This document shows, piece after piece, positions 1 to 64,000 of a stretch of DNA of 64,000 bases. The notes below the pieces were generated by a model. That model had not been told where the DNA came from. It did no database searches and saw only the letters and a list, made by a program, of their open reading frames with translations. Both the position numbers and the translations under genes were made by a program. The DNA is from an uncultured virus (IMG/VR IMGVR_UViG_3300042908_000623) (taxonomy: Duplodnaviria > Heunggongvirae > Uroviricota > Caudoviricetes). The stretch lies in IMG/VR virus record IMGVR_UViG_3300042908_000623; one strand, 5' to 3'. How positions within the stretch are numbered: the stretch's first letter is position 1; each line of letters begins with the position of its first letter.

Positions 1-790
1 CCTCGACAAGTCCCAGGTTGACGACAAATCCCTCCTGATTGTTGTCGATAGTCTCGGCCACCAACCCCAAAACATTAGTAGAGTTGGCCTCACTGTTTCC
101 CTGCGCCAGCAAAGCTGATAGCCGCTGCCCCTGCGCTCCGCCTGCTCTGAGTATCTTGTATGCCGCTTTGGTCAGCTGTGCACCAGTCTTATTGACGACT
201 CGCGTGATGTTTTGCTGGCCGACGTGAAGTGTGACGTTTCCGCCTTTGACGCCAAGATTGAGCGTACCGTCGGTATCATCCCACACCAATCGAGCAGTCG
301 TGCCAGTTCCGGCAGGCGTAGTGTCAAAATCGATCGCGCCGACGTTGCCGAAGGCAGTATCGGTCGAGTTAAAGGTCATCGCTGATGCCGTATAGTTGCC
401 CGATCCATCAGAGACGATAGCGCGATTGGTTGTAGCACCTGCTCCCAGCTTGGTCTGCGTCGCAACTAAGGCCGCGGCCAGAGTGTTGTGATATGCCGAT
501 GAATCGACATTCTCAACAAGTGAGCTGTTGCCGTGGGATGCGCCAGTCGTGCCATTAAAGCCGCGAACGCATCCGGTAAAGGTCAAACTTGTCTTGCCCG
601 TGTACGTGATCAGCTCGTTATCGATTGCCAGTAATCCACTTGAGGCAAACGTGGCTGTTGACGCCACGGTAAGCACATCAGTTGTACTGTTGATCGCACT
701 GGTGAGCGTGGTAGTTGCGTTGTCGGTAGCTTTGATCAGCGTGTCGAGCGTATCAAGCGTTGTAGGAAAATTCACAACTCCAATTGCCAT
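1..790 (-). CDS. Tail fibre / virion structural protein (partial, runs off left edge)
   Basis: Manual translation from ATG 790 gives an open frame MAIGVVNFPTTLDTLDTLIKATDNATTTLTSAINS...IDNELITYTGKT...GCVRG, Thr/Gly-rich; not in the ORF track because there is no stop in the window. Confidence 0.7.
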   Translation of the reverse strand, partial: MAIGVVNFPTTLDTLDTLIKATDNATTTLTSAINSTTDVLTVASTATFASSGLLAIDNELITYTGKTSLTFTGCVRGFNGTTGASHGNSSLVENVDSSAYHNTLAAALVATQTKLGAGATTNRAIVSDGSGNYTASAMTFNSTDTAFGNVGAIDFDTTPAGTGTTARLVWDDTDGTLNLGVKGGNVTLHVGQQNITRVVNKTGAQLTKAAYKILRAGGAQGQRLSALLAQGNSEANSTNVLGLVAETIDNNQEGFVVNLGLVE

Positions 791-792
791 AA

Positions 793-1098
793 TTACCCCT
801 GCGTTGGGCCTCGCCGGGAGAGCAGCGTGGCATTGATTTGATTGAGCTGATCACGAAGTTGATCGTGCTGCTTCTCGAGTGACTCCTTTAAGTCCTGCAT
901 TGTGTTTCGAAATTCCGCGTGCGTCACGAAGGTCTTCTGTTCGGTCTCGATCTGTTTCAGTCGCTCGTTGATCTCACTAATTCGCCGCGTAAACTCGACG
1001 CGCGATGTCATCTTGAGGGCACTCATCATCCACCCGACAAGGACACTAACTACTGATACTACGATCGTTCCTATGACCTGATTTATTATTTCGTTCAT
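793..1098 (-). CDS. Single-TM coiled-coil protein (lysis cassette)
   Basis: N-terminal hydrophobic helix followed by heptads; positional counterpart of 51856-52077. Confidence 0.6.
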   Translation of the reverse strand: MNEIINQVIGTIVVSVVSVLVGWMMSALKMTSRVEFTRRISEINERLKQIETEQKTFVTHAEFRNTMQDLKESLEKQHDQLRDQLNQINATLLSRRGPTQG

Positions 1099-1198
1099 AG
1101 CGTTCCTCGTGGGGCTGATATGTGCGCCATTGCCGGTATCTTCGAGCCTGTCAGATGGTCGGCCTCGATGATGGCAATGGCGCACGGTAGATGATGGA

Positions 1199-1402
1199 TC
1201 ACTCTCCCTTCAGCCGTGCCAAGAGCGCAGCAGCCTGATCAGCGTTGGTGTTTGTCTGAATCATAGCAGCGTCGAGAAGCTCTTCCACGCTTTTGCCAGA
1301 CCGTGCAGATTCGGCAAGAATCTCTTTCAGGATGGCAAGCGCGGCATACGAAATAAAGTTGAGATATCCCGTTACCGGGTTCTGAATGATCTGATTGTCC
1401 AT
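1199..1402 (-). CDS. Small lysis-cassette protein
   Basis: Paralogue of 52198-52377 (LAILKEILAESARSGKSVEELLD vs LLAIKELLREGARRGLSCVELLD). Confidence 0.7.
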   Translation of the reverse strand: MDNQIIQNPVTGYLNFISYAALAILKEILAESARSGKSVEELLDAAMIQTNTNADQAAALLARLKGE

Positions 1403-2214
1403 TACTTTTTCACCTCTTTTGCGACTGTGACAAGCTCTGTGATTGACGCGATCGTACCAACCAGGTCGTCAATCAGGATTGTGTACTGACGTCGTTTCGC
1501 GTCGGGAATGGCCTTAAATACGGGATTATTGACCAGCTCATTGGCGATCGTTCGCGAGCTGATCAGGATTGACAGGATCTTCGTCTTACCGTCTCCCGTC
1601 AGTTCGAGACGCTGACCGTCCTTCGATATGTACGACTGCGACACGGTGATCAACTGTCGATTCAGCTCGTTGATCTGTACAAGCGACGTCGTGATAACGA
1701 TGCCGGTCTCTTTCGACATCTCGCCCGTTCCGGTCTGACGATCGACAAGCTGGATGCCAGCGTTGACGTATCCGGAGACGCGATCGAGCGTCTTTGCGTA
1801 CTCTTTGTCTTTCTCACAAGCCGTCAGACTCCCGACACCAGCGACAAGCATCAGGAGAATGATAAAACCCTTCCCACCATTGCCGGGGAAGTTGTCGTCA
1901 CTGCTCGAAAAGTTGAACAGCGACTTACCTACTGCAGCAAGCGCGGTGCCGGCCACGGTCAGAATGAATACTGCATTGGCAGGCAACAGATCCGCAGCTC
2001 CGGCAAGAACCGTCAACACCGCAACGGCAACGCCGATAGCTGTAATGACCTTGTTATCTTCGCCAAACTTCATCAATGCCCCTGAAGCCGAAGTAATAGT
2101 CGTGCCGATAAGCACAAGCCACGCAGCCGTCTTGGGCTGAAGAGAGGTAAACTGTGGAGCTACGGCAAATGTTACCGAGCTGATCACGCCAAGAATTGAG
2201 ATTATTTTCTGCAT
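1402..2214 (-). CDS. Holin-like 4-TM domain fused to a lipoprotein-like domain
   Basis: GGAGGA RBS before ATG 2214; four TM helices, then a lipobox-like GSLTAC; C-terminal half homologous to 52374-52847. Confidence 0.65.
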   Translation of the reverse strand: MQKIISILGVISSVTFAVAPQFTSLQPKTAAWLVLIGTTITSASGALMKFGEDNKVITAIGVAVAVLTVLAGAADLLPANAVFILTVAGTALAAVGKSLFNFSSSDDNFPGNGGKGFIILLMLVAGVGSLTACEKDKEYAKTLDRVSGYVNAGIQLVDRQTGTGEMSKETGIVITTSLVQINELNRQLITVSQSYISKDGQRLELTGDGKTKILSILISSRTIANELVNNPVFKAIPDAKRRQYTILIDDLVGTIASITELVTVAKEVKK

Positions 2215-2354
2215 CGATCCTCCAATGGTTTCAGATCTGAAAGTAACCAGAGTCACGTACTCTGACCACCTGACATAAAGCCTCGCAACATATGGTTGAC
2301 GAGAGTCTGGATTATGCCGCGAAATTTTGAAAAATTTTTCATTCGGCTTTTCTG

Positions 2355-2918
2355 TTAGTCGAGCTTGAACACTTCGCGCAACCTCATCCATCGAGCTAAT
2401 CGATCCGGATATCCATTCAGTCCGCCATTGATTTTCTTGGTCATTGCCTTGAACGAGTCTTCAGTGTCGATATCAGCAATCTCGTTTAGTCCGCGATTCT
2501 TCCACCACCAGCAAGCAGACTGCACCGCGTATTGTGGTCGCTGCAGAAGTGCCGGCTGTCCCACGAAGTCTACTGACAGCGCGATAGCGGCTTCCGTGTA
2601 ATTGGCGCGTCCAGTGATCTGGATCAGCCCGCGACCACGAAAGCGTGACCCATCGCCAGCTTCTGTATTGCCGAGAGACGCGGCAAGCGTGGTCGGTCGC
2701 TCGTAGCGCAGCTGTTGCGCCGTTGGCCCCCATATCTCAGCCATCCATCGAAGGTCGCCGCTCTCGTGTCCGATCTGCGCGAAAAATGCCGCCTGACGCT
2801 TGGCTGTGTTGATCTGGTACTCCTCGCAATAACGACCAAACCAGATAGCAAATAGCTGAAGCTTGTGAGCCTCGACTCGTGGAAAGACTGCTCGTAATAT
2901 TCCTATCGTAATCATCAA
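2355..2918 (-). CDS. Endolysin, glycoside hydrolase family 19 (chitinase-like lysozyme)
   Basis: QIGHESG, FRGRGLIQITGRANY, SACWWW, TKKINGGLNG motifs. Confidence 0.92.
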   Translation of the reverse strand: MMITIGILRAVFPRVEAHKLQLFAIWFGRYCEEYQINTAKRQAAFFAQIGHESGDLRWMAEIWGPTAQQLRYERPTTLAASLGNTEAGDGSRFRGRGLIQITGRANYTEAAIALSVDFVGQPALLQRPQYAVQSACWWWKNRGLNEIADIDTEDSFKAMTKKINGGLNGYPDRLARWMRLREVFKLD

Positions 2919-2992
2919 TCACCTCGCTGAATTTTTTCTAAATCGCCCAAAGATATAGTCTCGAGTGCAAATATTTTATCGGAGGTTTGATT

Positions 2993-3325
2993 ATGCCAAT
3001 GCCAGCAGTTCCGCCAGGAGACGTTCAATCGACAGCAAAACGCGCCCTTGAATGGCGTCGAGAGTATGGACGTGGAGGTACTGAGATCGGAGTAGCACGT
3101 GCACGCGACCTCAGTAACGGGAAGGGAATACCGATCGAGACAATCAAGCGGATGGTTAGTTACTTCGCACGTCACGCAGTAGACCTCAAAGCCGAAGGAG
3201 CACGTCAGGGTGAGACGGGATTTCCTTCGGCTGGTCGTATTGCGTGGGATCTTTGGGGCGGGGATGCTGGCTTGCGTTGGGCTACGCGCATCCTGAGACG
3301 TGAAGAGAATGCGGATCGAGCTTAG
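2993..3325 (+). CDS. Conserved phage protein (GRIAWxLWGG domain), stand-alone
   Basis: GGAGG RBS; homologous to the C-terminal ~110 aa of portal 47606-50086. Confidence 0.8.
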   Translation: MPMPAVPPGDVQSTAKRALEWRREYGRGGTEIGVARARDLSNGKGIPIETIKRMVSYFARHAVDLKAEGARQGETGFPSAGRIAWDLWGGDAGLRWATRILRREENADRA

Positions 3326-4125
3326 TACTCTTCCGGATCGACGCCTTCGTTCGTCCTTGCCTGCTCTGTCCAGTGCTCGAGTCGTTTGACCTCAAACTCG
3401 GCAAGGTCGTCTACCTTGCGCTGCCAGAGCTGCTTACGTTCCGACGCAAGATCCGACTCGACCTCACACAATACCTGATGCAGCTCGCCGATAAGCGGGA
3501 ATTGGCGCACGAAGTGATCCTCCATTTCCTGCGCGTATAGCTGCATCTCGCCTTGTGCGTCGTGCGCCTTTCGTAGTCGCAAGAAGTTCATCAGAGATCG
3601 GAGATTGAACTGCGCGTACAGTTCGGTCTCCGTGCATACTGGTAGCACCGTTCGCGCCTGCTCCCTGCTTACGCCAAGTGACAGCAGCTTCTGATATGCC
3701 GTCACAGACGCTTCTATTGCCCCCAGGTAAGCATTTTCAGCCGCTTGCTGGTCGGTGATAAGGGTGTCGGACATCTGACGGTTTACAAGCGATTGTCGCC
3801 GCCATCCGGACGGCTTGTGGAACGTCAGATCCATTTCGACGTACCGTCCGGATCGCTGAGAATAGCTGGCCATCCGGTGACGCTGAAGCTGTGCCACCAG
3901 GTATAGCGGCATATGCAGCCGAAATATCATCCCACCAAACTCGAGCGGCGATCCGTGGTCGTGCTCGAGTAGAGTCTTGATCAGTCGGCGATTGGCGGCT
4001 TTGCCTTTGTTCTCGGAGCCCGTCGATACTCTGGCAATCTTGGCAATCGAGTAATCGTCACCCCAGCTTTCGACCATTTTTGCCGATCCGTAACTCTTGA
4101 TAGTTGTTGTGCTTTTGCTTTCCAT
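3322..4125 (-). CDS. thyX: Flavin-dependent thymidylate synthase
   Basis: HGSPLE, RHRMASYSQRSGRY signature, REQARTVLP, NLRSLMNFLRLR, AQGEM. Confidence 0.95.
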   Translation of the reverse strand: MESKSTTTIKSYGSAKMVESWGDDYSIAKIARVSTGSENKGKAANRRLIKTLLEHDHGSPLEFGGMIFRLHMPLYLVAQLQRHRMASYSQRSGRYVEMDLTFHKPSGWRRQSLVNRQMSDTLITDQQAAENAYLGAIEASVTAYQKLLSLGVSREQARTVLPVCTETELYAQFNLRSLMNFLRLRKAHDAQGEMQLYAQEMEDHFVRQFPLIGELHQVLCEVESDLASERKQLWQRKVDDLAEFEVKRLEHWTEQARTNEGVDPEEY

Positions 4126-4144
4126 TCGTTGTCCCCTTCCGTGA

Positions 4145-5071
4145 TTAGGCAATGTCGTAGTAAGTGCGCGCCGGGCCTCGTGCGCCTGGTACGCGCTCTT
4201 CCATCGTCTGAATGCGCGATGTGAGCACGTCGTCATCAATCATCCTGCTCAGCCATACCCGCACCACCTCGCGATCTTCTCGCAGAAAATCAGCAATCGG
4301 ATCAAGTTCGTTGATGCCCAGATTCTGAATGACATTGATGATCCTTTCCTGAACGGCTTGAGCGGGGATCTCTACGATGTATTTGACCTCATCGAGCGCG
4401 TCGAAGAGTGTCTGGCGCGTTGCCGGATACTTCGTGGCAAACGCTTTCACGTGCTCCCAGATATTCGACCATATGCGCTGGCCGTCGTCGTCGAGAGTAA
4501 TTGCCGGGAGTATCGCTGTCAGGTCTGGCACGTGACGCGGCTTGACCAGCTGCCACGCATCGCGCGTCGAGAAGTTCGGGTCTTCGGCTTTCTTTCGTGC
4601 CAATAGCTCGATCGTCTCGTGTGGGTCAGGTGACCGTAATGCAGCCTTAAAGAACTCCTTCTCTTCGAGGTGATCAAAACTACTGATCGCGCGTTCAGAC
4701 GTTCCGTCTTCGCCTGGTTGTTCGGCAAAGAATGTTTTGTGAATGGCTGCGTTCTGGTAGATCGTCCGTGGCGTGACGTTGAGGTCGTGTGCTACCTGGC
4801 GCACAGCCGCATCGACTCCCACGCCTTCGATGTCCTTCTGTCCACGTCCGCCGCGAAGCTTGACACGGTCGAGGATGACCGCATCACAAGCCGCCTCGAT
4901 TCTCCACGCGGCCCTTCCGAGTGCGCGCGCTGAGTTGCGGATCTCTGATACCTCCTCATCTGTGCGCGATGGCAGGCTGTGCACAATTTGGTCTGCAGAT
5001 CCGTCGATGGCGTACATCCAGTCGATCTGACTAGATGCTGAGTCTTTCTGAATCAATCCGTTTTCGCTCAA
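4145..5071 (-). CDS. Putative DNA-binding protein (ParB/LmbU-like helical region plus C-terminal winged helix)
   Basis: HTH-like VRQVAHDLNVTPRTIYQ; C-terminal RVWLSRM...GARGPARTYYDIA shared with 53935-54735. Confidence 0.6.
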   Translation of the reverse strand: MSENGLIQKDSASSQIDWMYAIDGSADQIVHSLPSRTDEEVSEIRNSARALGRAAWRIEAACDAVILDRVKLRGGRGQKDIEGVGVDAAVRQVAHDLNVTPRTIYQNAAIHKTFFAEQPGEDGTSERAISSFDHLEEKEFFKAALRSPDPHETIELLARKKAEDPNFSTRDAWQLVKPRHVPDLTAILPAITLDDDGQRIWSNIWEHVKAFATKYPATRQTLFDALDEVKYIVEIPAQAVQERIINVIQNLGINELDPIADFLREDREVVRVWLSRMIDDDVLTSRIQTMEERVPGARGPARTYYDIA

Positions 5072-5102
5072 AGTGATTGTCCTTTTGTTGTGGCACGGGC
5101 CG

Positions 5103-5315
5103 TCAAATGACGGCCTGCGCTCTCTCTTGTTCCTCCCATAATTGGCATATGAGCTGTGGTGTGTCGATGGAGATTTCCACGAATAGGTGATCTTGTGCCT
5201 GCTGTGCCACTAGTGGCACGGGCGAGTCACAGAGCATTGCAAGTTCGAGCTGCTGAAGTGGCACAGGCCAACTTTGCACCTCCTCAAGACTTGGTTTGTG
5301 GTTTCGATTTTCCAT
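5103..5315 (-). CDS. Hypothetical protein
   Basis: Fills the operon gap; same position as 54738-55001. Confidence 0.4.
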   Translation of the reverse strand: MENRNHKPSLEEVQSWPVPLQQLELAMLCDSPVPLVAQQAQDHLFVEISIDTPQLICQLWEEQERAQAVI

Positions 5316-5781
5316 TCCGATTGTAGATCCTTTCGATTGCAGACTGGGTAATGTATCGCACATATTTGCGCTCAGAAGTGCGCTTGCCTGTCGCCGAAAT
5401 TGTGGGCACACGTCGCCAGAGTGACCACCCCGCGCCGGCTTGTCGCCACTCGTGCCCCGATATTTTTGGTGGTGGCACAGTGTGAGACTTGCCTTTCGGT
5501 AAGTTGTTGATTTTAGCAGACCTTAACGCCAATGTGCCACTAGTGGCACATGACCTCCGATTTGACCGTTGTGCCACTAGTGACACACGGCTCTGTGCCA
5601 CTGGTTGTGTCACGGGCACAGGCGGCATTATTGGCGATTGTGCCACCGGTGACGGGCTGGGCACACGGTCGAAATTTTGGACTTGTGCCACCGAGTCAGT
5701 CACGGGCACAGACTCGATATTCTGAGCTTGTGCCACTGGTTGTGCCACTGGTTGTGCCTGATCTTGTGCCACTACTGGCAC
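5203..5781. repeat. Cluster of TGTGCCAC octamers and TGTGCCAC-TA-GTGGCACA palindromes
   Basis: At least 12 exact copies in both orientations (5203, 5258, 5472, 5533, 5543, 5570, 5594, 5639, 5684, 5729, 5741, 5765); perfect palindrome at 5533-5550. Confidence 0.9.
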
Positions 5782-5871
5782 AGACGGCGCGAGGCGTCCG
5801 GGCGTTGGGAAGTGCACGTATTCTTCGATGGTCGGATCGTCGATATCCTGATCGCGAATCACGCGCACCAT
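5284..5871 (-). CDS. Protein with PVAQ repeats and basic C-terminal domain
   Basis: ORF carries the DNA octamer repeats; basic Trp-containing C-terminus. Confidence 0.65.
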   Translation of the reverse strand: MVRVIRDQDIDDPTIEEYVHFPTPGRLAPSVPVVAQDQAQPVAQPVAQAQNIESVPVTDSVAQVQNFDRVPSPSPVAQSPIMPPVPVTQPVAQSRVSLVAQRSNRRSCATSGTLALRSAKINNLPKGKSHTVPPPKISGHEWRQAGAGWSLWRRVPTISATGKRTSERKYVRYITQSAIERIYNRNGKSKPQTKS

Positions 5872-5888
5872 CTCGGCATTCCCCCGAT

Positions 5889-6719
5889 CTAACTCGGGGG
5901 ATTGTCTTTTGGGTCTGACGCCTGTGCCGCCGCCGGAAGCGGGTTGATTCGTCGCTGGGTAGGTGCGGATGTGCTAGTCCTGCCCATCGCATTCAGGAGC
6001 GACTGACGAAGCTCTGGATCGCTCACAGAGTCCATTGCACGTCGTGACCGCTCTTTGATCTGGATGTAATTCTCCATTGCGCCCACGAGTTTTTCCTCGA
6101 GCACGGACTTGTGCTCAAAGTAGGCCAACCGCGAATTCTCGATCTCTGACTGGTGCTCAAGCTCCAAAGCTTGCGTCACAAGTTGGGCACGTCCACGTTC
6201 AGCCGCGAGAAGAGAAGCTGCGCGCGATTCGCTGATCGCCGTTGACCAGTGGAAAGCGTGGAGAACGCAAACGGCAAGAACCATCAGGCCAAAGAGAAGC
6301 GGGAAGGCAACGTACTTGGAATAGTTGTAGATCGTGTTCTCGAGCGTCGGCCCGACGCCGCTGATCTGGTAGAGTGCCGCGCATCCGTGAACGAAGCTGA
6401 TCGTCGTGAACAGCACCGCGAATGCCTGCAGCGCGATCTTGTGGGCACCTGCGCTTTTGTTCTGCTTGTTCCAGAAGTAGACGCAGCACGCCTCAAAGAG
6501 AAGCGCGACAGATCCGAGTGCTACTCCCCAGATGCCTGGCACGTGAGAGTAGAACAGGTGAAAGTTGAGGCTGGCCAGAATCGCAAAGATCAGATACTTC
6601 ACGATTGCCAGGAAGCCGCCAGTGCCGGCAAGATCGAAGGATCGCGCCTCTTCCATCAACGATTCGCCTCTGGTCTTGTCGTCCTTGTCGAGAAGTTTGT
6701 TTAAGTCAAAAAGTCCCAT
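5889..6719 (-). CDS. 4-TM membrane protein with C-terminal coiled coil
   Basis: Four hydrophobic helices; close paralogue of 55473-56306. Confidence 0.85.
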   Translation of the reverse strand: MGLFDLNKLLDKDDKTRGESLMEEARSFDLAGTGGFLAIVKYLIFAILASLNFHLFYSHVPGIWGVALGSVALLFEACCVYFWNKQNKSAGAHKIALQAFAVLFTTISFVHGCAALYQISGVGPTLENTIYNYSKYVAFPLLFGLMVLAVCVLHAFHWSTAISESRAASLLAAERGRAQLVTQALELEHQSEIENSRLAYFEHKSVLEEKLVGAMENYIQIKERSRRAMDSVSDPELRQSLLNAMGRTSTSAPTQRRINPLPAAAQASDPKDNPPS

Positions 6720-6746
6720 TGTGGTTGTTCCTTTCGTGCTGTGTGG

Positions 6747-6941
6747 TTAGTTGCGTCGTCTGGTGATTGCGTCTGAGATAGCAGCGACCGCACCTGCGAC
6801 CAGTGCCACTACTGTCACCGCGATAACGGGAAGCTGAAGCTCTTCCCACGACACATAGTTTAGTCGAAACGATACGACCATCAGAATCAGCAAGCTGATA
6901 GTCAGAAAAAAGATGCCCTGTAGTATTTCGGCAAATCTCAA
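6747..6941 (-). CDS. Small 2-TM membrane protein
   Basis: Two hydrophobic stretches; overlaps the upstream stop codon. Confidence 0.55.
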   Translation of the reverse strand: MRFAEILQGIFFLTISLLILMVVSFRLNYVSWEELQLPVIAVTVVALVAGAVAAISDAITRRRN

Positions 6942-7303
6942 AATTCACGCTCCTTCCAGCCACCGCCGCTTTTCTTCGGGATGGCCTGTACTGCGACAAA
7001 TCGAAAAGGGAAGAGATCGGCAGCGACTTTGATCTTGACCAGTGCGTCATCTTCCCAGAATCCTTTGACCTCGTGCACCTCAAGTTCGCCATTCGCCAGC
7101 TGCACCACAAAATCGGGTGTGTACCGGCAATCATCGGCAACTCGAAAAGTGAATCGCTCAAACCAGATCGCGCAGTAGTCGCCAGCCATCAGTCGCGGTC
7201 TGAGCATTTCGGCTTCGTAGCGCGCTTCGGTCAGGTTCATCTGTCCTGACTGGCGTCTGACAGTGCGCCCACGAGCCACAGGAAGGCTTCTAAGGCCCTT
7301 CAA
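6938..7303 (-). CDS. PD-(D/E)XK nuclease (DUF1064-like, putative resolvase)
   Basis: YTPDFVV...EVHEVKGF motif. Confidence 0.75.
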   Translation of the reverse strand: MKGLRSLPVARGRTVRRQSGQMNLTEARYEAEMLRPRLMAGDYCAIWFERFTFRVADDCRYTPDFVVQLANGELEVHEVKGFWEDDALVKIKVAADLFPFRFVAVQAIPKKSGGGWKEREF

Positions 7304-7542
7304 GCTGCACCCCCTATACTTTGCCCTACCTTGAACGCTTCGTCGCGTTGTAGGGCAATCTGGTGCAACATGTCACGCTGAAATCTGGCAATAGTCAGCT
7401 TGAGGAGCACAAGCTGATCGGCCATTGGAGGGTCAGTGTGTGCACACTTCTCGATATCGATCTGAATTGTCTTCTTCAGCAAGTCGAGCGACTGATGGCT
7501 CTCCTCGAGGATGGCCGTGTACTGGCGGTGATGGTTTCGCAT
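7300..7542 (-). CDS. Hypothetical protein
   Basis: Coupled ORF with RBS. Confidence 0.55.
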   Translation of the reverse strand: MRNHHRQYTAILEESHQSLDLLKKTIQIDIEKCAHTDPPMADQLVLLKLTIARFQRDMLHQIALQRDEAFKVGQSIGGAA

Positions 7543-7572
7543 TTGCGATAGTCCCTTTCTGTGATGGTGTGG

Positions 7573-8934
7573 TTAGTATTCGCTGACATCCGCGAACTGT
7601 GCGAATCGCGAATGTGCCGGGAAAAACATAAGCTCTACGGTGACGTCCTTTTTGCCGGCGCGATGCTTGGCAATCCGGAATTTGCGCTTCATGTTCGTTT
7701 CGTCGTTCCAGTCGTCCGGCTGGAGGAAGAACACGCAGTCGGCGTCCTGCTCGATTGATCCGGATCCGCGAAGGTCGGATAGCTGGTAGTCGCGCGTCGT
7801 TCGATCGGCGGACTTGCGGTTGAGCTGGCTGAGGGCGATTACAGGGATATTGTATCTGATCGCAATCCGCTTCAGCTCGCGGCTGACTTCGCTGATCTTC
7901 TGGTGCTCGCTCTCGTTGCGGTTCTTGCCGTTGCTGTCCACAAGCTGAAGGTAGTCGATAACCAGAAAGTCGATCTGGCCGCGACGGGTTTTAACGCGCT
8001 CAACCATCGACTGCAGGCTGGCAGGCGTGACTTGTGAGAATCCTTCGCAATATTCGATGTCGAGACCTGAGAGTACGTCACCGGCAATGATGAGCTTGCG
8101 TCGCTCATCGTTGTCTAGTCGTCCCGTCTCAATCCGCCAGGTATCAATTCGCGTATTGATGCCAAGCATTTTGACAGTGAGTTCAGGGACGGACATCTCG
8201 AGGGATATGACAAGTCCGGCACATCGCGCATTCTCTGCGCGACGATGAGTCATAATCGAGTTGACAAAGTTCAGTGCCAGCGTGGTCTTACCCATTCCCG
8301 TACCGGCTGCGATGACGTAGTAGCGACCGCCACGTAAGCCGCCGGTGACGTCATCAAGCTGGCTTAGTCCTGTCGATAGTCCGAGCATCTGATCACCACG
8401 CGCCCATCGTTCCTCGAGATCCTGAAACGTGCGCGTGACGGCATCGGATGAGTGGATCAACTCATCTTTCGTTTCGCTCAGCAGCTCGATGGACTGCAGC
8501 TTGCGGATCGACTCGGCAAGCAGATCGTCGATAGTGGTGTCGTTGGCGTTTGCATTAGCCATCATCCACGAGCTGACCTTGAGCAGATCGCGACGTGCAG
8601 CCGCTGACTTGACCAGCTTGACGTGAGTTGAGAGGTAAGAGGCGCGGGAGTAGCGCGGAATGCCGTCAACGAGAGCGCAGATGTAAGCGATATCTGCGCT
8701 CTCGTTGAATGACTGGATAGTGCGGGGAACAGTGAGCAAGTCGATGGTCTGACGCTGCGATTCGAGATGCCGGATAGCGCGCCATATCTGCTTGTGAGTC
8801 GGGTGGAAAAAGTCGTCGGCTGACAGATCGCTAACAAGCTCTGAAGCGAGGTCGCCATTAAAGAGCAAGCATCCCAGGATGAGACGCTCTGCTGAGTTAT
8901 CGCGTGGTGTTTGGATTAGTTCATCGTCGTTCAT
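7573..8934 (-). CDS. dnaB: Replicative DNA helicase
   Basis: AGTGMGKT Walker A, SLEM, IDYLQL, LSQLNR, DLRGSGSIEQDAD, KHR. Confidence 0.95.
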   Translation of the reverse strand: MNDDELIQTPRDNSAERLILGCLLFNGDLASELVSDLSADDFFHPTHKQIWRAIRHLESQRQTIDLLTVPRTIQSFNESADIAYICALVDGIPRYSRASYLSTHVKLVKSAAARRDLLKVSSWMMANANANDTTIDDLLAESIRKLQSIELLSETKDELIHSSDAVTRTFQDLEERWARGDQMLGLSTGLSQLDDVTGGLRGGRYYVIAAGTGMGKTTLALNFVNSIMTHRRAENARCAGLVISLEMSVPELTVKMLGINTRIDTWRIETGRLDNDERRKLIIAGDVLSGLDIEYCEGFSQVTPASLQSMVERVKTRRGQIDFLVIDYLQLVDSNGKNRNESEHQKISEVSRELKRIAIRYNIPVIALSQLNRKSADRTTRDYQLSDLRGSGSIEQDADCVFFLQPDDWNDETNMKRKFRIAKHRAGKKDVTVELMFFPAHSRFAQFADVSEY

Positions 8935-8967
8935 CGTTATTCCTCGTAGTGGTTATATTTTACCGTG

Positions 8968-9843
8968 TCAGACTGCTTTGGCCTGACGTGGTGATTGGCA
9001 AGCGCATTTAGCCGCAAGCCCCTGATCGTTGACGACGTACCCAGCATCACACTTGCCGCAAGTGGTGACAGGCTTAGTCGCTTTCTTTGGTGACTGCTTC
9101 ACGAACTCGGGGAAGAGATCCATGAACGCAAAGTGGTTGTTCGCTTTCATCGGGTATGCTCTTTTGAGCCATGACGGAAACTCTCGTACATGCGAGGCAT
9201 TCGCATTCAGTCGTTTGACAAGTTCACGCATGTCTTTCAGCTTTCCCCACTGATTGAACATACCTGGGTAGGCTTCGTCGAATGCGTCGCCTAAGCTGTC
9301 AATGTCTGCACTCTCGACTACGTGAAGAGGTCTCGGCGCGCGCGCCGGTTCCGTGGTTTCTGTCGTACTCTCTGCCGTACTCTCTGATGTAGTCTCTGTA
9401 GTACTCTTTGCTAATAAGAATGTATGCCCCTTTCGGGCGTTCTTGTATGCCCCTTTTGGGCTTTCCAGTATGCCCCTTTTGGGCATACTGGATTGCTCCT
9501 TTTGGGCATACTGGTCTGCCGCTAAAAGGCATTCTAGGATGTCCATATCAACCCGATAAAAGAGCTTTGCCGGTACGCCTCGAAGCTGCTCAGACCATAA
9601 TGGCTGGTTCTCAAAAGTGATATCACGCAACCTTCGACGAGCAGATTCCTGTTCTTTTCGACTCAACATAGTTTCCTCAAACCACTCGTCCTGAGTCTTC
9701 CAGAACCATCCATCCGGATCTGAGGTCTTGCCAGTCCAGTAGACAGCCTGACTTAACATCAAGCCAGAAGTGACTGATCCTGACAGCTCAGCAAGGCATC
9801 GATGAAACCCAACAGAACGTCCAAGAATCTTGGTCAGATTCAT
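8968..9843 (-). CDS. Replication initiator (lambda O-like position, N-terminal wHTH)
   Basis: LMLSQAVYW..DGWFWKT..EW..ET.LSRKEQ..ARRRL; internal iterons; lies upstream of dnaB. Confidence 0.8.
   Translation of the reverse strand: MNLTKILGRSVGFHRCLAELSGSVTSGLMLSQAVYWTGKTSDPDGWFWKTQDEWFEETMLSRKEQESARRRLRDITFENQPLWSEQLRGVPAKLFYRVDMDILECLLAADQYAQKEQSSMPKRGILESPKGAYKNARKGHTFLLAKSTTETTSESTAESTTETTEPARAPRPLHVVESADIDSLGDAFDEAYPGMFNQWGKLKDMRELVKRLNANASHVREFPSWLKRAYPMKANNHFAFMDLFPEFVKQSPKKATKPVTTCGKCDAGYVVNDQGLAAKCACQSPRQAKAV
9422..9507. repeat. Four iterons with 23-bp period (putative origin of unit A)
   Basis: GTATGCCCCTTTYGGGC at 9422, 9445, 9468 and a variant at 9491, inside the initiator gene. 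Confidence 0.8.
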
Positions 9844-10193
9844 TTCTCATCCTCCTCGAATCCATATCCCGAGCCTGTGCCGTCATTGCGAGCCAGAACT
9901 CCACGCAACGCATTAACACTCGCGCGCGCCACTCGATCACGCTCTTCCAGTGCGCGACCAAGCGCATTAGGGTGAAAGTACGCCTCCGGCATCAAGCCAT
10001 CTTTGGGCAGGTGGCCTAAGCGACCAGACTTCACCGCACCGTTTAACTCGGTGCGTACTGCGCGAGAGATTCTCGCTTCGATGATCCGCACACCCATTAT
10101 GCGGACTATTTCGACGTTTGCTTGGTTGGCCTGAATCTGGCCGATGCTCATCAGGTATCGCACCTGGTCGAAAGCTGCTTGCTGTCCAGTCAT
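9840..10193 (-). CDS. Hypothetical protein between leader RNA and initiator
   Basis: GGAG RBS before ATG 10193; ATGA overlap with the initiator; absent in unit B. Confidence 0.65.
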   Translation of the reverse strand: MTGQQAAFDQVRYLMSIGQIQANQANVEIVRIMGVRIIEARISRAVRTELNGAVKSGRLGHLPKDGLMPEAYFHPNALGRALEERDRVARASVNALRGVLARNDGTGSGYGFEEDEK

Positions 10194-10374
10194 AGTGATC
10201 TCCAAACGCAAAAGCCCTCTGAGAAGAGCGGGCAGGTAAACGTAGAAAGATTTTAGGATTGACGGCCCTAAAACCCTGACCCGCCTTCTCAGAAGGCTTT
10301 CGATAATATGAGTTGTACTGGCACTTACTTTCTACGTTTCGGCCTGCTACTACTGAGCGTCACCCCAGCGGCCA
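10194..10374 (-). ncRNA. Structured cis-regulatory leader of the replication operon (unit A)
   Basis: 5' hairpin, long stem 10211-10300 ending in a U-rich tract, complementary segments that covary with 59102-59266. Confidence 0.75.
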
Positions 10375-10379
10375 GATAC

Positions 10380-10388
10380 ATTATACCA
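10380..10388 (-). promoter_or_regulatory. Extended -10 promoter (TGn-TATAAT)
   Basis: TGGTATAAT; equivalent TGCTATAAT at 59272-59280. Confidence 0.7.
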
Positions 10389-10397
10389 CACTAGCAA

Positions 10398-10482
10398 TGC
10401 AGGCGGCTGGCTTCGAACCAGCGTTTGTCAGAGATGATTGCGCGCTTCCTCTGACCGTCGTGACCAGTTAGACCACGCCCAC
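10398..10482 (-). ncRNA. tRNA-like element with non-canonical anticodon arm
   Basis: Acceptor GTGGGCG/CGCCTGC-A, D arm GTCTAACTGGTCACGAC, T arm GCTGG-TTCGAAG-CCAGC; anticodon arm replaced by a 7-bp stem with a 15-nt loop. Confidence 0.7.
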
Positions 10483-10600
10483 AAAAAAGTGGGAGTCGCG
10501 GGCACTCCCTCAGTAACCAGCTATTGGAGAAAATAACATGAACCGGTGTCGATGCCCCGTGGCTTCAGATCGCGTGATCTCTGGCTACGACTGCCAGTAA
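10483..10600 (-). ncRNA. Candidate small RNA with anti-RBS/anti-AUG seed and terminator
   Basis: Minus strand reads TTCATGTTATTTTCTCCAAT, then hairpin GGGAGT/ACTCCC plus T6; same design at 59280-59358. Confidence 0.55.
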
Positions 10601-10668
10601 GGGGATGGGCGGGAATCGAACCCGTGCGCGTCAGATCGGGCCAGACCTTTGCGCCACCTATCCATCCC
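10601..10668 (-). ncRNA. tRNA-like domain (acceptor stem plus T arm)
   Basis: GGGATGG/CCATCCC acceptor; CGGG-TTCGATT-CCCG T arm. Confidence 0.6.
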
Positions 10669-11035
10669 AGATGCCGGTCAATCTCTGCCACTGACCGGCT
10701 ATTTGCTCGACGTAGGATCGCTACGATTTGGTGCTGATTTCCAGATCGGGCCTTGACAGTAGTTGCGTTCGATGCCCCAGCGTCGAATCTATTCTATCAA
10801 GACCTTCCTTGCACAAAGAACAACGAGCAAAACTTCAAAAAAACGCAGCGGGGAAGGGCCGTCAATGCGATAGCGACCCATCCCCACATTCCGCCGACAG
10901 GAGTGGCAGCGGAAACCCGTAATAACTTGGTAGGAGGTGGAGAGCGTAGGAAGTATCTCTCCACCTGACCCGGAGCCATACCGGGTAATCGGTGGCAAGC
11001 GATCGTTAGATCGCGCCTGCGGGTGATCAGTCCAC

Positions 11036-11281
11036 CTACACCTGGTCGATAGTCAGATCTGACACCAGATCTGGTATCGACGATATTCTTGCAGGCCTGC
11101 CGCGCTTGAGTAGTGGCGTCTGCTCGACCTCTGCTCTACTGACGGCGCGATAGCTACCAGTCACAGTAGACAGAGAGTAGGGAGTGAGACGGCCAGAGCG
11201 CAACCAGTGATAGATAGTGCTGATTGCGACGCCTTTTGCGGTAGCGGCCTGTCGGATTGTCAAAAGATCAATTTCGTTCAC
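11036..11281 (-). CDS. Excisionase-like HTH regulator, probably leaderless
   Basis: LLTIRQAA..KGV..STIYHWLRSGRL motif; GTG lies 7 nt after a TTGACA-17-GAATGT promoter. Confidence 0.8.
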   Translation of the reverse strand: MNEIDLLTIRQAATAKGVAISTIYHWLRSGRLTPYSLSTVTGSYRAVSRAEVEQTPLLKRGRPARISSIPDLVSDLTIDQV

Positions 11282-11362
11282 GGAGAGAACATTCGAACGA
11301 ACGCGCCCCTTTGTCAAGAATAAAAGTAAACGAATTTTAATAATTTATTTGCAAAATAACTG

Positions 11363-11392
11363 TTGACAATAATCCACGGTCTCCGGTATAGT
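11363..11392 (+). promoter_or_regulatory. Sigma70-type early promoter
   Basis: TTGACA-18-TATAGT with AT-rich upstream region. Confidence 0.8.
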
Positions 11393-11453
11393 GCATTCAT
11401 CGACGGGGGCAATGAGGCTCTCAGAGATGACAACGTAGCTAACAGGAGAAACG

Positions 11454-11723
11454 ATGATGAACTCGAACGAAGCGCATAAGATTTACGATGACCTTAATGA
11501 TAACGGTTACGGATTCGGACTGACGGACAGCGAGAACGCGCTCGTCCACGATGAGATCGCGCAGTCCGGCCTGACCGTGGTGGCCGACCACGGCGACGAG
11601 TTGACCGAGTGCCGCGACATCAAGGGTCACATCCTGCTCGTAGCCGGCGATGGCCGCAAGCGCGGCGCGTGGGCTGTCGATGTGACCCATCCTGATGCTG
11701 GGCGGTTTTTTCGTCGCGCCTAA
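11454..11723 (+). CDS. Acidic hypothetical early protein
   Basis: CAGGAG RBS; first gene after the promoter. Confidence 0.7.
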   Translation: MMNSNEAHKIYDDLNDNGYGFGLTDSENALVHDEIAQSGLTVVADHGDELTECRDIKGHILLVAGDGRKRGAWAVDVTHPDAGRFFRRA

Positions 11724-11782
11724 CAGCATTTACACAATCAGCGGATTGTCCTGCGACAGGCCGCATAGCAACAGGAGAAACA

Positions 11783-11980
11783 ATGCGTAAAATGAACAGC
11801 AAGCGAGATGTCAGAAACTGGGTTGACGGATGCTTTCAAAATGAAGTCACACCGGCGACCTTCGAAGCCGCTGTCGATCTCGTCGTGGACACGGCTTACG
11901 ATATGGGGATTGAGTACGGCGACGACTGGTCGCCAGCACTCGAAAGTCTCACTATCGAGGATCTCGAAGACGCAGCCTAA
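11783..11980 (+). CDS. Small acidic early protein
   Basis: Upstream hairpin plus CAGGAG RBS. Confidence 0.7.
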   Translation: MRKMNSKRDVRNWVDGCFQNEVTPATFEAAVDLVVDTAYDMGIEYGDDWSPALESLTIEDLEDAA

Positions 11981-12034
11981 CCATTCACCACAACCAGCGG
12001 CTCGTGATCGGGCCGCGCAACCACAGGAGAAAAC

Positions 12035-12490
12035 ATGAAAACTATTACCACTACGCTCAGCCTCACCGCTTACGTCACCCGTCTTGAGTTTTGGGATCTG
12101 TTTCGCGATACCACGCGCCCGACGGCCGAAGAAAGCAATCAGCCTGCACTGCTCACATATAATGAGATCATGGAGTACATCTACCGTCGCAGGCTGTGCG
12201 GGATTGATTGCGGGTTGCCCAGTCTCGGTCAGCTGAAGGCGGGTGACGCTGTCACCACCGTCTCTGAGTGGACTCGAGGGACGCGATATTTCACTTGTGG
12301 GTTTTCCGGATGCAATCTGTACGTTGCCGATGTGCGCAATCCTGATGGATCGCTTGAGCCTCTTCGCACTGACAATTATCGAGCGGCTTTTCGGTTGGTT
12401 GTCAGTAAGTCGGTTGGCTGGGGTGAAACCCTCCATAAAGAGAACGAATATCGCGCAAGTTATCAGGCTGATCGGGATCGCAGGAGGTAG
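12035..12490 (+). CDS. Hypothetical early protein
   Basis: Upstream hairpin plus CAGGAG RBS. Confidence 0.7.
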   Translation: MKTITTTLSLTAYVTRLEFWDLFRDTTRPTAEESNQPALLTYNEIMEYIYRRRLCGIDCGLPSLGQLKAGDAVTTVSEWTRGTRYFTCGFSGCNLYVADVRNPDGSLEPLRTDNYRAAFRLVVSKSVGWGETLHKENEYRASYQADRDRRR

Positions 12491-12492
12491 TC

Positions 12493-13158
12493 ATGACGAG
12501 AGACACCCTCATTACCGCACTGAGCCACTTGCACTATGAGTCCGGCTTTACGCCGGACTCTGTTCCGCAGGATATGCCGGAGAACGGCATACTGCGGAAA
12601 AAGAAAGGCGGCATCGTCGTACAGGGTGACGCCCTGTACTGGCATTACGATGGCCGCTTGCGTACAGCCGTCATCCGCCAGGATGGCTGGCTGGAGTACC
12701 GCGAGTATTTCGCGACTGCTCATTGGCACGCCTGCAGCCACTGGCGCGCGCTCTACCGTGGATGGGAGCGCGGGGACGACTCGGACTTCGAGCGCACGCG
12801 CTTTGCGTCCATACAGGACGAGGCGCGCACGTCAGGACTCCGTCACTATCTCCAGACTGACGGCAATCTGCGAGTCGAGCTGGATACATCGTGGCCGCAT
12901 CTGGCCATTGTTTGGTCGTCGCGGGAGCAAGACCTCCCGCAGTGGATCTCAGCCGGACGCGAGCCGGGAGGTACTGAGCGTCGGATATTCGGCGCAGACG
13001 TGCAGCGATCTGACCACAAAGGCCGGTACTTTGAGCTGGTCGTCCGCATCCCTGAGCCAGACGATAGCGCGTCGTCAGGACTCGTCGATCGGATGCACGG
13101 TCGCGCAATCGTGCGCCCGTGGCGTGGCTGGGAGATGCCATTGGAGCTAACGAAATGA
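12493..13158 (+). CDS. Hypothetical early protein
   Basis: AGGAGG RBS; SHWRALY..GDD..FE motif shared with 60894-61544. Confidence 0.7.
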   Translation: MTRDTLITALSHLHYESGFTPDSVPQDMPENGILRKKKGGIVVQGDALYWHYDGRLRTAVIRQDGWLEYREYFATAHWHACSHWRALYRGWERGDDSDFERTRFASIQDEARTSGLRHYLQTDGNLRVELDTSWPHLAIVWSSREQDLPQWISAGREPGGTERRIFGADVQRSDHKGRYFELVVRIPEPDDSASSGLVDRMHGRAIVRPWRGWEMPLELTK

Positions 13159-13364
13159 ACGACGCCATCTGCCAGAGGTGCGGTGACGATCACCTCGGCG
13201 ACTATCCGGTATGCGCGCTATGCGCCCCGGTAACGCACTTTACGCACCGGCAATCACTCGGTCGCCGGTGCATTCATTGCGACCTATTGCGAGAGCGGGA
13301 GACCAGCCAGCTTCGCAAGCCGCAACCCACGGACACGCCCCGATCAGGGGCGATTGACATTTAG
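13155..13364 (+). CDS. Small Cys-rich (zinc-binding) protein
   Basis: Three CxxC motifs; overlaps the upstream stop. Confidence 0.5.
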   Translation: MNDAICQRCGDDHLGDYPVCALCAPVTHFTHRQSLGRRCIHCDLLRERETSQLRKPQPTDTPRSGAIDI

Positions 13365-13371
13365 GAGCAAC

Positions 13372-13947
13372 GTGAAAGCGAAAATTCAAAACAGACTGCG
13401 CCCGATGTCGCTGTCGTCGAGCGTGTCGGCGACTCCGACACAGCTGAAGAAGCGCAATGACCGCGCGCTAGATGCGCGTCTAGCGGCGAGAGAAGCCGCA
13501 GCCAGCACGGCTCAGCGCGTGGTGCGCGCCGCTGATGGATGGCGCATAGAGCAGGGGGGGCAGTTCCCGCGACGCTCTCCAGAGTGCTGGGAGACGCGCA
13601 CAGAGGCGGTCGCTGCTATCACCGCTGGGTATTTATTCGAGCCTATCGCTATCGTCGAGGTGTGGCCGCGCATCGACGACGTCAATTACGACGTGCGATC
13701 CGTCGGGACGTGTACGCTGTGCCTGGTGCGCGGTTTGACGGACGTGCCAGCTACTCAGCGCGTGTACATTCGCTTCTCGGCGACGACGCGCGGCTCGATC
13801 GACGTGTGCTCACGGACAGCTCACGAGCTGGCCGTTGAGATCGGCAAGCACATCACGCCACAATCAGATGGCGTGCGCAGCTGGAGAGATCTAAGAGATC
13901 TAGTGGAAGACGAAAAATTAGTAAACGACTTGCAAAATAACTATTGA
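13372..13947 (+). CDS. Hypothetical protein
   Basis: AGGAG RBS before GTG. Confidence 0.6.
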   Translation: MKAKIQNRLRPMSLSSSVSATPTQLKKRNDRALDARLAAREAAASTAQRVVRAADGWRIEQGGQFPRRSPECWETRTEAVAAITAGYLFEPIAIVEVWPRIDDVNYDVRSVGTCTLCLVRGLTDVPATQRVYIRFSATTRGSIDVCSRTAHELAVEIGKHITPQSDGVRSWRDLRDLVEDEKLVNDLQNNY

Positions 13948-13972
13948 CAATAACTATTACTCGCGGTATAGT
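13944..13972 (+). promoter_or_regulatory. Second early promoter, duplicate of 11363
   Basis: TTGACA-17-TATAGT; shares upstream TTGCAAAATAACT and downstream CATCGACGGGGGC. Confidence 0.8.
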
Positions 13973-14034
13973 CCAAACATCGACGGGGGCAGTGAGGCTT
14001 CCGAAGACGCAAACGCAGCTAACAGGAGGCGACA

Positions 14035-14307
14035 ATGAGAGTCAAAATGCATCACCAGATTCTAGCTATCAAGAGCAACGGCTGTATGACAACTGACGAG
14101 TGGCTTGCAGCTGGTAGACCCCATTGGAAAATCTACACGGTGGATACTCGCGGACAACGGGGCTATCTCGATGTTCGACCCGTACCTTGCAATCGGATCT
14201 TGCGCACACGTCGCATTATTCCTTACAGTGCGGTCTCTATTGGCCTGATTCGCGGCAGTGTACACGAGACACTGAATATTGTCGCGGTCGATAAGGCAGC
14301 CCGATGA
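14035..14307 (+). CDS. Hypothetical protein
   Basis: CAGGAGG RBS. Confidence 0.6.
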   Translation: MRVKMHHQILAIKSNGCMTTDEWLAAGRPHWKIYTVDTRGQRGYLDVRPVPCNRILRTRRIIPYSAVSIGLIRGSVHETLNIVAVDKAAR

Positions 14308-14465
14308 CCTGCATTGACCCACGATGCGAAAACGGAGTCATCGTCACTGGGCCGTATATGGCCAGCGATGGCTCTCCTGAGTGGCACGGTGTCCCGTGCG
14401 GACTCTGCATGATACCAATCGTCACTGACGCCGATGCTGAGGGTGACGAGACTATCCCTTTCTAA
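14304..14465 (+). CDS. 53-aa zinc-binding peptide with SSB-like acidic tail (..GDETIPF)
   Basis: Manual translation; paralogue 61788-62003 ends DDENIPF. Confidence 0.65.
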   Translation: MTCIDPRCENGVIVTGPYMASDGSPEWHGVPCGLCMIPIVTDADAEGDETIPF

Positions 14466-14502
14466 CGCAGCTATCAGGGGCTACGGCCCCACAAGGAGAA
14501 AC

Positions 14503-15210
14503 ATGACCAGAATCCTCAACCTCACCCAGCACAGCCCCACACCGGAGCAGATCGCCGCCGGAGTTGTTTCGGGCGAAATCAGCGATGCCCAACAGACAGA
14601 GGTTCGCGCACTACTGACTTTTGATACGCTTCCCACGCCCGTTGAGGTGCGCCATCGCGCCGAGCGGCTGGCGGAGATCGCCGCCTCCGCCTTTACAATC
14701 GTCGACTACGGCGGAGACTCTGGTCTCTGCGCTAACGAGTTGTTCAAATACGCCATGATTGGCGGCGCGCCGTACCTGATGGCCCCGCTTGAGGTGGCAC
14801 TCCGTGCGCGTGGCATCACGCCTGTGTACGCTTTTTCTGTGCGCGAGTCCGTCGACCAGGTGCAGCCGGACGGCAGCGTCCGCAAAGTGGCCGTGTTCCG
14901 GCACGCTGGGTTTGTCGGCTGCGAGATCGACGAGCCCGAGACGATCGAGGTGATGCCGGCCAACAAAGAGGCGGAGCTTTACCTTTTCGTTGCTACTGAG
15001 TGCAACGAAGAGTGGAAGAAGTTACACGCGACCACGGCTGAGAGCGTCACCGCGCTTTTCGAGAAGATGAAAGCGTCTGATGATGGATACAATCTCGAGC
15101 TGTCCGCCGACAGAAAGGTCGGCAGCTGGTCGGCTGAGGGATACCTCAGCATCGGCAAAACCGCCGAAATCAAGGCCGTTCAGTATTTTGGCGTAGTCTA
15201 TCAGTTCTAA
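14503..15210 (+). CDS. Csx20-like protein (putative cyclic-oligoadenylate ring nuclease) with C-terminal extension
   Basis: NLTQHSPTPEQ, AMIGG, GITPVYAFSVRESV..DGSVRKVAVFRHAGF resemble the Csx20 pattern as recalled (H.LT.EQ, LIQG, PVYSTT.R..E..DG..K...F.H..F). Confidence 0.55.
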   Translation: MTRILNLTQHSPTPEQIAAGVVSGEISDAQQTEVRALLTFDTLPTPVEVRHRAERLAEIAASAFTIVDYGGDSGLCANELFKYAMIGGAPYLMAPLEVALRARGITPVYAFSVRESVDQVQPDGSVRKVAVFRHAGFVGCEIDEPETIEVMPANKEAELYLFVATECNEEWKKLHATTAESVTALFEKMKASDDGYNLELSADRKVGSWSAEGYLSIGKTAEIKAVQYFGVVYQF

Positions 15211-15216
15211 ATTTTC

Positions 15217-15250
15217 GAGCCACTTCGATTTATTCGGAGTGGCTTTTCTT
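15217..15250 (+). terminator. Intrinsic terminator
   Basis: AGCCACTTCG/CGGAGTGGCT stem plus TTTCTT; conserved at 62502-62536. Confidence 0.7.
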
Positions 15251-15270
15251 GCGTGGAGGAGGCATCAGCA

Positions 15271-15423
15271 ATGACAGACGACGACATCCGCAACGACGAC
15301 TACGATCTCGATCGTGATTATCCCGAGGATGAGCACGACGAACGCGCCCCGGACGACGTTATCCGGCGCGACAATGCAGACGTAATCAACGACTGGCTGC
15401 GACGCAGCCGCAGCACCTGGTAG
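15271..15423 (+). CDS. 50-aa highly acidic protein
   Basis: GGAGG RBS; MTDDDIRNDDYDLDRDYPED...; near-identical to 62548-62715. Confidence 0.7.
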   Translation: MTDDDIRNDDYDLDRDYPEDEHDERAPDDVIRRDNADVINDWLRRSRSTW

Positions 15424-15430
15424 GAGGACT

Positions 15431-16423
15431 ATGAGCACAGCAATCACACGCATCCAGACAGTGGACGATCTTGGCCAGCTAGGCCAGATCTTCGTCAAAT
15501 CTGGGTTTTTCGCCGACACCCGCGACGCCGCTCAGGCTATCGTCAAAGTCATGGCAGGGCAGGAGCTTGGATTCGCGCCGATCGCATCAATGACTGGCGT
15601 ATACATCGTCAAGGGCAAGGTATCGCTCTCGGCAAATCTCATCGCCGCTGCAATCAAACGCAGTGGCCGCTACAACTTTCGCGTCCGCAAGCACGACGCG
15701 ACGGTATGCGAAGTTGAGTTCTTCGAGTGTGACAAGCTCGGCAACAAAGAGTCTATCGGCTTTTCGTCCTTCTCAATTGAGGAAGCGCGAGCGGCCAAAC
15801 TGACGGATAGCGCAACTTGGAAGAGCTTCCCCCGGAATATGCTTTATGCCAGAGCCATCAGCAACGGCGCAAAGTGGCATTGTCCGGATGTGTTCGGCGG
15901 CCCGATATACACGCCGGATGAGCTTGGAGCAACCGTCGATGGCGAGACCGGCGAAATGATCGACGTGACGCCCTCAGCCGTCGCAGTTCCTGCAATACCA
16001 GCACCCGCACCAAAAAAAGCACCACGCGCCATTGCTGAGGCTCCTGCGCCTATTGTGGGCCAGTCCGGATTCACCCAAAAACAGCTGAGGTCAGTAATCG
16101 ACACAGTTGGCGAGGCTCTCGGGGAGACCGCAGTTGACACCGGACTAATCGAGCAGCTTTCGCAGATCCTCGACGGCCTGGCGGGATACGGTGTCGCTGA
16201 CGCGCTGATTCTGCAAGGCATCGCGAATATGACCGGCCAGACTCTCACGGATCTATCGCACGACTCTATCGCGCTCCTTTCGCCGAAGGAGCAGGAGACG
16301 CTCATCGAACGGTACGGCAACCGCCTTGAGCAGCTCGAGGCAGAGCGCGCCGGGCAGCCTGACCGTCATGCATTCGACGAGCCTACCACTCCGGCTGACG
16401 ACATCGCCGGGCCGCAGTTCTAA
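15431..16423 (+). CDS. RecT/Red-beta-like single-strand annealing protein
   Basis: GQELGF.P......Y.VKGK, WKSFPRNML.ARA, PDVFGG..YTPDEL. Confidence 0.75.
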   Translation: MSTAITRIQTVDDLGQLGQIFVKSGFFADTRDAAQAIVKVMAGQELGFAPIASMTGVYIVKGKVSLSANLIAAAIKRSGRYNFRVRKHDATVCEVEFFECDKLGNKESIGFSSFSIEEARAAKLTDSATWKSFPRNMLYARAISNGAKWHCPDVFGGPIYTPDELGATVDGETGEMIDVTPSAVAVPAIPAPAPKKAPRAIAEAPAPIVGQSGFTQKQLRSVIDTVGEALGETAVDTGLIEQLSQILDGLAGYGVADALILQGIANMTGQTLTDLSHDSIALLSPKEQETLIERYGNRLEQLEAERAGQPDRHAFDEPTTPADDIAGPQF

Positions 16424-16425
16424 TC

Positions 16426-16692
16426 ATGACATTAACCACTCAACAGGCACACGCAATCTTTGGTCGGCACATTGCCAATGGGCGCGCAATCCAGCTGTCA
16501 TTGACCGCTGGTAGATCGATACAGGATGTCATTGCGGATCAGCGACTATATGTCGTGGCTGACCATAACGGCCTGATGGAGTGCGATTCGATCATCACAA
16601 AAACCGGCAACATGGGGCCATATTACCTGACATGGCTCGTGGCTCACGATGGTCGCGCGGTGCGCGTTCGCGCAGAAGACGTGATCGATTAA
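16426..16692 (+). CDS. Hypothetical protein
   Basis: Operon-coupled ORF. Confidence 0.55.
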   Translation: MTLTTQQAHAIFGRHIANGRAIQLSLTAGRSIQDVIADQRLYVVADHNGLMECDSIITKTGNMGPYYLTWLVAHDGRAVRVRAEDVID

Positions 16693-16735
16693 CAACTCAC
16701 TACCAGGGGAGGGTAACCTCCCCGAAAGGAACTAT

Positions 16736-17080
16736 ATGAGTCACTTAGTAGATTTTGTGAAATACGCGCAGTGTCGCGTTATCCTTGAGGCACTGACCCG
16801 CGCTGGCAACCGGCAAGCGCAGGTTGTACAGGACGCTATCGTCACCGACCGAGATGCCGAACGCGCAAAGTATTACGCAATGCTTGACGCCGTAAGTCAG
16901 GCTCAGCTGGCGTGTGATCGCGCACTGCTGGTGATCGCGCAAGCAGTCGCCACGGCTGATCAGTCGGTTAATGACGTAGTAAATATGCTGTACGGTGCTG
17001 GATTTGATTGGGCCGAAGATGCGCCCGTCGTCACAGATATTGTCCGCGAGCTGACCGCCATTGCACAGGAGGCGCGATGA
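16736..17080 (+). CDS. Hypothetical protein
   Basis: Hairpin GGGGAGG-GTAA-CCTCCCC plus RBS upstream. Confidence 0.6.
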   Translation: MSHLVDFVKYAQCRVILEALTRAGNRQAQVVQDAIVTDRDAERAKYYAMLDAVSQAQLACDRALLVIAQAVATADQSVNDVVNMLYGAGFDWAEDAPVVTDIVRELTAIAQEAR

Positions 17081-17658
17081 TATGCAGTGACAAATGGTGG
17101 CACAAGCACGGGCCGGACATCCTCGACGTCTTCCACGCTGGTCAGGTGCGCCAGTACCGCGGCTATCGCGTCATCAGCTATGGCACGTCGTCGGCAGGAT
17201 ATGACCTCTCACTGAGTGTGGCAGGTCTGCAGTTGTTTACGTCTGTCGATAGTGCGGTCATTGATCCGAAGCGTTTCGATGAGCGATGCCTGACGTCGAT
17301 AGAGGTAAAATACGACAATAACTCTGATGCCTACTACACGCTGCCACCGCACTCGTACGCACTCGGCGTGACCCACGAGCGCATCACGATGCCGGATAAT
17401 CACCTCGGGCTGGTGATTGGCAAGTCGACCTACGCGCGGTGTGGGCTCATCCTCAACACGACACCATTGGAACCGGGCTGGACTGGCCAGCTTGTGCTTG
17501 AGCTGAGCAACGCCACGCCGCTACCGATGCGTGTTTACGCCCACGAGGGAATCGGCCAGCTGGTTATGATCGCACTCGACGAGCGTCCTGCTGTCACGTA
17601 CGGTGACCGCAGCGGCAAATACCAGGATCAGCGCGGCATTGTGACCGCGAGAGTATAG
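17077..17658 (+). CDS. dcd: dCTP deaminase
   Basis: SYGTSSAGYDL, GKSTYARCG, TPLEPGW.GQLVLE.SN, YAHEGIGQ, GKYQDQ. Confidence 0.92.
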   Translation: MICSDKWWHKHGPDILDVFHAGQVRQYRGYRVISYGTSSAGYDLSLSVAGLQLFTSVDSAVIDPKRFDERCLTSIEVKYDNNSDAYYTLPPHSYALGVTHERITMPDNHLGLVIGKSTYARCGLILNTTPLEPGWTGQLVLELSNATPLPMRVYAHEGIGQLVMIALDERPAVTYGDRSGKYQDQRGIVTARV

Positions 17659-17666
17659 GGGGAGTG

Positions 17667-17837
17667 ATGGAGATACCGAAACTAAATGCTCAATTATTGA
17701 GCGCGTTGGAGTTGGCGTATTCTGAAATCTTCCGACTGATAACTACGTCGCGGATGATTCAGGAAACGCATACTCACGATTCTGGCGATGTCCTGAAAAC
17801 TATTGCCGCCGCAATCGCAGCTGCGAAGGGGGAATGA
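17667..17837 (+). CDS. Small hypothetical protein
   Basis: Manual translation; ends AAIAAAKGE like the next gene. Confidence 0.5.
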   Translation: MEIPKLNAQLLSALELAYSEIFRLITTSRMIQETHTHDSGDVLKTIAAAIAAAKGE

Positions 17838-18115
17838 TGACTGAGAAGTGGGAAGTGGTAAAACAACCATTTGAGCGCGAAATAGTGCGCACCGTTGAAT
17901 ATGGCGTCTTTGCGAAAAACGGAAAAGAGCTTGTGGCTAACGTCACGAGCCGCAAAGATGCGCGATTGATATCCGCATCGCCGCTGATGCTGGAGGCGTT
18001 GCAGCGATTGCTCTACCTCATTGAGCGCGATGACAGCGTGACTCACAATATCGAGTATGCGGATTCGACCATACTCGACCAAGCACGAGCTGCAATCGCA
18101 GCGGCGGAGGGGTAG
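17834..18115 (+). CDS. Hypothetical phage protein (ARLI.A.P..LEAL type)
   Basis: Common phage early-gene pattern DARLISASPLMLEAL...ARAAIAAAEG. Confidence 0.65.
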   Translation: MMTEKWEVVKQPFEREIVRTVEYGVFAKNGKELVANVTSRKDARLISASPLMLEALQRLLYLIERDDSVTHNIEYADSTILDQARAAIAAAEG

Positions 18116-18118
18116 TAA

Positions 18119-18307
18119 GTGACAGTAGCAGAACTCATCGAATGGCTGAAGACTCAAGACCAGGATGCCGTGGTGCATGTCGTATTTCACTCGCCGCGCT
18201 ACAGATACTACCTTCAAGGCGGCACTGCTACGATCGTGGCTTTTGACCCAGATAAACATGCAGATTACAGTGACAAAGAATTACTGCTCGGAGTGTATGA
18301 AAAGTAG
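18119..18307 (+). CDS. Hypothetical phage protein
   Basis: MTVAELIEWLK..DQDA.V pattern. Confidence 0.6.
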   Translation: MTVAELIEWLKTQDQDAVVHVVFHSPRYRYYLQGGTATIVAFDPDKHADYSDKELLLGVYEK

Positions 18308-18316
18308 TTCGCGCGC

Positions 18317-18372
18317 AATTAAACACGCTCGCAATTTCGTGTCTAATTCCGTGTTTCATTTCGTGTTTAATT
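18317..18372. repeat. Three tandem 12-bp repeats plus one inverted copy
   Basis: ATTTCGTGTCTA / ATTCCGTGTTTC / ATTTCGTGTTTA (18334-18369); AATTAAACACG at 18317 is inverted. Confidence 0.7.
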
Positions 18373-18420
18373 AACGGAGCCTCGAAAAGCGTTTCAGGCT
18401 CCACAAAATCAGGAGGAACA

Positions 18421-18726
18421 ATGAGAAATATAATTAAAAGTATTAAAAGTATGGAAGCTCAAGGACAAAGACAAATGATGGAGGGCACATTACTTCCACG
18501 TAACTTAAGTGACTGCACTGAAGCTAGCCTGACTGAACTAGGGTTTGAGCTGGGTGATGTCGTCGATGATCATTTCCGTAAGGGTCGCTTGCCATCTGGA
18601 TGGACAATGAAGCCAGACGGAGGGGCGTTTCACACTGAAATTATTGACGAGAGAGGCAATCATCGAGGGTACCTCTCGTATAAAGCCTCGCCTCGTGATC
18701 GATGGGCGCAATTGTCTGTAAAATAA
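18421..18726 (+). CDS. Hypothetical protein
   Basis: AGGAGG RBS, upstream hairpin, lower GC. Confidence 0.65.
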   Translation: MRNIIKSIKSMEAQGQRQMMEGTLLPRNLSDCTEASLTELGFELGDVVDDHFRKGRLPSGWTMKPDGGAFHTEIIDERGNHRGYLSYKASPRDRWAQLSVK

Positions 18727-18846
18727 CTCAGGAGGAGCGATGATGAGCAAACAGGAACACCCATTCCCAATTTTCCTTTTTTGCACAGGACTCGCGGTAC
18801 TCGTTTATTTTCTGGCTATCTGGTAGATAGCTACAACAGGAGGACT

Positions 18847-19311
18847 ATGAAAGCAATACTCGCAACGATACTCGGGATAGTCGCACTGGCTATTCCCGCC
18901 CACGCTCAGTCATTCGACGCACCTGGAGGGCCGGTGTGCGTCTATCGGCCGGAAACGATCACCACGCAGCACCCACTGCGTCGATCCGTAATCGTCCAGG
19001 GCAGAGCATACGGATACCTCCAGCCTGTCGATGCCGTGCAGTACCTGCGCGTTGTTGGCGGATCGCGTGATGCGTTTTTCCAGCACGAGTCCGCATCGGC
19101 TGCGGTGCAATACTCGATTGCCGGATCATCGATCATCGGTGACATCCGGCTTGCAGCGTGGCACGATGGCGCGCCGAATATGACGTTAGGTGGACTCGTG
19201 CGCGCGTACTCAATCAGCGGCAACCCGCAGCAGCGCGCGTATTTCGGACTGTGGCTCGTGCGCGTCGTCGAGTCGGCTTTCAACGATGGCTGCAATGGAG
19301 GTGCAAGATGA
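18847..19311 (+). CDS. Secreted protein with signal peptide
   Basis: MKAILATILGIVALAIPAHA signal with AxA cleavage site. Confidence 0.65.
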   Translation: MKAILATILGIVALAIPAHAQSFDAPGGPVCVYRPETITTQHPLRRSVIVQGRAYGYLQPVDAVQYLRVVGGSRDAFFQHESASAAVQYSIAGSSIIGDIRLAAWHDGAPNMTLGGLVRAYSISGNPQQRAYFGLWLVRVVESAFNDGCNGGAR

Positions 19312-19490
19312 TTATCGTCGGTGGATTTATCGTTGCGCTTCTGTGGATATGGTGGACGAGTGACGACGGCTGCGATGACGGCGGAGGATTCTGAGGATAA
19401 GCGCGTGGCCAGTTTGGCCATACTAACCCATAGGATGGCTCGCAATAATCGATTGCAAGCCATCCTGACGACAAGAAAACAGGAAGCACA

Positions 19491-19820
19491 ATGACTATCA
19501 GGATCACAATGCAAACAACCACAACTTACACGCTCGATCCGGTGCGCGATCTCACCGAATCCGGCACTGCGTACGAACTTCGGTTTCACTTCGATGCGTG
19601 GGCAACGTCGCCAGACACATCTACAAGCTCTTCAGTGACCGTCACCATTCCATCATTCTACGTGGGCAAGTACGACCTCGACGAATATCGAGACGTGGCG
19701 CAAATCATCAGGCTGTTAGAAAGTAACGGAGTATCCCGTGACGCGACGGATAACGATACGCGCCTGATGCTCACCAAGGCAATCGACCGCTTGCGCAAAA
19801 AGGACGAGGACTTCGAATGA
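19491..19820 (+). CDS. Hypothetical protein
   Basis: RBS; coupled to the next ORF. Confidence 0.55.
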   Translation: MTIRITMQTTTTYTLDPVRDLTESGTAYELRFHFDAWATSPDTSTSSSVTVTIPSFYVGKYDLDEYRDVAQIIRLLESNGVSRDATDNDTRLMLTKAIDRLRKKDEDFE

Positions 19821-20032
19821 CCCAAGCCGACATAGACGAGATCGACCGCCGAATAAGTAACGCATTTTTGGCTTTGCGCGGCCATGCGTTCGAGCGTGAC
19901 GTGACATGGATAAACCATCCAGTCACGCAATCAAAAGAACCGCATATTGACGAGATCTTGACGCCCATAGTCGAGGCAATGAAAGCAGAGCTGGTCAAGA
20001 TCGCAGAATCAAATGGAGGTAAACGTGAGTAA
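19817..20032 (+). CDS. Hypothetical protein
   Basis: ATGA overlap. Confidence 0.55.
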   Translation: MTQADIDEIDRRISNAFLALRGHAFERDVTWINHPVTQSKEPHIDEILTPIVEAMKAELVKIAESNGGKRE

Positions 20033-20639
20033 CAAGCTGATATTCTTTGAAGGGCCGGATGGCGTCGGCAAGACTCGGGTACTGACAGATATAACAGTCA
20101 GAGAAGATGGCGCACTATTTGACCGTGATACTCAGGAGCCGTGGAATCACGCGATATTGGATCTGGCCGTAGACGCCGATCCGACAACTCAGGCACTGCT
20201 CTTTATCGCTGATCGATCGCTGCATATGCGCCATGTTGCCGAATGGCTCGAAGACGACCACATCATCTGCGACCGTGGGCCGCTGTCAACGCTGGTCTAC
20301 CAGGGAAGCGCGAAGGGTATGTCTGGCAACGTCGATCTTGACTGGCTGATCGAGCTGAACGACGTGGCGATGAACAGCGTATCAGTGTCACACACGATCA
20401 TATTCTACGCGCCTTTTGACACGATCTGTCGGCGCATCGAGGGTCGCGAGAAGCGATCAATGACGCAGCGCGAACGCGAAGAACTGTTTCGCGCGTGGGG
20501 AGCGTATGAGGCTATCCGACGCGATCCGGCAAAGTACACGCATTCGTGGACAGGTGAGCTGATGTTCATCGATGCCGATCGACCATACGACGTTGTATAT
20601 GCGGATGTCGAGAAGACAGTTATGGATATCTTGACATGA
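20025..20639 (+). CDS. tmk: Thymidylate kinase
   Basis: FEGPDGVGKT P-loop, LLFIADR, ICDR..S.LVYQG. Confidence 0.9.
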   Translation: MSNKLIFFEGPDGVGKTRVLTDITVREDGALFDRDTQEPWNHAILDLAVDADPTTQALLFIADRSLHMRHVAEWLEDDHIICDRGPLSTLVYQGSAKGMSGNVDLDWLIELNDVAMNSVSVSHTIIFYAPFDTICRRIEGREKRSMTQREREELFRAWGAYEAIRRDPAKYTHSWTGELMFIDADRPYDVVYADVEKTVMDILT

Positions 20640-21175
20640 TCAACGCTCACCCAAAACAGATCACTGCTAAGATCGATATAGTAGATCTTGGTTTTACTAC
20701 TCACTGCTGGTCTTGGACTGGAGCCTTGAATGAGTACGGATACGGTCGAACAGGTGGGACAATCGACACGTACGCCCACCGACTGTCTTACAAGATATTC
20801 ATCGGTGCAATCGGCAAGGATCTTCACATTGACCATTTATGCCGAAACCGTCGATGCGTCAACCCGCTACATTTAGAGGCTGTGACAAGATCCGAGAACT
20901 TAAAGCGACGTGTTAATCATTACGCAAATCGAACGCACTGCAAGAACGGTCACGATTTAACGGAAGAAAACACGCACGTTACCAAGACGGGCAAAAGTTG
21001 CAAGAAGTGTCGATACCAGGGGCTGGTGAGATGGCGCAACAATCATTCTGATATAGCTCGACAGCGAAACACCGAAGCCAAGCGCAAATGGCGCAAATCG
21101 CGAAGAGAACTTAAAGAATGTCGAGCAACTAATCAGACGGATGCAGTCGTCACCGAAAATCTAAAAGGGAACTGA
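20636..21175 (+). CDS. HNH homing-type endonuclease
   Basis: CWSWTG, AHRLSY, IDHLCRNRRCVNPLHLE, HCKNGH. Confidence 0.9.
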   Translation: MINAHPKQITAKIDIVDLGFTTHCWSWTGALNEYGYGRTGGTIDTYAHRLSYKIFIGAIGKDLHIDHLCRNRRCVNPLHLEAVTRSENLKRRVNHYANRTHCKNGHDLTEENTHVTKTGKSCKKCRYQGLVRWRNNHSDIARQRNTEAKRKWRKSRRELKECRATNQTDAVVTENLKGN

Positions 21176-21178
21176 GCT

Positions 21179-22066
21179 ATGTCGAATATCCAAAGATACG
21201 AACCAGAACAGCCACGGCAGCTCATCCGCAATGCGGGTGATATGTCCGTAGCTGATGCCGCGAATGACGATCAGGTCATCGCGCTATGGTTGGCGACGAA
21301 GCGCAACACAAAGACCGTGTACCAGTATCAGCTATCAGTGCGTCGCCTCTTCGAGGTGACTGGTCGTCAGATCTGCGAGATGACGCTAAATGACCTGCTG
21401 ATATTCACCGACTCGCTTTCGTCGATGCGTCCGGCAACTCAGGCGCAGCGGATAGCATCGGTCAAGTCGCTGTACAGCTTCTGCCACAAGATCGGATACG
21501 TTCGCGTCAACGTGGCGGCATTGCTCAGAGCACCTCAGAGCAAGGACACTCTCAACGAACGCATCCTGACCGAAGAGGAGGTGCTGAGGCTTACGATGGC
21601 GGCTTGGAGTCCTCGCGACAAGGCACTCATCCGTATGCTGTATCGTACGGCCGGCCGAATATCGGAGGTCGTGACCATCACCTGGGCGGATCTGGTCGTC
21701 AAGCCTGAGCAAGGTCAGGTCACGCTATTCGGCAAAGGCGGCAAGACGCGAGTGGTGCAGATACCATTAACGCTTGTGTCAGCGTTGCAGGATATTCGTG
21801 ACGGGGCAGAGAATAGCGAGCGTATCTTTCCGATCACTCGTCAGAGGGCGTGGAGTATCGTCAAGGCCACGGCGAAGCGCGCAGGCATCACGGACAAGCT
21901 CTCGCCGCACTGGTTCAGGCATAGCCACGCCACACACTCACTCGACCACGGCGCGCCGCTGAAGCTGGTCAGCTCAACGCTGGGTCATTCGTCGATCTCA
22001 ATCACCGATCGATATTTGCACAATAGGCCGGACGAGTCGTCCGGTGATTTTCTTAAAGTTGGTTAA
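21179..22066 (+). CDS. Tyrosine recombinase (XerC/D-like)
   Basis: RISE, GKGGK, HWFRH, LGH, TDRY catalytic set. Confidence 0.92.
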   Translation: MSNIQRYEPEQPRQLIRNAGDMSVADAANDDQVIALWLATKRNTKTVYQYQLSVRRLFEVTGRQICEMTLNDLLIFTDSLSSMRPATQAQRIASVKSLYSFCHKIGYVRVNVAALLRAPQSKDTLNERILTEEEVLRLTMAAWSPRDKALIRMLYRTAGRISEVVTITWADLVVKPEQGQVTLFGKGGKTRVVQIPLTLVSALQDIRDGAENSERIFPITRQRAWSIVKATAKRAGITDKLSPHWFRHSHATHSLDHGAPLKLVSSTLGHSSISITDRYLHNRPDESSGDFLKVG

Positions 22067-22088
22067 ACCACAGAAGGAACTTTCGAAT

Positions 22089-23024
22089 ATGAATAACGGA
22101 TTAGACAAGAACATTGACCTCTCAACTTCGACCACTGCTCATACTCAGCCCAAGATGGAATGGCTTCGAGTGACGCCTCAGATGGCTGAGGAATGGTTAA
22201 AGCTGAACACAGAGAACCGCCCAGTCAAGTCAAGTCAGGTAGCATACTTGCAACGCGAAATCACATCAGGTCGATTTATTGGCACTGGGTCGCCGATTAT
22301 TTTTGTAGGTAAAACATTGGTTGATGGTCAGCATCGCCTGATGGCTATTGTACGGGCTGACAAGGCCGTTGATATGATGGTAGTACGTCACCCTGTCAAC
22401 GCGCAGACGAAGCAGATTTTTCACGTCATCGACACTGGAGTTAAACGCAGCTTTGCGGACTTGCTGTCTTTAAAAGGAGAGAAAAATGTGACTCAGTTAA
22501 GCGCTATATTAAAGGTGCTTGAGATCTATCATACTGCCAAAGATCTGTCAGATGGTCGATTTATACCTTATACTTTTCTTAGTCGACAATTAGTTATGCA
22601 TCGTCTTACCGCCCAAGAACAGCGTGGATCATCGAAACTATCTCGCAAGCAAGAATTGAACTGGCTTGATAAATACTCAGACGCTCGTGAATCCGCGGCG
22701 TTTTGTAAGCGTTACCCTTCAGCCAAATTCATAACGCCTGCATCACTGGGAGTTCTGCATTACGTCCTGACAGAAATTGACGCGTCATTTGCTCAAGAGT
22801 TCCTCGTGACTTTAATGGAAGGTGGCGCACCTCGTGAAAGCCCGATTCATTTAGTTCGAGAGACGTTGATTAGACAGCATTCAAGCTCAGCGTCAGATCA
22901 AAAGAGTATCGCCTTTGCATATGTAGCTTTGCTTGTCTTTTCTGCCTGGAATGCGACAAGGGCCGGCAATACGTTAAAGAGGAAAGATATCGAAGCAGGG
23001 AAGCCGATTCCCTTGCCGATGTAA
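22089..23024 (+). CDS. ParB/Srx-like N-terminal domain protein
   Basis: VTP.MA.EWL..N..NR, LVDGQHRLMAI, IDTG..RS; lower GC. Confidence 0.7.
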   Translation: MNNGLDKNIDLSTSTTAHTQPKMEWLRVTPQMAEEWLKLNTENRPVKSSQVAYLQREITSGRFIGTGSPIIFVGKTLVDGQHRLMAIVRADKAVDMMVVRHPVNAQTKQIFHVIDTGVKRSFADLLSLKGEKNVTQLSAILKVLEIYHTAKDLSDGRFIPYTFLSRQLVMHRLTAQEQRGSSKLSRKQELNWLDKYSDARESAAFCKRYPSAKFITPASLGVLHYVLTEIDASFAQEFLVTLMEGGAPRESPIHLVRETLIRQHSSSASDQKSIAFAYVALLVFSAWNATRAGNTLKRKDIEAGKPIPLPM

Positions 23025-23029
23025 TTGGA

Positions 23030-23064
23030 TGGCCAGCTTGATACGATTCAGGCTGGCCGTTTCT
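23030..23064 (+). terminator. Probable intrinsic terminator
   Basis: GGCCAGCTTG/CAGGCTGGCC stem plus GTTTCT. Confidence 0.5.
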
Positions 23065-23095
23065 ACAGACTCATCGAATCAGGAGACGTGACGCA

Positions 23096-23293
23096 ATGGC
23101 AACGATCGAAGAGGAAGCGGCAAAGCGAATGGCACTAGCCAAGAAGCTCAACCCGTGGATGGCGATTGACTATCTTGAAAGCGTGGTTGAGATGCAAGCG
23201 GCAGATATCGCAGCGTTGAAGTCGCGGATCGCTGAACTTGAGCGAGAGCTTACGAACTGGCCGATTGAGTATGAAAACGAAAGGACGAGGTAG
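23096..23293 (+). CDS. Small coiled-coil protein
   Basis: Paralogue of 50099-50257 (RIAELERELT.WPIEYE). Confidence 0.7.
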   Translation: MATIEEEAAKRMALAKKLNPWMAIDYLESVVEMQAADIAALKSRIAELERELTNWPIEYENERTR

Positions 23294-23294
23294 T

Positions 23295-23594
23295 ATGGCA
23301 AGGAAAACAAAAAAAACGAAGAGACCGTGCACGGCTGGCCCATACGTTGTTCGACCGAGAGGTTGGGGCACTGCTATCGAAGGGCCGAAGGGAGAGCCGA
23401 TCGGATGGTGCGGCGACAACTACAGCTCGATGGGTGGAAGCGTGCCACACTTGGAGAACGCGACACTCTTTGCGTCGTCGTACGAGCTTCACTGTTTGCT
23501 GACTGAGGCATTAGCAAGCAATGCTATCAAAGATGAGATCTGGATAAGCAAAGCCCGTGAGGTGCTGAGCAGATCCAATGTGTCATCGAAATAA
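23295..23594 (+). CDS. Hypothetical phage protein
   Basis: GAGG RBS; T.GPY...ENATL.A pattern. Confidence 0.55.
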   Translation: MARKTKKTKRPCTAGPYVVRPRGWGTAIEGPKGEPIGWCGDNYSSMGGSVPHLENATLFASSYELHCLLTEALASNAIKDEIWISKAREVLSRSNVSSK

Positions 23595-23605
23595 GGACAA
23601 TCAAA

Positions 23606-23998
23606 ATGGGACGACCGCGAAAGATGCCGACAAAGGCAAACATTCTTGACTACTGGCAAAACTGTCAAAAAATGTGGGATGCTCCTAAATCAATCAACAT
23701 ATGCATGGCGTGCGGTTTTGATGGCTTGATCAGTAGGTGTCACGTTCAATCAGTTGCGGATGGGGGAAGTGATGATCTGAGCAACATCGTCCTGCTATGT
23801 CGCAGTTGTCATTACAGACAAGAGTCCGTATGCGTCACCGAATACGGGCGAGCTTCATTTATGAGTTCGTTGATGGACGGTGCGCCATACATGGTAGCGC
23901 GAGCAACAGAGTTGATGACAAGCGCGAAGATGATGGGATACGTGGATGAGTCAGTCCAGCCCACGCCAAGCGGGATAGCTTTACTAAGCCATCTCTAA
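23606..23998 (+). CDS. HNH endonuclease
   Basis: CMACG...RCHV....GG.DD.SN..LLC..CH. Confidence 0.8.
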   Translation: MGRPRKMPTKANILDYWQNCQKMWDAPKSINICMACGFDGLISRCHVQSVADGGSDDLSNIVLLCRSCHYRQESVCVTEYGRASFMSSLMDGAPYMVARATELMTSAKMMGYVDESVQPTPSGIALLSHL

Positions 23999-24012
23999 AC
24001 TAAAATAACTTA

Positions 24013-24040
24013 GTATTACTAAACCACTATTTAGTAAATA
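24013..24040. promoter_or_regulatory. AT-rich inverted repeat (operator or recombination site)
   Basis: TTACTAAA-CCACTA-TTTAGTAA within an AT-rich gap upstream of cas6e. Confidence 0.45.
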
Positions 24041-24104
24041 GGAAAATAGCAGTAATGCAGTAAAATCAGGCCTTCCAGCCTCTCACACAGAAAGGATCAC
24101 CACA

Positions 24105-24779
24105 TTGTTCGTCTCGGTTTTATACCCAAACCACACACGGCGCATCGTACAGATGGAGCTTGAGGACTGTCACGCCATCCATCGGCGACTGATGCGAGCT
24201 TTCCCGGAGATGCCGAACATCGAAGAGTCACGCCGCCACTTCGGAGTCCTCTATCGACTCGAGACCGACGACACTCTTCATCGCCCCCGGATCATCGTCC
24301 AGTCGCGCATTCTTCCTGACTGGTCTGCCAATGGTATACCGTTCGACTACTTCGACAACATCGAAGAGTCGTCGTGCGCCAGCATCGCTTCCAGGTACGA
24401 CGCTATCACCACTGACGAGGTAATGCCCTTCCTCCTTCGCGGCAATCCCACCAAGCGACTATCCAGCAAGAACGGCATCAACGGAAAGCGCGTCGCCATC
24501 AAAGACGAGGCCGGCTGGCACGACTGGCTCAAGCGCAAGTCTGAACAGTCAGGCTTTGAGGTTCTGAACCTCAGCAAGTGCGGACAGCCTGAGCACAAGA
24601 TCGGTCGCCAGCTCGTGACCGCATCGAGCCTTAGCGGATATGGCGACCGCCGAATGACCTTCACCAGCATCGACTTTGCCGGAACACTTCGCGTCACCAA
24701 CGCCGACGACTTCAGGCTTGCCCTATGCGATGGTATAGGCACGGGCAAAGCGTTTGGCTACGGGCTGCTGCTGGTCTAA
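24105..24779 (+). CDS. cas6e: Type I-E CRISPR RNA endoribonuclease Cas6e (CasE/Cse3), orphan
   Basis: HRRLMRAF, VLYRLE, IVQS...PDW, FLLRGNPTK, GKR, WL.RK...GF, F.GTL.V, C-terminal G-loop GIGTGKAFGYGLL; TTG start with AAAGGA RBS. Confidence 0.92.
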   Translation: MFVSVLYPNHTRRIVQMELEDCHAIHRRLMRAFPEMPNIEESRRHFGVLYRLETDDTLHRPRIIVQSRILPDWSANGIPFDYFDNIEESSCASIASRYDAITTDEVMPFLLRGNPTKRLSSKNGINGKRVAIKDEAGWHDWLKRKSEQSGFEVLNLSKCGQPEHKIGRQLVTASSLSGYGDRRMTFTSIDFAGTLRVTNADDFRLALCDGIGTGKAFGYGLLLV

Positions 24780-24808
24780 AACGGCCACTACACGAAAGGC
24801 TATTCACC

Positions 24809-25039
24809 ATGGACACAACTACCGCAGCTTTGATTTTCATTTACGCAATGGGCGTAATCACGGGGCTAGTGATCAATCACGGCAAGGGCAACGGAGTGAC
24901 GATCACTCAGACCTACAACGAGTCCGAACCGGCGGTCAACATATCGACAATGCCAGGTATCGAGATATCCGACACCGACTGGCCGGACTCACTCGACACC
25001 GACAACCTCAACAACACAAAAGGAAACGACAACAAATGA
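24809..25039 (+). CDS. Small single-TM protein
   Basis: N-terminal hydrophobic helix; ATGA overlap with dnaN. Confidence 0.55.
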   Translation: MDTTTAALIFIYAMGVITGLVINHGKGNGVTITQTYNESEPAVNISTMPGIEISDTDWPDSLDTDNLNNTKGNDNK

Positions 25040-26133
25040 ACTTCAGAATAGGCAAATCATCACTCCTTAAAGAACTCGCATTCCTGCAAGGCGCGATCGC
25101 GCACAAGTCCACAATGCCGATACTACAGAATGTGCACATATCCTCAACGAGTGGGGGATTGAATCTTCGAGCTACAGACCTTGACGTGCACATCGCAACC
25201 TTCGCGGATGCGACGATCGATAGCGAAGGATCAGCGTGCATTCCCGCAAAGCGTTTTCACGACATCGTAAAGGCACTGCCAGACGCTGAGATCACGATTA
25301 CCACGAACGACACCGAAGCCGTGATCAAGTGCCAGCGCAGCCGCTTCAGGCTCTCAACGTCCCACCCTGACGGATATCCCAACAGTCGCACTGCTCCCTC
25401 TTCCCTGCTGCCGATATCCGCATCGATTCTCAGCACAATGATTGACCGCGTACAGTTCGCGGCATCGAAGGAAGAGTCGCGTTACGCGCTCAATGGCGTC
25501 AAGTTTGAGCTAGCCGAAGGCAAGGCGCGAATGGTCGCCACAGACAGTCACCGGATGGCATACATCGAGCGTGACGTGTACTACGAAGGCGCACCTATTG
25601 ACGTGCTGATTCCCGCCAAGACACTCGACCTTGTGTCAAAGCTGGCGTCGTCATCGGACACTATATCGATCGGATACGAAAACACGACGGTGTTCTTTGA
25701 GGTCGGCAAGCGCGTCATTGCCAGCCGTGTACTTGCTGGTCAGTTCCCGAACTATCGACTTGTGATGGCGAATCATCCTGAGCGGATCGCAGTCAACGCT
25801 CAAGAGTTTGCGTCCGCCTTACGTCGAGTTGCGTTGGTTGCAGACGCTCAGTCATCGTCGGTCAAACTAACGATGAATCGCGACCTCGTGAGTATATCGG
25901 CTGCGTCTCAGGACGTGGGAGACGCTGGCGAGGATGTGCCGTCAAACGTCCCGGAAGCGTTGATAGGTCAGTCGATAGGGCTGAAGTCTGGGTACGTGGC
26001 CGACTTCTTCACCGCTTGCAATGCGGTAAATATGACCATCGACTACAAGGACAGTATGTCACAGATCGTGATGAGACCCACAGATGACGGTGACTACGAT
26101 TACCAGTATATCGTGATGCCGATGAGGGTCTGA
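25036..26133 (+). CDS. dnaN: DNA polymerase III sliding clamp (beta subunit)
   Basis: ATDLD, SRYALNGV, VATDSHRMA, GQFPNY, YIVMPMRV. Confidence 0.95.
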   Translation: MNFRIGKSSLLKELAFLQGAIAHKSTMPILQNVHISSTSGGLNLRATDLDVHIATFADATIDSEGSACIPAKRFHDIVKALPDAEITITTNDTEAVIKCQRSRFRLSTSHPDGYPNSRTAPSSLLPISASILSTMIDRVQFAASKEESRYALNGVKFELAEGKARMVATDSHRMAYIERDVYYEGAPIDVLIPAKTLDLVSKLASSSDTISIGYENTTVFFEVGKRVIASRVLAGQFPNYRLVMANHPERIAVNAQEFASALRRVALVADAQSSSVKLTMNRDLVSISAASQDVGDAGEDVPSNVPEALIGQSIGLKSGYVADFFTACNAVNMTIDYKDSMSQIVMRPTDDGDYDYQYIVMPMRV

Positions 26134-26159
26134 GCTATCAGCGATCGACCAGCAAAGCA

Positions 26160-26196
26160 AAAAGGCCGCGTCAATAATGGCGCGGCCTTTTCGTTT
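26160..26196. terminator. Bidirectional terminator at the A/B junction
   Basis: AAAAGGCCGCG...CGCGGCCTTTT between convergent genes. Confidence 0.8.
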
Positions 26197-26308
26197 GATG
26201 CCTGAAAATAGAAGCGGCCCAAGTGACTCTCCGCAAAAAGTTTCACTTGGGCCTGAACTCAAACCACTTTCTCTTACCCGGCAAGAGTACCAAGAACCAA
26301 TATCTCCG

Positions 26309-26641
26309 TCAAGCGGTCGTCGTCTGAATTCGCACCTTGTAGTCAATCGAATTGTCGAAGTTGATCTGATACTCCAACGCTGAAATGAAGTATCCAGTAT
26401 GCGTGACGTTCTGATATGGCTCGAGCCAGTCAAAGGCGGTCGCCGGAAAGTTCTGATTGTAGAAGGTCTGGAATGCCTGAAACTCGTCAAGCTGGCGATT
26501 CTTGAACTCCAAGTCGTACTCAAAGTATCGTCCCGCCTTCGTGCGTCCGAATCGAGTACGATCATCGGAGTAGTCCACAACGGCATTCTGAAGTTGTCGT
26601 CCTGATATCACGTAGCTGGGCTGATATGGCAATGTCGGCAT
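26309..26641 (-). CDS. Distal-tail-like (lambda gpM-like) protein
   Basis: Size and pattern (YDLEF..R...F..FY....AFDW..P); last gene of the tail operon. Confidence 0.55.
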   Translation of the reverse strand: MPTLPYQPSYVISGRQLQNAVVDYSDDRTRFGRTKAGRYFEYDLEFKNRQLDEFQAFQTFYNQNFPATAFDWLEPYQNVTHTGYFISALEYQINFDNSIDYKVRIQTTTA

Positions 26642-26653
26642 AATCAAGTCTCC

Positions 26654-28066
26654 TTATGGCACAGGTACTGAGTGCGCGGTGTCTGAGTATGGAGTAGTTA
26701 CTAGGATCTTTGCCCGAATGCGCTTGAGCTGCGGCCCTTCCTCAAGTTCCTCAGTCTCTGTCACCATTGCACGATAGATCGGACTTGACCTTTCCCAAAA
26801 GCGAGTTGACCCAAACACGTGAGAGCCGAACAGCGAGCTTTCTACTGCATTCGACGGCAGTAGTAACTCGTGCGCGATCGTAATCAAGTCGCCCGGAAGC
26901 AAGGCGTAAGCATCGCCAAACGCTATCAGCTCGATGCCAGCGTTACACACGCCGTCAAGCTGCGTGCGCCAATAGCAAATGCGCTCTGCCTGCGATCGCT
27001 TCATCGGCGGTAGCTGTATCTCTACGCGATTCTGGCCGCTCGTGTACTCCTCAAGATCAGCATCGAAATACTCGACCGACACCTCTTCAAGGTACTCGGT
27101 ATCCACATCACGAAACGTCGCCTTGTACCCAGTCGGAAGGCTTCGCTGATCCGCCACGTACAGACTCACGCTTCGGCAATTCGACTCGGTGAAGGCGTGA
27201 GTTTCAAGCACGACATTCGACGAACTCAGTACCGGCAAGAACTCGATCGACTGGCCGTTGTCCTGCCAATACGTACAGCTTGACTGACATACAATCGTCA
27301 GCGCATTCAGTATCGACATCGACTGAGTTAGCACAAGGTTCGACTCAAACCGCTTGATGGTCGATCCACCCCACGTAATAAGCACGTCGCAGTAGTTCTT
27401 CCACGTCGTCCAGCTTGCCCAGTCAACGCGAGACAGAAGCCCTGCACGATTAAGCAGATCAGCCGCAATACGCGCCGGATTCGTCGAGTAGGATCCAGCG
27501 TCAACGAGATTGCCAACGCTGTCATAATCTGCAACCTTCAGGCATTCGCACACAGCGCGAAACTTATCTGGCCGCTCCTCTACTGACTGATCCGTTGATA
27601 GCAGTACCTCAGCATATGCCGTGCGCGAGTACGTCGGTGACGACGGAAAGAACATCGGCAATCCTTGCACAGCGTCTCCCGTACCTGTGGACAACGTGCC
27701 AGGATGAAACTTGTATCCCGGAGTAGTCGAGCTTGCAGACGCTGAAATCGACTCGCCCGCATACCAGGCGCGTGATATCGCGTTCCACGGGCCATTACCA
27801 AGCGCAACAATAAACTTGCACGAAGGCGGAGGGCCGGATGTGTGCTCATACTCAACAAGGTTGCCCGCTACCACGTGCTGGCCATAGGCAAGAGCAAGCG
27901 TGGCATTCTCGTCGATCTGCAGTTCGGTCAGGGTCTTGTCTGGTGATGGTGGTACAGGTGACGGCGGCCCACCACTGCCGGAGCCTCCACCGCCAGGCGG
28001 AAGCGATGGATCGTATGGTTGATTCGGATCAGACGGATCGTAGTACAGATTGGTGATATCAAACAT
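26654..28066 (-). CDS. Tail tip / baseplate hub-like protein (second copy)
   Basis: LAYG..VVAGN, STNPA.I..DLL, LLPGD.I.I patterns of gpJ-like hubs. Confidence 0.65.
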   Translation of the reverse strand: MFDITNLYYDPSDPNQPYDPSLPPGGGGSGSGGPPSPVPPSPDKTLTELQIDENATLALAYGQHVVAGNLVEYEHTSGPPPSCKFIVALGNGPWNAISRAWYAGESISASASSTTPGYKFHPGTLSTGTGDAVQGLPMFFPSSPTYSRTAYAEVLLSTDQSVEERPDKFRAVCECLKVADYDSVGNLVDAGSYSTNPARIAADLLNRAGLLSRVDWASWTTWKNYCDVLITWGGSTIKRFESNLVLTQSMSILNALTIVCQSSCTYWQDNGQSIEFLPVLSSSNVVLETHAFTESNCRSVSLYVADQRSLPTGYKATFRDVDTEYLEEVSVEYFDADLEEYTSGQNRVEIQLPPMKRSQAERICYWRTQLDGVCNAGIELIAFGDAYALLPGDLITIAHELLLPSNAVESSLFGSHVFGSTRFWERSSPIYRAMVTETEELEEGPQLKRIRAKILVTTPYSDTAHSVPVP

Positions 28067-28114
28067 AAAAATCAAGCCCCACAATTGACCTGTAGCGCGT
28101 TTTTAGGTCGCGGC

Positions 28115-28360
28115 CTATACCTCACTATGGATCAGATTATCGTCAAAAGCTATGCGGTACGTGGTGACGGTCTCGGGGCTGTACGGATCGGCGATAACAA
28201 GCGGTGTCTGCGCTCGATCGTGCGTGTAGATGTCGTCAGCTTGTTCGCGCGTGATCCACTTTGTTTTCACGAACAATTCGACTTGTCGAATCGTGATAGT
28301 GCCAGCCGTCCAGCGATTCAGTATCAATCGATACTGCGGGGTGATCGCTATCTCTGCCAT
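28115..28360 (-). CDS. Small tail-associated protein
   Basis: W....IT..QV...V...WIT.EQAD.I, XkdX-like; follows the fibre chaperone. Confidence 0.5.
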   Translation of the reverse strand: MAEIAITPQYRLILNRWTAGTITIRQVELFVKTKWITREQADDIYTHDRAQTPLVIADPYSPETVTTYRIAFDDNLIHSEV

Positions 28361-28599
28361 TACGCGCCTCCCTGTTGAGTGTCGAGCATTAAGTCAATCA
28401 TCAGTTCTGCCGCTTCGAGTCGCTCTTCGATTGTTGGCAAAATTGGAATGATGGCCTCAACGTCAGGCGGATCGGCAACATTGCCAAGAGCCACCCACGC
28501 TAGATAATCCTGATAATCGCCATTCGATAAATCCATTGGAATCGAGGTTGAACCATCGCGAATAATAAACCCATTTGTAGTTAACTTGTATTGAGGCAT
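28360..28599 (-). CDS. Tail fibre assembly/chaperone-like protein
   Basis: IP.D..N.DYQ.YLAW...GN motif. Confidence 0.65.
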   Translation of the reverse strand: MPQYKLTTNGFIIRDGSTSIPMDLSNGDYQDYLAWVALGNVADPPDVEAIIPILPTIEERLEAAELMIDLMLDTQQGGA

Positions 28600-30252
28600 T
28601 TACAACTCCGCTGAGACGACAACGTAGGCCAAAGTACCAGAGTTTGCGTCCTGAAATAGGCCAGCTGTGCCGGAAGTGAGATCGGCGGCTGTTCGAGTTG
28701 CCTGCATATGCAAGGCGTTCCGCGATATTGCCGATGTCGCAATGGTATTTCCTGCAAAAGAAGCAGTCGTGTAAATTCGAAACGTCGTGCCTGCTGAGTA
28801 GGTGGCGGACGGAGTACCACGCATCGGCACGGGATAAGGGATAATGGTGTCAAACTTATTCGTAGCTGTACATAGTCCTATGCCAAACGGAGCATTTGCT
28901 GACGTCTGCCATAGACCGTAGGTGTAGCGCAAGCATCGCTCTAACTGTGCATCAATCGGCAGTCGATCATACGGTGTAGCGACGCTACCTGCCTCCAGTT
29001 GCACGTCGGTGATGTAAATAAAGTCGCCAGCAGTTGTATCAGTTACATCAGACCAGATAAACACGATCAAGTTTTTCGCTGAACCGCTGACCGTGCCTGT
29101 AAATGGCTGCGCGTTTGTCGTGCCGTATTCAGTCCAAGAATTTTGCGCATTTATATTTACCGGAGTGTTTACGTAACTGGCATTTGTTATGAGGGTCGGA
29201 TTCGTACCCTCTGCGTTCCAAGTTGAAACGATGTCACTTGTAACTGTGTCCGCCGTGCCTGTCCACTCCACGATTGCCACTTTGATGTTGTCAAGTTTTG
29301 TTGTTGATGAAACTTTGATTTTGAACGATAGCGTTACTGGCTTGCCGATTAAGCCCACGCAGTTTCTTTGCTCAATTATTTGAGCTATCCCAAACTTGAA
29401 CGCCGATGCGCTGGTGTTTACGACGCGCAATCTACATCCAGTCTGCTGATAATCATACTGCTCGCCAGGTAAATCACTGGTCTCCTGATTGACCTCTACT
29501 CGATTATTTCCGTCTGACAGGATATACCATCGATCAAACGTATAAGCGTCGTCGTTGTTTGGGAACACTGACGATGACACGTGAGTAATGCTGTCACCCG
29601 GCCTGACTCGCTGATCAATAGCAAAATCACCGTTTATCAAAGCGTTTCTTGTACCGCGCTGGTTGACCCATCGCACACTGTATGGATCGCCAGTTCCACC
29701 CGTTCCTATAGCTTGCAAAACTTGACCTGGTAGACCGTATCCGTTATCGGCTATCACCGCTCCAACCAATGCTAAATCCGTAATTGTTGGCGTGATATTG
29801 CGCACGACATCGCCAAGGCCTGACGAAAAATTCCATTCAACACCCGTACCAGTCGCAGTCAAAACGCTGTTTGCATCGCCTTGGTATGGCGTACTGCCCA
29901 CATATAAATTGCCCGTTATGGTTGGCGTGTTGATTGTTGCATTGGTAATTGTTGCGCCCTGAGATAGTACGACTGCTGATGAACCTGTTGTCGCCCGTTC
30001 CCCAAGGACTCCATTGTTGTTGTAAAGAAAACTGCCATCTGTCGCGTCGTAAACCTCGGAATTTCCAACGCTTAAATTGCCGTAAATATAAATATTGTCA
30101 GTATTCAATGGAGGACTAAAGTTTGTTGCAGTATTCCCAGCTGCTACCCACGCCAGATAATCCTGATAATCAGCGTTAAGCGGATCGACAGGAATAAGCC
30201 GGCCCGAATCGTCTTTAATAATATCTTCACTAACTGTTTGATATGTAGGCAT
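28600..30252 (-). CDS. Tail fibre / receptor-binding protein 2
   Basis: RNALINGDF.I.QR, YTFDRW, VQLEAGSVATPY, CLRY motifs. Confidence 0.75.
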   Translation of the reverse strand: MPTYQTVSEDIIKDDSGRLIPVDPLNADYQDYLAWVAAGNTATNFSPPLNTDNIYIYGNLSVGNSEVYDATDGSFLYNNNGVLGERATTGSSAVVLSQGATITNATINTPTITGNLYVGSTPYQGDANSVLTATGTGVEWNFSSGLGDVVRNITPTITDLALVGAVIADNGYGLPGQVLQAIGTGGTGDPYSVRWVNQRGTRNALINGDFAIDQRVRPGDSITHVSSSVFPNNDDAYTFDRWYILSDGNNRVEVNQETSDLPGEQYDYQQTGCRLRVVNTSASAFKFGIAQIIEQRNCVGLIGKPVTLSFKIKVSSTTKLDNIKVAIVEWTGTADTVTSDIVSTWNAEGTNPTLITNASYVNTPVNINAQNSWTEYGTTNAQPFTGTVSGSAKNLIVFIWSDVTDTTAGDFIYITDVQLEAGSVATPYDRLPIDAQLERCLRYTYGLWQTSANAPFGIGLCTATNKFDTIIPYPVPMRGTPSATYSAGTTFRIYTTASFAGNTIATSAISRNALHMQATRTAADLTSGTAGLFQDANSGTLAYVVVSAEL

Positions 30253-31727
30253 TACAACTCCGAGTTAAACGAAATGAACGAATTTCCGGTTGAGGCTGCT
30301 CCAAAGTCCGACAACGTATCTATGCCATTAGGCGCGGAACTGGTTGTTGTTAATGCGCCTCTCGTTGCGCGTAATATAAGAGAGCTTGCTCTAATTCCCA
30401 AAGTGGTAAACGACCCAGTAAACGTGTAATTTTTGAAAAAATTAGTCTTAAATGCACTTGGAAACGTTCCCAAAAATGTTGGAGGAATTCGCATGGGAAC
30501 GCTCAATGAAAAAATATGTTCAAATATAGGGCCATTCCAAGTTCCCGTTCCGGGGTACGGCATCCCGCTACTTGTGGCGTGATAAATTACAAAATATCGT
30601 TGACATAAATCCTCAGTAACCCTTTGTGGAATGACCTCAAAACTGGTCGCAGTTAATCCTGGCTCAAACTGAACATCAGTAATAAGCAGGTGATCGCCAG
30701 TTGCATTTACTGTCGAATTTGACCAGATCATCACTCCAATATTTTTGAAAGAGGATGGCAATTGCGCGGATATTGAGAACGTCTGCCAGTCAGTTGACAG
30801 CGATTGACTATTGTCTCGCACGTAGGAATAGCCAGCTCCCAAGGTAGGATTGGTTCCAGTAGCGTTCCAAGATGCTGTATTTATTATCGTCGAGCGATTA
30901 ACAGCGTCTGCCGTTGCACCATTGTAAGCAAGGATGGCAAAGTTGAGCGATGTCAGATTCCCGACGCCTGATGTTGTATTAACCGCCTTTGCCTTAAATG
31001 ACAGCGTGACGTTTTGGCCTGCCAAATGTGCGCAGTTTTTGTTTTCGATTATTTGCGCAATGCCAAATTTGCTAACTGCATTTACTGCCAGTTTAATTCC
31101 CGTGCCAGAGGCTAGATCATTTATTCCACCTGTAGCAGTGCCGAAAACGGTAGACGCCTGTGTGACGTTAAAGGTGCCGGTTGCTGTTTGTCGCAGCAAA
31201 AACCACCGATCAAATGTGTAGTTTGTGTGGGCGGTAGTGAACGGCATGAGCGTCGTTGCGGTTGTTGTGAAACTTGGCAATACGGATGCGTAATTTTTAG
31301 ACCGTTGAGCAACTTGAAAATTGCCATTCACTATTAAATTTCGATAAGTCGAAACTAATGTCACCGGTGTAGTAGTTGCGGCAATAGTCGTCGTGTCGTC
31401 TAATGACCACGCCTGCCCAGCTGTTAACACGATGCGAGTAATAAAACGAGAAGACGCGCCATTCCTGTAACTGAGCGTAATTGCTTCTGCCGCCGATCCG
31501 CGATTATACAGCGTTAAACCCTTGATCACTCTTCTGACATTGCTCGCCGGTGCTGGCGTAATGTCCGCTGCTGTAGTGCTGGTAATTTGTCCATCAGTTG
31601 CACCCTCGGTGAATGACGTTGCGGTGCTATCACTCCATGTTGTGACGTAATCCACGAGTGCGCTATCAGTCGCCGCCATTGCCTGTAAAGACTTTGATGT
31701 ACTGTCAAGTACAAATCCTTTTGCCAT
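30252..31727 (-). CDS. Tail fibre / receptor-binding protein 1
   Basis: Same domain as 28600-30252; lower GC. Confidence 0.75.
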   Translation of the reverse strand: MAKGFVLDSTSKSLQAMAATDSALVDYVTTWSDSTATSFTEGATDGQITSTTAADITPAPASNVRRVIKGLTLYNRGSAAEAITLSYRNGASSRFITRIVLTAGQAWSLDDTTTIAATTTPVTLVSTYRNLIVNGNFQVAQRSKNYASVLPSFTTTATTLMPFTTAHTNYTFDRWFLLRQTATGTFNVTQASTVFGTATGGINDLASGTGIKLAVNAVSKFGIAQIIENKNCAHLAGQNVTLSFKAKAVNTTSGVGNLTSLNFAILAYNGATADAVNRSTIINTASWNATGTNPTLGAGYSYVRDNSQSLSTDWQTFSISAQLPSSFKNIGVMIWSNSTVNATGDHLLITDVQFEPGLTATSFEVIPQRVTEDLCQRYFVIYHATSSGMPYPGTGTWNGPIFEHIFSLSVPMRIPPTFLGTFPSAFKTNFFKNYTFTGSFTTLGIRASSLILRATRGALTTTSSAPNGIDTLSDFGAASTGNSFISFNSEL

Positions 31728-31741
31728 ATTGCCTCATTTTT

Positions 31742-34700
31742 TTAACTCAAAAACCACGCATAGGATGGCAGCCCATACTGCCCAGTCGCAGTAATTGTGC
31801 CCCAACTCAGATTACCGTTCATGTCCGTGATCAGCACCTGCCCAGCCGCTGAGGGGGCTGTCACCGGCCATTGATACGGGGGAGTGGTCACTGTCAGCGT
31901 CGTTGTGTTCGTTCCTGATCGCAGAGTGTTTACTGGCGTGATCTTGATTTGCGTACCTGGTACGATTGCAGACACCTCAAAGACTCCCACTTTATCTCCG
32001 GCAACTATTATCGGCGCAATCTCAGCCAGCGGGACATAGCCACTGCCTCGATTGATCTCGATCTTTGCCGTCTGACTGCCGACATAGTCAGAGCTAAACG
32101 TAAACGACACGCGACCGCTGTCGATAGTCGTGTACTGGATTGCCAGATTTGTCACCGCAGGCGGCGCGGCAGTTGTCCAGGTGCTGGCAACATTGAGGCC
32201 CATCGTGCGCACGGTCGCCGCCGTGGTGAACTGCTCCTCAACATAGAGCCTGGCAACGATCGACACCGTGTGATTTTGCGTTATCCGCAGCTCTTCGACG
32301 CGAAATAGCTGGTTGCGCCGCCCAATCATGTTGGCGTGATTGACCGCGATAATATCGCCCTCTTCGAGCAGCAGGGCAGTGCCGGTCGCCTGAAACGAGC
32401 AGAAAAAATCACCGTCACGGTATTTGTATCGAGCTGCCTGAACGAGTCGATCCGCCTGGTGATAGTTGTCCACACACGCGCCGCTGATGTCTAGCTTGTT
32501 GACTTTATTGACGCGATCCTGATGATCGTAATCATTCTCTCGAAGCTCCACCTGCTGAAAGTCCTGAACGGCATCGGTGTAAGTCAGCGCAAACTGGTTA
32601 TAGCTGCTCTGCTTGTTGCCCATTGGCCACTTGAACGAATCCTTGATGATGTTGGACTTTGCAAGCATTCCGAATGCCGCATCGGCAAAGGCTGCATGAA
32701 CGTGGACAACCTGCTCAACGGTCGTGTGCGGATATTGCGTGCCGCTCTCAAGGATGAGTTTGCCCAGCTTCGCAAATAGCGTCACCTTCGTTGGATCGGC
32801 CGGAGTCCATACCGCTTCGATATACCTGCTCAGTGTCGGATTGGCATTGATCACCGTCGCCAGCTCGCCAGCTTTTTCGGCCGCCGTGCCGGTGTTGCTG
32901 CTGACCGTTACGATTACACCGTCAATGTTTACGATGATTGCAATGCTGTCACTTCCGACTGTCAGGTAATTCCAGGCTCGTGTGGTTGCGCTCCCGCCGC
33001 TGAACGTGCCTGAGTAGGCCGTGACGTTCTGAGTAGCTGACACCGTGAGGCTATTACCTGCCGTGGAGTATTCCATATCCACGACGCGCCGAGTTTCGCT
33101 GTTCTCAGTGCCAGCACCCACCAGTGCGTAGATGCGATTCAGTGCAAGTCTCTGCCAGACGGTGACATCCTCGACCGCAATTTCCGTTGCACCGATTGCG
33201 GCATTACTTCGCAGATATGACAGGATGGCCGGACGTTCACTTTTGATCTGGAGCTTGCCATCTGCCCCGGTTGTCAGGTATCCACGAAACGATGGCAGCA
33301 AATGCTTGAAGAGAAAGTCGGCCACCTTTACAGGCTCTTTTAGGTGCCAGTTGCTCGTGTACCGCTTTCGATAAAACGTCGTAGCCACAATGCCTCTCGG
33401 ATCCGGCGGATTCTCCGGATCGTAGGCCTGGTACAATGCCCCAAATGTCTGAGGCCGTTGTGGCTCGGTTGTCGGCTTGCTGCCTGCCGGTGTGCGCGTG
33501 TCGGCATAGAGCAAATATCGAAAAAACTTCCAGTCCAGGATTCCGGTCGAACGGAATCGTTTCCAGTCGGTTCCGGCTGTGCCCAGATTCTGATCGTAAT
33601 AAAACTCTTCACAGCCTGATGTATCGATCAGAGGATCGTTGCAATATCGCGCCGTCTCTGCCGCCGTCTCATCGTCAATCCACGACTCCGGATATTTCAA
33701 GCCACGCTCAGAGGTAAGCAGATGCCGCACGTGTTCGACAGGATTATCAGAGAAGTCTAAGTTGTCAAAGCAACTGCCACCGAGAGATTGAATTTTATTC
33801 CACAACACTACTGCCGCGATCGTTGGCGCGGGATCGCCTGTGTCGGGATTCTCGCCCTCGATGGTTGCCTCGACGTATGCGCGATGCGAGTAGTACTCAT
33901 CACCCAAAAGATTGCTTGCTGTTTTTTGCGACGCATCCGGCCCAAACTCGCCGATGTGTTCCGTTTTGGACTGGAATGTTGTGGCCCAGCCTGCCGTGGT
34001 ATTGCGCACGTCGGCAAACGTCGTTACCGGCCCCTCACCGGCGAGAAAATGCCCGTACAGGTATTCGCCGGTGTCTGCATATAAAACTGGCGTCAGGTCA
34101 ATCTGTGAGCGTCCTAGGCCCATTGGTACACTCTGCCCAGTTGCGGCATTGTCTGTCGATGTCCACATCTTCGTCGCGCGTCGCGATCCAATGGTTGACG
34201 CAGCTGTCCCGCTTGACCGTGCATTGACTTTAAACGAGCCAATCACCGCACGATAACGAAAGCCCTGGAAGGCTTTCTGATTGCCATACTCAAAGCATTG
34301 CTGCGATGATTTATTGCAGGTGCTGGCGTTGATGTAGTTGACACTTTTTGCGCTTTCGCTTTCACCCGCAAGGCATTCAACGCCTTTGAATTTTAATGGG
34401 CAACGAGTGTCAAATTTCGCAAAAGGTATTTCATTTTCGATGCTGCCCAGATCCTGCTTTGCTGTCAGGCTGATCTGCGCATTCTCAATGTCACCAGGCT
34501 TTTCACACCGGCCAACAAACAGCGTAATCGAGTCATCGTCAATCGATCGACTGACAGCCCGGATTACGACTCGGTATCCCTCAAGGTCGATCGATGATAG
34601 CCAATCTGACAGCAGCCGATCGACGTTGCTCAACGTGATGCTGACGCTATTGAATTTCTCGGTCATATACCGCGAGACATCGCCCCGACTGATGGCTTGC

Positions 34701-34873
34701 TGTTGGTACTCCCATCCGTACCACACCAGCGCAGTCGATGAGAATCGCCGCTCTGCATTGCCGGGGATCAAATCAACCACATTGGGCGCGTAAAACTCGT
34801 AACAGTCCACCGGTGCAAGATCTCGCTGGCTGGCCGAGACGATCTGATATAGCTGTTGTGATACGTTCTGCAT
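31742..34873 (-). CDS. Tail tip / baseplate hub protein
   Basis: Large protein after the tape measure; Cys cluster (CPL..C..C..C), SDNP, LEEGD; start taken at MQNVSQQ, overlapping the upstream stop. Confidence 0.75.
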   Translation of the reverse strand: MQNVSQQLYQIVSASQRDLAPVDCYEFYAPNVVDLIPGNAERRFSSTALVWYGWEYQQQAISRGDVSRYMTEKFNSVSITLSNVDRLLSDWLSSIDLEGYRVVIRAVSRSIDDDSITLFVGRCEKPGDIENAQISLTAKQDLGSIENEIPFAKFDTRCPLKFKGVECLAGESESAKSVNYINASTCNKSSQQCFEYGNQKAFQGFRYRAVIGSFKVNARSSGTAASTIGSRRATKMWTSTDNAATGQSVPMGLGRSQIDLTPVLYADTGEYLYGHFLAGEGPVTTFADVRNTTAGWATTFQSKTEHIGEFGPDASQKTASNLLGDEYYSHRAYVEATIEGENPDTGDPAPTIAAVVLWNKIQSLGGSCFDNLDFSDNPVEHVRHLLTSERGLKYPESWIDDETAAETARYCNDPLIDTSGCEEFYYDQNLGTAGTDWKRFRSTGILDWKFFRYLLYADTRTPAGSKPTTEPQRPQTFGALYQAYDPENPPDPRGIVATTFYRKRYTSNWHLKEPVKVADFLFKHLLPSFRGYLTTGADGKLQIKSERPAILSYLRSNAAIGATEIAVEDVTVWQRLALNRIYALVGAGTENSETRRVVDMEYSTAGNSLTVSATQNVTAYSGTFSGGSATTRAWNYLTVGSDSIAIIVNIDGVIVTVSSNTGTAAEKAGELATVINANPTLSRYIEAVWTPADPTKVTLFAKLGKLILESGTQYPHTTVEQVVHVHAAFADAAFGMLAKSNIIKDSFKWPMGNKQSSYNQFALTYTDAVQDFQQVELRENDYDHQDRVNKVNKLDISGACVDNYHQADRLVQAARYKYRDGDFFCSFQATGTALLLEEGDIIAVNHANMIGRRNQLFRVEELRITQNHTVSIVARLYVEEQFTTAATVRTMGLNVASTWTTAAPPAVTNLAIQYTTIDSGRVSFTFSSDYVGSQTAKIEINRGSGYVPLAEIAPIIVAGDKVGVFEVSAIVPGTQIKITPVNTLRSGTNTTTLTVTTPPYQWPVTAPSAAGQVLITDMNGNLSWGTITATGQYGLPSYAWFLS

Positions 34874-35883
34874 TATGCGGTGTACCTGATAATCGTTGCC
34901 GTGCGTGACTGCGACCAGTAGCGCGTGTGAGGGCTGCGCGTGTAGGAGGCGTATCGGCAGCCCGTGATAGTCTCGCCCGTGTGCGGATAGACGATGGAGA
35001 ACGACAGCCCGCCGCCCGTCGAGTCGTAATGGGCATCGAGCATTTGCGCGTTGGCCTCGCTTAGGCCGTCCCATTCTATCTCGAACATTCTGATCTGCTG
35101 CCGAAGTTGCGTATTTGCGCGTTGCGTGTTGTCCGCAAACTGCGTCGCGTAGGTCTCCCAGTTTGGCGTGACTTCCTGGAAACGCACTGGTACAGGCGCG
35201 TCAGCTGTCGGCGGTTGTGGCAGGGCTGATGGCGTCGGCATCGTCCAGCCTGCCGCGCATCCTGTCCCTACTGACGCACCTTCAGCGATCGCACCCGAAC
35301 CGATGCCGATACCTGGGCCGACGACGATTTCAATATCCTCAAAGCGCATATTATGGCATCCCAGCACGGCCACCGCTTCGAGCGTTGCCGTGGGATTGCG
35401 TAATGACCTGTAAATCTTTGTGCAGTCCAAATAATAGTAAACAAAACCGCCAAAGTTTACGATCCGAATCTGTTGTCCGGTATTCGTCCATGCGCCGTCC
35501 ACCCACGCAACCGGTGTTGTTGATCCCTCGTAAATAAATATCGTACCTGCCGGATGTGGCGGTACAGTGTTTGTCAGCACCGGCCCATTGATGGCGATGC
35601 AAAATTCCCACGTGGCAAAATCTAGACTTGGTGTCGCAGATGTCAAACCAAACCACGAACGGCCATTGCCGCCGAGTCTTGCCAGCTTTGCACGAAGTTC
35701 CCAGTCGCTACTTAGCAACAGATCTTGACTGCGAGTAGCTGCGCCAGAATTGCCAGCTGTAACAATGTCCGGCCCACACTCGCTTGTGCCGCCTGTATTG
35801 CGCGTGATTGTGCGTCCGTCGCTGCTGATCGAGACGTTGCCGAGATTCTCCCAGCCTGATTCAGGTATTGCGACAATGGCCAT
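34873..35883 (-). CDS. Minor tail protein with C-terminal distal-tail-like domain
   Basis: Position in tail operon; C-terminus similar to that of 35883-37595. Confidence 0.6.
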   Translation of the reverse strand: MAIVAIPESGWENLGNVSISSDGRTITRNTGGTSECGPDIVTAGNSGAATRSQDLLLSSDWELRAKLARLGGNGRSWFGLTSATPSLDFATWEFCIAINGPVLTNTVPPHPAGTIFIYEGSTTPVAWVDGAWTNTGQQIRIVNFGGFVYYYLDCTKIYRSLRNPTATLEAVAVLGCHNMRFEDIEIVVGPGIGIGSGAIAEGASVGTGCAAGWTMPTPSALPQPPTADAPVPVRFQEVTPNWETYATQFADNTQRANTQLRQQIRMFEIEWDGLSEANAQMLDAHYDSTGGGLSFSIVYPHTGETITGCRYASYTRSPHTRYWSQSRTATIIRYTA

Positions 35884-37595
35884 TATTGAAGTTTCTCCAA
35901 GACGATTGTAGCCCTGTTTGTCGAGGCCCGTTGACGCTGCGGGATTGTCATCGAGACGTACCGCACCCCGGTATAAGTGACTGCATCGCGCCGATGGTAA
36001 AAGTTAAATGTGCCCGACGATCCGCGCATCAGGTTGTAGTGTGCGATCAATTGTCGGATCTCGGCCGCTGATAATCCTTCGTATTCCACTGTCCATCTAC
36101 GCGCTCCGCAGGGCTGCACATTGACCTCCGCGCCTCCGTCCTCAAATTGGTAGACCTCATAACCGTAATCAATCGGTTGATCAATGAGTCGTGCGATGTA
36201 GATGTTTGTGGGGAAGGGCGATGTGATTGAAAACAACCCAAACTGCGCACCGCTGGCGATACTGGTTGGTCTGGCAATAAACGCTTGTCCGGCAATCGTG
36301 AACGTCCCAAAGGTAAGCGTTGAAGCAATGCCTGTCGGCGATGTCGTGCCAAGAAACGGCGACCCAAAAGCGTTGAGATTCGATAAACCTGTTGGCCTGA
36401 TCGTGGCATTGCGAAACGTCCCGAAGGTTACCGTCGAGGCAATGCCCGTCGGATTGATCGGCAGTATGACGTTTGCAATCGTCAGTGTGCCAAATGTCGC
36501 AGTGCTGGCAATGCCTGTCGGCTGCATTACCGGCGCGCCTGCTGATGCGGTGAACGCGCCAAACGTCGCAGTGCTGGCAATGCCTGTAGGGTATATCGCG
36601 CGCGTGTAGGTAATGGTTATTTTTGGCCGCGCACTCGAATAAACGGTTGACTCGGCTGCGTAAAAAGTCGCCTTTGAAACGCTTGATGGAGTCGAACCCG
36701 TCCGACTATGAATTAACCCAAGTTTCAAAACTGAGCCAATTTTAGAAGTTACATGCAGCCTGCCAGTTTCGCTAAAGGTAAATAAATTATTGCTGTCTGT
36801 GTCTGGGTTGTAATAAACAAATGGATTTTGGTCTGGGTATAAACCTGTTGTTAGACTCGTCAAATAAGCAAATGTGGTTGGTTGAATTTTTCCCCAGTCG
36901 CCACTATTACCCGTAACGAATGCCGTGTCGGAGTCGCCTATTTGCGCTTCTCTCAGTAAGATTTGAACGCCTGTAATGTTCTCTGCTTTTCCGTTTACCG
37001 CGCCAATCGAAAACACAGTCGCAGACGTTAATACCGTTCCGGTGACACTGGTTAAATTAAACTTGAAATATAACTTACTCAGAAAAAAATTACCGCCGAC
37101 TCCGCCTACTTTCGACCACTCCAAACCCAGCTCAGACCCGTCAGTGGGATAAAGCGCAGAAACAGAACCTGTCAGCGTAGATGCGTCTGAATAGGACGTC
37201 GATGAGCCTTGAATTGCTCCATCGAAATACTGGCCGCTTGTTTGCGTGTTCCCCGTCAGGGTGTCAAAGCCATAGGACAGTTCGGGCAAATAGCGATCTG
37301 CTATCAACTCGTCCCAGTAGTGGATAGCCCACCATAGCGGCTTAAACGCGCAGTAAATATCCATTGCCACGACTGGCCCAGGGTACGCTATCAAAACGCA
37401 CTCAGGGCCATCTGACGCATAATTTACGGCATCAGGCGTGATCGATACCACGCGCATATCAGGCCGGAGATTCAGCCGACGACGGAACACGCCACTCAAC
37501 CACCGATGATTGGCCAGCCAAAGCAGCTCGCCTTGATGCCGCTTAAACCATTGAGGCGTGAAGGCCAACCAGTATTTGATGGGTGATGGTTTCAT
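35883..37595 (-). CDS. Minor tail protein with PTGIAST.TFG repeats and distal-tail-like C-terminus
   Basis: About six PTGIAS-type repeats at 36250-36600. Confidence 0.65.
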   Translation of the reverse strand: MKPSPIKYWLAFTPQWFKRHQGELLWLANHRWLSGVFRRRLNLRPDMRVVSITPDAVNYASDGPECVLIAYPGPVVAMDIYCAFKPLWWAIHYWDELIADRYLPELSYGFDTLTGNTQTSGQYFDGAIQGSSTSYSDASTLTGSVSALYPTDGSELGLEWSKVGGVGGNFFLSKLYFKFNLTSVTGTVLTSATVFSIGAVNGKAENITGVQILLREAQIGDSDTAFVTGNSGDWGKIQPTTFAYLTSLTTGLYPDQNPFVYYNPDTDSNNLFTFSETGRLHVTSKIGSVLKLGLIHSRTGSTPSSVSKATFYAAESTVYSSARPKITITYTRAIYPTGIASTATFGAFTASAGAPVMQPTGIASTATFGTLTIANVILPINPTGIASTVTFGTFRNATIRPTGLSNLNAFGSPFLGTTSPTGIASTLTFGTFTIAGQAFIARPTSIASGAQFGLFSITSPFPTNIYIARLIDQPIDYGYEVYQFEDGGAEVNVQPCGARRWTVEYEGLSAAEIRQLIAHYNLMRGSSGTFNFYHRRDAVTYTGVRYVSMTIPQRQRASTNRATIVLEKLQ

Positions 37596-38039
37596 TTACA
37601 GCGCAAAAATTCGATTGGCTCCGCTATCCCACGACACAGTGACGCTTCCGCCGTTTGGCGTGATCGACAATCCCGTACCGCTGTCGAGGAAGGCGATCAA
37701 TGGGGAGCTCGCCGCCGTGCCGGTGTCCTTGTAGATGACGAGTGCGCCGATGACGTTTGTGCCACTGACTCCCGTAACAGTTACGTCATCCGCATCGAAC
37801 ACGCCGTTCGTTACCGTTCTATTTCCCAGCGCGCCAGACGTGCCGACAACTGCCACTGAATTCGTTGAAACACTGCTGAAGTACTGGTGCGATGAGCTGT
37901 ATGTGTATGCGTTCGTACTGCCGCTGATGTTCACCAACGCCACTTTGATACTGGTATCACTTGATAGATTGATTGCAGCTGTACCAGCGGCCTGATTCAA
38001 CAAAGCCTCTTTGAATTTCGGATATAGGGCATTTGCCAT
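37596..38039 (-). CDS. Conserved minor tail protein
   Basis: MANALY.KFKEALL...INL..IKVALV...GVFDADDV...LV.Y..TG..SPLI. Confidence 0.65.
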   Translation of the reverse strand: MANALYPKFKEALLNQAAGTAAINLSSDTSIKVALVNISGSTNAYTYSSSHQYFSSVSTNSVAVVGTSGALGNRTVTNGVFDADDVTVTGVSGTNVIGALVIYKDTGTAASSPLIAFLDSGTGLSITPNGGSVTVSWDSGANRIFAL

Positions 38040-38040
38040 T

Positions 38041-40296
38041 TTAGTATTCTCCTAAAAGATCGCGACGTAAGACGCCGCGCATTTCGCCGTTTGATTTGTA
38101 ATCCTGTACGATTTTTGATACGACCACGCCTGGCTCAGTCTCCGCACGGATGATAATTACCTGTGGTTCGTTGCGCCTCGATCCCTGCTCGCGCATAACA
38201 GAGCCACCACCGCCGCGATTCTCGGTGAGGAACTGACCGCCACCGCTACCGCCCCCCGGCCCGATCGCTGATATGCCAACTGCCGCCGCCGCAGCCACAC
38301 CAGCCACGACACCGTACATTTTAGCCGCCGTAAAATTCTGCGTTGCTGATGTGAAGTCGTATCGGGCCATAGCTGCAAAGCCTTCAGCTAAATGGAAGAT
38401 CGCTTTGACGGCTGACTGTGCTACGAGCGCACTGATGATCTGCGCGGCCATCGCCTTGAACGCCTGACCGCCGATCTTGCCAGTCATAATGAAGCCTTGA
38501 AGCATATTCTGCAGGCCACTGGCTACGCCTGAAAATACATCGACCATCATCGTCCCGAAGTCTCCCATGTTTTTTCGAACTTGGGTCAACGCTGCATTCG
38601 CACTGGCTCCGAGCTGGCCGAAGATCCCCGCGCCCCGGTCGGCGGCTTCCTGACCGGCTGCGCCAAAAATATTCAGCGGTGACGATGCGTCGGCCTCTTG
38701 CGCTGCGCGTTTGCGCGCGTCTGCCGCGTCAATCAGCTCCTGCTCTCGGTTCAAAGCATCTGCTATTTCATCGAGCTTTCGATTTTGCGCTGTGCGGTAA
38801 TCCTCAATCTCTTTTGCGTATTGCGCCTCGAGCTTCGCATCTCTCGCAGCGTTTAGCTCGTCGATCTTGGCAAGCGTGATGGCTCGCTCCTGATCGAGAG
38901 CGGCCACGCGCAGCGCATACATTTTGCTTGTCGCCAAATTGAAAGCGTTTGCCGCGGCATCGACACGCGCCGCTTCAAGCTGCTCAGACTGCCGCCGGAG
39001 AATCTCTTCGAGTCGTGCCTGCTCATCGTCGATTGCCGCCAGCCGTGCCGCATCAAGCGCAGCCTGTGCCCGTGCTTCCTCGCGGATCACAGCCTGTAGA
39101 TAGGCGTCATAAGCACGTTTCACACTGTCGTCAGTGGGTAGAGCGACAGTCTTCTCAGTGACAGCTTTTGCCCCACCTCCTGTCTTCTTTTTGGCGTCTT
39201 TTGCTGCCTTACGTCGCGCCTCTTCAAGTGCCATCTGCATCGCACTTGGTGCATTTGCGCCAGTATCGACGCCCTCAAGTCGCGATCGAACATCAGCTGC
39301 TACTGTCCCTTGCTCTCGCTTAGTGTTTTCGATTTGCTGCAGTTTTGCCGCCATTTTATCAGCGGCCTCGGGGTCAAACGCTTCTGCAAAAGCGTCACCA
39401 AGATCATTTAATACGCTTATCAAACCAACGCCAATGTCGTTAGTGAGACCTTTGAGCTTGAGTGAAAGAATGTCAATATTGTCGGCAAATTCATTGCTTT
39501 TTGCGATGTCCTCTTCACTGAGAACGATTCCCAAATCGCGCGCGCGGGCGATGAGTCCATCGAATGATCCGCCTACCTGATCCATCACGGGGAGCAACTT
39601 TGACCCACTCCTGCCGAACAGATCCAGCGCGGTTGCGGTTTTCAACGATCCATCATTGATCTGTCCGAGTTTTTCAAGCGTTTGCCGAAATGCCTGATCA
39701 ACTGGCCCTTCGAGATCAATACCAAGTGCGCGAAATGTTCCCGCAAGCTCCTCATTGCCATTCTTTGCCGCTTCCATTTGCTTCTGAAATATCACGGCAG
39801 TCTGTGCCGTGTCTTCGAAAGACTGACCTGACAGCGTGGCGGCAAGCTGCAAAGACTGAATCGTCTCTGTAGTGAGATTGGTTACTTGTGCAAGATCGTC
39901 AACTTTGCCGGTATACTCCATTGCCGTCGCAGCAGTTGACGCCCACGCTGCGCCAAGTGCGATAGCTCCACCAGCAAGGCCAGCAAATGCCGCCGTAGCT
40001 CCGGATAGCGACGGGATCATCCCGCCTACGGCATCCCCAATCAGGCCAAACTGTGATGTAAACGCGACCAGCTCACCACGGGCAGATTCGCCCAGGTTGT
40101 CTCTGAATGATGCAAGGCTCCTCGATGCGCCAGAGAACGTCGTCCCGATCTGGCTTCCCATTCGGTTGAACTGCTCGCGAGTTTCGGCCGCAACACCCTC
40201 GACGACACCGCGAAATAGAGCCAGCTGTTGCTGCGCGTCCATTGCATCAACGTCGATCTGGAATGTTAGGCCTACCTGGTCACGATTTAGAGCCAT
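38041..40296 (-). CDS. Tape measure protein
   Basis: Ala-rich and helical, LFGRSG motif, follows the tail chaperones. Confidence 0.85.
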   Translation of the reverse strand: MALNRDQVGLTFQIDVDAMDAQQQLALFRGVVEGVAAETREQFNRMGSQIGTTFSGASRSLASFRDNLGESARGELVAFTSQFGLIGDAVGGMIPSLSGATAAFAGLAGGAIALGAAWASTAATAMEYTGKVDDLAQVTNLTTETIQSLQLAATLSGQSFEDTAQTAVIFQKQMEAAKNGNEELAGTFRALGIDLEGPVDQAFRQTLEKLGQINDGSLKTATALDLFGRSGSKLLPVMDQVGGSFDGLIARARDLGIVLSEEDIAKSNEFADNIDILSLKLKGLTNDIGVGLISVLNDLGDAFAEAFDPEAADKMAAKLQQIENTKREQGTVAADVRSRLEGVDTGANAPSAMQMALEEARRKAAKDAKKKTGGGAKAVTEKTVALPTDDSVKRAYDAYLQAVIREEARAQAALDAARLAAIDDEQARLEEILRRQSEQLEAARVDAAANAFNLATSKMYALRVAALDQERAITLAKIDELNAARDAKLEAQYAKEIEDYRTAQNRKLDEIADALNREQELIDAADARKRAAQEADASSPLNIFGAAGQEAADRGAGIFGQLGASANAALTQVRKNMGDFGTMMVDVFSGVASGLQNMLQGFIMTGKIGGQAFKAMAAQIISALVAQSAVKAIFHLAEGFAAMARYDFTSATQNFTAAKMYGVVAGVAAAAAVGISAIGPGGGSGGGQFLTENRGGGGSVMREQGSRRNEPQVIIIRAETEPGVVVSKIVQDYKSNGEMRGVLRRDLLGEY

Positions 40297-40500
40297 CGAA
40301 TCTCACCTCGGTCTTATCACTGCCACCCCACATTGCCGCTGTACGCTCGTCTTCCCATATCTGCAACTTAAATGCCGCCAGATGATCAAAATCGAACGCG
40401 ATCGCACTATCACGGATCTCGAGCAATTCACTCGGCAATCGCCCGAATTTACTTGCTGTCAGGGCGATCATCAACAAAGCCTCCCCCTGCTCGCTTTTGG
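40280..40500 (-). CDS. Tail assembly chaperone T-frame (probably reached by frameshift)
   Basis: Overlapping +1 frame between chaperone and tape measure (FGRLPSELL...). Confidence 0.55.
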
Positions 40501-40925
40501 CGAAACCGATCGAGACGTGCCGTCTCAACCTCCCCGCCACGCGTGGCAACTGGCACACCCGGCGCGTTGCTCTGCACCCACTGCGTTAGGAATTGGAAGT
40601 CGTTTGGGTCGATCTCTGACAATGCCAGTACATCCTCAGACTCCGGTGCGATTGCCACACGTGGCTCCACGCAGGCATAGATAATGCAGTCAGAAATAAA
40701 TTGCAGCCCCTCGAGCGTCTCATCTGCGGTCATAGCTACGGCAGAGCCTGGGGAGGCGTTCTGCTGTTCGAGCATTGCCCTTAAGAAATGCTGTGGCATC
40801 CGTCCCGCAGCCATCCACACGTGGAGAGGTGGACGGCGCATTCTGAAAATGGCACCAGAAGGCAGAGTGATATTGCCCGTCAACTCTGCCTTCTGTACCT
40901 GCTTCCGATATTGGTTTGCCTTCAC
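40449..40925 (-). CDS. Tail assembly chaperone (G)
   Basis: Lies between the tail tube and tape measure genes. Confidence 0.65.
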   Translation of the reverse strand: MKANQYRKQVQKAELTGNITLPSGAIFRMRRPPLHVWMAAGRMPQHFLRAMLEQQNASPGSAVAMTADETLEGLQFISDCIIYACVEPRVAIAPESEDVLALSEIDPNDFQFLTQWVQSNAPGVPVATRGGEVETARLDRFRQKRAGGGFVDDRPDSK

Positions 40926-40944
40926 TGTAGCCTCTCAGTGTCGC

Positions 40945-41562
40945 TTAACTGTTTGCCGCGCCCATATGCCAGAAGTTGGCAATCTGGTCGCCGACGGTGC
41001 GACCGGTGACGGCGAGACCCATAAACTCAAAAGCGGCCTTGCTCTGATCTTTGCGGGTGACCGCAAAATTAAAACCAGCCTTGTTGTAGGTCTTGTAAAG
41101 CTGAATGACCCAAAACTGGTTACTGCCGCTGATGTCCTGACCGATCAGCGCAATTGAGTACGTTGTAACGGTTGAGAGTCCACCCATCGTCAGCTCTTCG
41201 TATCCGGTAGACGTGTTTGTATTTACGCCCTTCGTACCGCCGACGGTCATTTTTTCCAGCAAATTCCAGTTGAACACCTGTAGAAATTCGCCCTTGATCG
41301 TGCAGCTCTCGCTGATGATCCGGGACATATGCGGCGCGGTCAACTCGTCCGAAGTGAAATCCTGAATCTCCGGGACGTACTCAAACGTCGTCCCGGCTGC
41401 GGTCATTCCAAGGTGGATTGCGTTTGGGTTTGCGGTAGTTTCAGGTGTACCGCTTTCGAGCGTCATTCGACTCGATGCAGCCGGGACAGCCACGTCAAGC
41501 CATATGTCCGACGGCCCGAGAATGATTTGATTTGCGTTATAGTTTTTTGTTGATGCAGCCAT
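40945..41562 (-). CDS. Major tail tube protein
   Basis: IILGP, LG.T..G..FEY pattern; position. Confidence 0.75.
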   Translation of the reverse strand: MAASTKNYNANQIILGPSDIWLDVAVPAASSRMTLESGTPETTANPNAIHLGMTAAGTTFEYVPEIQDFTSDELTAPHMSRIISESCTIKGEFLQVFNWNLLEKMTVGGTKGVNTNTSTGYEELTMGGLSTVTTYSIALIGQDISGSNQFWVIQLYKTYNKAGFNFAVTRKDQSKAAFEFMGLAVTGRTVGDQIANFWHMGAANS

Positions 41563-41760
41563 TTACTTTTTTTCCTTCGATTTAACCAACTCCAGAAATG
41601 GCGTTGGATCGAGATCGGGCCGATAATCCCGCCGTTCCGCAGCCGCGACAAAATAACCCAGTTCCGTTGCCAGTCGGCAGTATGTCTCCTCGCCCAAAGC
41701 CTTGTGAGTCCACGGCAGGGGCGGCAGGTTCATTGATTTTGCTTTTTCGTATGCGTTCAT
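41563..41760 (-). CDS. Small hypothetical protein
   Basis: AAGGAG RBS; in operon. Confidence 0.55.
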   Translation of the reverse strand: MNAYEKAKSMNLPPLPWTHKALGEETYCRLATELGYFVAAAERRDYRPDLDPTPFLELVKSKEKK

Positions 41761-41772
41761 AACTTATGCTCC

Positions 41773-42270
41773 TTAGCGTTCTAACATTTGAACAACCAAA
41801 ACTATTCGACCGTCGAGTCTGTACATTGTGTCGCCCTGCCGTAGCACCCCGTATTGATGCTCAGTGACCTCCCAGATAGGCTCACTGACAAGGGCTGTCG
41901 TATTGGCCCCAAGAAGATCTGCAACGGTCATTGTTCGCAATACTCGATCGACGGCCAGCATATACTTGAGAATTGTGCGCTGGATCGTGTAAGCGTCTTT
42001 CCCGTCGATGGCGATGTCGATAAACATCTCACACCGGCCCCGGATGTGGCTGTCGTCGTCACTCTGTTCAAGTGCTTCTGACGATGGCGTCACAAATAGA
42101 GCAGGGAAATTCAGCACCACCGGAGTAGGTGTGCGGTAATCGGTAAAGTTGGTTAGCCCCGCTTCGATCTCTGCCAGTGCGGTCGCGGTCGATGCCTCGA
42201 GGTATGCTTGCACGTTGTCGATGAGCCTGTGCAGGAACTGCGCCGAATACCTGGTAGTCGTGTATGCCAT
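41773..42270 (-). CDS. Tail terminator-like protein
   Basis: Position before the tail tube; FPAL.V motif. Confidence 0.6.
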   Translation of the reverse strand: MAYTTTRYSAQFLHRLIDNVQAYLEASTATALAEIEAGLTNFTDYRTPTPVVLNFPALFVTPSSEALEQSDDDSHIRGRCEMFIDIAIDGKDAYTIQRTILKYMLAVDRVLRTMTVADLLGANTTALVSEPIWEVTEHQYGVLRQGDTMYRLDGRIVLVVQMLER

Positions 42271-42785
42271 TATGCGGCCCCCGGTGTCGTGCGCGATCTG
42301 CCACGTGTGGCAAAGCCTGCGTCACGTGCGCCACGTTCCACGAAGCGATAGAGGCGGCTGACCATCCTGTCAATGTCTCTCTGAGTCGGCGCGAACACTG
42401 GACGCTGCGCCAGTCGTGAAGTTCCACGCTGATGATATTTTGCGTAGGGTACAGCCGTCCCGAGGGTCAGCGATCGCGGCTGCTCATCGTTGATAATGTC
42501 AGCACCAAACCCACCCAGCGTCAGCGATCGAAACAGGCGGCCAGTCCGGACAAGTATTGGCTTGCCGGGATACTTCTTTGCCTTCCACTTCGCGTAATTG
42601 GCTGATAGCGGTTGCCACTTCTGCCCACCACGCGCGCCCTCAGATTCAAAATGCTCGACGTTTGCGCGCACCCAGTACATGCGGATCTCTGGCCAGACCT
42701 CGCGAAAATCTTTGATGGAGTCGTCAAGCGTTTTGAACGCGCGCGTCGATCGCTCGAGGCCATCAATCGTTACACTCAGTTTCAC
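42270..42785 (-). CDS. Virion morphogenesis / tail completion protein (Mu gpG-like)
   Basis: F.SEG..W.PLS..Y...K, ILVRTGRL..SL, GT.VPYA.YHQ.G....PV. Confidence 0.8.
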   Translation of the reverse strand: MKLSVTIDGLERSTRAFKTLDDSIKDFREVWPEIRMYWVRANVEHFESEGARGGQKWQPLSANYAKWKAKKYPGKPILVRTGRLFRSLTLGGFGADIINDEQPRSLTLGTAVPYAKYHQRGTSRLAQRPVFAPTQRDIDRMVSRLYRFVERGARDAGFATRGRSRTTPGAA

Positions 42786-42902
42786 TCAACACCTCCTCTC
42801 CTTCGATCATTGCCCGTAACAGATCACCGATCTCTGGATCACCTGCTGGAATCATCGTTGCATCGTCTTCGTTGTCGTCTTCACGTCGTGCCACGTTGTC
42901 TC

Positions 42903-43574
42903 CTATGCGAACATCCCACGCCCTGCGCGATAGCTATCTGCTACGGCCTGCGCTCTCGGTGTCAGCGGCTGATTGATCACGGCCACGCCATCAATGGCCA
43001 CCGCGCGCGCGAAGCCTTGATCCTTCGATCGCCAGATATTTGCAACGATCTCGAGTGTGGCTTCCTCAACCTCGGCCGGTACTGAATCCCAGCCCCATTT
43101 AGCGGTGACGCCAACCCGGATACCGGCAGGCCATCCGATGTAATCCACCTGGTTGCTGAACTCGGCAAAGAAGAAGTCCCGCCGCTCATTCAACGCAGGG
43201 TAGCTCGAGTAATTGTCACCGTACCTGCGCGTCAAAAAAAACTCACCCGGTGTATTCTGTCGGTTGCGTTCATAGGGATTGAGCGCGATCCAATTCAATT
43301 CCGCAAACCCTGTCGGCATTGTCACCGTCGGCGCGACTGCGGACATGTACGGATCGACTTTAAGAAAGTCCGTGCCATCTCCCCAGAAATAACGCAGCGT
43401 CGCAGTTTGGCCGGGATTGCCCTTACTGAAATATCCGTCACTCTGCGAAGCGGCCATATCGAACAGCCTGCTCGCGCGCGTAACGATCCGCACCAGCACG
43501 TCTTCGTCGGCATCCTGCGACTGGTAGACGTATGCGCGAACTTGATCGAGCGTTGTGTAATCGCTACTTGCCAC
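42903..43574 (-). CDS. Head-tail adaptor
   Basis: Y.TL..V, V.V...WGW..VP.EV..A motifs. Confidence 0.7.
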   Translation of the reverse strand: MASSDYTTLDQVRAYVYQSQDADEDVLVRIVTRASRLFDMAASQSDGYFSKGNPGQTATLRYFWGDGTDFLKVDPYMSAVAPTVTMPTGFAELNWIALNPYERNRQNTPGEFFLTRRYGDNYSSYPALNERRDFFFAEFSNQVDYIGWPAGIRVGVTAKWGWDSVPAEVEEATLEIVANIWRSKDQGFARAVAIDGVAVINQPLTPRAQAVADSYRAGRGMFA

Positions 43575-43761
43575 GCCTCACCTCCTGCGGGGGACGGTTG
43601 AGTTTCTTATTCCATCGTTCGTGAATTGGCTTTTCGTCGCCTTCGTAAATCACGGCAATGCCACGCTGGATCAGTAGCAGAGCCACACCTGGAGCCGGAT
43701 CGATTATCTGGCCCGGCGATGCCAGACCGTACGCTTTCAACATCCTGATCTTCACTTGCAT
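43564..43761 (-). CDS. Small head-region protein
   Basis: G.II....GVA..LI.RGIA pattern. Confidence 0.55.
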   Translation of the reverse strand: MQVKIRMLKAYGLASPGQIIDPAPGVALLLIQRGIAVIYEGDEKPIHERWNKKLNRPPQEVRRGK

Positions 43762-44942
43762 TCCTCCGGTTTGCCTTTTTCCGTCCAGTCTGACAGGTAC
43801 TGGTGTTTGATTTGCCAGTCACTCGTGGGCCACGTGGAGACCACCTGAATATGGCCTATTTTGATGTGGTTGGCCTGATAGATCTTATGGCCAGCGGCTT
43901 TGAATTTCTTCCAGAAATAGATGTCGGCATCGACCTTGCAATCCGGCCCTTCGTCCGTCCAATCACCCTCGCTGTTTGGCTGACTCCACAGCCACGGCTT
44001 GGGCACGTCACGCAATGCCGCCAGCTTGATAAGCGTCATCCCAAAATGACCTGTTTCAATAGGAGTCAGATCCTGCTCGAACTCGTCAATGTCCACCTGT
44101 CGCCGGATGTTGCCATGCGCGTCTTTCATTGAGAACAAAAACTGCTCACCGTTGCGCCGCACTTGTACCGGGACGATCGCGTCAGCCTCCGGATACTGCG
44201 CCGCCAGCGTCAAAAGCTCCTTCACATCATCCGCATCGAAAAGCGTGTCGTAGTCGAGAGCGATAACCCAGTCTGTACCGTTCTCCACAAGCACCGACAA
44301 TCCGCGCTGGATGCCCTGCTCCCAGAACGCGCCCCCAAATTTGAAGAGCGGGATGTTGAATTCTGGCGTTCTGAGAGCCTGCCAGGCACTGCCCCAATGA
44401 TCGTTCCATCCCAATCGCGGGACAGACATCAGGGCCGCGACACGTGCGTTGACCTCCACCCGTGTAGATGGCGCGAGGTTGCCCGTCAGTGGCTTTTTGC
44501 CTTGCAGGTTGAGGCTTACTGGCAGTGAGGCGCAGTCTTCAATCTCAGACTGCCAGCGCGCAATGTCGGTCAGTCCGAAATACCGCATCAGATCGCGCAG
44601 CTTGCGTTCCGTGTAAAGCGATTTGTGAAAGTCGTTGTCGTCCGACTGACCGCCCATCAGATATGACTCGATGGGGATCTCGTCGGATCTGTGCTGAACA
44701 ATGTAGTCAAAATCAGGTACGGCAATTTTTAACACGCCACCAGGTTGCAGCACTCGTACCCATTCCGCGATTACGTCTACGGCCTCGCGATGGCCGAAAT
44801 GTTCGAGGATGTGCGACGCACGAACCTCCTCAACAGAGTCGTCCGCAAAGTCAGGAAGGGGGAAAGCCTCCTGACCATTCAGACGGTCGATGTTGGTGAA
44901 CCCAGCGATTTTTTGTAAGCCTCCGCCAAGATTCAGTTTCAC
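43752..44942 (-). CDS. SAM methyltransferase-like plus GT-A glycosyltransferase-like fusion
   Basis: KLNLGGG, ASHILEH, RVLQPGG.L.IAVPD; then LDYD (DxD), HFGMTLI, DIYF. Confidence 0.75.
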   Translation of the reverse strand: MKLNLGGGLQKIAGFTNIDRLNGQEAFPLPDFADDSVEEVRASHILEHFGHREAVDVIAEWVRVLQPGGVLKIAVPDFDYIVQHRSDEIPIESYLMGGQSDDNDFHKSLYTERKLRDLMRYFGLTDIARWQSEIEDCASLPVSLNLQGKKPLTGNLAPSTRVEVNARVAALMSVPRLGWNDHWGSAWQALRTPEFNIPLFKFGGAFWEQGIQRGLSVLVENGTDWVIALDYDTLFDADDVKELLTLAAQYPEADAIVPVQVRRNGEQFLFSMKDAHGNIRRQVDIDEFEQDLTPIETGHFGMTLIKLAALRDVPKPWLWSQPNSEGDWTDEGPDCKVDADIYFWKKFKAAGHKIYQANHIKIGHIQVVSTWPTSDWQIKHQYLSDWTEKGKPEECK

Positions 44943-44943
44943 G

Positions 44944-45384
44944 TTAGATCTCCTTGACCACGTTGCTTCCGTAACCCGACGTGGACGCTGGATCACTTCC
45001 TGACCGATCAGCGTAGGCAATCGCGCTGACCGGGATGTTGGAGTTCGTGCTGCCTGATGTAGGCGTCACGGCCAAACGCAGATACCGCTTGCGATTGCCG
45101 TTGCTTCGATTAACAAAAAACCGCACCGACTCCGACGCGCCGACCGCAGCCGCGCCCGTTGAAAGCGCGGTGATCTCCGAAAAGTTGGTCACGACCGTGT
45201 CATCGGACTCAAAGATCTTGATTGAGCTTGGAGCCGTACCCGCACCCGCGAGCGCGCCCAGGGAGACGACGATCTCCACATCCCCGTGGCCCTTGCAGTC
45301 AAAATTGGCCGTCGCGGTCGCACCCTGCGTTATGGTCGCCGGTGCTATCAGGACGGTTGATGTCAGGTTCTTTTGATTTTTCAT
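44944..45384 (-). CDS. Head decoration/cement-like protein
   Basis: Directly after the capsid gene; ESDD..F, KRYLRL motifs. Confidence 0.65.
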   Translation of the reverse strand: MKNQKNLTSTVLIAPATITQGATATANFDCKGHGDVEIVVSLGALAGAGTAPSSIKIFESDDTVVTNFSEITALSTGAAAVGASESVRFFVNRSNGNRKRYLRLAVTPTSGSTNSNIPVSAIAYADRSGSDPASTSGYGSNVVKEI

Positions 45385-45399
45385 ATTGGATCACCTCCC

Positions 45400-46743
45400 T
45401 TAACTGGCTGCAGTAATAAGTCCGACGATCGGCCCAGCGGCAGTCGTGTTACCCACGTCGTGGACGTTGATGTCAAGTCTCTGAGTGCCACGGATCGCGA
45501 GCTGATCCTCGGCAAACTTGTACTCAGACGACAGGGCCAGTGACAGCGTCCGGCGATCGCCGAATGTCGTGCCCTGACGGTAGTTGCCGAGCAGCGCGCA
45601 GATCTGGCTGTTGGCTTCAGTGGTTGGCATCACCTGCGACAAAACAATTGGGTAACCGAGGAACCGTGGGACACCGCCATTTGCGAGATCGACAAGCGTA
45701 TTGCCGCCCGCCGCAGTCTGCAACTTATGGGCAACCGTGTCAAAGAACGTCGCGCTCATAATCCACTGCGCACCGCCACGGGCGAACAGTGGGAGACGAC
45801 CGAGGACGCCGTGAAAATCGCTCAAGATGATCTCTGAGTAGGCGTTACCGCTGGCGACCTGAAGCCCCTTGATGTTTGCGATAGTGCCGTCAACATCGCG
45901 CAACTTCTGCCGGATGCCGGTAATGCCGCCATAGGTTGAAGTTCCGTCACCGTTGAAGTAGCACTCATCCTCTTTGTTTGAGAAGGCGTAGGCGATCTCA
46001 CCGGCCAGATCGTCACCGATGCTGATCATCGCGTCCTCGTTGAGTTCAGACGACCAGAGAGTCAGCGCGGCCATCTTCTTAGCGACCAGGTTGACGCGAT
46101 CCCAGTTCTTATTGGAGTCGGTAATGGTTGACGCCTCGCCGACGAAATAGGCAGTCAGCCCACCCACACGGCGCGGAATTGACAGCGTGTCACTGGACAT
46201 CGGGACGACGCGCGAAACCTGACGCGCAACACCGTACTGCTCGCGAAGATCAATGATGTCAGTGGCGAACTCCGGCGGTACAAGATAGCCACCGAGATAG
46301 TTCGTGGACTCGTTGAGGGCCTTCGTCTGAATGCCGTTGGTGTCACACCACTGCTTACTGGCAACGTCGCCGACAACCGCGCCCTTGAACCACTTCCCGA
46401 AGCGGTAGGCGCGCTCTTCAGCAGCTTTGCCAGCCACCGTGCCTTTGAAGTTCTTCACCTTCGCAACCCTCGAGAACTCGATGGATGGCGCAGGGATCGT
46501 GTTATTGCTCTTCGTCTCCGTCGCGCTGTTGTGGTTGTAGGTGATCACCGCCGACTTCATTGCCTCGATCTCGGCCAACTGCTTTACCTCACCGTCAATC
46601 GCGGCGATCTGCTCATTACGCGACTTGATGCCCTCGAGCTGGTCAGCCGGGATTCCGGAAACGTCCGGATACTGTGCAAACACGCCCTTCTGCTCGTTCC
46701 TGAGCGTGTCAGCTTTCAGAATAAGTTCCTGTAGCTTTGTCAT
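45400..46743 (-). CDS. Major capsid protein (HK97 fold)
   Basis: N-terminal coiled coil, GGYLVP, S.EL..D, GDG, LGYPIV, R.D. Confidence 0.93.
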   Translation of the reverse strand: MTKLQELILKADTLRNEQKGVFAQYPDVSGIPADQLEGIKSRNEQIAAIDGEVKQLAEIEAMKSAVITYNHNSATETKSNNTIPAPSIEFSRVAKVKNFKGTVAGKAAEERAYRFGKWFKGAVVGDVASKQWCDTNGIQTKALNESTNYLGGYLVPPEFATDIIDLREQYGVARQVSRVVPMSSDTLSIPRRVGGLTAYFVGEASTITDSNKNWDRVNLVAKKMAALTLWSSELNEDAMISIGDDLAGEIAYAFSNKEDECYFNGDGTSTYGGITGIRQKLRDVDGTIANIKGLQVASGNAYSEIILSDFHGVLGRLPLFARGGAQWIMSATFFDTVAHKLQTAAGGNTLVDLANGGVPRFLGYPIVLSQVMPTTEANSQICALLGNYRQGTTFGDRRTLSLALSSEYKFAEDQLAIRGTQRLDINVHDVGNTTAAGPIVGLITAAS

Positions 46744-46755
46744 ATTTTCCTCTCG

Positions 46756-47622
46756 TTATGCCGCCCCAAGTGCGGCTGCCTGAAGTTTGAGAAATTCTGC
46801 GTGTAGACGCTTGGCGGTGTCATCCATTGGCGCGGATGAGTCCACCATCTCCTCGGCCATTTTGCGCAGCCTGCCACAAGCCTTTTCCAGGTCATCGGCC
46901 ATTGCTGCGCACATCTCACCGTGGGATGGGTTCGCCTTGCGTCCTTGTGATTTGCGGATCGCTGTTATCTCTTTGATCCGTTGCTCGAGTCCCTCAACCG
47001 CAGTCAGCACGGCCCGGGAATGATCCGCGAATGCAAGGCCAGTAAGCGACTTTGCGTCAAGGATCGTTGCGTTATCGTTTGCCGGTACAGTGACCGGCGA
47101 ATACTCGTACAGTTTAAGTTTCTTCAACAAATAAACCTTGTCACGGCCCATCTCATCGAAGGCGGCCATTGCGGCCATCTGACGCTCGAGGGGCACACCG
47201 TATGCACCCATTGCGGCCACCATTCCGGGCTTGTCCGCTACCTCATACTCTTGAACCTGGTATCCGATTGACAAGCGTTTAACCACGCCATCGCGGATGA
47301 GTGTCATTGCCTCGAGGCCCTTCGGGGTGCGTGATATGCGCGAGCGAGTCATCAGCCCGTAGCCATCCTCTTTGGCCTCAAGCGGTACACCGATCGGTGT
47401 CATCCAGTCGTGTTGCCAGCAGACCACACCGTCACCCAGGAATCGCGGCAAGTCTTCAGTGAACGCACCCGGGAGGATCATATCGCCGGATTTATCCACG
47501 TTGAGCAGGCCGGCAGCGTAACCGGTAAACTCGCCAGCGTACTGGCCAGACTCGTCCATTGCCGCCGCCTTGATCTCATAGGGCAGGGACTTATGTTGAA
47601 TACCATCAAACCGATTTTCCAT
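46756..47622 (-). CDS. HK97-family prohead protease
   Basis: FTGYA, D..GD.ILPGAF, WQHD, LSIGY, EYSPVTVPAN. Confidence 0.92.
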   Translation of the reverse strand: MENRFDGIQHKSLPYEIKAAAMDESGQYAGEFTGYAAGLLNVDKSGDMILPGAFTEDLPRFLGDGVVCWQHDWMTPIGVPLEAKEDGYGLMTRSRISRTPKGLEAMTLIRDGVVKRLSIGYQVQEYEVADKPGMVAAMGAYGVPLERQMAAMAAFDEMGRDKVYLLKKLKLYEYSPVTVPANDNATILDAKSLTGLAFADHSRAVLTAVEGLEQRIKEITAIRKSQGRKANPSHGEMCAAMADDLEKACGRLRKMAEEMVDSSAPMDDTAKRLHAEFLKLQAAALGAA

Positions 47623-50086
47623 TGTCTCCCTCATCGATGCTGTCCATTCGTCGCGTTTTGGCCTTGGCCCACGTATACCCGGCATCTCCGCCCCACAATG
47701 CCCATGCAATACGCCCGGCTGATGGGTAGCCATCCTCGCCGGGGCTGAATCCCTGCCCCTGTTTATCGACTTCGTGACGGGAAAAGAAGCTGTACATCCT
47801 GCGCACGGTTCGCGGGGAAAGCTCCTTACCGTTAATGATGTCACGCGCACGGGCTACGCCCACCGCAGTTCCGCCGCGATTGTATTCTTTGCGCCAGTCT
47901 AACCCGCGCTGCGCCTCGCTCTTCATCCCGCTGGTTGGCTTTAGGTCGATATCAGTGCCGCGATACATGGCTTTCTGCTCAGTGGCTACTACTGGTATGT
48001 GTACACATCGACATTGCGCCCGTCCGTCACACTGCGGATTCGGAACCGCTGGTATCTGACCAAGCTGGCCACCCAGTCCGTCAGATTCGCCGCACGGCAT
48101 ACAGGTTGCGTTATCGAGTACGGCCGAATAGACCAGGTATTCGATAGCATCCGACGACTCTGTTATCTGTGCCTCTCGGCCCTGAGCCAGTGCGACGTTG
48201 GTTCCCTCTGATGCGGCCCTGCCAACATATGCCGTCGATCCGTCGCGGAATGCCTGCTGTACGGTCTCTTTCACCGGCTGATTGAGCATCGAGGCGGATG
48301 ATGCCGCGCCAATGCCGCGCGCTTGTACGTCGTTTGCAACCTTGCCCACAAGCGTGGATGCGATCATCTGGATAAGCTCACGCTTGATAACCTGCGCCGC
48401 CGTCATGGTGACGTTGATATCCGGCCCTCGCTGGAGGGCAATTTCACTGGCGATCAGCTTCGCCCCGGCGATAAATATCCCTGCCAGTATTGCGCCGATG
48501 ATCAGCTTGTCCTGCTCGAGGGGGCGCACAGTTGCTGCGTAGTATTCGGCCAGATCCATGTCGTCCAGCTCCTCAGCGATCTGATCAGCGTACCGCTTGC
48601 GAAGCTGTAACAGGTTCGACTCGAGGCCGATTTTGCCTTTCTGATACTCTTCATCGAGGGCCTTGATGCAGCGCATCTCAAGCTCCGTCGGCTGTCGTCT
48701 GAGCGTCAGCCCCTGCCAGTCATATGCTTTTATTTGGACGTTGCGGAGGTCGGAGGACGAATTCCCCTCCACAACGTCCGCAGCCTGCGTGGGCACGATT
48801 GCAGCAGGCTGATCCGTTGGCGTCGTCGCCGTATCTGTTGCGCTTGCCATCGCGTTTGCCGGCATTGTCGGTGTCGCGTTATTGGGTAGCAGGAAGTAGT
48901 CACCAGCCGGATCTGGGTCATAACCAAACTGCGCGCGAGTTTCATTAAGCGATGTGACGCCAGCCTGCCACGCTGCTATCGCGCGCTGCTCCTTCTCGCT
49001 CTGGTTCTCCTGAAGTGCGCGAATCTCTGATGTGTCAAACTCGCAATCAATCGCGGTGGTATCGCGCTCGAAGTCGATCAGCAGTTGCCGTGCAATCGTG
49101 CGCTCAAAGGTTTTCCACGTCGGGATCAGGCATTCCTCGAAGGCACTCTTCTTCAGGTTGGCAAGGTTGTTATATGTCGAGGAATCCAGCCCTGCCGACA
49201 GCCCCGCGACGATAGCAGGGATACCCAGCGCACCGGAGATGCGCGACTCGGCAAGGTTGGTGATCGACGCAAAGTCCATCTGCTTTGGATCGTAGCCAAG
49301 CGGCTTGATGTCTGCCTGAAAGTCAAGGATGAGTGGCTCACCGCGATTGTCGCCGCCGAATTTCCTTTTCCAGGTTTGCTTGATTTGCTCGGCCTTTTCC
49401 ATTGTCATGCCGATCGGTTCGGCCGGTGAGACAACGACACCAGGTATCGCCATATTGCGGCAGAGAGCAGCAACCCATAGTGACACCTCAGTGTCAGTAA
49501 AAACTTGCAGCAGAGCGGCTTTAAGCGGGGCAAGGCCATACCTAGGGTTGGCGGGATTAAGGCCATTCCTGAAATGCACCACGTTCTCAATGGGTACGCG
49601 CTCAATCGTGCCATTGATGCGCCGCTCGTAGTAGTCGACGAATGCGCTGCCATTCTCCGGCCAGTGTGGTTTTATTGACCAGTGCGGTTCATACCAGATC
49701 GACGTGGGCACGCCAAAGCCTCGAGCGTTGCGCTCCTTGATCCAGTAGGCGTTGCCGTCAAGGTGATACGACAGCAGGGTAGCAGCCCATAGCGATTGCG
49801 CGTCATATCCGGTGTTGGGCGACTCAATCAGGCTTGTCAGCGGATGCCCGTCTATCGTCTCGTCTTCGTCGTCGGCAAGCTCTTGGTAAACCTCAAACTC
49901 AGCTTGAACAAAATTGCGCTGAATCCACGCAAGCGTATTGATGACTGCGCTGTTCGAGATTGGGTCGGTGTTCTCGTATGGGAAGGTGCGCGGAGCCATG
50001 CTGAGAAACGAGCCGCCGCGATGCGTCATTGACGCAGGATAGCGGAAGGCGGTGGAGGCTGCTTTGATTCGGTCAAATATTCCCAT
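47606..50086 (-). CDS. Portal protein fused to MuF-like Cys domain and GRIAWxLWGG domain
   Basis: HPL..L...PN, GNAY, HFR...YGLAP, TY.N; AVLD..TC..C...C...CRC; C-terminal domain matches 2993-3325. Confidence 0.88.
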   Translation of the reverse strand: MGIFDRIKAASTAFRYPASMTHRGGSFLSMAPRTFPYENTDPISNSAVINTLAWIQRNFVQAEFEVYQELADDEDETIDGHPLTSLIESPNTGYDAQSLWAATLLSYHLDGNAYWIKERNARGFGVPTSIWYEPHWSIKPHWPENGSAFVDYYERRINGTIERVPIENVVHFRNGLNPANPRYGLAPLKAALLQVFTDTEVSLWVAALCRNMAIPGVVVSPAEPIGMTMEKAEQIKQTWKRKFGGDNRGEPLILDFQADIKPLGYDPKQMDFASITNLAESRISGALGIPAIVAGLSAGLDSSTYNNLANLKKSAFEECLIPTWKTFERTIARQLLIDFERDTTAIDCEFDTSEIRALQENQSEKEQRAIAAWQAGVTSLNETRAQFGYDPDPAGDYFLLPNNATPTMPANAMASATDTATTPTDQPAAIVPTQAADVVEGNSSSDLRNVQIKAYDWQGLTLRRQPTELEMRCIKALDEEYQKGKIGLESNLLQLRKRYADQIAEELDDMDLAEYYAATVRPLEQDKLIIGAILAGIFIAGAKLIASEIALQRGPDINVTMTAAQVIKRELIQMIASTLVGKVANDVQARGIGAASSASMLNQPVKETVQQAFRDGSTAYVGRAASEGTNVALAQGREAQITESSDAIEYLVYSAVLDNATCMPCGESDGLGGQLGQIPAVPNPQCDGRAQCRCVHIPVVATEQKAMYRGTDIDLKPTSGMKSEAQRGLDWRKEYNRGGTAVGVARARDIINGKELSPRTVRRMYSFFSRHEVDKQGQGFSPGEDGYPSAGRIAWALWGGDAGYTWAKAKTRRMDSIDEGDNGKSV

Positions 50087-50098
50087 ACAAGCTACTCG

Positions 50099-50257
50099 TT
50101 ACACAGAATCGGAAAATAACTTTTTTGAAACGTCGTCCTCATACTCAATCGGCCAGCTCGTCAGCTCTCGCTCCAGCTCTGCAATTCGTGCATCCTTTGC
50201 GGCAAGCTGCGCTTCCAGGTAGTCGATACGCTTCGCCATTTCTTCAATAGTTGCCAT
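50099..50257 (-). CDS. Small coiled-coil protein
   Basis: TGATG coupling to terL; paralogue of 23096-23293. Confidence 0.65.
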   Translation of the reverse strand: MATIEEMAKRIDYLEAQLAAKDARIAELERELTSWPIEYEDDVSKKLFSDSV

Positions 50258-51468
50258 CAGTATGCCGTCCCCATGTTGCCACGTTGCAAACACTCCCACG
50301 CCAGCGCACGCGCGATTACCGTGTCGTCGTGGCCACCCTCCGGGGCAGAGTAGCTCACACGGCCAGTCGTGCTATTTACGCGCGATTCGTACGATAACAG
50401 CTCGACGCGCCCCACTGGGTCAGGCAGGAAATGACACTCTTCCCGCTCGAGGCACAAGGCCAGTGATTGGATGAGCGGCGGCTTGCTGCTGCCCGTCGTC
50501 TCAAAGCCCCTGACGCTCATCCCCTCACGCTGCAAAGCCTCGAGGTTCGGCGAGCCGATACTGTTGCTCTCAACGATTGTTGATGCCACGATCCAGCGGT
50601 CAGCGATGGCCCGAAGACGCGCCCTCTGGAATGCCCACTCAATCTTGTTAAACCTGTCCAGCTCGACTTCCTGCCGGCACGTACCGCAGATCACGCTGAT
50701 CACCGTGAAGTCATTCTTTTGCCCCCAATCGACACCGGCAAATAGCTGATGGCCTGCATGGTGGCCAGTGTCAGCGCGAAGGCAAGCATCAATGTTGCGA
50801 AACACCGCGCCGGAGTTCTGCAGAAACTCGGCCAGATACTCCTGCCGGAAGATCTGCTCTGGTAGCTCCTGCCGTGCTGCTTCGATCTCTGATGGTTTGA
50901 TATGGGGATTGTCGAGAGTCGGACTGTGCCACGCTGCCCAGTCTGGTTGTGTGCCGTCTACGCCTCGAGAATAGCACTCGTGAAAAAAGTTGATCCCCTT
51001 CGGAGTGCTTAAAAAGAATGCGTCGCCCTCGTAGTCAGTCAGTGTCGGCCGAATCGCAGCTTGCCATGCATCGCCCAGGTTCGGCACCATCGCGGCCTCG
51101 TCCACAATCACGCGCGCATATTTTCGACCACGCACAGAGTCAGCCGCATCGAGAGACCAGCAATCAATGACACCGCCGGTGATCAGCTCGATGCGATGCT
51201 CCTGCTTGGCAACGCGCGTCTGCAGCTGCTTTGTCGTCTCAATGATCTCTTTCCAGACTTCACCAAGCATTTTGTACGTCGGCGAGAACCAACCGACTGG
51301 ATAGCCATCAAGGGCTTTATCGATGATTAAATCGATGCCCAGCGTCGTCTTGCCAAACCTGCGCCCACACGCCAGCACGTTGAAGCGTCGCGCTTCGTCG
51401 ATAATCCGTTGCTGTGCCGGATGCAGAGAGGGCAGCACCAACTCGATTGTCTTACTTGCGGTCTGCAC
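50257..51468 (-). CDS. terL: Terminase large subunit
   Basis: CGRRFGKT, IVDEA, STPKG, QEY.AEF, GVDWG, HDD. Confidence 0.93.
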   Translation of the reverse strand: MQTASKTIELVLPSLHPAQQRIIDEARRFNVLACGRRFGKTTLGIDLIIDKALDGYPVGWFSPTYKMLGEVWKEIIETTKQLQTRVAKQEHRIELITGGVIDCWSLDAADSVRGRKYARVIVDEAAMVPNLGDAWQAAIRPTLTDYEGDAFFLSTPKGINFFHECYSRGVDGTQPDWAAWHSPTLDNPHIKPSEIEAARQELPEQIFRQEYLAEFLQNSGAVFRNIDACLRADTGHHAGHQLFAGVDWGQKNDFTVISVICGTCRQEVELDRFNKIEWAFQRARLRAIADRWIVASTIVESNSIGSPNLEALQREGMSVRGFETTGSSKPPLIQSLALCLEREECHFLPDPVGRVELLSYESRVNSTTGRVSYSAPEGGHDDTVIARALAWECLQRGNMGTAY

Positions 51469-51850
51469 GTCTGATGATCACCTCGACGGTTCCGGAGTGG
51501 CTCTGGTCGGCGCGTTCGATGTATCCGCGCTCCTGACCAATCGTCTTCAGGGTGAAGCATACCGCCCAGCCTTGCTTCTCACGCACAGCCGACAGGAGCG
51601 CGTTCTCGGCCTCGTCCAGCATTGTTTGCCGGGAGTCGTCGAGGATTTGCTTCAATTCGGGATTTGCGTTGACGTGCGCGTGAATGACGTTGCGTGAGAT
51701 ACCAAGCGATCGAGCAGCGTGTGAGATGTTGCCGTTTGACTCTTCGAGAGCTTGCTTCAGCTTCTCATCGTTTACACGTGGTGTTGATGGCCGCATCGGG
51801 GATTGACGCTTGGCCTTCGATTTCGTTGTAGCCTTCTTCTTTGTTGTCAT
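51452..51850 (-). CDS. Terminase small subunit (HTH)
   Basis: GNISHAARSLGISR HTH, F.LKT....RGY.ER; overlaps terL. Confidence 0.75.
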   Translation of the reverse strand: MTTKKKATTKSKAKRQSPMRPSTPRVNDEKLKQALEESNGNISHAARSLGISRNVIHAHVNANPELKQILDDSRQTMLDEAENALLSAVREKQGWAVCFTLKTIGQERGYIERADQSHSGTVEVIIRRADRK

Positions 51851-51855
51851 ACTTG

Positions 51856-52077
51856 TTATTTATCGATGATCTTGTCGATCTTGTCCTCGATGCGGTCAAG
51901 CCTTGCCTGTATGCCGCTCAACTCTTTGTCAAAAGCGCGAGTCGTGACAAGGTGACGCATCTCTTGCCGGATCTCGTCAACCTCTTTCCGCGATGGAGTG
52001 AAGAACGACTTGAGCAGCCACCCACCCATCAGCGCAATGATGCTTGATACTGTTACATCTACGTACTCTTTCTCCAT
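51856..52077 (-). CDS. Single-TM coiled-coil protein
   Basis: TM followed by RLDRIEDKIDK. Confidence 0.6.
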   Translation of the reverse strand: MEKEYVDVTVSSIIALMGGWLLKSFFTPSRKEVDEIRQEMRHLVTTRAFDKELSGIQARLDRIEDKIDKIIDK

Positions 52078-52197
52078 CGGTGTCACTTTCTCGGGGATCA
52101 TTTTTGGCCTTTGTTGGTGGGGTGTCTGGTCTCGCATCTCCCCGGCGCGAGGCTCTACGCCTGCGAGTAGACACCCCGTATGCCGGGGATATCGCGG

Positions 52198-52377
52198 TTA
52201 CTGTTTCAGCCTGGCTATTAGGTCGTTGAGATTTGCGTCATTGATGGCCGTCTGCTGTTCGGCCTCATCGAGCAGCTCGACGCACGAAAGGCCACGACGC
52301 GCGCCCTCTCTGAGCAACTCTTTGATCGCCAGCAGGATAAATTCGTTGATGATTGACGGCAGTGAAATGAAGTTCAT
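52198..52377 (-). CDS. Small lysis-cassette protein
   Basis: Manual translation (59 aa); paralogue of 1199-1402. Confidence 0.65.
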   Translation of the reverse strand: MNFISLPSIINEFILLAIKELLREGARRGLSCVELLDEAEQQTAINDANLNDLIARLKQ

Positions 52378-52847
52378 TTGCCCCCCTGCGTGTTGTTTTT
52401 GCTGTTCACGAACGAAGCAAGCAACTTAAACGTGTCTGACAAGTCGGTGACAAACACAACCCACTTCTGTCGCTCAGTGTCGGGCAGAGCAGCGACGCGC
52501 GGATCGGTGAGTAGTCCAGTGGTCAGCGTGGTTGCCGTGCCAATCAGCGCGACATATTTTGACTTGGCATCTTCCGGCAGGGCAAGCGACCCATCCGGCT
52601 GGATGTACTGCTTTGATTCAACGATGAGCTGCTGATTGATTGCGTTCAGCTTGAGCAGCGTTTCGGCGATGGCCAAGCCACTCTCTTTGCTTATCCGGCC
52701 TGCCGCAGTCTGACGATCGATTATCTGTGTGCCGGTGTCGATGTATCCGGCAATTCTGGATGTCGTCTTCGCCAGCTCTTTGCCCTTGTCGCATCCCGCG
52801 CCGGCCAAGCACAGCCCCAAGATGGCAGTTAGGAGGAGTGTTCGCAT
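52374..52847 (-). CDS. Lipoprotein (lysis cassette)
   Basis: Signal peptide with lipobox LAGAGC. Confidence 0.75.
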   Translation of the reverse strand: MRTLLLTAILGLCLAGAGCDKGKELAKTTSRIAGYIDTGTQIIDRQTAAGRISKESGLAIAETLLKLNAINQQLIVESKQYIQPDGSLALPEDAKSKYVALIGTATTLTTGLLTDPRVAALPDTERQKWVVFVTDLSDTFKLLASFVNSKNNTQGGK

Positions 52848-53053
52848 TACTTCACCTCCGGTATGGGCGACTGCTTCAGGTATGCCGCGGCAGCAAGGAT
52901 CGCGCCGACGGTTGCCACTTGAGCCACTTTGCCAATCCCCTCCGCCAAATTGAAATTAATCGGATCGACCACGATTACCGTGATCGCATTTGCCGCCCCG
53001 CCGACGATGGCAGCGATTAAACCCTTAACCCAAACTGATATACCGTTGTCCAT
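52847..53053 (-). CDS. Holin-like 2-TM protein
   Basis: Two TM helices, YLKQSP C-terminus; first gene of the late cassette. Confidence 0.6.
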   Translation of the reverse strand: MDNGISVWVKGLIAAIVGGAANAITVIVVDPINFNLAEGIGKVAQVATVGAILAAAAYLKQSPIPEVK

Positions 53054-53071
53054 TTCCAGTGTCTCCATTGC

Positions 53072-53102
53072 CAAAAAAAAAGACGACCCACAAGAGGTCG
53101 TC
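53072..53102 (-). terminator. Intrinsic terminator ahead of the late operon
   Basis: GACGACC/GGTCGTC stem plus T9 on the minus strand. Confidence 0.75.
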
Positions 53103-53178
53103 AAGTTGGAGTATCATCAAAGCACGACCGCTTAGTCGTACAATAGCTACACTATCAGCCGAATAACTTTTTTGCAAT

Positions 53179-53916
53179 TCACGCGCTTTCGCTGTTTTCA
53201 ATATCGATGATGCCACTGTGCCACAACTCGCGGCGATTATAGGCAAGGTCAGCATCGACACTCTGCGCCAGTCGATAGATCTGATAGGTCAGCGGGAATT
53301 GCGTGGCAAAGATCATCTCCATTGCGTTTGCGTACGTCCGCATCTCGCCCTGCGCGTCGGGAGCGGTGCGAAGGCGAAGGAAATTCATCAGTGATCGGAG
53401 ATTGAACTGCGCGTAAAGCTCAGTTTCGGTGCATTGCGGCAATATCGTCCGCGCCTGCTCTCTGCTCACTCCCATTTCGAGCAGTCGCGTGTAGGCGCGT
53501 GTGGCCTCGGTGATAGCGTCAATAAATAGACTGATCGCCGATACCTGGTCGTCGATCGGCCCCCCGGATACTTGGCGATTGCTATCACCCTGCTTGCGCC
53601 ACGTGTGGGGACGGTGAAACGTCAATGTCATCTCCACGTACCGCCCGGATCGCTGGGAATACGAAGCCATCCGGTGACGCTGCATTTGTGCCACCAAATA
53701 CAGTGGCATCCGCAGCCGGTAGACGATGCCTGCCAGCTCGAGGGGGGATCCGTGGTCGTTTTCGATCAGCGTCCTTAGCAATCGCCGATCTTTGAGCCTG
53801 CCCTTATTTTCTGATCCCGTGGAGACTCGGGCACGTCGGGCGATGTCCTCATCGCTGCCCCACCGCTCTTCGAGTTCCACGCTGCCATATGTTTTGATTT
53901 CCGTGTCCTGATCCAT
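53179..53916 (-). CDS. thyX: Flavin-dependent thymidylate synthase
   Basis: RHRMASYSQRSGRY; paralogue of 3322-4125. Confidence 0.95.
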   Translation of the reverse strand: MDQDTEIKTYGSVELEERWGSDEDIARRARVSTGSENKGRLKDRRLLRTLIENDHGSPLELAGIVYRLRMPLYLVAQMQRHRMASYSQRSGRYVEMTLTFHRPHTWRKQGDSNRQVSGGPIDDQVSAISLFIDAITEATRAYTRLLEMGVSREQARTILPQCTETELYAQFNLRSLMNFLRLRTAPDAQGEMRTYANAMEMIFATQFPLTYQIYRLAQSVDADLAYNRRELWHSGIIDIENSESA

Positions 53917-53934
53917 CTCGTCCTCCAGTTCTGT

Positions 53935-54735
53935 TTATGCAATTTCGTAATAGTGCCGGGCTGGCCCCCGTGCCCCCGGCGCGCGCTCCTCGAGGGTCTG
54001 CTCGCGGATCGTCAGCACACCCTGCTCAACCAGCCTTGAGAGCCACACGAACACACGATCACGATCCTGATTGATAGCCTTTGCGATTGCATCAGCCTCG
54101 GTGTATCCCTGAGAGATCGTCTGCACAATTCGCTCCTGCACTGACTGTTCCGGCAATTCAAGGATGTAGCGCACTTCCTCGTTGGCGTAGCTGATCGCCG
54201 TGGCTGTCAGTGGCACGATTGCCGCCAGTGCGCTGCCTGCTGCCACGTATGCGCCCCATAGGGTTGCCACGTGTGGATCGTGAGAGATCGCGGGAAGGGA
54301 AGCGTCGATGGCCGGTGCGGACTCCTCAGACACCAGCCGCCGAAGTTGGCGAGTCGTCAGGCTCTGCTCTGCCGCCTGTTCGATGAGCTGTTCTGCGTTC
54401 GGTGACGACGACGCCACAACAAAATGCGTGAACTCGAGGTTTTCCGGGCGGTCGGAGAATCTTGTGGCAAGTTGGTAGGCCCGTCGATATTCGTAAACTC
54501 GCTGATAGTGGCAACCCACCGAAGCAGCAAACTCTTGGATCGCCCCTTCCCCGTAATGCGTGACGATCGAGGCGCAGATCGCTGCCTGTTGCCACCGCCG
54601 CTCTGTGACTTCCCTCTCTGCGTCATACCACGCTTGCACATGGTCTTCCCACGCTGAGTGAGTAAAAACGGGCAAGTTCTGGTCGATCAACGCAAAACCT
54701 GCCACGATGAGCTTGTTTGATATTGATTCGGCCAT
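53935..54735 (-). CDS. Putative DNA-binding protein (ParB/LmbU-like helical region plus winged helix)
   Basis: FA..VG..YQ.V..YR, LEFTHF, A.EQ.LTTRQL; C-terminus as in 4145-5071. Confidence 0.6.
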   Translation of the reverse strand: MAESISNKLIVAGFALIDQNLPVFTHSAWEDHVQAWYDAEREVTERRWQQAAICASIVTHYGEGAIQEFAASVGCHYQRVYEYRRAYQLATRFSDRPENLEFTHFVVASSSPNAEQLIEQAAEQSLTTRQLRRLVSEESAPAIDASLPAISHDPHVATLWGAYVAAGSALAAIVPLTATAISYANEEVRYILELPEQSVQERIVQTISQGYTEADAIAKAINQDRDRVFVWLSRLVEQGVLTIREQTLEERAPGARGPARHYYEIA

Positions 54736-54737
54736 AT

Positions 54738-55001
54738 TTACGCCACCGCCGCTGCCACGTGTGGCATTCCATTTTTGATCTGTTGCCACGCAGTTGGGTC
54801 AGCTTGTGACACCCGGATGATCGACTCAATGAGTGGCCTGATTCTGTCGCAGTCGTCGTCATAGGCCAGCTGCCGGATCTCGTAGAGTGCCCCAGGTATC
54901 TCCCACGTGTGGGAAATTGGCCCGTATGGTTCGCGTTTGTCGAGGCGGTTACTGGCCGCCTGCTTGCCACTGCTCGATGATTGCTTTTTTGAAACTGTCA
55001 T
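54738..55001 (-). CDS. Hypothetical protein
   Basis: GGAGGGG RBS before ATG 55001. Confidence 0.45.
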   Translation of the reverse strand: MTVSKKQSSSSGKQAASNRLDKREPYGPISHTWEIPGALYEIRQLAYDDDCDRIRPLIESIIRVSQADPTAWQQIKNGMPHVAAAVA

Positions 55002-55412
55002 AATCCCCTCCATAAATTGCCTCAAATACTGGTAAGTGCAGCCGCTGCAGGTAAATCGCTTTGCGGTGACTGCTGCCATCGTCGCGTCTCTCGCTCCACC
55101 TTAGCCGAATTGCCACGGTGTTTTTACTGGCCGTGACGTGATCAATGGTAAGCCTCGCATCGTCCGGAGGCAAGGCTATTGCCACAGACTCATCTTGTTG
55201 ACTGGTAAGCGGTTCCGGTTCAGTGGCAACGCTTGCCACGTACTCGTTGCCACCTGTGGCAAGATCCACTCCGCCACGTGTGGCAGTCACTGCACCATCA
55301 GTCGCTGAATGATCAGAGCCATCAGCCCGATCGCTACGACTATCAATGTGAGTCGCGCTTGCGGATCCCACCCGTATTTGTCCTGCCGCATCGTTACCTC
55401 CCACGTGTGGCA
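54753..55412. repeat. Cluster of TGCCAC-N2-GTGGCA sites
   Basis: Full or near-full sites at 54753, 54901, 55248, 55272, 55400 plus half sites. Confidence 0.8.
54949..55404 (-). CDS. Repeat-bearing protein, positional counterpart of 5284-5871
   Basis: Carries TGCCAC sites; basic C-terminus. Confidence 0.5.
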   Translation of the reverse strand: MGGNDAAGQIRVGSASATHIDSRSDRADGSDHSATDGAVTATRGGVDLATGGNEYVASVATEPEPLTSQQDESVAIALPPDDARLTIDHVTASKNTVAIRLRWSERRDDGSSHRKAIYLQRLHLPVFEAIYGGDYDSFKKAIIEQWQAGGQ

Positions 55413-55472
55413 GATCCTGACCAACGTACTGGTCAGGATTGCCACTGAATGACGTCGCTTCGTGCGCCCCGC

Positions 55473-56306
55473 CTACTCGGTCGGGGCTGAGTCTTTTGGG
55501 TCAGTGGCAATTGGTGACATTCCAATGCGTTTTGCCACAGGCGCAAGTGTGGCAGTCCTGCCGATCGACTGGAATAGCTCCTGACGCACTTCCGGATCGG
55601 TGATGTTGTTGATTGCCGTTAAACCACGCTGCTTGACGCGCGCAAATTCCTCGACCGCTTGAACGTATTTTTCCTCGAGAATGACTTTGCGCTTGAAGTG
55701 TTCGAGCTTTTCATTCTCAACCAGTGCCTGTGATTCAAGGGCGAGGCTCTCGGTCATCAGGTGCGCCCGATCCTGCTCAATCGCCATCACAGCGTTGGCT
55801 CTCGCCTCATTGATTGCGGTTGACCAGTGGGCATAGTGCAGCACACAAACGGCAAAAACCATCGCTCCGAAGAGCAGAGGAAATGCCACGTATTTTGAGT
55901 AATTGTAGATGGGTTCAGCGATCGACGGCCCGACTTCTGACAACTGGTAGAGAGCGGCGCAGCCGTGGACAAACGAAAGCACGGTGAATGAGATTGCGAA
56001 GATCCGCAGCCACCGCTGATGATTGCCTGCTGATTTGTTTTGATTGTTCCAGAAATAGATGGCGCACGCCTCAAAAAGCAGTGCCACGCAACCGAGAGCC
56101 ACGCCCCACACTCCAGGGATGTGGGAGTAGAAGAGATGAAAGTTGAGGCTGGCAAGAATTGCAAACACCGCATATTTCACCACGGCCAAGAATCCGCCAG
56201 TGCCGGCAAGGTCAAATTTGCCAGCCTCCTCACGCAGCTTCTTTGCGTTATTGCCATTGCGCGATTCCTGATTCATCGCATCCCCAAAATTGAAAAGATT
56301 GCCCAT
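55473..56306 (-). CDS. 4-TM membrane protein with coiled coil
   Basis: Paralogue of 5889-6719. Confidence 0.85.
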   Translation of the reverse strand: MGNLFNFGDAMNQESRNGNNAKKLREEAGKFDLAGTGGFLAVVKYAVFAILASLNFHLFYSHIPGVWGVALGCVALLFEACAIYFWNNQNKSAGNHQRWLRIFAISFTVLSFVHGCAALYQLSEVGPSIAEPIYNYSKYVAFPLLFGAMVFAVCVLHYAHWSTAINEARANAVMAIEQDRAHLMTESLALESQALVENEKLEHFKRKVILEEKYVQAVEEFARVKQRGLTAINNITDPEVRQELFQSIGRTATLAPVAKRIGMSPIATDPKDSAPTE

Positions 56307-56332
56307 TTCGTCCTCCGTTAAACTGGTAAGAA

Positions 56333-57046
56333 TTACTTACAAGTTGATGTTGTGATTTTCTGCGCTTTTTTTGCAGCGTTTTTGCACGTTACTGAACAAT
56401 ATTTCTGCGGCGCGCGGTTTGCGTGTAGTCGGTACTTGCAGACGACTACCCTTTCGCAGAGCTGACAGACGATCGTTGGACGCTCGAGCTTTGGCCGCCC
56501 TGCGCCATTGTCCGCAAATGCTCGAGGGTTCCAATCGTACACGCCAAACGTGTAGGCATATTGGTTTCGCTCATCCGCAGCACGAGGGCCACGACTCTCG
56601 ACTTCTTGCCAATTGCGCTGCCTCATATCAGGGAACTTGATGCGCCTTGTTCCTTTGATAGTCGTGTGTAGGCGCGTCAGGTACAGTCGTTCAGCGTAGG
56701 CCATTGCCAGCGCGTACACCTCAGCACCGCCGGCAACAAATAACTCTGTCTCCCCCTGCTCTCGCGCGTAGTCGATCGCGGAGGTAAGTGACAGCTTGGC
56801 GATCGCGCCGGATGCCTCAACCAGTTTGGTGTAGTGCTCCGTCAGGACGATCAACGATCGCCCAGGTAGACCCTCAGCTGCCAACGATGCCCACGTCAGC
56901 CGCCCCATAATCACGTGATGGCCTTGGGTGAGTCGTGCAAATTCGCGCAGGTCATCGGCCTGCTTCCATGGCAGCTCGCCATTCTGGCCGATAGTACCAA
57001 CCTCGTCCATGGCAACGATAATGGAGACCCTCATGAGATCCTCCAA
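56333..57046 (-). CDS. folA: Dihydrofolate reductase with C-terminal zinc-finger extension
   Basis: IG..G.LPW...D...F, VIMGR.TW.SL, LPGR, AGGAEVY; tail CQLC...YCSVTC. Confidence 0.88.
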   Translation of the reverse strand: MEDLMRVSIIVAMDEVGTIGQNGELPWKQADDLREFARLTQGHHVIMGRLTWASLAAEGLPGRSLIVLTEHYTKLVEASGAIAKLSLTSAIDYAREQGETELFVAGGAEVYALAMAYAERLYLTRLHTTIKGTRRIKFPDMRQRNWQEVESRGPRAADERNQYAYTFGVYDWNPRAFADNGAGRPKLERPTIVCQLCERVVVCKYRLHANRAPQKYCSVTCKNAAKKAQKITTSTCK

Positions 57047-57444
57047 TTGTCGGCCAGGTAATCAACGAGCGTCTGCCGCGCAGCGTCGAAACCGTAGCAA
57101 ACAGCGTGGCCGTAACCCTGCGAAATCAGCAGGTCGCGCCAGCGTCGCTGCTCTGGTGCAAGTGATCCGGACTCGGCCTTCATTTCGACGAATAATCCGT
57201 GGTATCCGCATCGAGCAACAGGCAACATCAGATCCGGGATGCCAGCTTTGACACCTTCGCGCTTCATCGCCACCGCCACCGAAGGCAGGCGATGCCCCCC
57301 GTTGGGGATCGCAAAAAGTAGGCCAAGCTCCGGCTGGTTTGGCTGCGCGAGTGTCGCCCACTGGATCAGCACGCTTTGCTCTTCGTGTTCGGACGGCACG
57401 AGGCGGCGCGTTCTGGTTGATGTTTTCCAGCGTCTATTTGTCAT
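57031..57444 (-). CDS. VRR-NUC domain nuclease
   Basis: EHEEQ, FAIPNGG, GVKAGIPDL, EMK...G.L..EQ. Confidence 0.88.
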   Translation of the reverse strand: MTNRRWKTSTRTRRLVPSEHEEQSVLIQWATLAQPNQPELGLLFAIPNGGHRLPSVAVAMKREGVKAGIPDLMLPVARCGYHGLFVEMKAESGSLAPEQRRWRDLLISQGYGHAVCYGFDAARQTLVDYLADNWRIS

Positions 57445-57721
57445 ACATTCCACCCTCTCCAATGCGCTCGATCTCTTCATCAAGCAGCCAATGAGTGATG
57501 GCAATTCGTCGCCCCTCTTGGTCTACGCCCATCCACTCCCCGCAGGCCAAGCGATGGACGCGCCATTGGGACTGCTGAAAATGAAAATATCCCATCAGGC
57601 CTGCGCCGTTGCTGCGCTCTCTGATGGCCTCGACCGTGCCGCGATAGCAAAAGCGTGATCCGCTGGCCGTCGTGACCTGGATAATCTGGTTGTGTCGATA
57701 GGTTGATTGCTGTGGCCTCAT
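57434..57721 (-). CDS. Hypothetical protein
   Basis: TAATG coupling. Confidence 0.5.
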   Translation of the reverse strand: MRPQQSTYRHNQIIQVTTASGSRFCYRGTVEAIRERSNGAGLMGYFHFQQSQWRVHRLACGEWMGVDQEGRRIAITHWLLDEEIERIGEGGMYDK

Positions 57722-58338
57722 TATCGTCCACCTCCCCGCAGGCAAAACGCACACCGGCATTTCGGCGATACGTCCGGACTCGTGGGAATCCATCGGCCGT
57801 AGGCGTCGCGATCCCATCCTTCTGATACTGGTGTAGCCCTGCGCTGATTAACTGGCGTGGCGGCGCACTGGCAAGCGTATACAGGGTAATGCCACTCGTT
57901 ACCTGTCGGGCAATACGTAGCAATGCTGGCATATCCGGTGTCACCGCAATATTTGCAACCAACGGTATCATCCATGTGGCGCGCTGAATACTGCGCCGTC
58001 TGCCGATGCTGGCGATCCTCGAGGATGAGTGCTTTGTATGCCGGAAGAATGGCCATCACTGGAAATGACCTCGACCAGTCGTGGTCTTTCGTGGCACGTC
58101 GCCAAGCAGGGACAAGCAAATGATCCGGCACTTCGGCCAGAGCGTCGAGCCAGGTTGATACCGCCAACGTCAGCTCATCACCCGCCGAAAGCGGCAGGGA
58201 GCTTAAAGATCGAGTCTGCTGGATCAGGGCGATCATCGCCGCCTTCCTGTCCTGTGAGTTTTGCGATGAGATTGAAGGTCTCTCGAGCTGCGCGCTCGTT
58301 GTGCGATTCGCGTTTATGTCCATTTCCATTCTTTGCAT
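57721..58338 (-). CDS. Putative helicase loader-like protein with Cys motifs
   Basis: Follows the initiator; W..AL..VP motif, CKYCGDTG, CQC. Confidence 0.45.
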   Translation of the reverse strand: MQRMEMDINANRTTSAQLERPSISSQNSQDRKAAMIALIQQTRSLSSLPLSAGDELTLAVSTWLDALAEVPDHLLVPAWRRATKDHDWSRSFPVMAILPAYKALILEDRQHRQTAQYSARHMDDTVGCKYCGDTGYASIATYCPTGNEWHYPVYACQCAATPVNQRRATPVSEGWDRDAYGRWIPTSPDVSPKCRCAFCLRGGGR

Positions 58339-59101
58339 TGGCCTGATACTCCTTGTCTCTAATATCTTGAGTTTCGAAACGATTATACTTGTCAATCATC
58401 CCGTGAATGTTGTTGCGGCTGTGCTTGTGATCGCGCCATATCTGCATGACCTGTCGCCATATGTGCAACTTGCTGATGTCTGCATTTGCAATCAGCTCCT
58501 GTTGCCAGATCCCCATTTGCGGAAAAAAGCTGACTGCAATTGATACAGCGTCCTCCTCCTGCAGTGTGTGCGGTCTGGCTGGTGTCGTCTCCTGCGAGAT
58601 CACCAAAGCCTCACGCGCACTCACCCTCTCTGATGTAGTCTCTGTAGTAGTCTCTGTAGTAGTCTCTGCTAATAAGAATGTATGCCCATTTTGGGCTTGC
58701 TTGCTTGCACGTTTTGGGCTTTCTAGTATGTCCATTTCGGGCATACTGGCTTGACCGTTTTGGACATGCTGATCTGCCGTTAAAAGGCATTCAAGAATGT
58801 CCATATCGACTCGATAATAAAGCTTTGCGGGTACGCCACGCAGCTGCTCACACCACAATGGTTTGCCCTCAAAGGTGATCTCACGCAGTCGACGACGAGC
58901 AGATTCTTGCTCTTTTCGACTCAGCATGGTCTCTTCAAACCATTCATCCTGAGTCTTCCAAAACCATCCCTGCGGATCTTTCGTCTTCCCCGTCCAGTAC
59001 ACGGCCTGACTGAGCATCAATCCAGATGTCACGGATCCGGCCAGCTCTGCAAGGCATCGATGGAAGGCAATTGGACTTCCAAGAATTTTAGTCAGCTTCA
59101 A
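58178..59101 (-). CDS. Replication initiator (unit B)
   Basis: N-terminal ~110 aa near-identical to 8968-9843; GGAGG RBS before TTG 59101. Confidence 0.8.
   Translation of the reverse strand: MKLTKILGSPIAFHRCLAELAGSVTSGLMLSQAVYWTGKTKDPQGWFWKTQDEWFEETMLSRKEQESARRRLREITFEGKPLWCEQLRGVPAKLYYRVDMDILECLLTADQHVQNGQASMPEMDILESPKRASKQAQNGHTFLLAETTTETTTETTSERVSAREALVISQETTPARPHTLQEEDAVSIAVSFFPQMGIWQQELIANADISKLHIWRQVMQIWRDHKHSRNNIHGMIDKYNRFETQDIRDKEYQANAKNGNGHKRESHNERAARETFNLIAKLTGQEGGDDRPDPADSIFKLPAAFGG
58680..58765. repeat. Four iterons with 23-bp period (putative origin of unit B)
   Basis: GTATGCCCATTTTGGGC-like units at 58680, 58703, 58726, 58749. Confidence 0.75.
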
Positions 59102-59266
59102 GTAACCTCCAAACAAAAAGCCCTTTGAGAAAACGGGCAGGTGGGAAACTGGTGATAGGTTGACGGCCTATCGGTTGCCTGACCCGCCTTCTCAAAAGGC
59201 TCATTGATGTTGATATTGCCCAGTTTCCCATGTGGCCTCCGTTGCCGGGCGTCACCCCAGCGGCCA
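59102..59266 (-). ncRNA. Structured cis-regulatory leader of the replication operon (unit B)
   Basis: Same fold as 10194-10374 with compensatory changes. Confidence 0.75.
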
Positions 59267-59279
59267 GATACATTATAGC

Positions 59280-59358
59280 AAAAAATTAGGGGGATTGCTC
59301 CCCCTTCAGTGGAACCAATTGGAGAAAATAACCATGAAACTCCAACGCATTGTTGGAA
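59280..59358 (-). ncRNA. Candidate anti-RBS small RNA
   Basis: 5' hairpin, TTTCATGGTTATTTTCTCCAAT, terminator AGGGGGA-GCAA-TCCCCCT plus T-tract. Confidence 0.55.
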
Positions 59359-59402
59359 GAGATAGCGGGGAGTTGCACCCCGATTGGCTCGGCCTCTATC
59401 CC
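59359..59402 (-). ncRNA. Minimal tRNA-like domain
   Basis: Acceptor GGGATAG/CTATCTC; T arm CGGGG-TGCAACT-CCCCG. Confidence 0.55.
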
Positions 59403-59582
59403 TGCCGCACCCTGCCCCGGAATGCGGCGATTGACTGGTTGCGGGATCACCGCCGGTCGCTCTGTTGTGCTGTAACCAAAATCCCTTGATGCCAAAGCGA
59501 TAAAAAGAACGGCCCAGTCAAACTGTCAAATAGGATGGGGGGAGGCTCCGAGTGAGTGATTCCGCCTCCCCGATCCCGGCAA

Positions 59583-59861
59583 TTAGGGTTCGTTAGTTCC
59601 CTCGGGCTGCGGGTGAGCGTCCGTTGCCGGTGTCTCTGCGATGTCTGCGGCTTTGGCTGATCGCAACGCACCCGGACGCGCCGTGGTGTCACGAGCTGTC
59701 AGCACAGCCTGCCGGGCAAATAGATATAGTGGGCGACGCTGACCGCCGCGCAGGACATGCACAGCCGTCAGGTGTCCGGCCTTCAGCCAGACCAATATGT
59801 TCTGGCGGGTCGTCCCTGCCAGCTCAGCCGCCTGCGATGATGTCATCAGTTCGTCGTTCAT
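59583..59861 (-). CDS. Excisionase-like HTH regulator, probably leaderless
   Basis: LMTSSQAAELAG.TRQNI..W.K.G.L; ATG lies 7 nt after TTGACA-17-TAGGAT. Confidence 0.8.
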   Translation of the reverse strand: MNDELMTSSQAAELAGTTRQNILVWLKAGHLTAVHVLRGGQRRPLYLFARQAVLTARDTTARPGALRSAKAADIAETPATDAHPQPEGTNEP

Positions 59862-59964
59862 CGCTGCCATCCTACATGTAGATGTCCAATGTGTCAATAG
59901 GAAAATTAGAACAAGGCGGAAAGGCTTACGGTAAATCTTTTTTTAAGGTACAGCTATTTTCTTA

Positions 59965-59993
59965 TTGACAACTAAGGTGACTCGGCATATAGT
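59965..59993 (+). promoter_or_regulatory. Sigma70-type early promoter (unit B)
   Basis: TTGACA-17-TATAGT followed by the same leader as 11363. Confidence 0.8.
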
Positions 59994-60057
59994 GCATTCA
60001 TCGACGGGGGCAATGAGGTTCTCGAAGATAACAACGACGGACAATAGGAGAACGACA

Positions 60058-60513
60058 ATGAAGATGGCAACCAGCAATTACAAAAAAGCGCACAGCAAGA
60101 TTGTCGTTGGCGGTCAAAACGTAGTGCTGGAGCAGTCAGCCGCCGCCCCACTGTTGGGCACTGCGATTGAATGCGATGGTGGCTGGTATCAAATCACTGT
60201 CCTTTTCACTCGCCGGATGACGATTTCAAATATGTACGTGCTGGGCGGAGTCAAAATCTCCGCCAAAAAAGCAAACGAGTTGATGGCCGTCGTTGCCATC
60301 AAAAAAGAGTGCGAACGCATCTGGTACACCTGCCCGAGGTTTTCGGGAATGCCTGACTCCCGGATTGACGAGGCGCGCGTAGCCTTTGGCGCGGCTGTCG
60401 CTCGATTGGCAGCGTTTGATTCAGTACTCGTGACTGACTGCTATCAGGGCAGTCAGGCAGGCAATAACAGCAAGCCAGTCTGGACGAAGCCAAGCCACTT
60501 GCTTGGATTATAA
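60058..60513 (+). CDS. Hypothetical early protein
   Basis: AGGAG RBS. Confidence 0.65.
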   Translation: MKMATSNYKKAHSKIVVGGQNVVLEQSAAAPLLGTAIECDGGWYQITVLFTRRMTISNMYVLGGVKISAKKANELMAVVAIKKECERIWYTCPRFSGMPDSRIDEARVAFGAAVARLAAFDSVLVTDCYQGSQAGNNSKPVWTKPSHLLGL

Positions 60514-60563
60514 CGCCTTTATCAGCCGCTCGCCGTCGGGCCGCACAACCACAGGAGAAAACA

Positions 60564-60839
60564 ATGCGCACGATTAACATTAAATCAAAAGGTCAGCAGT
60601 CAAATAGTGGATGGAATCGTACTGGTTGCACCAACTGGTGGGCAGGCTATCGCGTCAACGGCAATATGACGTTTCTTCAGATCGCGCCACGTCGCGGTGA
60701 CCGTCAGCTTGATTGCACTGTCGAGGTTCCCGATAAGGTTACAGAAATTCTGATCGGTGCTGGCAAAGCTGGCAAAGATGCTCACCGCGAAACGATCGCG
60801 GTTCCGGTCGAGACGGTCGAGACGTCAGAGATCGCCTAA
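60564..60839 (+). CDS. Hypothetical early protein
   Basis: Upstream hairpin plus CAGGAG RBS. Confidence 0.65.
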   Translation: MRTINIKSKGQQSNSGWNRTGCTNWWAGYRVNGNMTFLQIAPRRGDRQLDCTVEVPDKVTEILIGAGKAGKDAHRETIAVPVETVETSEIA

Positions 60840-60893
60840 TTATCCACCACAACCAGCAGCTCGCCGTCGGGCCGCATAACGACAGGAGAAAAC

Positions 60894-61544
60894 ATGAACC
60901 AGATCAACAGCAAGCACATCATCGCAATTTTGAAGCATTTGGGATACGGCGGATTCGCCGCCAATGTCCCGGAGAATCTGGATTTATTCCAGACTCTGAC
61001 CAACAACGAAACGTCAATGAGAATTCGTCGCATCGAGCATACTTGCACTTTCGAGTGGAGCTCTCATGAGCGTCCCCAGCTTTACCGACGCGCGACGCTT
61101 GCGCTTGAGGGCGACACGCTGACGTTTACGGAGACATTTGAGCCCCGATCCTACTCAGAGCGCAGCCACTGGCGCGCGCTCTACGCAGCCACCCATCAGG
61201 GCGACGACGGACTTTTTGAGGGGACTGTATGGTCAGAACTGGCCGCCCAAATGACCCTGCCGGGAAAGCGCATTTATCCGCCGGGGACGTCCTACCTGCG
61301 AGTTCAGGACGAACTACAGACCGCCAACCCATCAGTCTGGCGATGGCTGAAATTTTCGTGGGCAGTCATATCGCTTCGCCCAGGCCTCTGGACAGGTGAC
61401 CCACACCTGCCGATGGAGATCGTCGATGAAGATCCTATCGGCCCGTGGACGTCATTCGGGCTCATCTACGAGTCGTCCTGTGGCCGGACGACCGGCGCGG
61501 CAATGGTCACTCCGTTCCGGCGATGCCGATTGGAGGTGGCATAA
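60894..61544 (+). CDS. Hypothetical early protein
   Basis: Upstream hairpin plus RBS; shares SHWRALY motif with 12493-13158. Confidence 0.7.
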   Translation: MNQINSKHIIAILKHLGYGGFAANVPENLDLFQTLTNNETSMRIRRIEHTCTFEWSSHERPQLYRRATLALEGDTLTFTETFEPRSYSERSHWRALYAATHQGDDGLFEGTVWSELAAQMTLPGKRIYPPGTSYLRVQDELQTANPSVWRWLKFSWAVISLRPGLWTGDPHLPMEIVDEDPIGPWTSFGLIYESSCGRTTGAAMVTPFRRCRLEVA

Positions 61545-61714
61545 TGCGCACAATCAATCTTTGGCGGCCAGTCGATGGCACCACCTCTATCGCTATTCGA
61601 TGGATCGTCGCCTACCAGGTGGACGAGGACATAATCATCGAGACGCTTGACGGTGTTACCCGGAGATTCCCGGTAACACCCAGCAATATGGCGGAAATGA
61701 AAAAACTTAAGTAA
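61544..61714 (+). CDS. Small hypothetical protein
   Basis: TAATG coupling, GGAGG RBS. Confidence 0.5.
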   Translation: MRTINLWRPVDGTTSIAIRWIVAYQVDEDIIIETLDGVTRRFPVTPSNMAEMKKLK

Positions 61715-61728
61715 CTGTTATTTTCTTG

Positions 61729-61757
61729 TTGACAAATAAGGGCGGTAGTCATAATAT
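61729..61757 (+). promoter_or_regulatory. Second early promoter (unit B)
   Basis: TTGACA-17-TAATAT; upstream TATTTTCTT shared with 59965. Confidence 0.6.
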
Positions 61758-61787
61758 CGCCCTGTCAGCAAATACTACAGGAGGACG

Positions 61788-62003
61788 ATGATGATGGACG
61801 AACAACCGATTGAAATTCAGCTCGAATACCAGGCGTGGCTTGACTCAACGCGCCAGTGCGTTGACGAGGATTGCCTCAATGGCGTGATCGTTGGCCCCAC
61901 ATACTTGGCATTTGACGGCAGCGTCAATTGGTCAGAGACACCGTGCCCGATATGCGCACCTGACATCGCGTCAGGGTGCGACGACGAGAACATCCCTTTT
62001 TAA
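61788..62003 (+). CDS. Zinc-binding peptide with SSB-like tail (DDENIPF)
   Basis: C....C..G...CPIC; paralogue of 14304-14465. Confidence 0.7.
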   Translation: MMMDEQPIEIQLEYQAWLDSTRQCVDEDCLNGVIVGPTYLAFDGSVNWSETPCPICAPDIASGCDDENIPF

Positions 62004-62045
62004 CGCAGTTATCAGGGGCTACGGCCCCACAACAGGAGATCACCA

Positions 62046-62495
62046 ATGAATCGAATATTGAACCTCACCCAGCACACACCTACTCCAGAGCAGATCGCCG
62101 CCGGAGTGACCTGCGGCGACATCAACGATCTCTCACAGCCGAAAGAAATTGCGGCACTCCTGACTTTTGATACGCTTCCCACGCCCGTTGAGGTGCGCCA
62201 TCGGGCCGAGCGGCTGGCGGAGATCGCCAGCAAAGCTACAACGCTCGTCGATTACGGCGGAGACTCCGGTCTCTGTGCCAACGAGCGATTCCAGTTTGCG
62301 ATGATCGGCGGCGCGCCGTACCTGATGGCCCCGCTCGAGTCCGCCCTTCGTGCGCACGGCATCACGCCTGTGTACGCTTTCAGCGTCCGGGAAAGCGTCG
62401 ATCAGGTGCAGCCGGACGGCAGCGTCCGCAAGGTTGCCGTGTTCCGTCACGCTGGATTCGTCGGCTGCGAGGCTGACGAGACGGACAGTTTCTAA
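62046..62495 (+). CDS. Csx20-like protein (putative ring nuclease), stand-alone
   Basis: Near-identical to the N-terminal domain of 14503-15210. Confidence 0.55.
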   Translation: MNRILNLTQHTPTPEQIAAGVTCGDINDLSQPKEIAALLTFDTLPTPVEVRHRAERLAEIASKATTLVDYGGDSGLCANERFQFAMIGGAPYLMAPLESALRAHGITPVYAFSVRESVDQVQPDGSVRKVAVFRHAGFVGCEADETDSF

Positions 62496-62547
62496 ATTTT
62501 CAAGCCACTTCGATGTAGATCGGAGTGGCTTTTCTTGCGTGGAGGAT

Positions 62548-62715
62548 ATGATGGAATACAGCGACGACGACATCCGCAACGACGACTACGATCTCGATCG
62601 TGATTATCCCGAGGATGATGACGATCGAGAAGAACGCGCCCCGGACGACGTTATCCGGCGCGACAATGCAGATTTGATAAATGACTGGCTGCGACGCAGC
62701 CGCAGCACCTGGTAG
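62548..62715 (+). CDS. 55-aa highly acidic protein
   Basis: GGAGG RBS; paralogue of 15271-15423. Confidence 0.7.
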   Translation: MMEYSDDDIRNDDYDLDRDYPEDDDDREERAPDDVIRRDNADLINDWLRRSRSTW

Positions 62716-62722
62716 GAGGACT

Positions 62723-63643
62723 ATGAGCACAGCAATGACAGCACCCACGACACCCGGCCAGATCATCGAAAGCGTTATTACGCGCGGTGATCTAGCCAAG
62801 CTCACTGCGGAGGAGCGCACTCGGTACTATTCGGAGGTCTGCCGATCGGTGGGCCTGAATCCCATGACCCAGCCATTCCAATACATTGAATTGGACGGCA
62901 AACTCACCCTTTACGCGCGCAAGGATGCCACCGACCAGCTCCGGCAAATTCACGGCATATCGCTGACGATTGTCAGCCGTGAGCAGGTCGGTGACGTGTA
63001 TGTCGTCACCGCACGGGCAACCACGGCCACAGGTCGCGTTGATGAGAGCATCGGCGCGGTGCCCCTGACAAAAGAAAACGGTGAATGGAAAACCGCAGAA
63101 AAGAGCGGCAAGCGATATTTTCAAACCAATGGCACGAGCAAGCCGCTGACCCATGACGCGATGGCTAACGCGCTTATGAAATGCGAGACCAAAGCCAAGC
63201 GGCGCGTCACGTTGTCGATTTGCGGCCTCGGTCTGCTGGATGAGACCGAACTGGAAACAATACCAGGTGTACAGCCTGAACCGATGCCAGTATTGCCACC
63301 CAAAAAAGCACCACGCGCCATTTCTGAGGCTCCTGCGCCTGTTGTGGCCGCAGTTGACACCGGACTGGTCGAACAGCTTTCGCAGATCCTCGACGGGCTG
63401 GCTGGGTACGACGTTGCCGACGCGCTGATCCTGCAAGGCATCGCGAATATGACCGGCCAGCAGTTGTCCGATCTCTCCACCGACTCTATCGGGCTGCTCT
63501 CGCCGAAGGAGCTGGAGACGCTGATAACGCGCTACGGCAACCGCCTTGAGCAGCTCGAGGCAGAGCGCGCCGGGCAGCCTGACCGGCATGCATTCGACGA
63601 GCCTACCACACCCGCCGATGACATCGCCGGGCCAACTTTTTAA
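62723..63643 (+). CDS. Single-strand annealing protein (different N-domain from unit A)
   Basis: C..VGLNP.T.PF.YI..DGKL.LYA, ANALMK.ETKAKRR.TLSICGLG.LDE.E; C-terminus shared with 15431-16423. Confidence 0.7.
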   Translation: MSTAMTAPTTPGQIIESVITRGDLAKLTAEERTRYYSEVCRSVGLNPMTQPFQYIELDGKLTLYARKDATDQLRQIHGISLTIVSREQVGDVYVVTARATTATGRVDESIGAVPLTKENGEWKTAEKSGKRYFQTNGTSKPLTHDAMANALMKCETKAKRRVTLSICGLGLLDETELETIPGVQPEPMPVLPPKKAPRAISEAPAPVVAAVDTGLVEQLSQILDGLAGYDVADALILQGIANMTGQQLSDLSTDSIGLLSPKELETLITRYGNRLEQLEAERAGQPDRHAFDEPTTPADDIAGPTF

Positions 63644-63667
63644 CCATACTATCAGGGGAGGGCAATA

Positions 63668-64000
63668 ATGCTAATAAAATCACAAAACGACGTGCGCGAA
63701 TTTATGCGCACGTCGTTGATAAACGACCCTATCAAAGCAACCGCTACTTTTCAAAGTTTTCAGCACATGCGCGATCTCAATTACCCCCCGAAAAATGAGT
63801 GGAGATCGAGTCGCGTCGAATTTGAAGCCTACCTAGACACTATGACGGATCTGGTATTAAAAGCACCAAACGTGCCTTCATTTAATTCAGATTGGTCGCA
63901 GTTTTTTACTCGCTTGGATTGGGCAAGGATCTTTTACTGCACTGAGTTGCATTATAGGCATCTATGCGCTGCTAGGCTGGGATGCAGAGTTTCAGAAATA
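63668..64000 (+). CDS. Hypothetical protein (partial)
   Basis: Open frame from ATG 63668 to the window end; GGGGAGG RBS; lower GC. Confidence 0.5.
   Translation, partial: MLIKSQNDVREFMRTSLINDPIKATATFQSFQHMRDLNYPPKNEWRSSRVEFEAYLDTMTDLVLKAPNVPSFNSDWSQFFTRLDWARIFYCTELHYRHLCAARLGCRVSEI

Follow-up and report, generated by a model that had tools for sequence, protein, structure and literature searches.

A predicted pseudoknotted leader RNA with covarying helices ahead of the replication modules of uncultured tailed phages

Introduction

In phage lambda, the PR'-6S RNA-tR' arrangement places a constitutive promoter and a short terminated leader ahead of a long operon that needs antitermination by Q; this PR' leader precedes lysis and structural genes, not replication genes, and we know of no covarying pseudoknot in the 6S leader. 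In plasmids pT181 and pIP501, attenuation of the rep genes is driven by an antisense RNA, the countertranscript being produced from the opposite strand, while the rep pseudoknot of IncI-alpha/IncB plasmids activates translation at the ribosome site. In phage P4, termination is Rho-dependent and the CI RNA is cut out by RNase P.

According to PMC4825925, the replication genes of P4 are kept off by premature termination, which the leader-derived CI RNA drives through pairing with seqA and seqC, and IsrK is a terminated leader which acts on its own read-through form. Phages P1 and P7 are described in PMC6906374 as differing through minor changes in ImmI. The put RNA of HK022, as outlined in PMC9378689, is ~70 nt long, comprises two stem-loops, is located just after the early promoters and renders polymerase terminator-resistant; it works in cis and needs no protein of its own. 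The stem of an ordinary terminator is on average 7-9 bp long, whereas terminators with long stems withstand processive antitermination (PMC10325885).

The current study concerns a stretch of 64,000 nucleotides (hereafter, the window) from an uncultured virus of the Caudoviricetes, IMG/VR record IMGVR_UViG_3300042908_000623, which comprises two related, collinear phage genomes, 48.9 kb apart and here termed units A and B. Little is known of structured RNAs in uncultured freshwater phages, whose regulation is otherwise inaccessible. The present analysis adds a family of 41 distinct sequences with four covarying helices, in which a leader with a short helix that remains paired while its sequence changes suggests an RNA gate on phage replication.

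Results

Organisation of the two leaders

A sequence-only reading of the window had placed an RNA leader on the minus strand after a TGn-TATAAT motif at two sites, and both leaders are present there, that of unit A at 10373-10204 and that of unit B at 59265-59111. Each follows the order promoter, 5' domain, purine-rich segment a, unstructured spacer, long hairpin, U-run, GGAG(G) and start codon, the long hairpin being composed of a lower stem (P1), an apical stem-loop (P2) and a one-sided 3' bulge (a'). The features are listed below with the evidence for each in brackets.

Unit A
11036..11317, minus strand: small HTH_17/MerR-like gene upstream of the leader
10509-10491: terminator-like site between this gene and the leader promoter (terminator scan)
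10388-10380, minus strand: promoter with an extended -10, TGgTATAAT, without a -35 match (sequence)
10341..10373, minus strand: 5' domain, outer stem GGCC/GGCC with the 3' internal loop AGUAGCA (fold, alignment)
10369-10352, minus strand: inner 5' hairpin GCUGGG-GUGACG-CUCAGU, with loop L1 GUGACG at 10363-10358 (fold, alignment)
10328..10339, minus strand: segment a, AAACGUAGAAAG, 5' strand of the pseudoknot helix (12-nt inverted repeat, 100% complementary)
10275..10299, minus strand: P1 5' arm, containing the self-complementary GCCUUCUGAGAAGGC (hp5, 10297-10283) (fold, alignment)
10250..10274, minus strand: P2, GUUUUAGGG / UCCUAAAAU, with loop L2 CCGUCAA at 10265-10259 (fold, alignment)
10238..10249, minus strand: segment a', CUUUCUACGUUU, the 3' bulge, with a single A (10237) before the P1 3' arm
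10204..10236, minus strand: P1 3' arm (10236-10212) and U-run UUUUGCGUUU (10213-10204) (fold, terminator scan)
10229-10214: terminator-like site with TTTTGCGTTT (terminator scan)
9840..10203, minus strand: Shine-Dalgarno sequence GGAG (10203-10200) and first gene, ATG at 10193, 117 aa, without a family
9843-8968, minus strand: O-like initiator, after the 117-aa gene
8934-7573, minus strand: DnaB-like helicase, after the O-like initiator

Unit B
59583..59897, minus strand: small HTH_17/MerR-like gene upstream of the leader
59305-59288: terminator-like hairpin immediately upstream of the promoter (terminator scan)
59272..59280, minus strand: promoter with an extended -10, TGcTATAAT (sequence)
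59234..59265, minus strand: 5' domain, outer GGCC/GGCC stem, with loop L1 GUGACG at 59255-59250 (fold, alignment)
59261-59244, minus strand: inner 5' hairpin GCUGGG-GUGACG-CCCGGC (sequence, fold)
59220..59230, minus strand: segment a, UGGGAAACUGG
59178..59201, minus strand: P1 5' arm, containing GCCUUUUGAGAAGGC (59200-59186) (fold, alignment)
59154..59177, minus strand: internal loop CAACC and P2, GAUAGG / CCUAUC, with L2 CCGUCAA at 59166-59160 (fold)
59142..59152, minus strand: segment a', CCAGUUUCCCA, adjoining the P1 3' arm without a gap
59111..59141, minus strand: P1 3' arm (59141-59119) and U-run UUUUUGUUU (59119-59111) (fold)
58178..59110, minus strand: GGAGG (59110-59106) and O-like replication initiator, TTG at 59101 to 58178 (phrog_9773, E 4.5e-37)

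The structural elements that the sequence-only reading had picked out are likewise borne out. The 5' hairpin, GCUGGG-GUGACG-CUCAGU in A and ending in -CCCGGC in B, lies inside the outer GGCC/GGCC stem. The long stem running into a U-rich tract ahead of the ribosome-binding site is P1, with 23 pairs and one bulged U in both units (10299-10275 with 10236-10212 in A; 59201-59178 with 59141-59119 in B), followed by UUUUGCGUUU (A) or UUUUUGUUU (B), then by GGAG(G) and the start codon. The apical loop CCGUCAA (10265-10259 in A, 59166-59160 in B) can form five pairs with the loop UGACG. The bulge and the upstream segment, which were said to have changed together, are perfect complements in A (AAACGUAGAAAG, 10339-10328, and CUUUCUACGUUU, 10249-10238) and in B (UGGGAAACUGG, 59230-59220, and CCAGUUUCCCA, 59152-59142).

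Alignment of the two leaders gives a mean column identity of 77%, the promoter, 5' hairpin and P1 blocks being identical and a, P2 and a' quite different. Both fold more stably than shuffled sequences (A, z -3.5, with 0/200 as stable; B, z -2.8, with 1/200), the computed energies being -40 to -47 kcal/mol for the long hairpin and -13.7 to -18 kcal/mol for a:a'.

The O-like initiator is the first gene after the leader in unit B, while the 117-aa gene intervenes in unit A. In unit B, the genes from the leader to the tail fibres, which include thymidylate synthase and the terminase, portal, head and tail genes, all lie on the same strand, and an integrase gene is located at 21179-22066 of the window. 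The nearest cultured terminase relatives are about 30% identical. ARAGORN predicted no tRNA, although a T-arm-like stretch is found upstream of A, and promoter scans of the A and B leader regions revealed no antisense promoter. Among the small genes, no N-like arginine-rich protein was recognised, nor any candidate antiterminator protein, the small upstream genes being HTH_17-like DNA binders. An open reading frame through the B hairpin was considered as a leader peptide and rejected, as its frame is not maintained in relatives.

A family of homologous leaders

Pattern scans of IMG/VR and JGI metagenomes returned 77 matching stretches, which correspond to 43 distinct leaders, A and B included; the JGI metagenome scan alone accounted for 38 loci. 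The runs containing the stretch mostly carry lake-water or freshwater metagenome labels, with a few from soil and wetland. Three runs that might be RNA and one labelled as a metatranscriptome yielded short contigs, probably of DNA, and no transcript ends. Covariation tests were performed on the 41 of the 43 leaders that possess a 5' domain; L344 is truncated at a contig end, and in L329 the -35 box is fused straight to the upper part of P1. Most search patterns fixed GGCGGGTCAGG and CCTGCCCG, so that the invariance of upper P1 is partly an effect of the search, this ascertainment concerning GGCGGGUCAGG in P1. When the two loops and the U-run served as anchors instead, scanning gave at least 10 true hits in 10 loci among the 120 matches listed, and all true hits listed were leaders already found, each with the GGCGGGTCAGG/CCTGCCCG motifs.

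No homologue was detected in 185,579 species genomes, where a 16-nt pattern produced chance matches alone among the 120 listed, and where neither a 19-mer (0/18 real) nor a two-part pattern (0/102 real) identified a leader. GenBank phages gave no blastn match to either leader, and the covariance model retrieved nothing from three cultured phages with O-like homologues, in which the long leader is absent before the gene. The sequence-only reading had made its novelty depend on an Rfam search. When cmscan was run on the whole window at gathering scores, no match was obtained, and with E up to 10 the two leaders produced only chance matches to unrelated families, C4 not being among them; the novelty of the leader therefore stands. 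Searches of the full-text literature and Rfam likewise yielded no description of such a leader. For IMG/VR, 8,495 candidate RNAs have been catalogued (PMC10690425). Four motifs are absent from the plain-text files of that catalogue and six contig ids from file 4, although part of the hairpin may stand unnamed in its alignments. On the sequence evidence, we conclude that the leader is a new, well-supported structured RNA family heading phage replication modules.

Covarying helices and the polarity of the RNA

Covariation backs four helices, namely P1, P2, the 5' hairpin and a:a'. In the 41-row model-fitted alignment, pairing reaches 94.6% for the pseudoknotted structure as against 82.3% in shuffles, with 23 of 46 pairs changed on both sides, and 0/500 shuffles reach any of five measures; sliding the partners by one column reduces pairing to 52-56%. 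P1, P2 and the 5' hairpin are independently recovered by RNAalifold. Pairing is complete (100%) in P1 (24 aligned pairs, four changed on both sides), in P2 (4/4 counted pairs changed on both sides) and in the inner 5' stem (3/4 pairs changed on both sides), while 4/4 pairs of the outer stem have changed. The helices a:a' and P1, which cross one another, both display compensatory change, as is expected of a pseudoknot.

The differences between A and B had been taken in the sequence-only reading as compensatory change under selection on RNA structure, a claim that was said to stand or fall with covariation in further homologues. Such covariation is present in the 41 leaders (0/500 shuffles), and a:a' covaries wholesale among them (cognate 9.98 against 5.80). 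Its suggestion of a kissing-loop or pseudoknot switch fared unevenly, in that the pseudoknot a:a' covaries, while the kissing pairing is compatible with 41/41 leaders and free of covariation. L1 reads (A/G)GUGACGC in 41/41 leaders, and UGACG and CGUCA can form five standard pairs in 41/41, four of which are invariant and the fifth GC or GU only. Zero covariation was observed for this L1-L2 pairing among the 41 leaders, which, as far as the sequences can tell, would argue neither for nor against a contact. A riboswitch was considered and rejected: a ligand pocket would call for conserved nucleotides at the helix junctions, whereas junctions and linkers differ among the leaders both in sequence and in length, and only the loops and P1 are conserved.

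Three G.U pairs of P1 are retained, as GU in 41/41 and 39/41 leaders and as UG in 38/41. These are G.U only on the minus strand and mismatches in DNA or on the other strand, which argues for an RNA of minus-strand polarity rather than a DNA element. The latter reading, in which the arms of P1 (the first being the palindrome GCCTTY NNN RAAGGC) would be protein sites serving as an operator, roadblock or origin element, appears very improbable to us. It would account for the position beside initiator genes and for the observation that 11/11 distinct full 5' arms are perfect palindromes that vary only at the centre (L329, in which this arm is absent, being left out). Two operators, however, need no complementarity between them, and the central triplets of the two arms never lose their complementarity to one another, both partners having changed in 9 and 20 sequences; neither the three retained G.U pairs of the minus strand nor the covariation of a:a' and P2 as RNA helices is expected of a DNA-level feature, and the palindrome is not repeated at other places in the window (four matches at up to one mismatch versus 1.7 expected, the two exact matches being the leaders themselves).

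As RNA, the P1 5' arm is itself a 6-3-6 palindrome, GCCUUY NGN GAAGGC, which folds at -4.7 to -6.7 kcal/mol, and all P1 variation sits in the loop and closing pair of this palindrome. The resulting nested hairpin (hp5) is compatible with 41/41 leaders and shows no covariation. The P1 3' arm, owing to where its G.U pairs are placed, has little tendency to fold on itself (0 to -5.3 kcal/mol), and a hairpin inside it was rejected as the true terminator, being weak or absent at these energies.

The variable helix a:a'

The helix a:a' comprises 9-12 contiguous pairs in 39 of the 41 leaders, seven in L149 and five in L351, where a' is altered, and the 3' end of a' lies 0-1 nt before (A)CCUGCCCG in 40/41 leaders. 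In the alignment, 8/10 counted pairs have changed on both sides and eight core columns are 84-93% paired; these counts are conservative, since the A-type class is out of register at a:a' in both MAFFT and model-fitted alignments, and an alignment-free test was therefore added. In that test of the 41 leaders the mean helix length was 9.98 pairs for cognate a:a' and 5.80 pairs for non-cognate partners (1492 combinations). Shuffles of the a region reached the observed length in 0-16 of 500 cases for 16 of 18 class representatives, the exceptions being L149 (44/500) and L351 (440/500). When the nascent RNA was folded up to a', a:a' closed the structure in 6/6 leaders tested.

Within nine A-type leaders, the per-site difference is 0.31 in a, 0.345 in a' and 0.29 in the unpaired spacer, compared to 0.118 in P2, 0.088 in the 5' domain and 0-0.014 in P1, a and a' being ~3x more divergent than P2 or the 5' domain. 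The a' segments have 18 distinct 9-nt ends and fall into 17 groups by 8-mer. One type, AGUUUCCC, is found in 11 leaders, among which spacer identity goes down to 37%. Several of these points, together with the distribution of types described below, would fit selection on the identity of a:a' and not on pairing alone.

It is possible, if rather unlikely, that the leader confers trans-acting, type-specific RNA immunity or replication licensing in the manner of P4 CI or the P1/P7 c4 RNA. The terminated leader would then accumulate in the lysogen and act on nascent leaders of the same type, either its own or those of a superinfecting relative; L1 and L2 would nucleate the contact, and the 9-12-nt a:a' code would decide recognition and, with it, a type-specific outcome at the terminator and for replication. 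The existence of at least 17 discrete a' sequence types is in keeping with this, as is the exchange of types between scaffolds: the same a' 8-mer occurs on scaffolds with spacer identity down to 0.37 and 5'-domain identity down to 0.61, and, conversely, 5' domains that are 92-100% identical bear different, compensated a:a' (e.g. L323/L335 and L331/L354, which are close pairs with single compensated changes). That a and a' diverge like the spacer in the nine A-type leaders points in the same direction, yet P2, which has no role in such a model, also changes wholesale.

Both partners of a:a' consist of an invariant-loop hairpin followed at once by a variable strand, which is the layout of antisense pairs initiated by kissing; both strands nevertheless belong to a single RNA, within which cis pairing should prevail. 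The window contains no second copy of the target beyond chance, as three matches were found for A where 3.2 are expected, and B has one extra match with one mismatch, a count that 4/100 shuffles reach. Units A and B, co-located as they are, carry different a:a' types, as type-specific immunity would have it, but they differ in their protein regulatory regions too, so that a difference in RNA type is not needed to explain co-residence, and the window, instead of reflecting a true double lysogen, may have been assembled as a chimera. Precedents are available in P4, where CI RNA, by pairing with seqA and seqC, prevents expression of the replication genes (PMC4825925), and in P1 and P7, which minor ImmI nucleotide differences render heteroimmune (PMC6906374), although the leader does not match the C4 family of Rfam.

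Promoter, terminator and downstream genes

A -10-like hexamer (at least 5/6) ends 16-18 nt before GUGACGC in 32/32 evaluated leaders, the evaluation being restricted to those with enough upstream sequence. It is accompanied by a -35 (at least 4/6) in 22 of the 32 (TTGACA in 21) and by TGn in the other 10; no promoter candidate was found for L169. As upstream flanks are unrelated between classes, the conserved cassette starts at the promoter. At its other end, a G+C-rich hairpin is followed by a U-run, as in intrinsic terminators, and GGCUUU stands directly 3' of the stem in 43/43 distinct homologues, having been demanded by the pattern only in the JGI metagenome scan and the loop-anchored scan. 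With 23 bp and a computed -40 to -47 kcal/mol, this stem and its U-run should terminate transcription. The stem ends 6-10 nt ahead of the Shine-Dalgarno sequence, which is not covered by structure, making control of transcription likelier than control of translation. Of the two modes of control proposed in the sequence-only reading, termination or initiator translation, the former thus agrees with a terminator-like hairpin before the ribosome site, whereas the latter appears unlikely.

Among the homologues, the first downstream gene encodes an O-like initiator of one of three types, a 117-aa protein of one of two families, or a helicase-methylase. The leader always has the same orientation and lies directly ahead of a replication-module gene, whichever gene that is, and the spacing from U-run to GGAG to start codon is maintained. 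It is these two regularities, i.e. the tight spacing, which links the cassette to the downstream gene, and the constant position before replication-module genes of any type, that make a stand-alone structured small RNA gene quite unlikely in our view. Such a gene, with its own promoter and terminator, would have its partner elsewhere (a host RNA, a protein or polymerase); in a variant of this reading, the cassette would merely sit at a module boundary, or act as a strong insulator, or as an RNase III site, that separates early transcription from that of the replication genes. The unrelated upstream flanks would suit it, as would the terminator-like sites that precede the leader promoter in both units, the combination of invariant loops with variable stems, as for a binding surface, and the very long stem, which resembles antitermination-resistant terminators.

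Discussion

Employing a combined approach of pattern searches, folding and covariation analysis, it was possible to characterise a phage leader for which the best explanation is a self-contained cassette of promoter, leader and terminator with which the array of replication, nucleotide-metabolism and late genes begins in temperate tailed phages. The reading that we favour, with about even confidence, is that the family consists of pseudoknotted transcription attenuators that gate replication and late genes, whether solely in cis or not. Termination at the hairpin, a default off state, the order of folding and the involvement of any factor are what we infer from the features described above.

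For the attenuator reading, a sigma-70-type promoter would start the RNA at the base of the 5' hairpin domain, after which segment a, the spacer, the P1 5' arm, the apical stem-loop and a' would be transcribed in turn. At first, the P1 5' arm alone could form a small hairpin of 6 bp. On emerging, a' would pair with a to create the pseudoknot, whose 3' strand would run (0-1 nt) into the P1 3' arm; a:a' being the closing helix in 6/6 nascent folds, the pseudoknot is probably present when that arm emerges. Completion of the 23-bp stem beside the U-run would then end transcription 6-10 nt before the ribosome site, such that by default transcription would yield a folded RNA of ~150-170 nt and leave the replication genes off.

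Expression of the replication genes would accordingly require read-through, for which two options may be envisaged: a factor that blocks formation of P1 in its lower half, e.g. through a hold on the nested hairpin of the 5' arm, or a polymerase that has been made terminator-resistant. Judging from the folds, the nested 5'-arm hairpin is the only candidate structure to compete with the terminator. The bulge a' is located beside the terminator 3' arm and not within it, and a:a' is therefore no classical antiterminator; one could arise in the A-type class if a:a' were prolonged into the 3' arm (GCAGG/CCUGC), a model that was rejected as these extra pairs are not conserved in other classes. The fold, comprising a:a' and a probable contact of the two invariant loops, would be the selected part which sets or senses the decision, and the influence of a:a' would be steric or topological, positional (placing the 5' domain against P2) or intermolecular.

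A more far-reaching proposal is that of an RNA-only, address-coded system of immunity or replication licensing in ordinary temperate tailed phages, in which the terminated leader would dock on a nascent leader by way of two universal loops and then read a 9-12-nt code with at least 17 interchangeable types. Such a system would decide, type by type, the replication gene expression of a resident or incoming genome, and would be P4-like in function, of independent origin and built around an intrinsic terminator; taken as a whole, we consider it rather unlikely.

If the cassette does gate replication genes, it represents a compact regulatory module that recombines freely between phages and stands before initiators of at least three types and several further first genes. 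On one scaffold, nature has supplied at least 17 sequences of the pseudoknot helix as orthogonal variants, and this set is a test bed for the control of termination by RNA pairing and for RNA-based heteroimmunity beyond P4 and P1.

Among described systems, the C4 family (P4 CI, P1/P7 c4 and IsrK) likewise consists of a promoter-driven leader ahead of replication genes with short internal complementary segments, and the likeness to P1/P7 extends to complementary segments that differ between heteroimmune relatives (PMC6906374). In C4 RNAs, an antisense segment has targets both upstream and downstream, whereas the leader described here has one complementary pair only, the complement a' being a bulge of an intrinsic terminator; it also fails the Rfam covariance model even at E up to 10, and, in contrast to P4 CI, nothing in its sequence suggests processing. 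The analogy to P4 CI and P1 c4 immunity drawn in the sequence-only reading consequently holds at the level of function and not at that of the C4 model or of an antisense with two-sided targets.

The plasmid rep systems resemble the leader in that RNA structure in an initiator-gene leader, loop contacts, a pseudoknot or terminator and specificity groups are combined, and they differ from it in that the scans revealed no conserved antisense promoter here. The Shine-Dalgarno sequence of the leader lies outside the structure, in contrast to the situation at the IncI pseudoknot, and the IncI-type control of initiator translation that had also been suggested is unlikely given a stem that ends 6-10 nt ahead of that sequence. 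HK022 put is similar in being a structured RNA just downstream of an early promoter and ahead of the terminators guarding early genes, while the present leader is 150-170 nt long, pseudoknotted and inclusive of its terminator, a comparison made at the level of description; a put-type RNA was rejected as an explanation since this size and architecture do not fit ~70 nt and two stem-loops (PMC9378689). The lambda 6S leader is of similar size and shares the layout of promoter, terminated leader and long operon, and no Q-like gene was recognised here. Finally, TerR of pLS20 has a stem which, like that of the leader, far exceeds the 7-9 bp average (PMC10325885); TerR ends an operon, whereas the leader terminator starts one and carries a covarying bulge and an apical loop.

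Two related genomes in the window

Positions 1-64000 of the window hold two related phage genomes, units A and B, which are collinear and arranged in tandem, their homologous points being spaced 48.9 kb apart and their identity ranging from 68 to 94% in patches. This arrangement could be that of a double lysogen, or that of two strains joined in a chimeric assembly. Across the stretch compared, the unit B leader, the folded RNA preceding the replication genes, is identical to that of IMG/VR contig L124, while the leader of unit A differs by one change, likewise across the stretch compared, from that of metagenome contig L339, with which its upstream flank is 96% identical.

Elements in and around the leader

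The following elements were located in or around the two leaders:

10392-10416, minus strand: tRNA-like stretch, GCUGGUUCGAAGCCAGC CGCCUGC A, immediately 5' of the unit A promoter
10283-10297 and 59186-59200: perfect 6-3-6 palindrome, GCCTTY NNN RAAGGC, in the 5' arm of the long stem
9840-10193, minus strand: additional unit A gene of 117 aa without a known family, separating the leader from the O-like (predicted replication initiator) gene
11339-11392 and 59869-59993: divergent near-consensus promoters, with the small HTH gene on one side and the leftward recombination/integrase arm on the other

In the divergent regions, the plus-strand promoter reads TTGACA, 17-18 nt, TATAGT, and short palindromes surround the promoters at both locations, which are probably the protein-based switch regions.

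The stretch at 10392-10416 resembles a tRNA T-arm and 3' acceptor strand; ARAGORN found no tRNA there. It recurs in leader homologues L122, L126 and L339, and in L152 with its loop altered to UUCAAUU, and could represent a tRNA-like end or an old attachment core.

The palindrome could act as a nested hairpin competing with the long stem, or as a protein site. The 3' arm of the stem is a degraded copy of the palindrome, owing to three conserved G.U pairs.

Directly downstream of the leader, the 117-aa gene of unit A is also present in L152, L339 and L345, while L123, L188, L340 and L355 carry at this position another family, of 111-117 aa, unrelated to that of unit A.

Variant leaders

Three homologues depart from the usual organisation:

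L329:1055-1215: natural variant with the -35 box TTGACAAATAA joined directly to the upper part of long stem P1
L169:537-696: leader the same as that of L162, with unrelated sequence in place of the promoter region
L351:938-1096: sole leader with disrupted pairing of a and a', the complementary segments of the variable pseudoknot helix (5 pairs)

L329 lacks the -10 box, the 5' domain, segment a, the spacer and the lower 5' arm and is, owing to their absence, unable to form the full terminator; the O-like gene follows downstream, as usual. In the substituted promoter region of L169, no -10 candidate was found. Segment a' of L351 reads CCCUUACUCA, as opposed to CCCUUUCCA in the near-identical L324; L351 may represent either an escape variant or an error in the sequence.

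Follow-up and report, generated by a model that had tools for sequence, protein, structure and literature searches.

Why should a phage place a tRNA-like element between the first gene of an early transcript and its replication genes? The question is raised by a 64,000-nt stretch of DNA from an uncultured virus of the Caudoviricetes (IMG/VR record IMGVR_UViG_3300042908_000623), referred to here as the window, which contains two related lambdoid-type prophage units with such an element in each. A preliminary description, made from the letters without database searches, had read the element as a processing tag that releases an anti-Shine-Dalgarno small RNA. We consider it probable that the rightward immediate-early transcript has its 3′ end here, with a reduced tRNA sitting in a tRNA slot, followed by a conserved trailer and an intrinsic terminator.

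The interval between the HTH gene and the replication operon

In each prophage unit, one operon runs leftward on the plus strand and another runs rightward on the minus strand. The leftward operon carries a RecT-like gene and has a promoter of the form TTGACA-17/18-TATAGT (11363–11392 in unit A and 59965–59993 in unit B). The rightward operon encodes a small HTH_17/MerR-like protein, followed by an O-like replication initiator (phrog_9773) and a DnaB helicase. Integrase, Cas6e-like and DnaN-like genes sit between the two units. The order common to both units is HTH gene, tRNA-like element, trailer, terminator, promoter, leader, O-like initiator and DnaB, and the features of the interval are as follows.

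Unit A
11036–11317, minus strand: ORF for the HTH protein (HTH_17/MerR-like; Cro- or excisionase-like), which opens the rightward early transcript containing the element
10601–10668, minus strand: 68-nt tRNA derivative without a D arm, with a 7-bp acceptor, central hairpin, T arm and discriminator C, and no encoded CCA
10581–10597, minus strand: short hairpin of 5 bp with a 7-nt loop, read by eye, beginning 4 nt past the tRNA-like element
10523–10542, minus strand: conserved 20-nt tract, of which the plus strand reads as RBS, ATG and AA
10483–10509, minus strand: intrinsic terminator (stem 10491–10509, T run 10483–10488)
10399–10482, minus strand: second tRNA-like element, in unit A only, between the terminator and the replication promoter; the preliminary description did not mention it
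10357–10388, minus strand: replication promoter and start of the leader, with an extended −10 sequence TGnTATAAT at 10380–10388 (repeat D17)

Unit B
59583–59897, minus strand: gene for a small HTH protein, with its promoter (TTGACA-17-TAGGAT at 59897–59869)
59359–59402, minus strand: 44-nt tRNA "top-half" minihelix, with a 7-bp acceptor, 13-nt linker, 5-bp T stem and loop UGCAACU
59342–59356, minus strand: 5′ hairpin of the trailer, 5 bp with a 5-nt loop, beginning 2 nt past the minihelix
59318–59338, minus strand: conserved 21-nt tract, shared with unit A
59280–59305, minus strand: intrinsic terminator (stem 59288–59305, T run 59280–59285)

The element of acceptor stem and T arm, the hairpin, the tract and the terminator that had been claimed for both units are indeed present in the sequence. 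Their claimed order also holds, but the tract does not lie immediately behind the element and hairpin in unit A, where ~60 nt separate element and tract. The tract had been called the best-conserved sequence here; that place belongs to the promoter/leader block, which is 97% identical across 32 nt between 10357–10388 and 59249–59280 (repeat D17). For comparison, the DNA of the O-like gene is 83% identical between the units (repeat D2).

What would transcribe this interval, and where would transcription stop? The unit A HTH protein matches Pfam HTH_17 (E 1.4e-4) and MerR (E 1.6e-3), both under Pfam's own cut-offs, and its PHROG families are a MerR-like regulator and an excisionase. A promoter-like site for its gene lies at 11369–11342 on the minus strand. 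Within the element and trailer region of either unit, a scan of both strands gave no promoter-like site. At the position of the replication promoter, relatives of these phages have TTGACA-17-TATAAT. A T run near ~10845 in unit A may end the HTH transcript earlier, in which case the tRNA-like element would be without an identified promoter. By analogy with lambda, the unit A terminator is the putative counterpart of tR1, ending the HTH transcript. The stem sequences of the two terminators differ, with hairpin and T run retained, and an A-to-G strain variant in the unit A terminator keeps its pairing as G-U. The unit B terminator overlaps the TG of the replication operon's extended −10 promoter (59272–59280).

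Of the 20 listed sequencing runs that carry the locus, none is recorded as RNA, and the DNA runs are mostly labelled as lake, freshwater or soil metagenomes. A blastn search of a phage GenBank collection with 10200–11400 gave zero matches.

Real tRNAs and reduced tRNAs in one slot

Are the elements tRNA genes? Neither forms a canonical tRNA, with its full cloverleaf, D arm and 5-bp anticodon stem with a 7-nt loop. ARAGORN finds 0 tRNA genes in the window, and Rfam, applied to the whole window at gathering thresholds, recognises nothing at either element. We counted both as having a 7-bp acceptor on a 5-bp T stem with a 7-nt loop, the actual pairing being 7 + 4 bp in unit A, where position 49:65 is mismatched, and 7 + 5 bp in unit B. 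In unit A, the acceptor is formed by 10668–10662 (5′ strand) and 10608–10602 (3′ strand) and is followed by the discriminator at 10601, all on the minus strand; the T arm has 4 bp, the A/C mismatch at 49:65 and a canonical 7-nt T loop. This element is recovered by a descriptor for acceptor and T arm, and its Rfam matches at E up to 10 are to tRNA-Sec (17.8 bits, gathering 47) and mascRNA (16.8 bits, gathering 42.5). Strain variants within it alter the unpaired 49:65 position and change a G-U of the central stem to G-C. In unit B, the T stem with its 7-nt loop abuts the 3′ strand of the acceptor, and the loop departs at one position from the universal T loop, at U55; Rfam has no match for this element at E up to 10. 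Folding energies are unremarkable for the unit A element, which folds as a three-way junction (−28.7 kcal/mol, z −1.3), for the unit B minihelix (z −1.2) and for the whole unit A RNA (z −0.7).

The second element of unit A has a 7-bp acceptor with a G3-U70 pair, a D-loop-like GG and a T arm, and a 7-bp stem with a 15-nt loop replaces the anticodon arm. Rfam has no match for it at E up to 10, and its homologue in a related locus, L063, exceeds the gathering score of the Rfam tRNA model (see below). The sequence of the central stem differs between the two homologues and pairs in both. Unit B lacks this second element.

To place these elements, we compared the window with 60-odd related phage loci gathered in three ways: by the exact tract, by the O-like protein (40 viral and 5 genome loci) and by the leader pattern of the replication operon (13 viral and 48 metagenome loci). 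Of the 48, at least 13 matched by chance and were excluded (L069, L077, L080, L082, L088, L090, L097, L100, L104, L106, L110, L114 and L115). The true relatives have a constant order: HTH gene, purine-rich hairpin, a variable structured region, short hairpin, ~30 nt, intrinsic terminator, and replication promoter with leader. In 12 of 22 lineages the HTH gene is followed by a GTTCTTT motif, which we take to resemble boxA. Several lineages have a real tRNA at the end of the variable region, exactly at the position of the window's tRNA-like element, and this slot lies between the Cro-like HTH gene and the replication operon.

The evidence for real tRNAs in the slot comes from two detectors. Of 34 metagenome loci, three have ARAGORN calls, namely tRNA-Lys(UUU) in L073 and L084 and tRNA-Glu(UUC) plus tRNA-Gln(UUG) in L075; the 13 viral loci have none. 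The Rfam tRNA model gives six matches above its gathering score of 29 bits, in 5 of the 15 loci searched: 70.7 and 64.3 bits in L075, 43.7 in L073, 39.0 in L085, 37.1 in L063 (the homologue of the second unit A element) and 34.6 in L108. The matches in L085, L108 and L063 are near-tRNAs. After the tRNAs of the relatives come the discriminator and one more base, and then a short hairpin, a stretch at the position of the tract, and the terminator. In L073, L084 and L075 the trailer starts right 3′ of the tRNA and ends at an intrinsic terminator, as a 3′ external transcribed spacer does; the same type of trailer in the window sits behind tRNA-like elements, not true tRNAs. It is 74–80 nt long in unit B, L073, L075 and L085, and 119 nt long in unit A. 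Its hairpin begins within 1–4 nt of the discriminator and is followed by a less structured stretch of ~30 nt and then by the terminator. The short hairpin of unit A is absent from the minimum-energy fold of the 188-nt RNA, and its position matches that of the trailer hairpin in the relatives.

Unit B is linked to a real tRNA, the tRNA-Lys of L073. The two T arms are the same except for essentially one loop substitution. Both strands of the acceptor stem differ from those of the tRNA-Lys at most positions, yet seven pairs form. In an alignment of unit B with five relatives (A4), the T arm, the acceptor 3′ strand and the trailer hairpin fall in the same columns, and the T arm and acceptor 3′ strand of unit B match the tRNA-Lys of L073 column for column. 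In this alignment, 96.4% of cells pair, 4 of 10 pairs are changed on both sides, and the covariation score was reached in 0 of 500 shuffles. The trailer hairpin of unit B has two pairs that are changed on both sides relative to the hairpin of the relatives and are still paired.

Across the relatives, the contents of the slot form a graded series. We searched with a descriptor that specifies a 7-bp acceptor stem, a T stem and the loop U[U/G]C[A/G]A; it gave 58 matches across the window and the collected relatives, against 1–3 in each of three shuffles. The series begins with full tRNAs and passes through near-tRNAs with odd anticodon arms (L085, L116 and L108) and a 78-nt family in L067, L073 and L083. 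It continues with the second element of unit A and its L063 homologue, and with bodies that have no D arm (unit A and, as judged by eye, L094). It ends in minihelices of 44–47 nt with the loop UGCAA(C/G)U, which occur in five lineages: unit B; L063; L091, L103 and L111; L085; and L116. In the alignment of these five lineages, all 12 pairs are always paired, a figure that is partly by construction because the descriptor that selected the sequences demands pairing. Of these 12 pairs, 10 are changed on both sides, and the core of the loop is invariant. A covariance model built from the minihelices found only its own seeds in 427 kb. Among the 30 distinct elements listed by the descriptor, there is no encoded CCA after the element, and the discriminator is usually A, then U.

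What do these comparisons establish? The slot and its trailer are homologous across lineages, and covariation preserves the acceptor stem, T stem, trailer hairpin and terminator. The unit A and unit B elements are most readily taken as tRNA derivatives at a slot where relatives carry real tRNA genes, a view that these data support. It is also well supported, as a matter of structure, that the acceptor/T-arm half alone has apparently been kept by selection, with compensatory changes. The earlier reading of the element as a tRNA-like processing tag therefore divides in two: the slot and the compensatory changes bear out a selected, tRNA-derived structure, and cleavage itself would be a further, predicted step.

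The shared tract and competing accounts of the locus

On the minus strand, the tract reads TTCATG(G)TTATTTTCTCCAAT in both units. Its 14-nt core has exactly two occurrences in the window; with up to two mismatches allowed, 0.26 matches are expected, and two or more matches occur in 4 of 100 shuffles. The trailers of units A and B align across ~40 nt with a score of 44, the best of 30 shuffles reaching 33. The tract is common to units A and B only, and one relative (L058) has part of it. Other trailers have other sequences at this place. For example, the L059 group has a different 9-nt block adjoining the terminator, invariant in 9 of 9 sequences. The sole widely recurring trailer element among the relatives is UUUCAU. 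Whether the tract is single-stranded, as had been claimed, is uncertain: the minimum-energy fold of unit B pairs its CUCCAA with an upstream UUGGAG. As to the features of an Hfq-type small regulatory RNA, both units have the terminator and U tail; the candidate seed, the tract, is restricted to A and B, and part of it is paired in the minimum-energy fold of unit B.

Two simple origins for these sequences were considered and rejected. The trailer could be an inverted copy of the start of the O-like gene (MKLQRIVGR, similar to MKLTKILGS), and the alignment scores lie within shuffled noise. The tract could be a direct copy of the leftward promoter-leader cassette, and the scores of 22–24 compare with 20–33 in shuffles. 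The minus-strand ORFs of nine codons that begin at the AUG of the tract were also rejected, since they are in different frames in A and B.

Could the trailer be an anti-Shine-Dalgarno RNA? According to this proposal, which is that of the preliminary description, the trailer is freed by tRNA-processing nucleases, and its UUUUCUCC core together with the complement of AUGAA blocks initiation regions of host mRNAs or of the leftward genes. There is some evidence in its favor. GGAGAAAA occurs five times in the window, always on the plus strand. Three of these copies fall at RBSs of leftward early genes (12026, 60554 and 60885), which share a stereotyped RBS (repeats D9 and D12), and the other two are the tract's own complement. 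The more distant lineage L058 carries AUUUUCUCC at the corresponding point of its trailer, where the opposite strand lacks a start codon, and the general shape of the trailer is that of an Hfq-type sRNA. The early-gene starts that had been named as targets do exist, at 12025 and 60884. However, they do not stand out when 265 candidate start sites are ranked: 12035 comes 11th with tract A and 60894 comes 54th with tract B, and the first leftward genes take places 24 and 42. In a duplex scan of both window strands, the only outliers were the tract's own antisense (about −54 kcal/mol) and that of the sister unit (about −33 kcal/mol), all other sites in the window giving a background of −24 to −27 kcal/mol. 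In four related phage records, each scanned with its own tract, there was likewise no outlier beyond self-antisense. The tract resembles leftward start sites and the start of the O-like gene no more than shuffled sequences do, and its CUCC is internally paired in the unit B minimum-energy fold. CUCC pairs with any Shine-Dalgarno sequence, so the complementarity is not specific and says little on its own. The homologous trailers of L073, L075, L085/L108/L116, L063 and the L059 group have unrelated sequence in place of the tract. A search for the exact 21-mer matched seven viral loci, of which three are related and four are unrelated AT-rich contigs. With its tract replaced in homologous trailers and no target above background in the window, the anti-Shine-Dalgarno RNA is very unlikely as an account of the locus, and a function for the tract's likeness to an anti-RBS sequence is not supported.

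The recurrence of the 21-mer in unrelated AT-rich phages bears as well on a different account, in which the plus strand is the functional one and the tract is the RBS and start of a small protein, or belongs to a type I toxin-antitoxin-like pair in which the minus-strand RNA would be the antidote. In three of the four unrelated contigs (L001, L002 and L004), the 21-mer is placed, as judged by eye, where an RBS and ATG would fall on the other strand. On the plus strand of the window, the tract reads GGAG, 8–9 nt, ATG and AA, a layout like that of the phage's leftward genes, and ATGAAA, the complement of UUUCAU, recurs opposite the trailers of unit B, L075 and L094 and of the second units of L073 and L108. 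Against this, the plus-strand peptides (20 aa and 51 aa) are unrelated, as had been noted before, and are not hydrophobic, and the opposite-strand ORFs of the relatives (11–65 aa) are unrelated and mostly have no RBS. No promoter-like site was found on the plus strand upstream of either tract, and the T run of the upstream hairpin is on the minus strand only. The hallmarks of a type I toxin-antitoxin locus, a small hydrophobic toxin ORF with its own promoter and an antisense RNA, do not come together here, and a plus-strand function is highly improbable. An account that needs no function for either strand is decay: the elements would be eroding tRNA pseudogenes beside an ordinary terminator, and the tract would be shared by A and B through recent ancestry or recombination. 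Decay of this kind would yield much of the same picture. Over 40 nt the trailers of A and B share ~85% identity, on a par with the 83% seen in the neighboring O-like gene DNA; both elements are rejected by ARAGORN and by the Rfam tRNA model; and tRNA-like cassettes come and go between close relatives, L067 having one and L059 none, and unit A having a second that unit B lacks. In addition, four DNA metagenome runs have 10 variable positions in 10300–10800 and 0 within the unit A tract, and an invariant A-type tract offers no variation that could reveal selection. Decay explains the failed tRNA detectors and the turnover of cassettes, but not the rebuilt helices. It should break pairing, whereas the acceptor stem of unit B keeps its seven pairs despite its divergence from the related tRNA-Lys, and in the five lineages with minihelices both helices persist through the two-sided changes, with the loop core invariant. 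Trailer length and architecture are likewise retained across lineages of which the sequences can no longer be aligned. For these reasons, we regard decay as unlikely.

Proposed transcript punctuation and its known counterparts

How might a reduced tRNA at the end of the rightward immediate-early transcript work? The acceptor/T-arm half of a tRNA is the part recognised by RNase P, RNase Z and the CCA-adding enzyme, and in tRNA precursors that lack CCA, RNase Z cuts right after the discriminator. Within the window's slot, the tRNA would have been reduced to a body without a D arm in unit A and to a bare acceptor/T-arm minihelix in unit B. Since the top half alone is retained and the top half is what processing enzymes read, punctuation of the transcript is the most economical function to propose for it. 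Specifically, RNase P would cut at the 5′ side of the element, and RNase Z or RNase E just past the discriminator, separating the HTH mRNA from a trailer RNA of 75–120 nt. The trailer RNA would be stabilised by its 5′ hairpin and by the 3′ terminator with its U tail, and the terminator would stop transcription ahead of the promoter of the replication operon. The trailer may in addition act as a small regulatory RNA, with the variable middle setting its specificity.

What are the implications of such an arrangement? Work on phage tRNA genes mostly treats them as supplements for codon usage or as substitutes for tRNAs that host defences cleave, a theme of PMC10264068 and PMC11464382. Here, one genomic slot holds a graded series from full tRNAs through near-tRNAs and bodies without a D arm to bare minihelices. 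Selection only on the half that enzymes read suggests a second use of tRNAs by phages, in which they punctuate early transcripts and free a small trailer RNA. If this is true, the minihelix would be a compact natural substrate of RNase P and RNase Z; if not, the locus would be a clean example of tRNA gene erosion in prophages. If the trailers are stable RNAs, they would constitute a class of phage regulator that is listed in no RNA-family library. A bolder version would hold that freshwater temperate phages have made tRNA genes into processing tags, pared to the acceptor/T-arm half and at the extreme to a 44-nt minihelix with a conserved UGCAA(C/G)U loop of its own, from which RNase P and RNase Z free a lineage-specific sRNA, the seed in A and B being an anti-RBS sequence against the GGAGAAA(A) starts of leftward genes or against host mRNAs; we think it quite unlikely that all of this holds. 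The variable middle, as a determinant of specificity in that version, could be compared with the RNA immunity factors of P1 and P4.

Several known systems share parts of this architecture. In lambda, the terminator in the nutR-tR1 region follows the first rightward gene and gates access to the replication genes. The interval with element and terminator between HTH gene and replication genes in the window has the same position and logic. To our knowledge, the lambda nutR-tR1 region has no tRNA or tRNA-like element, and here, unlike in lambda, the replication operon comes in addition with a promoter of its own and a structured leader. A precedent for cleavage comes from mascRNA at the 3′ end of MALAT1, where a mimic of the acceptor and T arm is the signal for cleavage of a longer transcript by RNase P and RNase Z. 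The match of the unit A element to the mascRNA model is weak, far under gathering, and the context here is that of a bacterial phage. Phages also have regulators that RNase P helps to excise from a longer early transcript, namely the C4 RNAs of P1 and P7 and the CI RNA of P4, which act by pairing with RBS-containing or leader sequences. Rfam gives no match to C4 in 10100–11500 at E up to 10 or in the whole window at gathering, and the duplex scan of both strands found no complementary target boxes of the C4/CI type in the own operon or the window. In contrast to C4 and CI, where the tRNA-like part belongs to the RNA, it is here a separate module upstream of the candidate RNA.

The known system that comes closest is a tRNA-operon spacer of E. 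coli, the 3′ external transcribed spacer (3′ETS). Such spacers can base-pair with sRNAs, as stated in PMC7213987 (citing Lalaouna 2015). Like the trailers described here, 3′ETS-leuZ of the glyW-cysT-leuZ operon is non-coding and extends from the last tRNA to the operon's intrinsic terminator. The trailers of the window differ from it in following a reduced tRNA-like element and in lying behind a protein gene in a phage early operon, and they have no sequence similarity to it. The trailer of a tRNA operon is a kind of RNA that is already known, and the variant with a reduced tRNA-like element is new.

Transcription signals of the two operons

The replication operon, which forms the rightward operon on the minus strand together with the HTH gene, begins with a structured leader in both prophage units (A and B). 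This leader is conserved in about 50 related phage loci among L056-L116, on phage contigs from lake, soil and sediment. Behind the promoter lies a small stem-loop region, itself conserved; next comes a long hairpin whose terminal U run lies immediately 5' of the first RBS. In locus L063, the promoter and 5' leader occur in two tandem copies. A search of the window and its relatives matched the leader to no Rfam family. The leader looks like an attenuator or antitermination target.

Signals of the replication operon and its upstream region
10212-10379, minus strand: structured leader, unit A
59117-59271, minus strand: structured leader, unit B
10815-10821, minus strand: GTTCTTT motif, 3' of the purine-rich hairpin that follows the HTH gene
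59504-59510, minus strand: GTTCTTT motif, 3' of the purine-rich hairpin that follows the HTH gene

Further upstream, the GTTCTTT motif is present in 12 of the 22 lineages whose upstream regions were searched. This motif resembles the boxA antitermination element, so it may mark a nutR-like site 5' of the terminator.

The leftward operon, on the plus strand, uses one promoter-leader cassette three times (repeat D9 of the window), and its genes have a stereotyped start region in common, ACAGGAGAAA(A)C followed by ATG.

Signals of the leftward operon
11384-11448, plus strand: promoter-leader cassette, D9 copy
13964-14028, plus strand: promoter-leader cassette, D9 copy
59985-60049, plus strand: promoter-leader cassette, D9 copy
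11445, 11774, 12026, 14495, 60554 and 60885, plus strand: RBSs

Between units A and B, 21179-26133 (plus strand) carries three genes, and this segment is either host DNA or phage cargo.

Genes between the units
Within 21179-26133, plus strand: tyrosine integrase
Within 21179-26133, plus strand: Cas6e-type CRISPR-associated protein
Within 21179-26133, plus strand: DnaN-like sliding clamp, extended at its N terminus

The slot between HTH gene and replication operon

In units A and B this slot holds a tRNA-like element, a trailer RNA and an intrinsic terminator. The trailer of a sister lineage (L057, L059, L065, L067, L072, L083, L092, L093 and L107) is about 80% conserved overall. An SD-like block of 9 nt adjoining its terminator is invariant in all nine sequences, unlike the terminator stems, which vary. 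Behind this trailer comes a small ORF whose RBS is similar.

Unit A has a second tRNA-like element, without a counterpart in unit B.

Second tRNA-like element
10399-10482, minus strand: directly between terminator and replication promoter, unit A

Its acceptor stem has G3-U70 and discriminator A, a GG resembles that of a D loop, the anticodon arm is replaced by a 7-bp stem capped by a 15-nt loop, and the T arm is 5 bp. The L063 homologue scores 37.1 bits, above the Rfam tRNA gathering score.

Inspection by eye showed that about 200 nt at 10540-10780 (minus strand) contain five GATC sites; here unit A has two copies of a GATC-containing 11-nt direct repeat, one within the tRNA-like element; unit B, L061 and L064 have instead a repeated GC-rich motif with GATC at its centre.

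tRNAs and tRNA-like elements in relatives

A 78-nt tRNA-like family occurs in L067, L073/L084 and L083/L092/L093/L109. Its T arm is canonical, and its acceptor stem varies in sequence between lineages with pairing kept; neither ARAGORN nor Rfam called it. Compared with L059, the element is an insertion in L067.

In L073, L084 and L075, the slot contains real tRNAs: Lys(UUU), Glu(UUC) and Gln(UUG). All three have the modified wobble U at which anticodon nucleases are directed, which hints that the slot originated as a counter-defence tRNA kit. This idea can be compared with PMC10264068 and PMC11464382.

Follow-up and report, generated by a model that had tools for sequence, protein, structure and literature searches.

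An orphan Cas6e homologue in the early arm of a lake-water phage, a candidate Cas-derived anti-CRISPR

Proteins of the Cas6e family cleave the repeat hairpin at a site 8 nt upstream of the spacer, in a metal-independent manner, and retain the product. Their contact within Cascade is mainly through the crRNA. Their catalytic histidine is H20 in E. coli, and their glycine-rich loop is defined as GhGxxxxxGhG (both from PMC5965381). Cas genes are also found in viral genomes as orphans, 358 of which have been described in IMG/VR (Katz et al., bioRxiv 10.1101/2023.06.24.545427; Nature 2024). The Cas5-like AcrIB3 goes into a defective Cascade (Katz et al., bioRxiv 10.1101/2023.06.24.545427), its identity to Cas5 being ~38%. 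Camara-Wilpert et al. (2023, PMC10651486) describe Racrs that trap Cas6f and Cas7f, and PMC12102369 describes a type III-associated Cas6-2 of T. thermophilus that represses type I-B via inactive complexes.

Here we describe a Cas6e homologue in a phage from lake water. The window, i.e. the whole stretch of viral DNA analysed, comprises 64,000 nt and encodes the phage hallmarks capsid, portal, terminase and tape measure. It was compared with G001, an IMG/VR relative of the phage (60.4 kb, 94% complete), and with contigs from the metagenome runs X2-X5. The surroundings of cas6e are as follows.

21179..22066, + strand: tyrosine integrase, in the same rightward arm as cas6e
22044..23024, + strand: 326-aa gene, phrog_5931 (function unknown), with presence/absence polymorphism (joint 22062->23067)
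23606..23998, + strand: HNH endonuclease gene (PF01844), a variable insert not present in G001 or in X4 and X5 contigs (joint 23584->23979)
23999..24104, + strand: AT-rich intergenic region upstream of cas6e, conserved in G001 bar a few substitutions
24090..24096, + strand: Shine-Dalgarno-like GAAAGGA, 8 nt before the TTG of cas6e, same in G001 (read from the sequence)
24105..24779, + strand: cas6e ORF, 224 aa, TTG start; catalytic His is His26, glycine-rich loop is G210-G220
24809..25039, + strand: 76-aa ORF between cas6e and dnaN, no family match, in-frame 9-nt deletion in one variant
25036..26133, + strand: dnaN (sliding clamp) with three DNA_pol3_beta domains, ends the rightward arm; likely true start 25036

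The ORF at 24105..24779 is uninterrupted and full-length. Its residues 1-224 cover positions 1-221 of the 223 in the Pfam profile CRISPR_assoc (PF08798; E 2e-41, 143 bits, cutoff 25). The NCBIfam model TIGR01907 (casE_Cse3) scores 81.1 bits at a cutoff of 45.2, and the Cas6e model of PADLOC matches the same ORF with E 2.8e-40. PHROGs holds no family for the protein. In a phmmer search against the PDB the Cse3 of T. thermophilus was recovered (1wj9, E 3e-14), with H26 of the phage protein placed on H26 of Cse3. This histidine column is invariant in all 23 aligned sequences. Tyr23, which we take to be the partner of the catalytic histidine, is replaced by His23. The loop reads GIGTGKAFGYG, fits GhGxxxxxGhG and has the lysine. 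The AF2 model (pLDDT 86.3, pTM 0.82) was compared with the PDB using Foldseek, whereby the top matches were all Cse3/Cas6e (2y8w_A with E 2.9e-18, TM 0.78/0.81). According to this model the protein keeps two ferredoxin-like (RRM) domains that are superposable on solved Cse3. The original prediction had been made from the letters of the DNA and proposed a full-length, uninterrupted Cas6e with an intact G-loop, the N-terminal His region and a ribosome binding site of its own; each of these is borne out by the data above, and the HMM search it suggested as a check returned a match with all three models.

No other part of a CRISPR-Cas system accompanies the gene. Pfam finds other Cas families in 0/72 ORFs of at least 100 aa in the window, and PADLOC finds core Cas models besides Cas6e in 0/100 greedy ORFs of at least 50 aa. 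Hence cse1, cse2, cas7, cas5, cas3, cas1 and cas2 are all missing from the window. The 29 G001-specific ORFs yield no other core cas gene, and Cas7e occurs nowhere in the records of G001 or of G002, a second viral contig treated below. PADLOC additionally reports two weak, partial Csx20-like matches in the window.

A CRISPR array was found in the window neither by repeat search, TRF and a k-mer array finder nor by Rfam at gathering threshold. Solitary repeats were addressed using a covariance model (R1) built from repeats of relatives. The model scores the repeats of provirus L009 at 41-48 bits and those of L008, which were not used for training, at 15-26 bits. In the window it finds no solitary I-E-type repeat (best 9.2 bits, E 1.2, with the hairpin deleted), and G001 has neither an array nor such a repeat (best E 0.92). 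Hairpins with an I-E-like CCC/GGG stem occur at 7 scattered sites in the window (11 strand-specific matches), none of them recurrent. Moreover, the 1588 spacers of relatives, derived from 52 array-bearing loci, show no match of at least 24 nt to the window or G001. The proposal that the 64 kb hold no further cas gene and no array thus stands. A cas operon or array elsewhere in the genome had been named beforehand as evidence against an orphan, and neither is present in the window or in the 94%-complete G001. As a Cas homologue in a viral genome without an array or a cas operon nearby, the gene belongs to the already described class of orphan viral cas genes.

The sequence is far from any cellular counterpart, with a best identity of 33-41% to cellular Cas6e. 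In a quick tree the stem branch of the phage protein is 1.45 compared to a median end branch of 0.37, hence about fourfold. It keeps 47 of the 62 columns conserved in at least 80% of 83 cellular homologues, including H26, R43, R51, R112, N114, R129, K145 and K215. R110 is lost, a position with Arg in 88% of the cellular homologues, and residue 223 is Leu where all 83 cellular sequences have Ser. Only 2 aa follow the G-loop, compared to 4-14 aa in all 82 cellular sequences in which the motif was found. The Ser after the loop (GLLS) and a tail of at least 4 aa are universal in the cellular set used but are no formal family criterion. Basic residues are also missing on the R-x-R-x-R strand. This loss together with the divergence suggests that the RNA specificity may have left the I-E repeat, while deep divergence around a kept catalytic and RNA-binding core points to long maintenance as a lone gene. 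Close relatives are scarce and consist of one IMG/VR contig and two short contigs in JGI metagenomes. One genome per species from 185,579 species contained no close relative (best 40% identity), and tblastn with Cas6e gave no match in GenBank phages.

Between the window and G001, cas6e differs by 19 synonymous and 4 non-synonymous changes, resulting in a pN/pS of 0.065. The neighbouring dnaN lies above this value with 0.106. In runs X2-X5, which represent four metagenomes from four studies, cas6e is covered and no indel inside the gene is among the differences listed. Seven of the ten cas6e substitutions listed fall on third codon positions; besides the listed differences, the 6-kb stretch contains 360 further ones. 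The upstream HNH and 326-aa genes are deleted in some of these contigs, and cas6e is present in every variant examined. A 96%-identical cluster comprises 28 member sequences. Judged by these substitution patterns, cas6e is maintained and not decaying; decay in relatives, the second observation named in advance as speaking against the prediction, is not seen in G001 (pN/pS as above) or as a listed indel in the four further runs.

The gene lies in the last part of an operon for replication and nucleotide metabolism, with no recognisable anti-defence island, in agreement with the early-arm position originally assigned to it. Its placement between HNH and dnaN was right in so far as HNH lies upstream and dnaN downstream, but the 76-aa ORF intervenes and the HNH gene is variable. 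By analogy to Cas5-HNH Cascades the HNH gene was considered as a partner of Cas6e and rejected because of its absence from G001 and the X4 and X5 contigs. PHROGs, Pfam and PADLOC recognise no known acr, aca or anti-defence family in the immediate neighbours, and they assign the ORFs at 23096-23290, 23238-23591 and 24809-25036 to no family. Upstream of cas6e a perfect 8-bp inverted repeat, TTACTAAA-N6-TTTAGTAA, is located at 24016-24037 and may serve as a putative operator. A match to the sigma-70 consensus was not found in 23999..24104.

HTH repressor-like ORFs are located at 11039-11317 and 59586-59897 and, together with the tyrosine integrase, suggest a temperate phage. To our knowledge there are almost no cultured phages of Acidobacteriota. 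The best identity to any cultured phage is 24% for the capsid and 32.5% for dnaN, so the host cannot be named by that route. Among the best 120 relatives of dnaN, all 12 that carry an organism name are Acidobacteriota, mostly Blastocatellia, at 39-44% identity. Blastocatellia-labelled MAGs have Cas6e loci, several of them with arrays of 29-nt repeats. The phage probably infects Acidobacteriota, and its dnaN points to Blastocatellia.

Other viral contigs also carry Cas6e. The provirus L009 contains cse1-cse2-cas7-cas5::HNH-cas6e with 15 repeats, and L008 a full I-E operon. G002, an IMG/VR contig, harbours at locus L007 an orphan Cas6e directly after a Cas6 gene of PF10040, and the pair adjoins a DNA methylase and a PAPS-reductase/DndC-like gene. 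Like the window phage, this virus has Cas6e without any other Cascade gene and a probable source in Acidobacteriota. Unlike the window copy, the L007 protein is 55% identical to a Blastocatellia Cas6e, keeps 58 of the 62 conserved columns and has an 8-aa tail. It nests in a Blastocatellia/Acidobacteriota clade (SH-aLRT 98) and is, by its sequence, a recent capture. The two phages are unrelated, and L007 alone has a second Cas6 family gene beside Cas6e. On sequence grounds it is an independent recurrence of an orphan viral Cas6e. The repeat model gives a weak match at L007 (14.7 bits, E 0.016), antisense to a small ORF.

What does a lone Cas6e do in a phage? The original prediction had offered an anti-CRISPR and a co-opted sequence-specific RNase for phage transcripts as alternatives; it is supported in part, namely in its factual core. 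Our preferred reading, given slightly less than an even chance, is that the protein is a Cas-homologue anti-CRISPR and targets host crRNA or the assembly of Cascade. The context leans towards counter-defence, as type I-E occurs in the probable host clade, orphan Cas6e recurs in L007 and Cas-homologue Acrs provide precedent. A temperate lake phage, probably of Acidobacteriota, would have captured cas6e long ago from a type I-E system. The protein is predicted to fold as Cas6e with catalytic His and RNA-binding G-loop kept. As expected from the family, it would bind and probably cut the hairpins of host I-E pre-crRNA, presumably repeat RNA of the ATnGTCCCCACGCACGTGGGGGTGAACCG type, and stay on the 3' hairpin. 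Since the phage protein has neither the full C-terminal tail nor the invariant Ser and has also lost a conserved Arg, the crRNA that it holds might then be withheld from Cascade or be put into a defective one, by analogy to AcrIB3 and AcrIB4. The phage or prophage would then be expected to meet a weaker I-E interference.

Several points speak against an anti-CRISPR. The host is inferred only, and a type I-E system in it is presumed. With an identity of 33-41% and the long stem branch, the RNA specificity may differ from the I-E repeat. A block of crRNA biogenesis does not disarm a Cascade that is already loaded. Moreover, there is neither a match among the 1588 spacers nor a known acr or aca neighbour by PHROGs, Pfam or PADLOC, and the gene lies beside dnaN. 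A protein Acr of the Cas6 type was not found in the literature.

Alternatively, Cas6e could have been domesticated to act on transcripts of the phage itself, as a site-specific RNase or an RNA-binding protein directed to intercistronic hairpins that recur in the early operon. By cutting 3' of the hairpins it would yield messages that are translated separately; by binding them it would serve as a regulator. The hairpin element has the form CAGCGG-[stem-loop]-CCGC-NN-AAC-N-ACAGGAG-(N5-6)-ATG. It is present in four copies in the window, all in the early rightward operon and each immediately followed by a Shine-Dalgarno sequence:

11738-11785: hairpin element
11990-12037: hairpin element
60518-60566: hairpin element
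60849-60896: hairpin element

The copies at 60518-60896 belong to a second, diverged module. G001 contains three copies, and such recurrence of a conserved element before Shine-Dalgarno sequences is in favour of a role in own transcripts. The same holds for the catalytic His, which a pure decoy would not need, and for the long branch with its changed basic residues, which fit a shifted RNA specificity; nor does this explanation need a canonical I-E repeat in the phage. However, no evidence connects these hairpins with Cas6e. Their stems (GCGGCUCG/CGGGCCGC) do not resemble CCCCAC/GUGGGG, the stem in all 26 relatives' repeats, the elements score nothing with the repeat model, and consensus folding of the 7 copies shows a compensatory change in 0/7 predicted pairs. 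A role as sites for RNase III or antitermination, or as stabilisers, would explain them equally well. Furthermore, Cas6e remains on its product (PMC5965381), and such retention would be costly for bulk mRNA processing. The element also occurs in two other IMG/VR contigs, both without cas6e; since these are fragments (30% and 54% complete) that lack dnaN as well, they are uninformative on the link between hairpin and Cas6e. Overall we consider a function on the phage's own transcripts unlikely. The specific version in which Cas6e is gene-expression machinery and cuts or clamps polycistronic mRNA at the early-operon hairpins (window 11738-12037) appears quite doubtful. Operon processing based on Csy4 has been engineered, and such a pairing of Cas6e and hairpin would be its natural counterpart.

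A further explanation is that the protein targets another hairpin RNA and serves a purpose other than blocking host I-E. Such a target could be a host transcript, or else a crRNA or repeat-like RNA that belongs to a different CRISPR type or to a competing mobile element. The divergence and the altered surface residues agree with this. So does the pairing of Cas6e with a different Cas6 family in L007, a sign that phages may gather several types of crRNA endonuclease. AcrVIA2 is a Cas homologue acting on a CRISPR type other than that of its origin. A candidate target was not found, though, and we regard such a target as unlikely.

Finally, cas6e might be what remains of a type I-E system once carried by a phage, now without its partners and neutral or on its way out. 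Whole I-E modules do occur in phages and proviruses (L009, L008), and the quick tree puts the phage protein, weakly, near L009. Still, this reading is very improbable and largely refuted, since the pN/pS of cas6e is below that of dnaN, cas6e is retained in every variant while adjacent genes are gained and lost, and divergence with the core kept implies a long life as a lone gene.

If, as in the preferred anti-CRISPR reading, the protein blocks type I-E, a crRNA-processing subunit would join the Cas components used by viruses as weapons against CRISPR, a list so far made up of Cas5-, Cas8b- and Cas3-like proteins. It would also be a first counter-defence lead for phages of Acidobacteriota. The kept core versus the lost tail, Ser and Arg would provide a map of candidate Cas6e features for a role in Cascade assembly. 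Since the protein is small and single-chain and its family binds the hairpin tightly, an off-switch for type I-E tools or an orthogonal RNA-hairpin binder are possible uses.

Compared to cellular Cas6e/Cse3/CasE (T. thermophilus Cse3, PDB 2Y8W and 1WJ9), the phage protein shares the family, the two-RRM fold, the His and the G-loop. It is at most 41% identical, ends shortly after the loop and has lost the invariant Ser as well as a conserved Arg. It is also carried by a phage, with no other Cascade gene, array or cognate repeat found in the window or G001. With AcrIB3 (Cas5-like), AcrIB4 (Cas8b-like) and AcrVIA2 (Cas3-like) it has in common that a virus encodes a homologue of a Cas subunit with no array or operon nearby. 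Its identity to the cellular subunit is ~38%, as stated for AcrIB3 and Cas5. Unlike these proteins it is an RNA-processing subunit, for which no tested Cas6e example was found in the literature, and PHROGs, Pfam and PADLOC recognise no known acr or anti-defence gene next to it. Cas6-2 is similar in being a non-cognate Cas6 which, through competition for crRNA and Cas proteins, leaves fewer active Cascades (PMC12102369). It differs in being host-encoded and in belonging to another Cas6 family and another subtype. A solitary repeat as in Racrs was not found in the window or G001 by the covariance model. According to PMC10651486, Racrs address the same node, the interaction of Cas6 with the repeat hairpin, and lead to aberrant subcomplexes, I-E versions having been tested as well. 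There, phage repeat RNAs trap host Cas6 and Cas7, while here a phage protein would trap host repeats. If it blocks type I-E, the phage Cas6e would hence represent the protein mirror image of the RNA anti-CRISPRs.

The ORF at 24105-24779 encodes a full-length Cas6e. It matches Pfam PF08798 (E 2e-41, profile positions 1-221 of 223), TIGR01907 casE_Cse3 (81.1 bits, curated cutoff 45.2) and the PADLOC Cas6e model (E 2.8e-40). A phmmer search versus PDB sequences yields T. thermophilus Cse3 (E 3e-14), whose His26 is aligned with His26 of the window protein. This catalytic-His column is invariant among 23 aligned family members, and a review (PMC5965381) describes the corresponding E. coli residue, the invariant H20, as essential for Cas6e catalysis. 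The G-rich loop, GIGTGKAFGYG, fits the motif GhGxxxxxGhG given there. An AlphaFold2 model based on a 23-row family alignment (pLDDT 86.3, pTM 0.82) has exclusively Cse3/Cas6e chains as top Foldseek matches in the PDB (2y8w_A: E 2.9e-18, TM 0.78/0.81). GAAAGGA is located 8 nt upstream of the TTG start. Based on the above-cutoff HMM matches, His26, the G-loop and the modelled fold, the original prediction of an uninterrupted Cas6e with intact G-loop, N-terminal His region and own RBS, placed between an HNH gene and dnaN with no other cas genes and no array in 64 kb, is confirmed in every particular. The orphan Cas6e is thus a real and robust observation.

The window is phage DNA. Pfam and PHROGs assign the following blocks:

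about 3.3-12.4 kb, minus strand: ThyX, DnaB, replication-O-like gene
about 11.4-26.1 kb, plus-strand arm: RecT, dCTP deaminase, thymidylate kinase, HNH_3 gene, tyrosine integrase
same 11.4-26.1 kb arm, plus strand: 326-aa gene of unknown function, second HNH gene, cas6e, 76-aa ORF, dnaN
24105-24779, plus strand: cas6e ORF, 224 aa, TTG start, open
26.3-51.9 kb, minus strand: tail fibres, tape measure, HK97-type capsid, protease, portal, terminase

The plus-strand arm is driven by two strong sigma-70-like promoters (11/12 matches) at 11363 and 13944; no such promoter was detected immediately upstream of cas6e. The promoter TTGACA-17/18-TATAGT occurs in three copies (11337-11448, 13918-14028, 59960-60049), each followed by a conserved ~65-nt leader (CGGTATAGTGCATTCATCGACGGGGGCAATGAGG...), a candidate regulatory RNA or shared 5' UTR. 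A temperate lifestyle is suggested by the integrase together with HTH repressor-like ORFs. The nucleotide-metabolism genes (3322-4239, 53179-53916, 56333-57046, 17008-17658, 20013-20639) comprise two ThyX, DHFR, a dCTP deaminase-like gene and thymidylate kinase, a rich set that may hint at modified or heavily thymidine-dependent DNA metabolism.

The replication/early module is present twice (3494-16413 versus 53291-63633, 68-88% identity), in the same order and orientation and about 47-50 kb apart. Owing to these two diverged copies the window spans more than one phage unit: the assembly could be chimeric, two strains could be joined in a concatemer, or related prophages could lie in tandem. 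The cas6e gene sits in the first unit, and the matching place in the second falls beyond the window. In both modules 23-nt tandem repeats lie inside the replication-O-like gene (9421-9507, 58680-58742), iteron-like as in the lambda ori. Further replication-region repeats at 5568-5785 and 5196-5586 consist of 45-nt-spaced TGTGCCAC and nearby GTGCCACTAGTGGCAC palindromes.

cas6e is the sole core cas gene in the window. No other Cas family was found by Pfam in its 72 ORFs of at least 100 aa and no other core Cas model by PADLOC in 100 greedy ORFs of at least 50 aa. Several repeat-finding methods detected no CRISPR array; neither a tRNA nor an Rfam family at gathering threshold was found in the window. 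Two paralogous early proteins (14503-15210, starting MTRILNLTQH.., and 62046-62495, starting MNRILNLTQH...) each show a weak, partial similarity over 38 aa (E 4e-7 to 4e-6) with the CRISPR-associated accessory family Csx20; in a language-model search their neighbour is the MJ1673 family, which is mostly viral (score 0.82, as a lead only).

The sole close relative found in IMG/VR, G001, is a contig of 60,420 bases (CheckV 94%) and essentially complete, since its two ends share a 138-base overlap (98.6% identity). Window 3-28433 is common to both at about 95% nucleotide identity, whereas the structural modules are wholly different (HK97-type capsid, Phage_portal and Peptidase_S78 in the window; P22-type coat, DUF4055 portal and another terminase in G001). 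This early arm including cas6e is joined to window 28434-52000 in one case and to G001 21500-52948 in the other, a strong modular mosaicism. No cas gene is found among the 29 private ORFs of G001 and no Cas7e anywhere in it, so that the orphan state also holds in the relative.

Beyond close copies, the next-best proteins are 38-41% identical to the window Cas6e. With one genome taken per species, a scan of 185,579 species yielded 325 relatives, the best 80 of which are 32-40% identical and stem from Chloroflexota, Acidobacteriota, Bacillota and others. CRISPR arrays are found at at least 52 of the 90 Cas6e loci examined, with nearly uniform repeats (ATnGTCCCCACGCACGTGGGGGTGAACCG). In a quick IQ-TREE tree of 88 sequences the stem branch of the window/G001 pair amounts to 1.45 changes per site versus a median end branch of 0.37, the pair being weakly placed at an unresolved fork (support 84). 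Out of 62 columns conserved to at least 80% among 83 cellular sequences, 47 are kept, including H26, R43, R51, R112, N114, R129, K145 and the entire G-loop with K215. The 15 changes are mostly conservative; non-conservative ones are L8P, P89S, G104D, R110L (Arg in 88%), A113G and S223L (Ser in 100%). The tail after the G-loop comprises 2 residues versus 4-14 in 82 cellular sequences. The lost features may mark the Cascade assembly interface.

Window 18000-26200 is almost whole in three lake-water metagenome runs, one of them possibly its source; no RNA run is among the runs listed. Of the 120 best dnaN relatives 12 are organism-named, and all of these belong to Acidobacteriota, mainly Blastocatellia (39-44% identity). 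Most organism-named cellular DnaB matches (33-36%) do too, a lead to Acidobacteriota as putative host. Blastocatellia-labelled MAGs are among the Cas6e-bearing loci, several with arrays. None of 1588 spacers tested matches the phage over 24 nt or more.

The Cas6e family alignment matches five IMG/VR contigs: G001, two with whole Cascade modules (L008, L009), one with a variant cas cluster of Cas3, DevR/Csa2-like Cas7 and a short Cas6e-like gene (L010), and L007, an unrelated viral contig (record G002, 77% complete). In L007 an orphan Cas6e immediately follows a PF10040 Cas6 gene, and the pair (9153-10663) adjoins an N6/N4 DNA methylase and a PAPS-reductase/DndC-like gene; the record contains no Cas7e. 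This Cas6e is 55% identical to a Blastocatellia Cas6e, groups inside a clade of Acidobacteriota sequences (SH-aLRT 98), keeps 58 of the 62 columns and has an 8-aa tail. It was captured independently of the window Cas6e and more recently. On the strand opposite to a small ORF, L007 further contains a hairpin with weak likeness to a repeat (13832-13854; 14.7 bits, E 0.016). Provirus L009 carries cse1-cse2-cas7-cas5::HNH-cas6e and a 15-repeat array (5641-12893) between terminase and portal genes, with no Cas3 seen within 20 kb; the module resembles the type I-E variant with Cas5-HNH that is represented in the PDB (8yb6, 8zp7), here on a virus.

Two unrelated phages with lone crRNA endonucleases fit counter-defence better than housekeeping, and the two endonuclease kinds beside DNA-modification genes in L007 are part of the basis for this view. 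Counter-defence is tentatively favoured as the function of cas6e, with the crRNA or the assembly of Cascade as the point of attack.

That cas6e acts on phage transcripts seems unlikely, and action on some other RNA target is considered just as doubtful. A covariance model of 26 relatives' repeats with a 7-bp stem detects no I-E-type repeat in the window (best 9.2 bits, E 1.2, hairpin deleted) or in G001 (best E 0.92). As controls, it recovers the 15 repeats of L009 at 41-48 bits and also the divergent L008 repeats, which were not part of its training set, at 15-26 bits. The phage is hence without an array or a Racr-like solitary repeat of canonical kind. A possible candidate substrate, by co-occurrence, is a recurrent intercistronic element of CAGCGG, a GC-rich stem-loop and CCGC-NN-AAC-N-ACAGGAG followed by the start codon. 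In the early operon it stands immediately ahead of the Shine-Dalgarno sequence, with 4 copies in the window and 3 in G001:

window 11738-11785, 11990-12037, 60518-60566, 60849-60896: intercistronic stem-loop element
locus L003 6813-6860, 7083-7130, 7335-7382, minus strand: intercistronic stem-loop element

Its stems have no likeness to I-E repeats, and compensatory change is seen in 0 of 7 predicted pairs. It also occurs on two other IMG/VR contigs, as fragments too incomplete to show a link with cas6e, and could have an RNA-processing, antitermination or stabiliser role.

A decaying relic is highly improbable, as the gene shows no decay in relatives: the G001 protein is 98% identical, the 23 nucleotide differences are 19 synonymous and 4 non-synonymous (pN/pS 0.065; neighbouring dnaN 0.106), and cas6e is covered in 4/4 further metagenome runs of four studies on lake water and freshwater sediment (X2-X5) with no indel listed inside. 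Third codon positions account for 7 of the 10 listed cas6e substitutions, 360 more differences over the whole 21000-27000 stretch being unlisted. A 98% copy is found on a 1.2-kb JGI contig, and the 96%-identical protein cluster has 28 member sequences. The 326-aa phrog_5931 gene (22044-23024) and the HNH gene (23606-23998) are both missing in G001. Joints skipping 23584-23979 are present in X4 and X5. Those skipping about 22062-23067 are present in X5, and X2 and X3 show weaker signs of them. Both genes are therefore deleted in some populations. The joints are clean, a presence/absence polymorphism among otherwise 95%-identical phages. Given its retention across relatives and runs, cas6e is stably maintained while its neighbours turn over.

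Counter-defence by Cas-like proteins has precedents. In their preprint Katz et al. (10.1101/2023.06.24.545427) identified 358 orphan cas genes among the viral sequences of IMG/VR and showed that the Cas5-like AcrIB3 is incorporated into Cascade, which it renders defective; no Cas6 example is named in the text covered here. A 2026 review gives AcrIB3, AcrIB4 and AcrVIA2 as the Cas-mimic Acrs. According to PMC12102369, a host Cas6 of T. thermophilus forms inactive complexes that lower type I-B activity, and PMC10651486 describes Racr RNAs that trap Cas6f and Cas7f, with working I-E versions. The literature searched contains no account of a phage-encoded Cas6e assayed for anti-CRISPR activity; with orphan viral cas genes being known, this makes the window Cas6e a new addition to a known class and possibly the first Cas6e-type member to be examined. 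Although the class is known, deep divergence, strict conservation and specific losses make it a well-defined experimental candidate.
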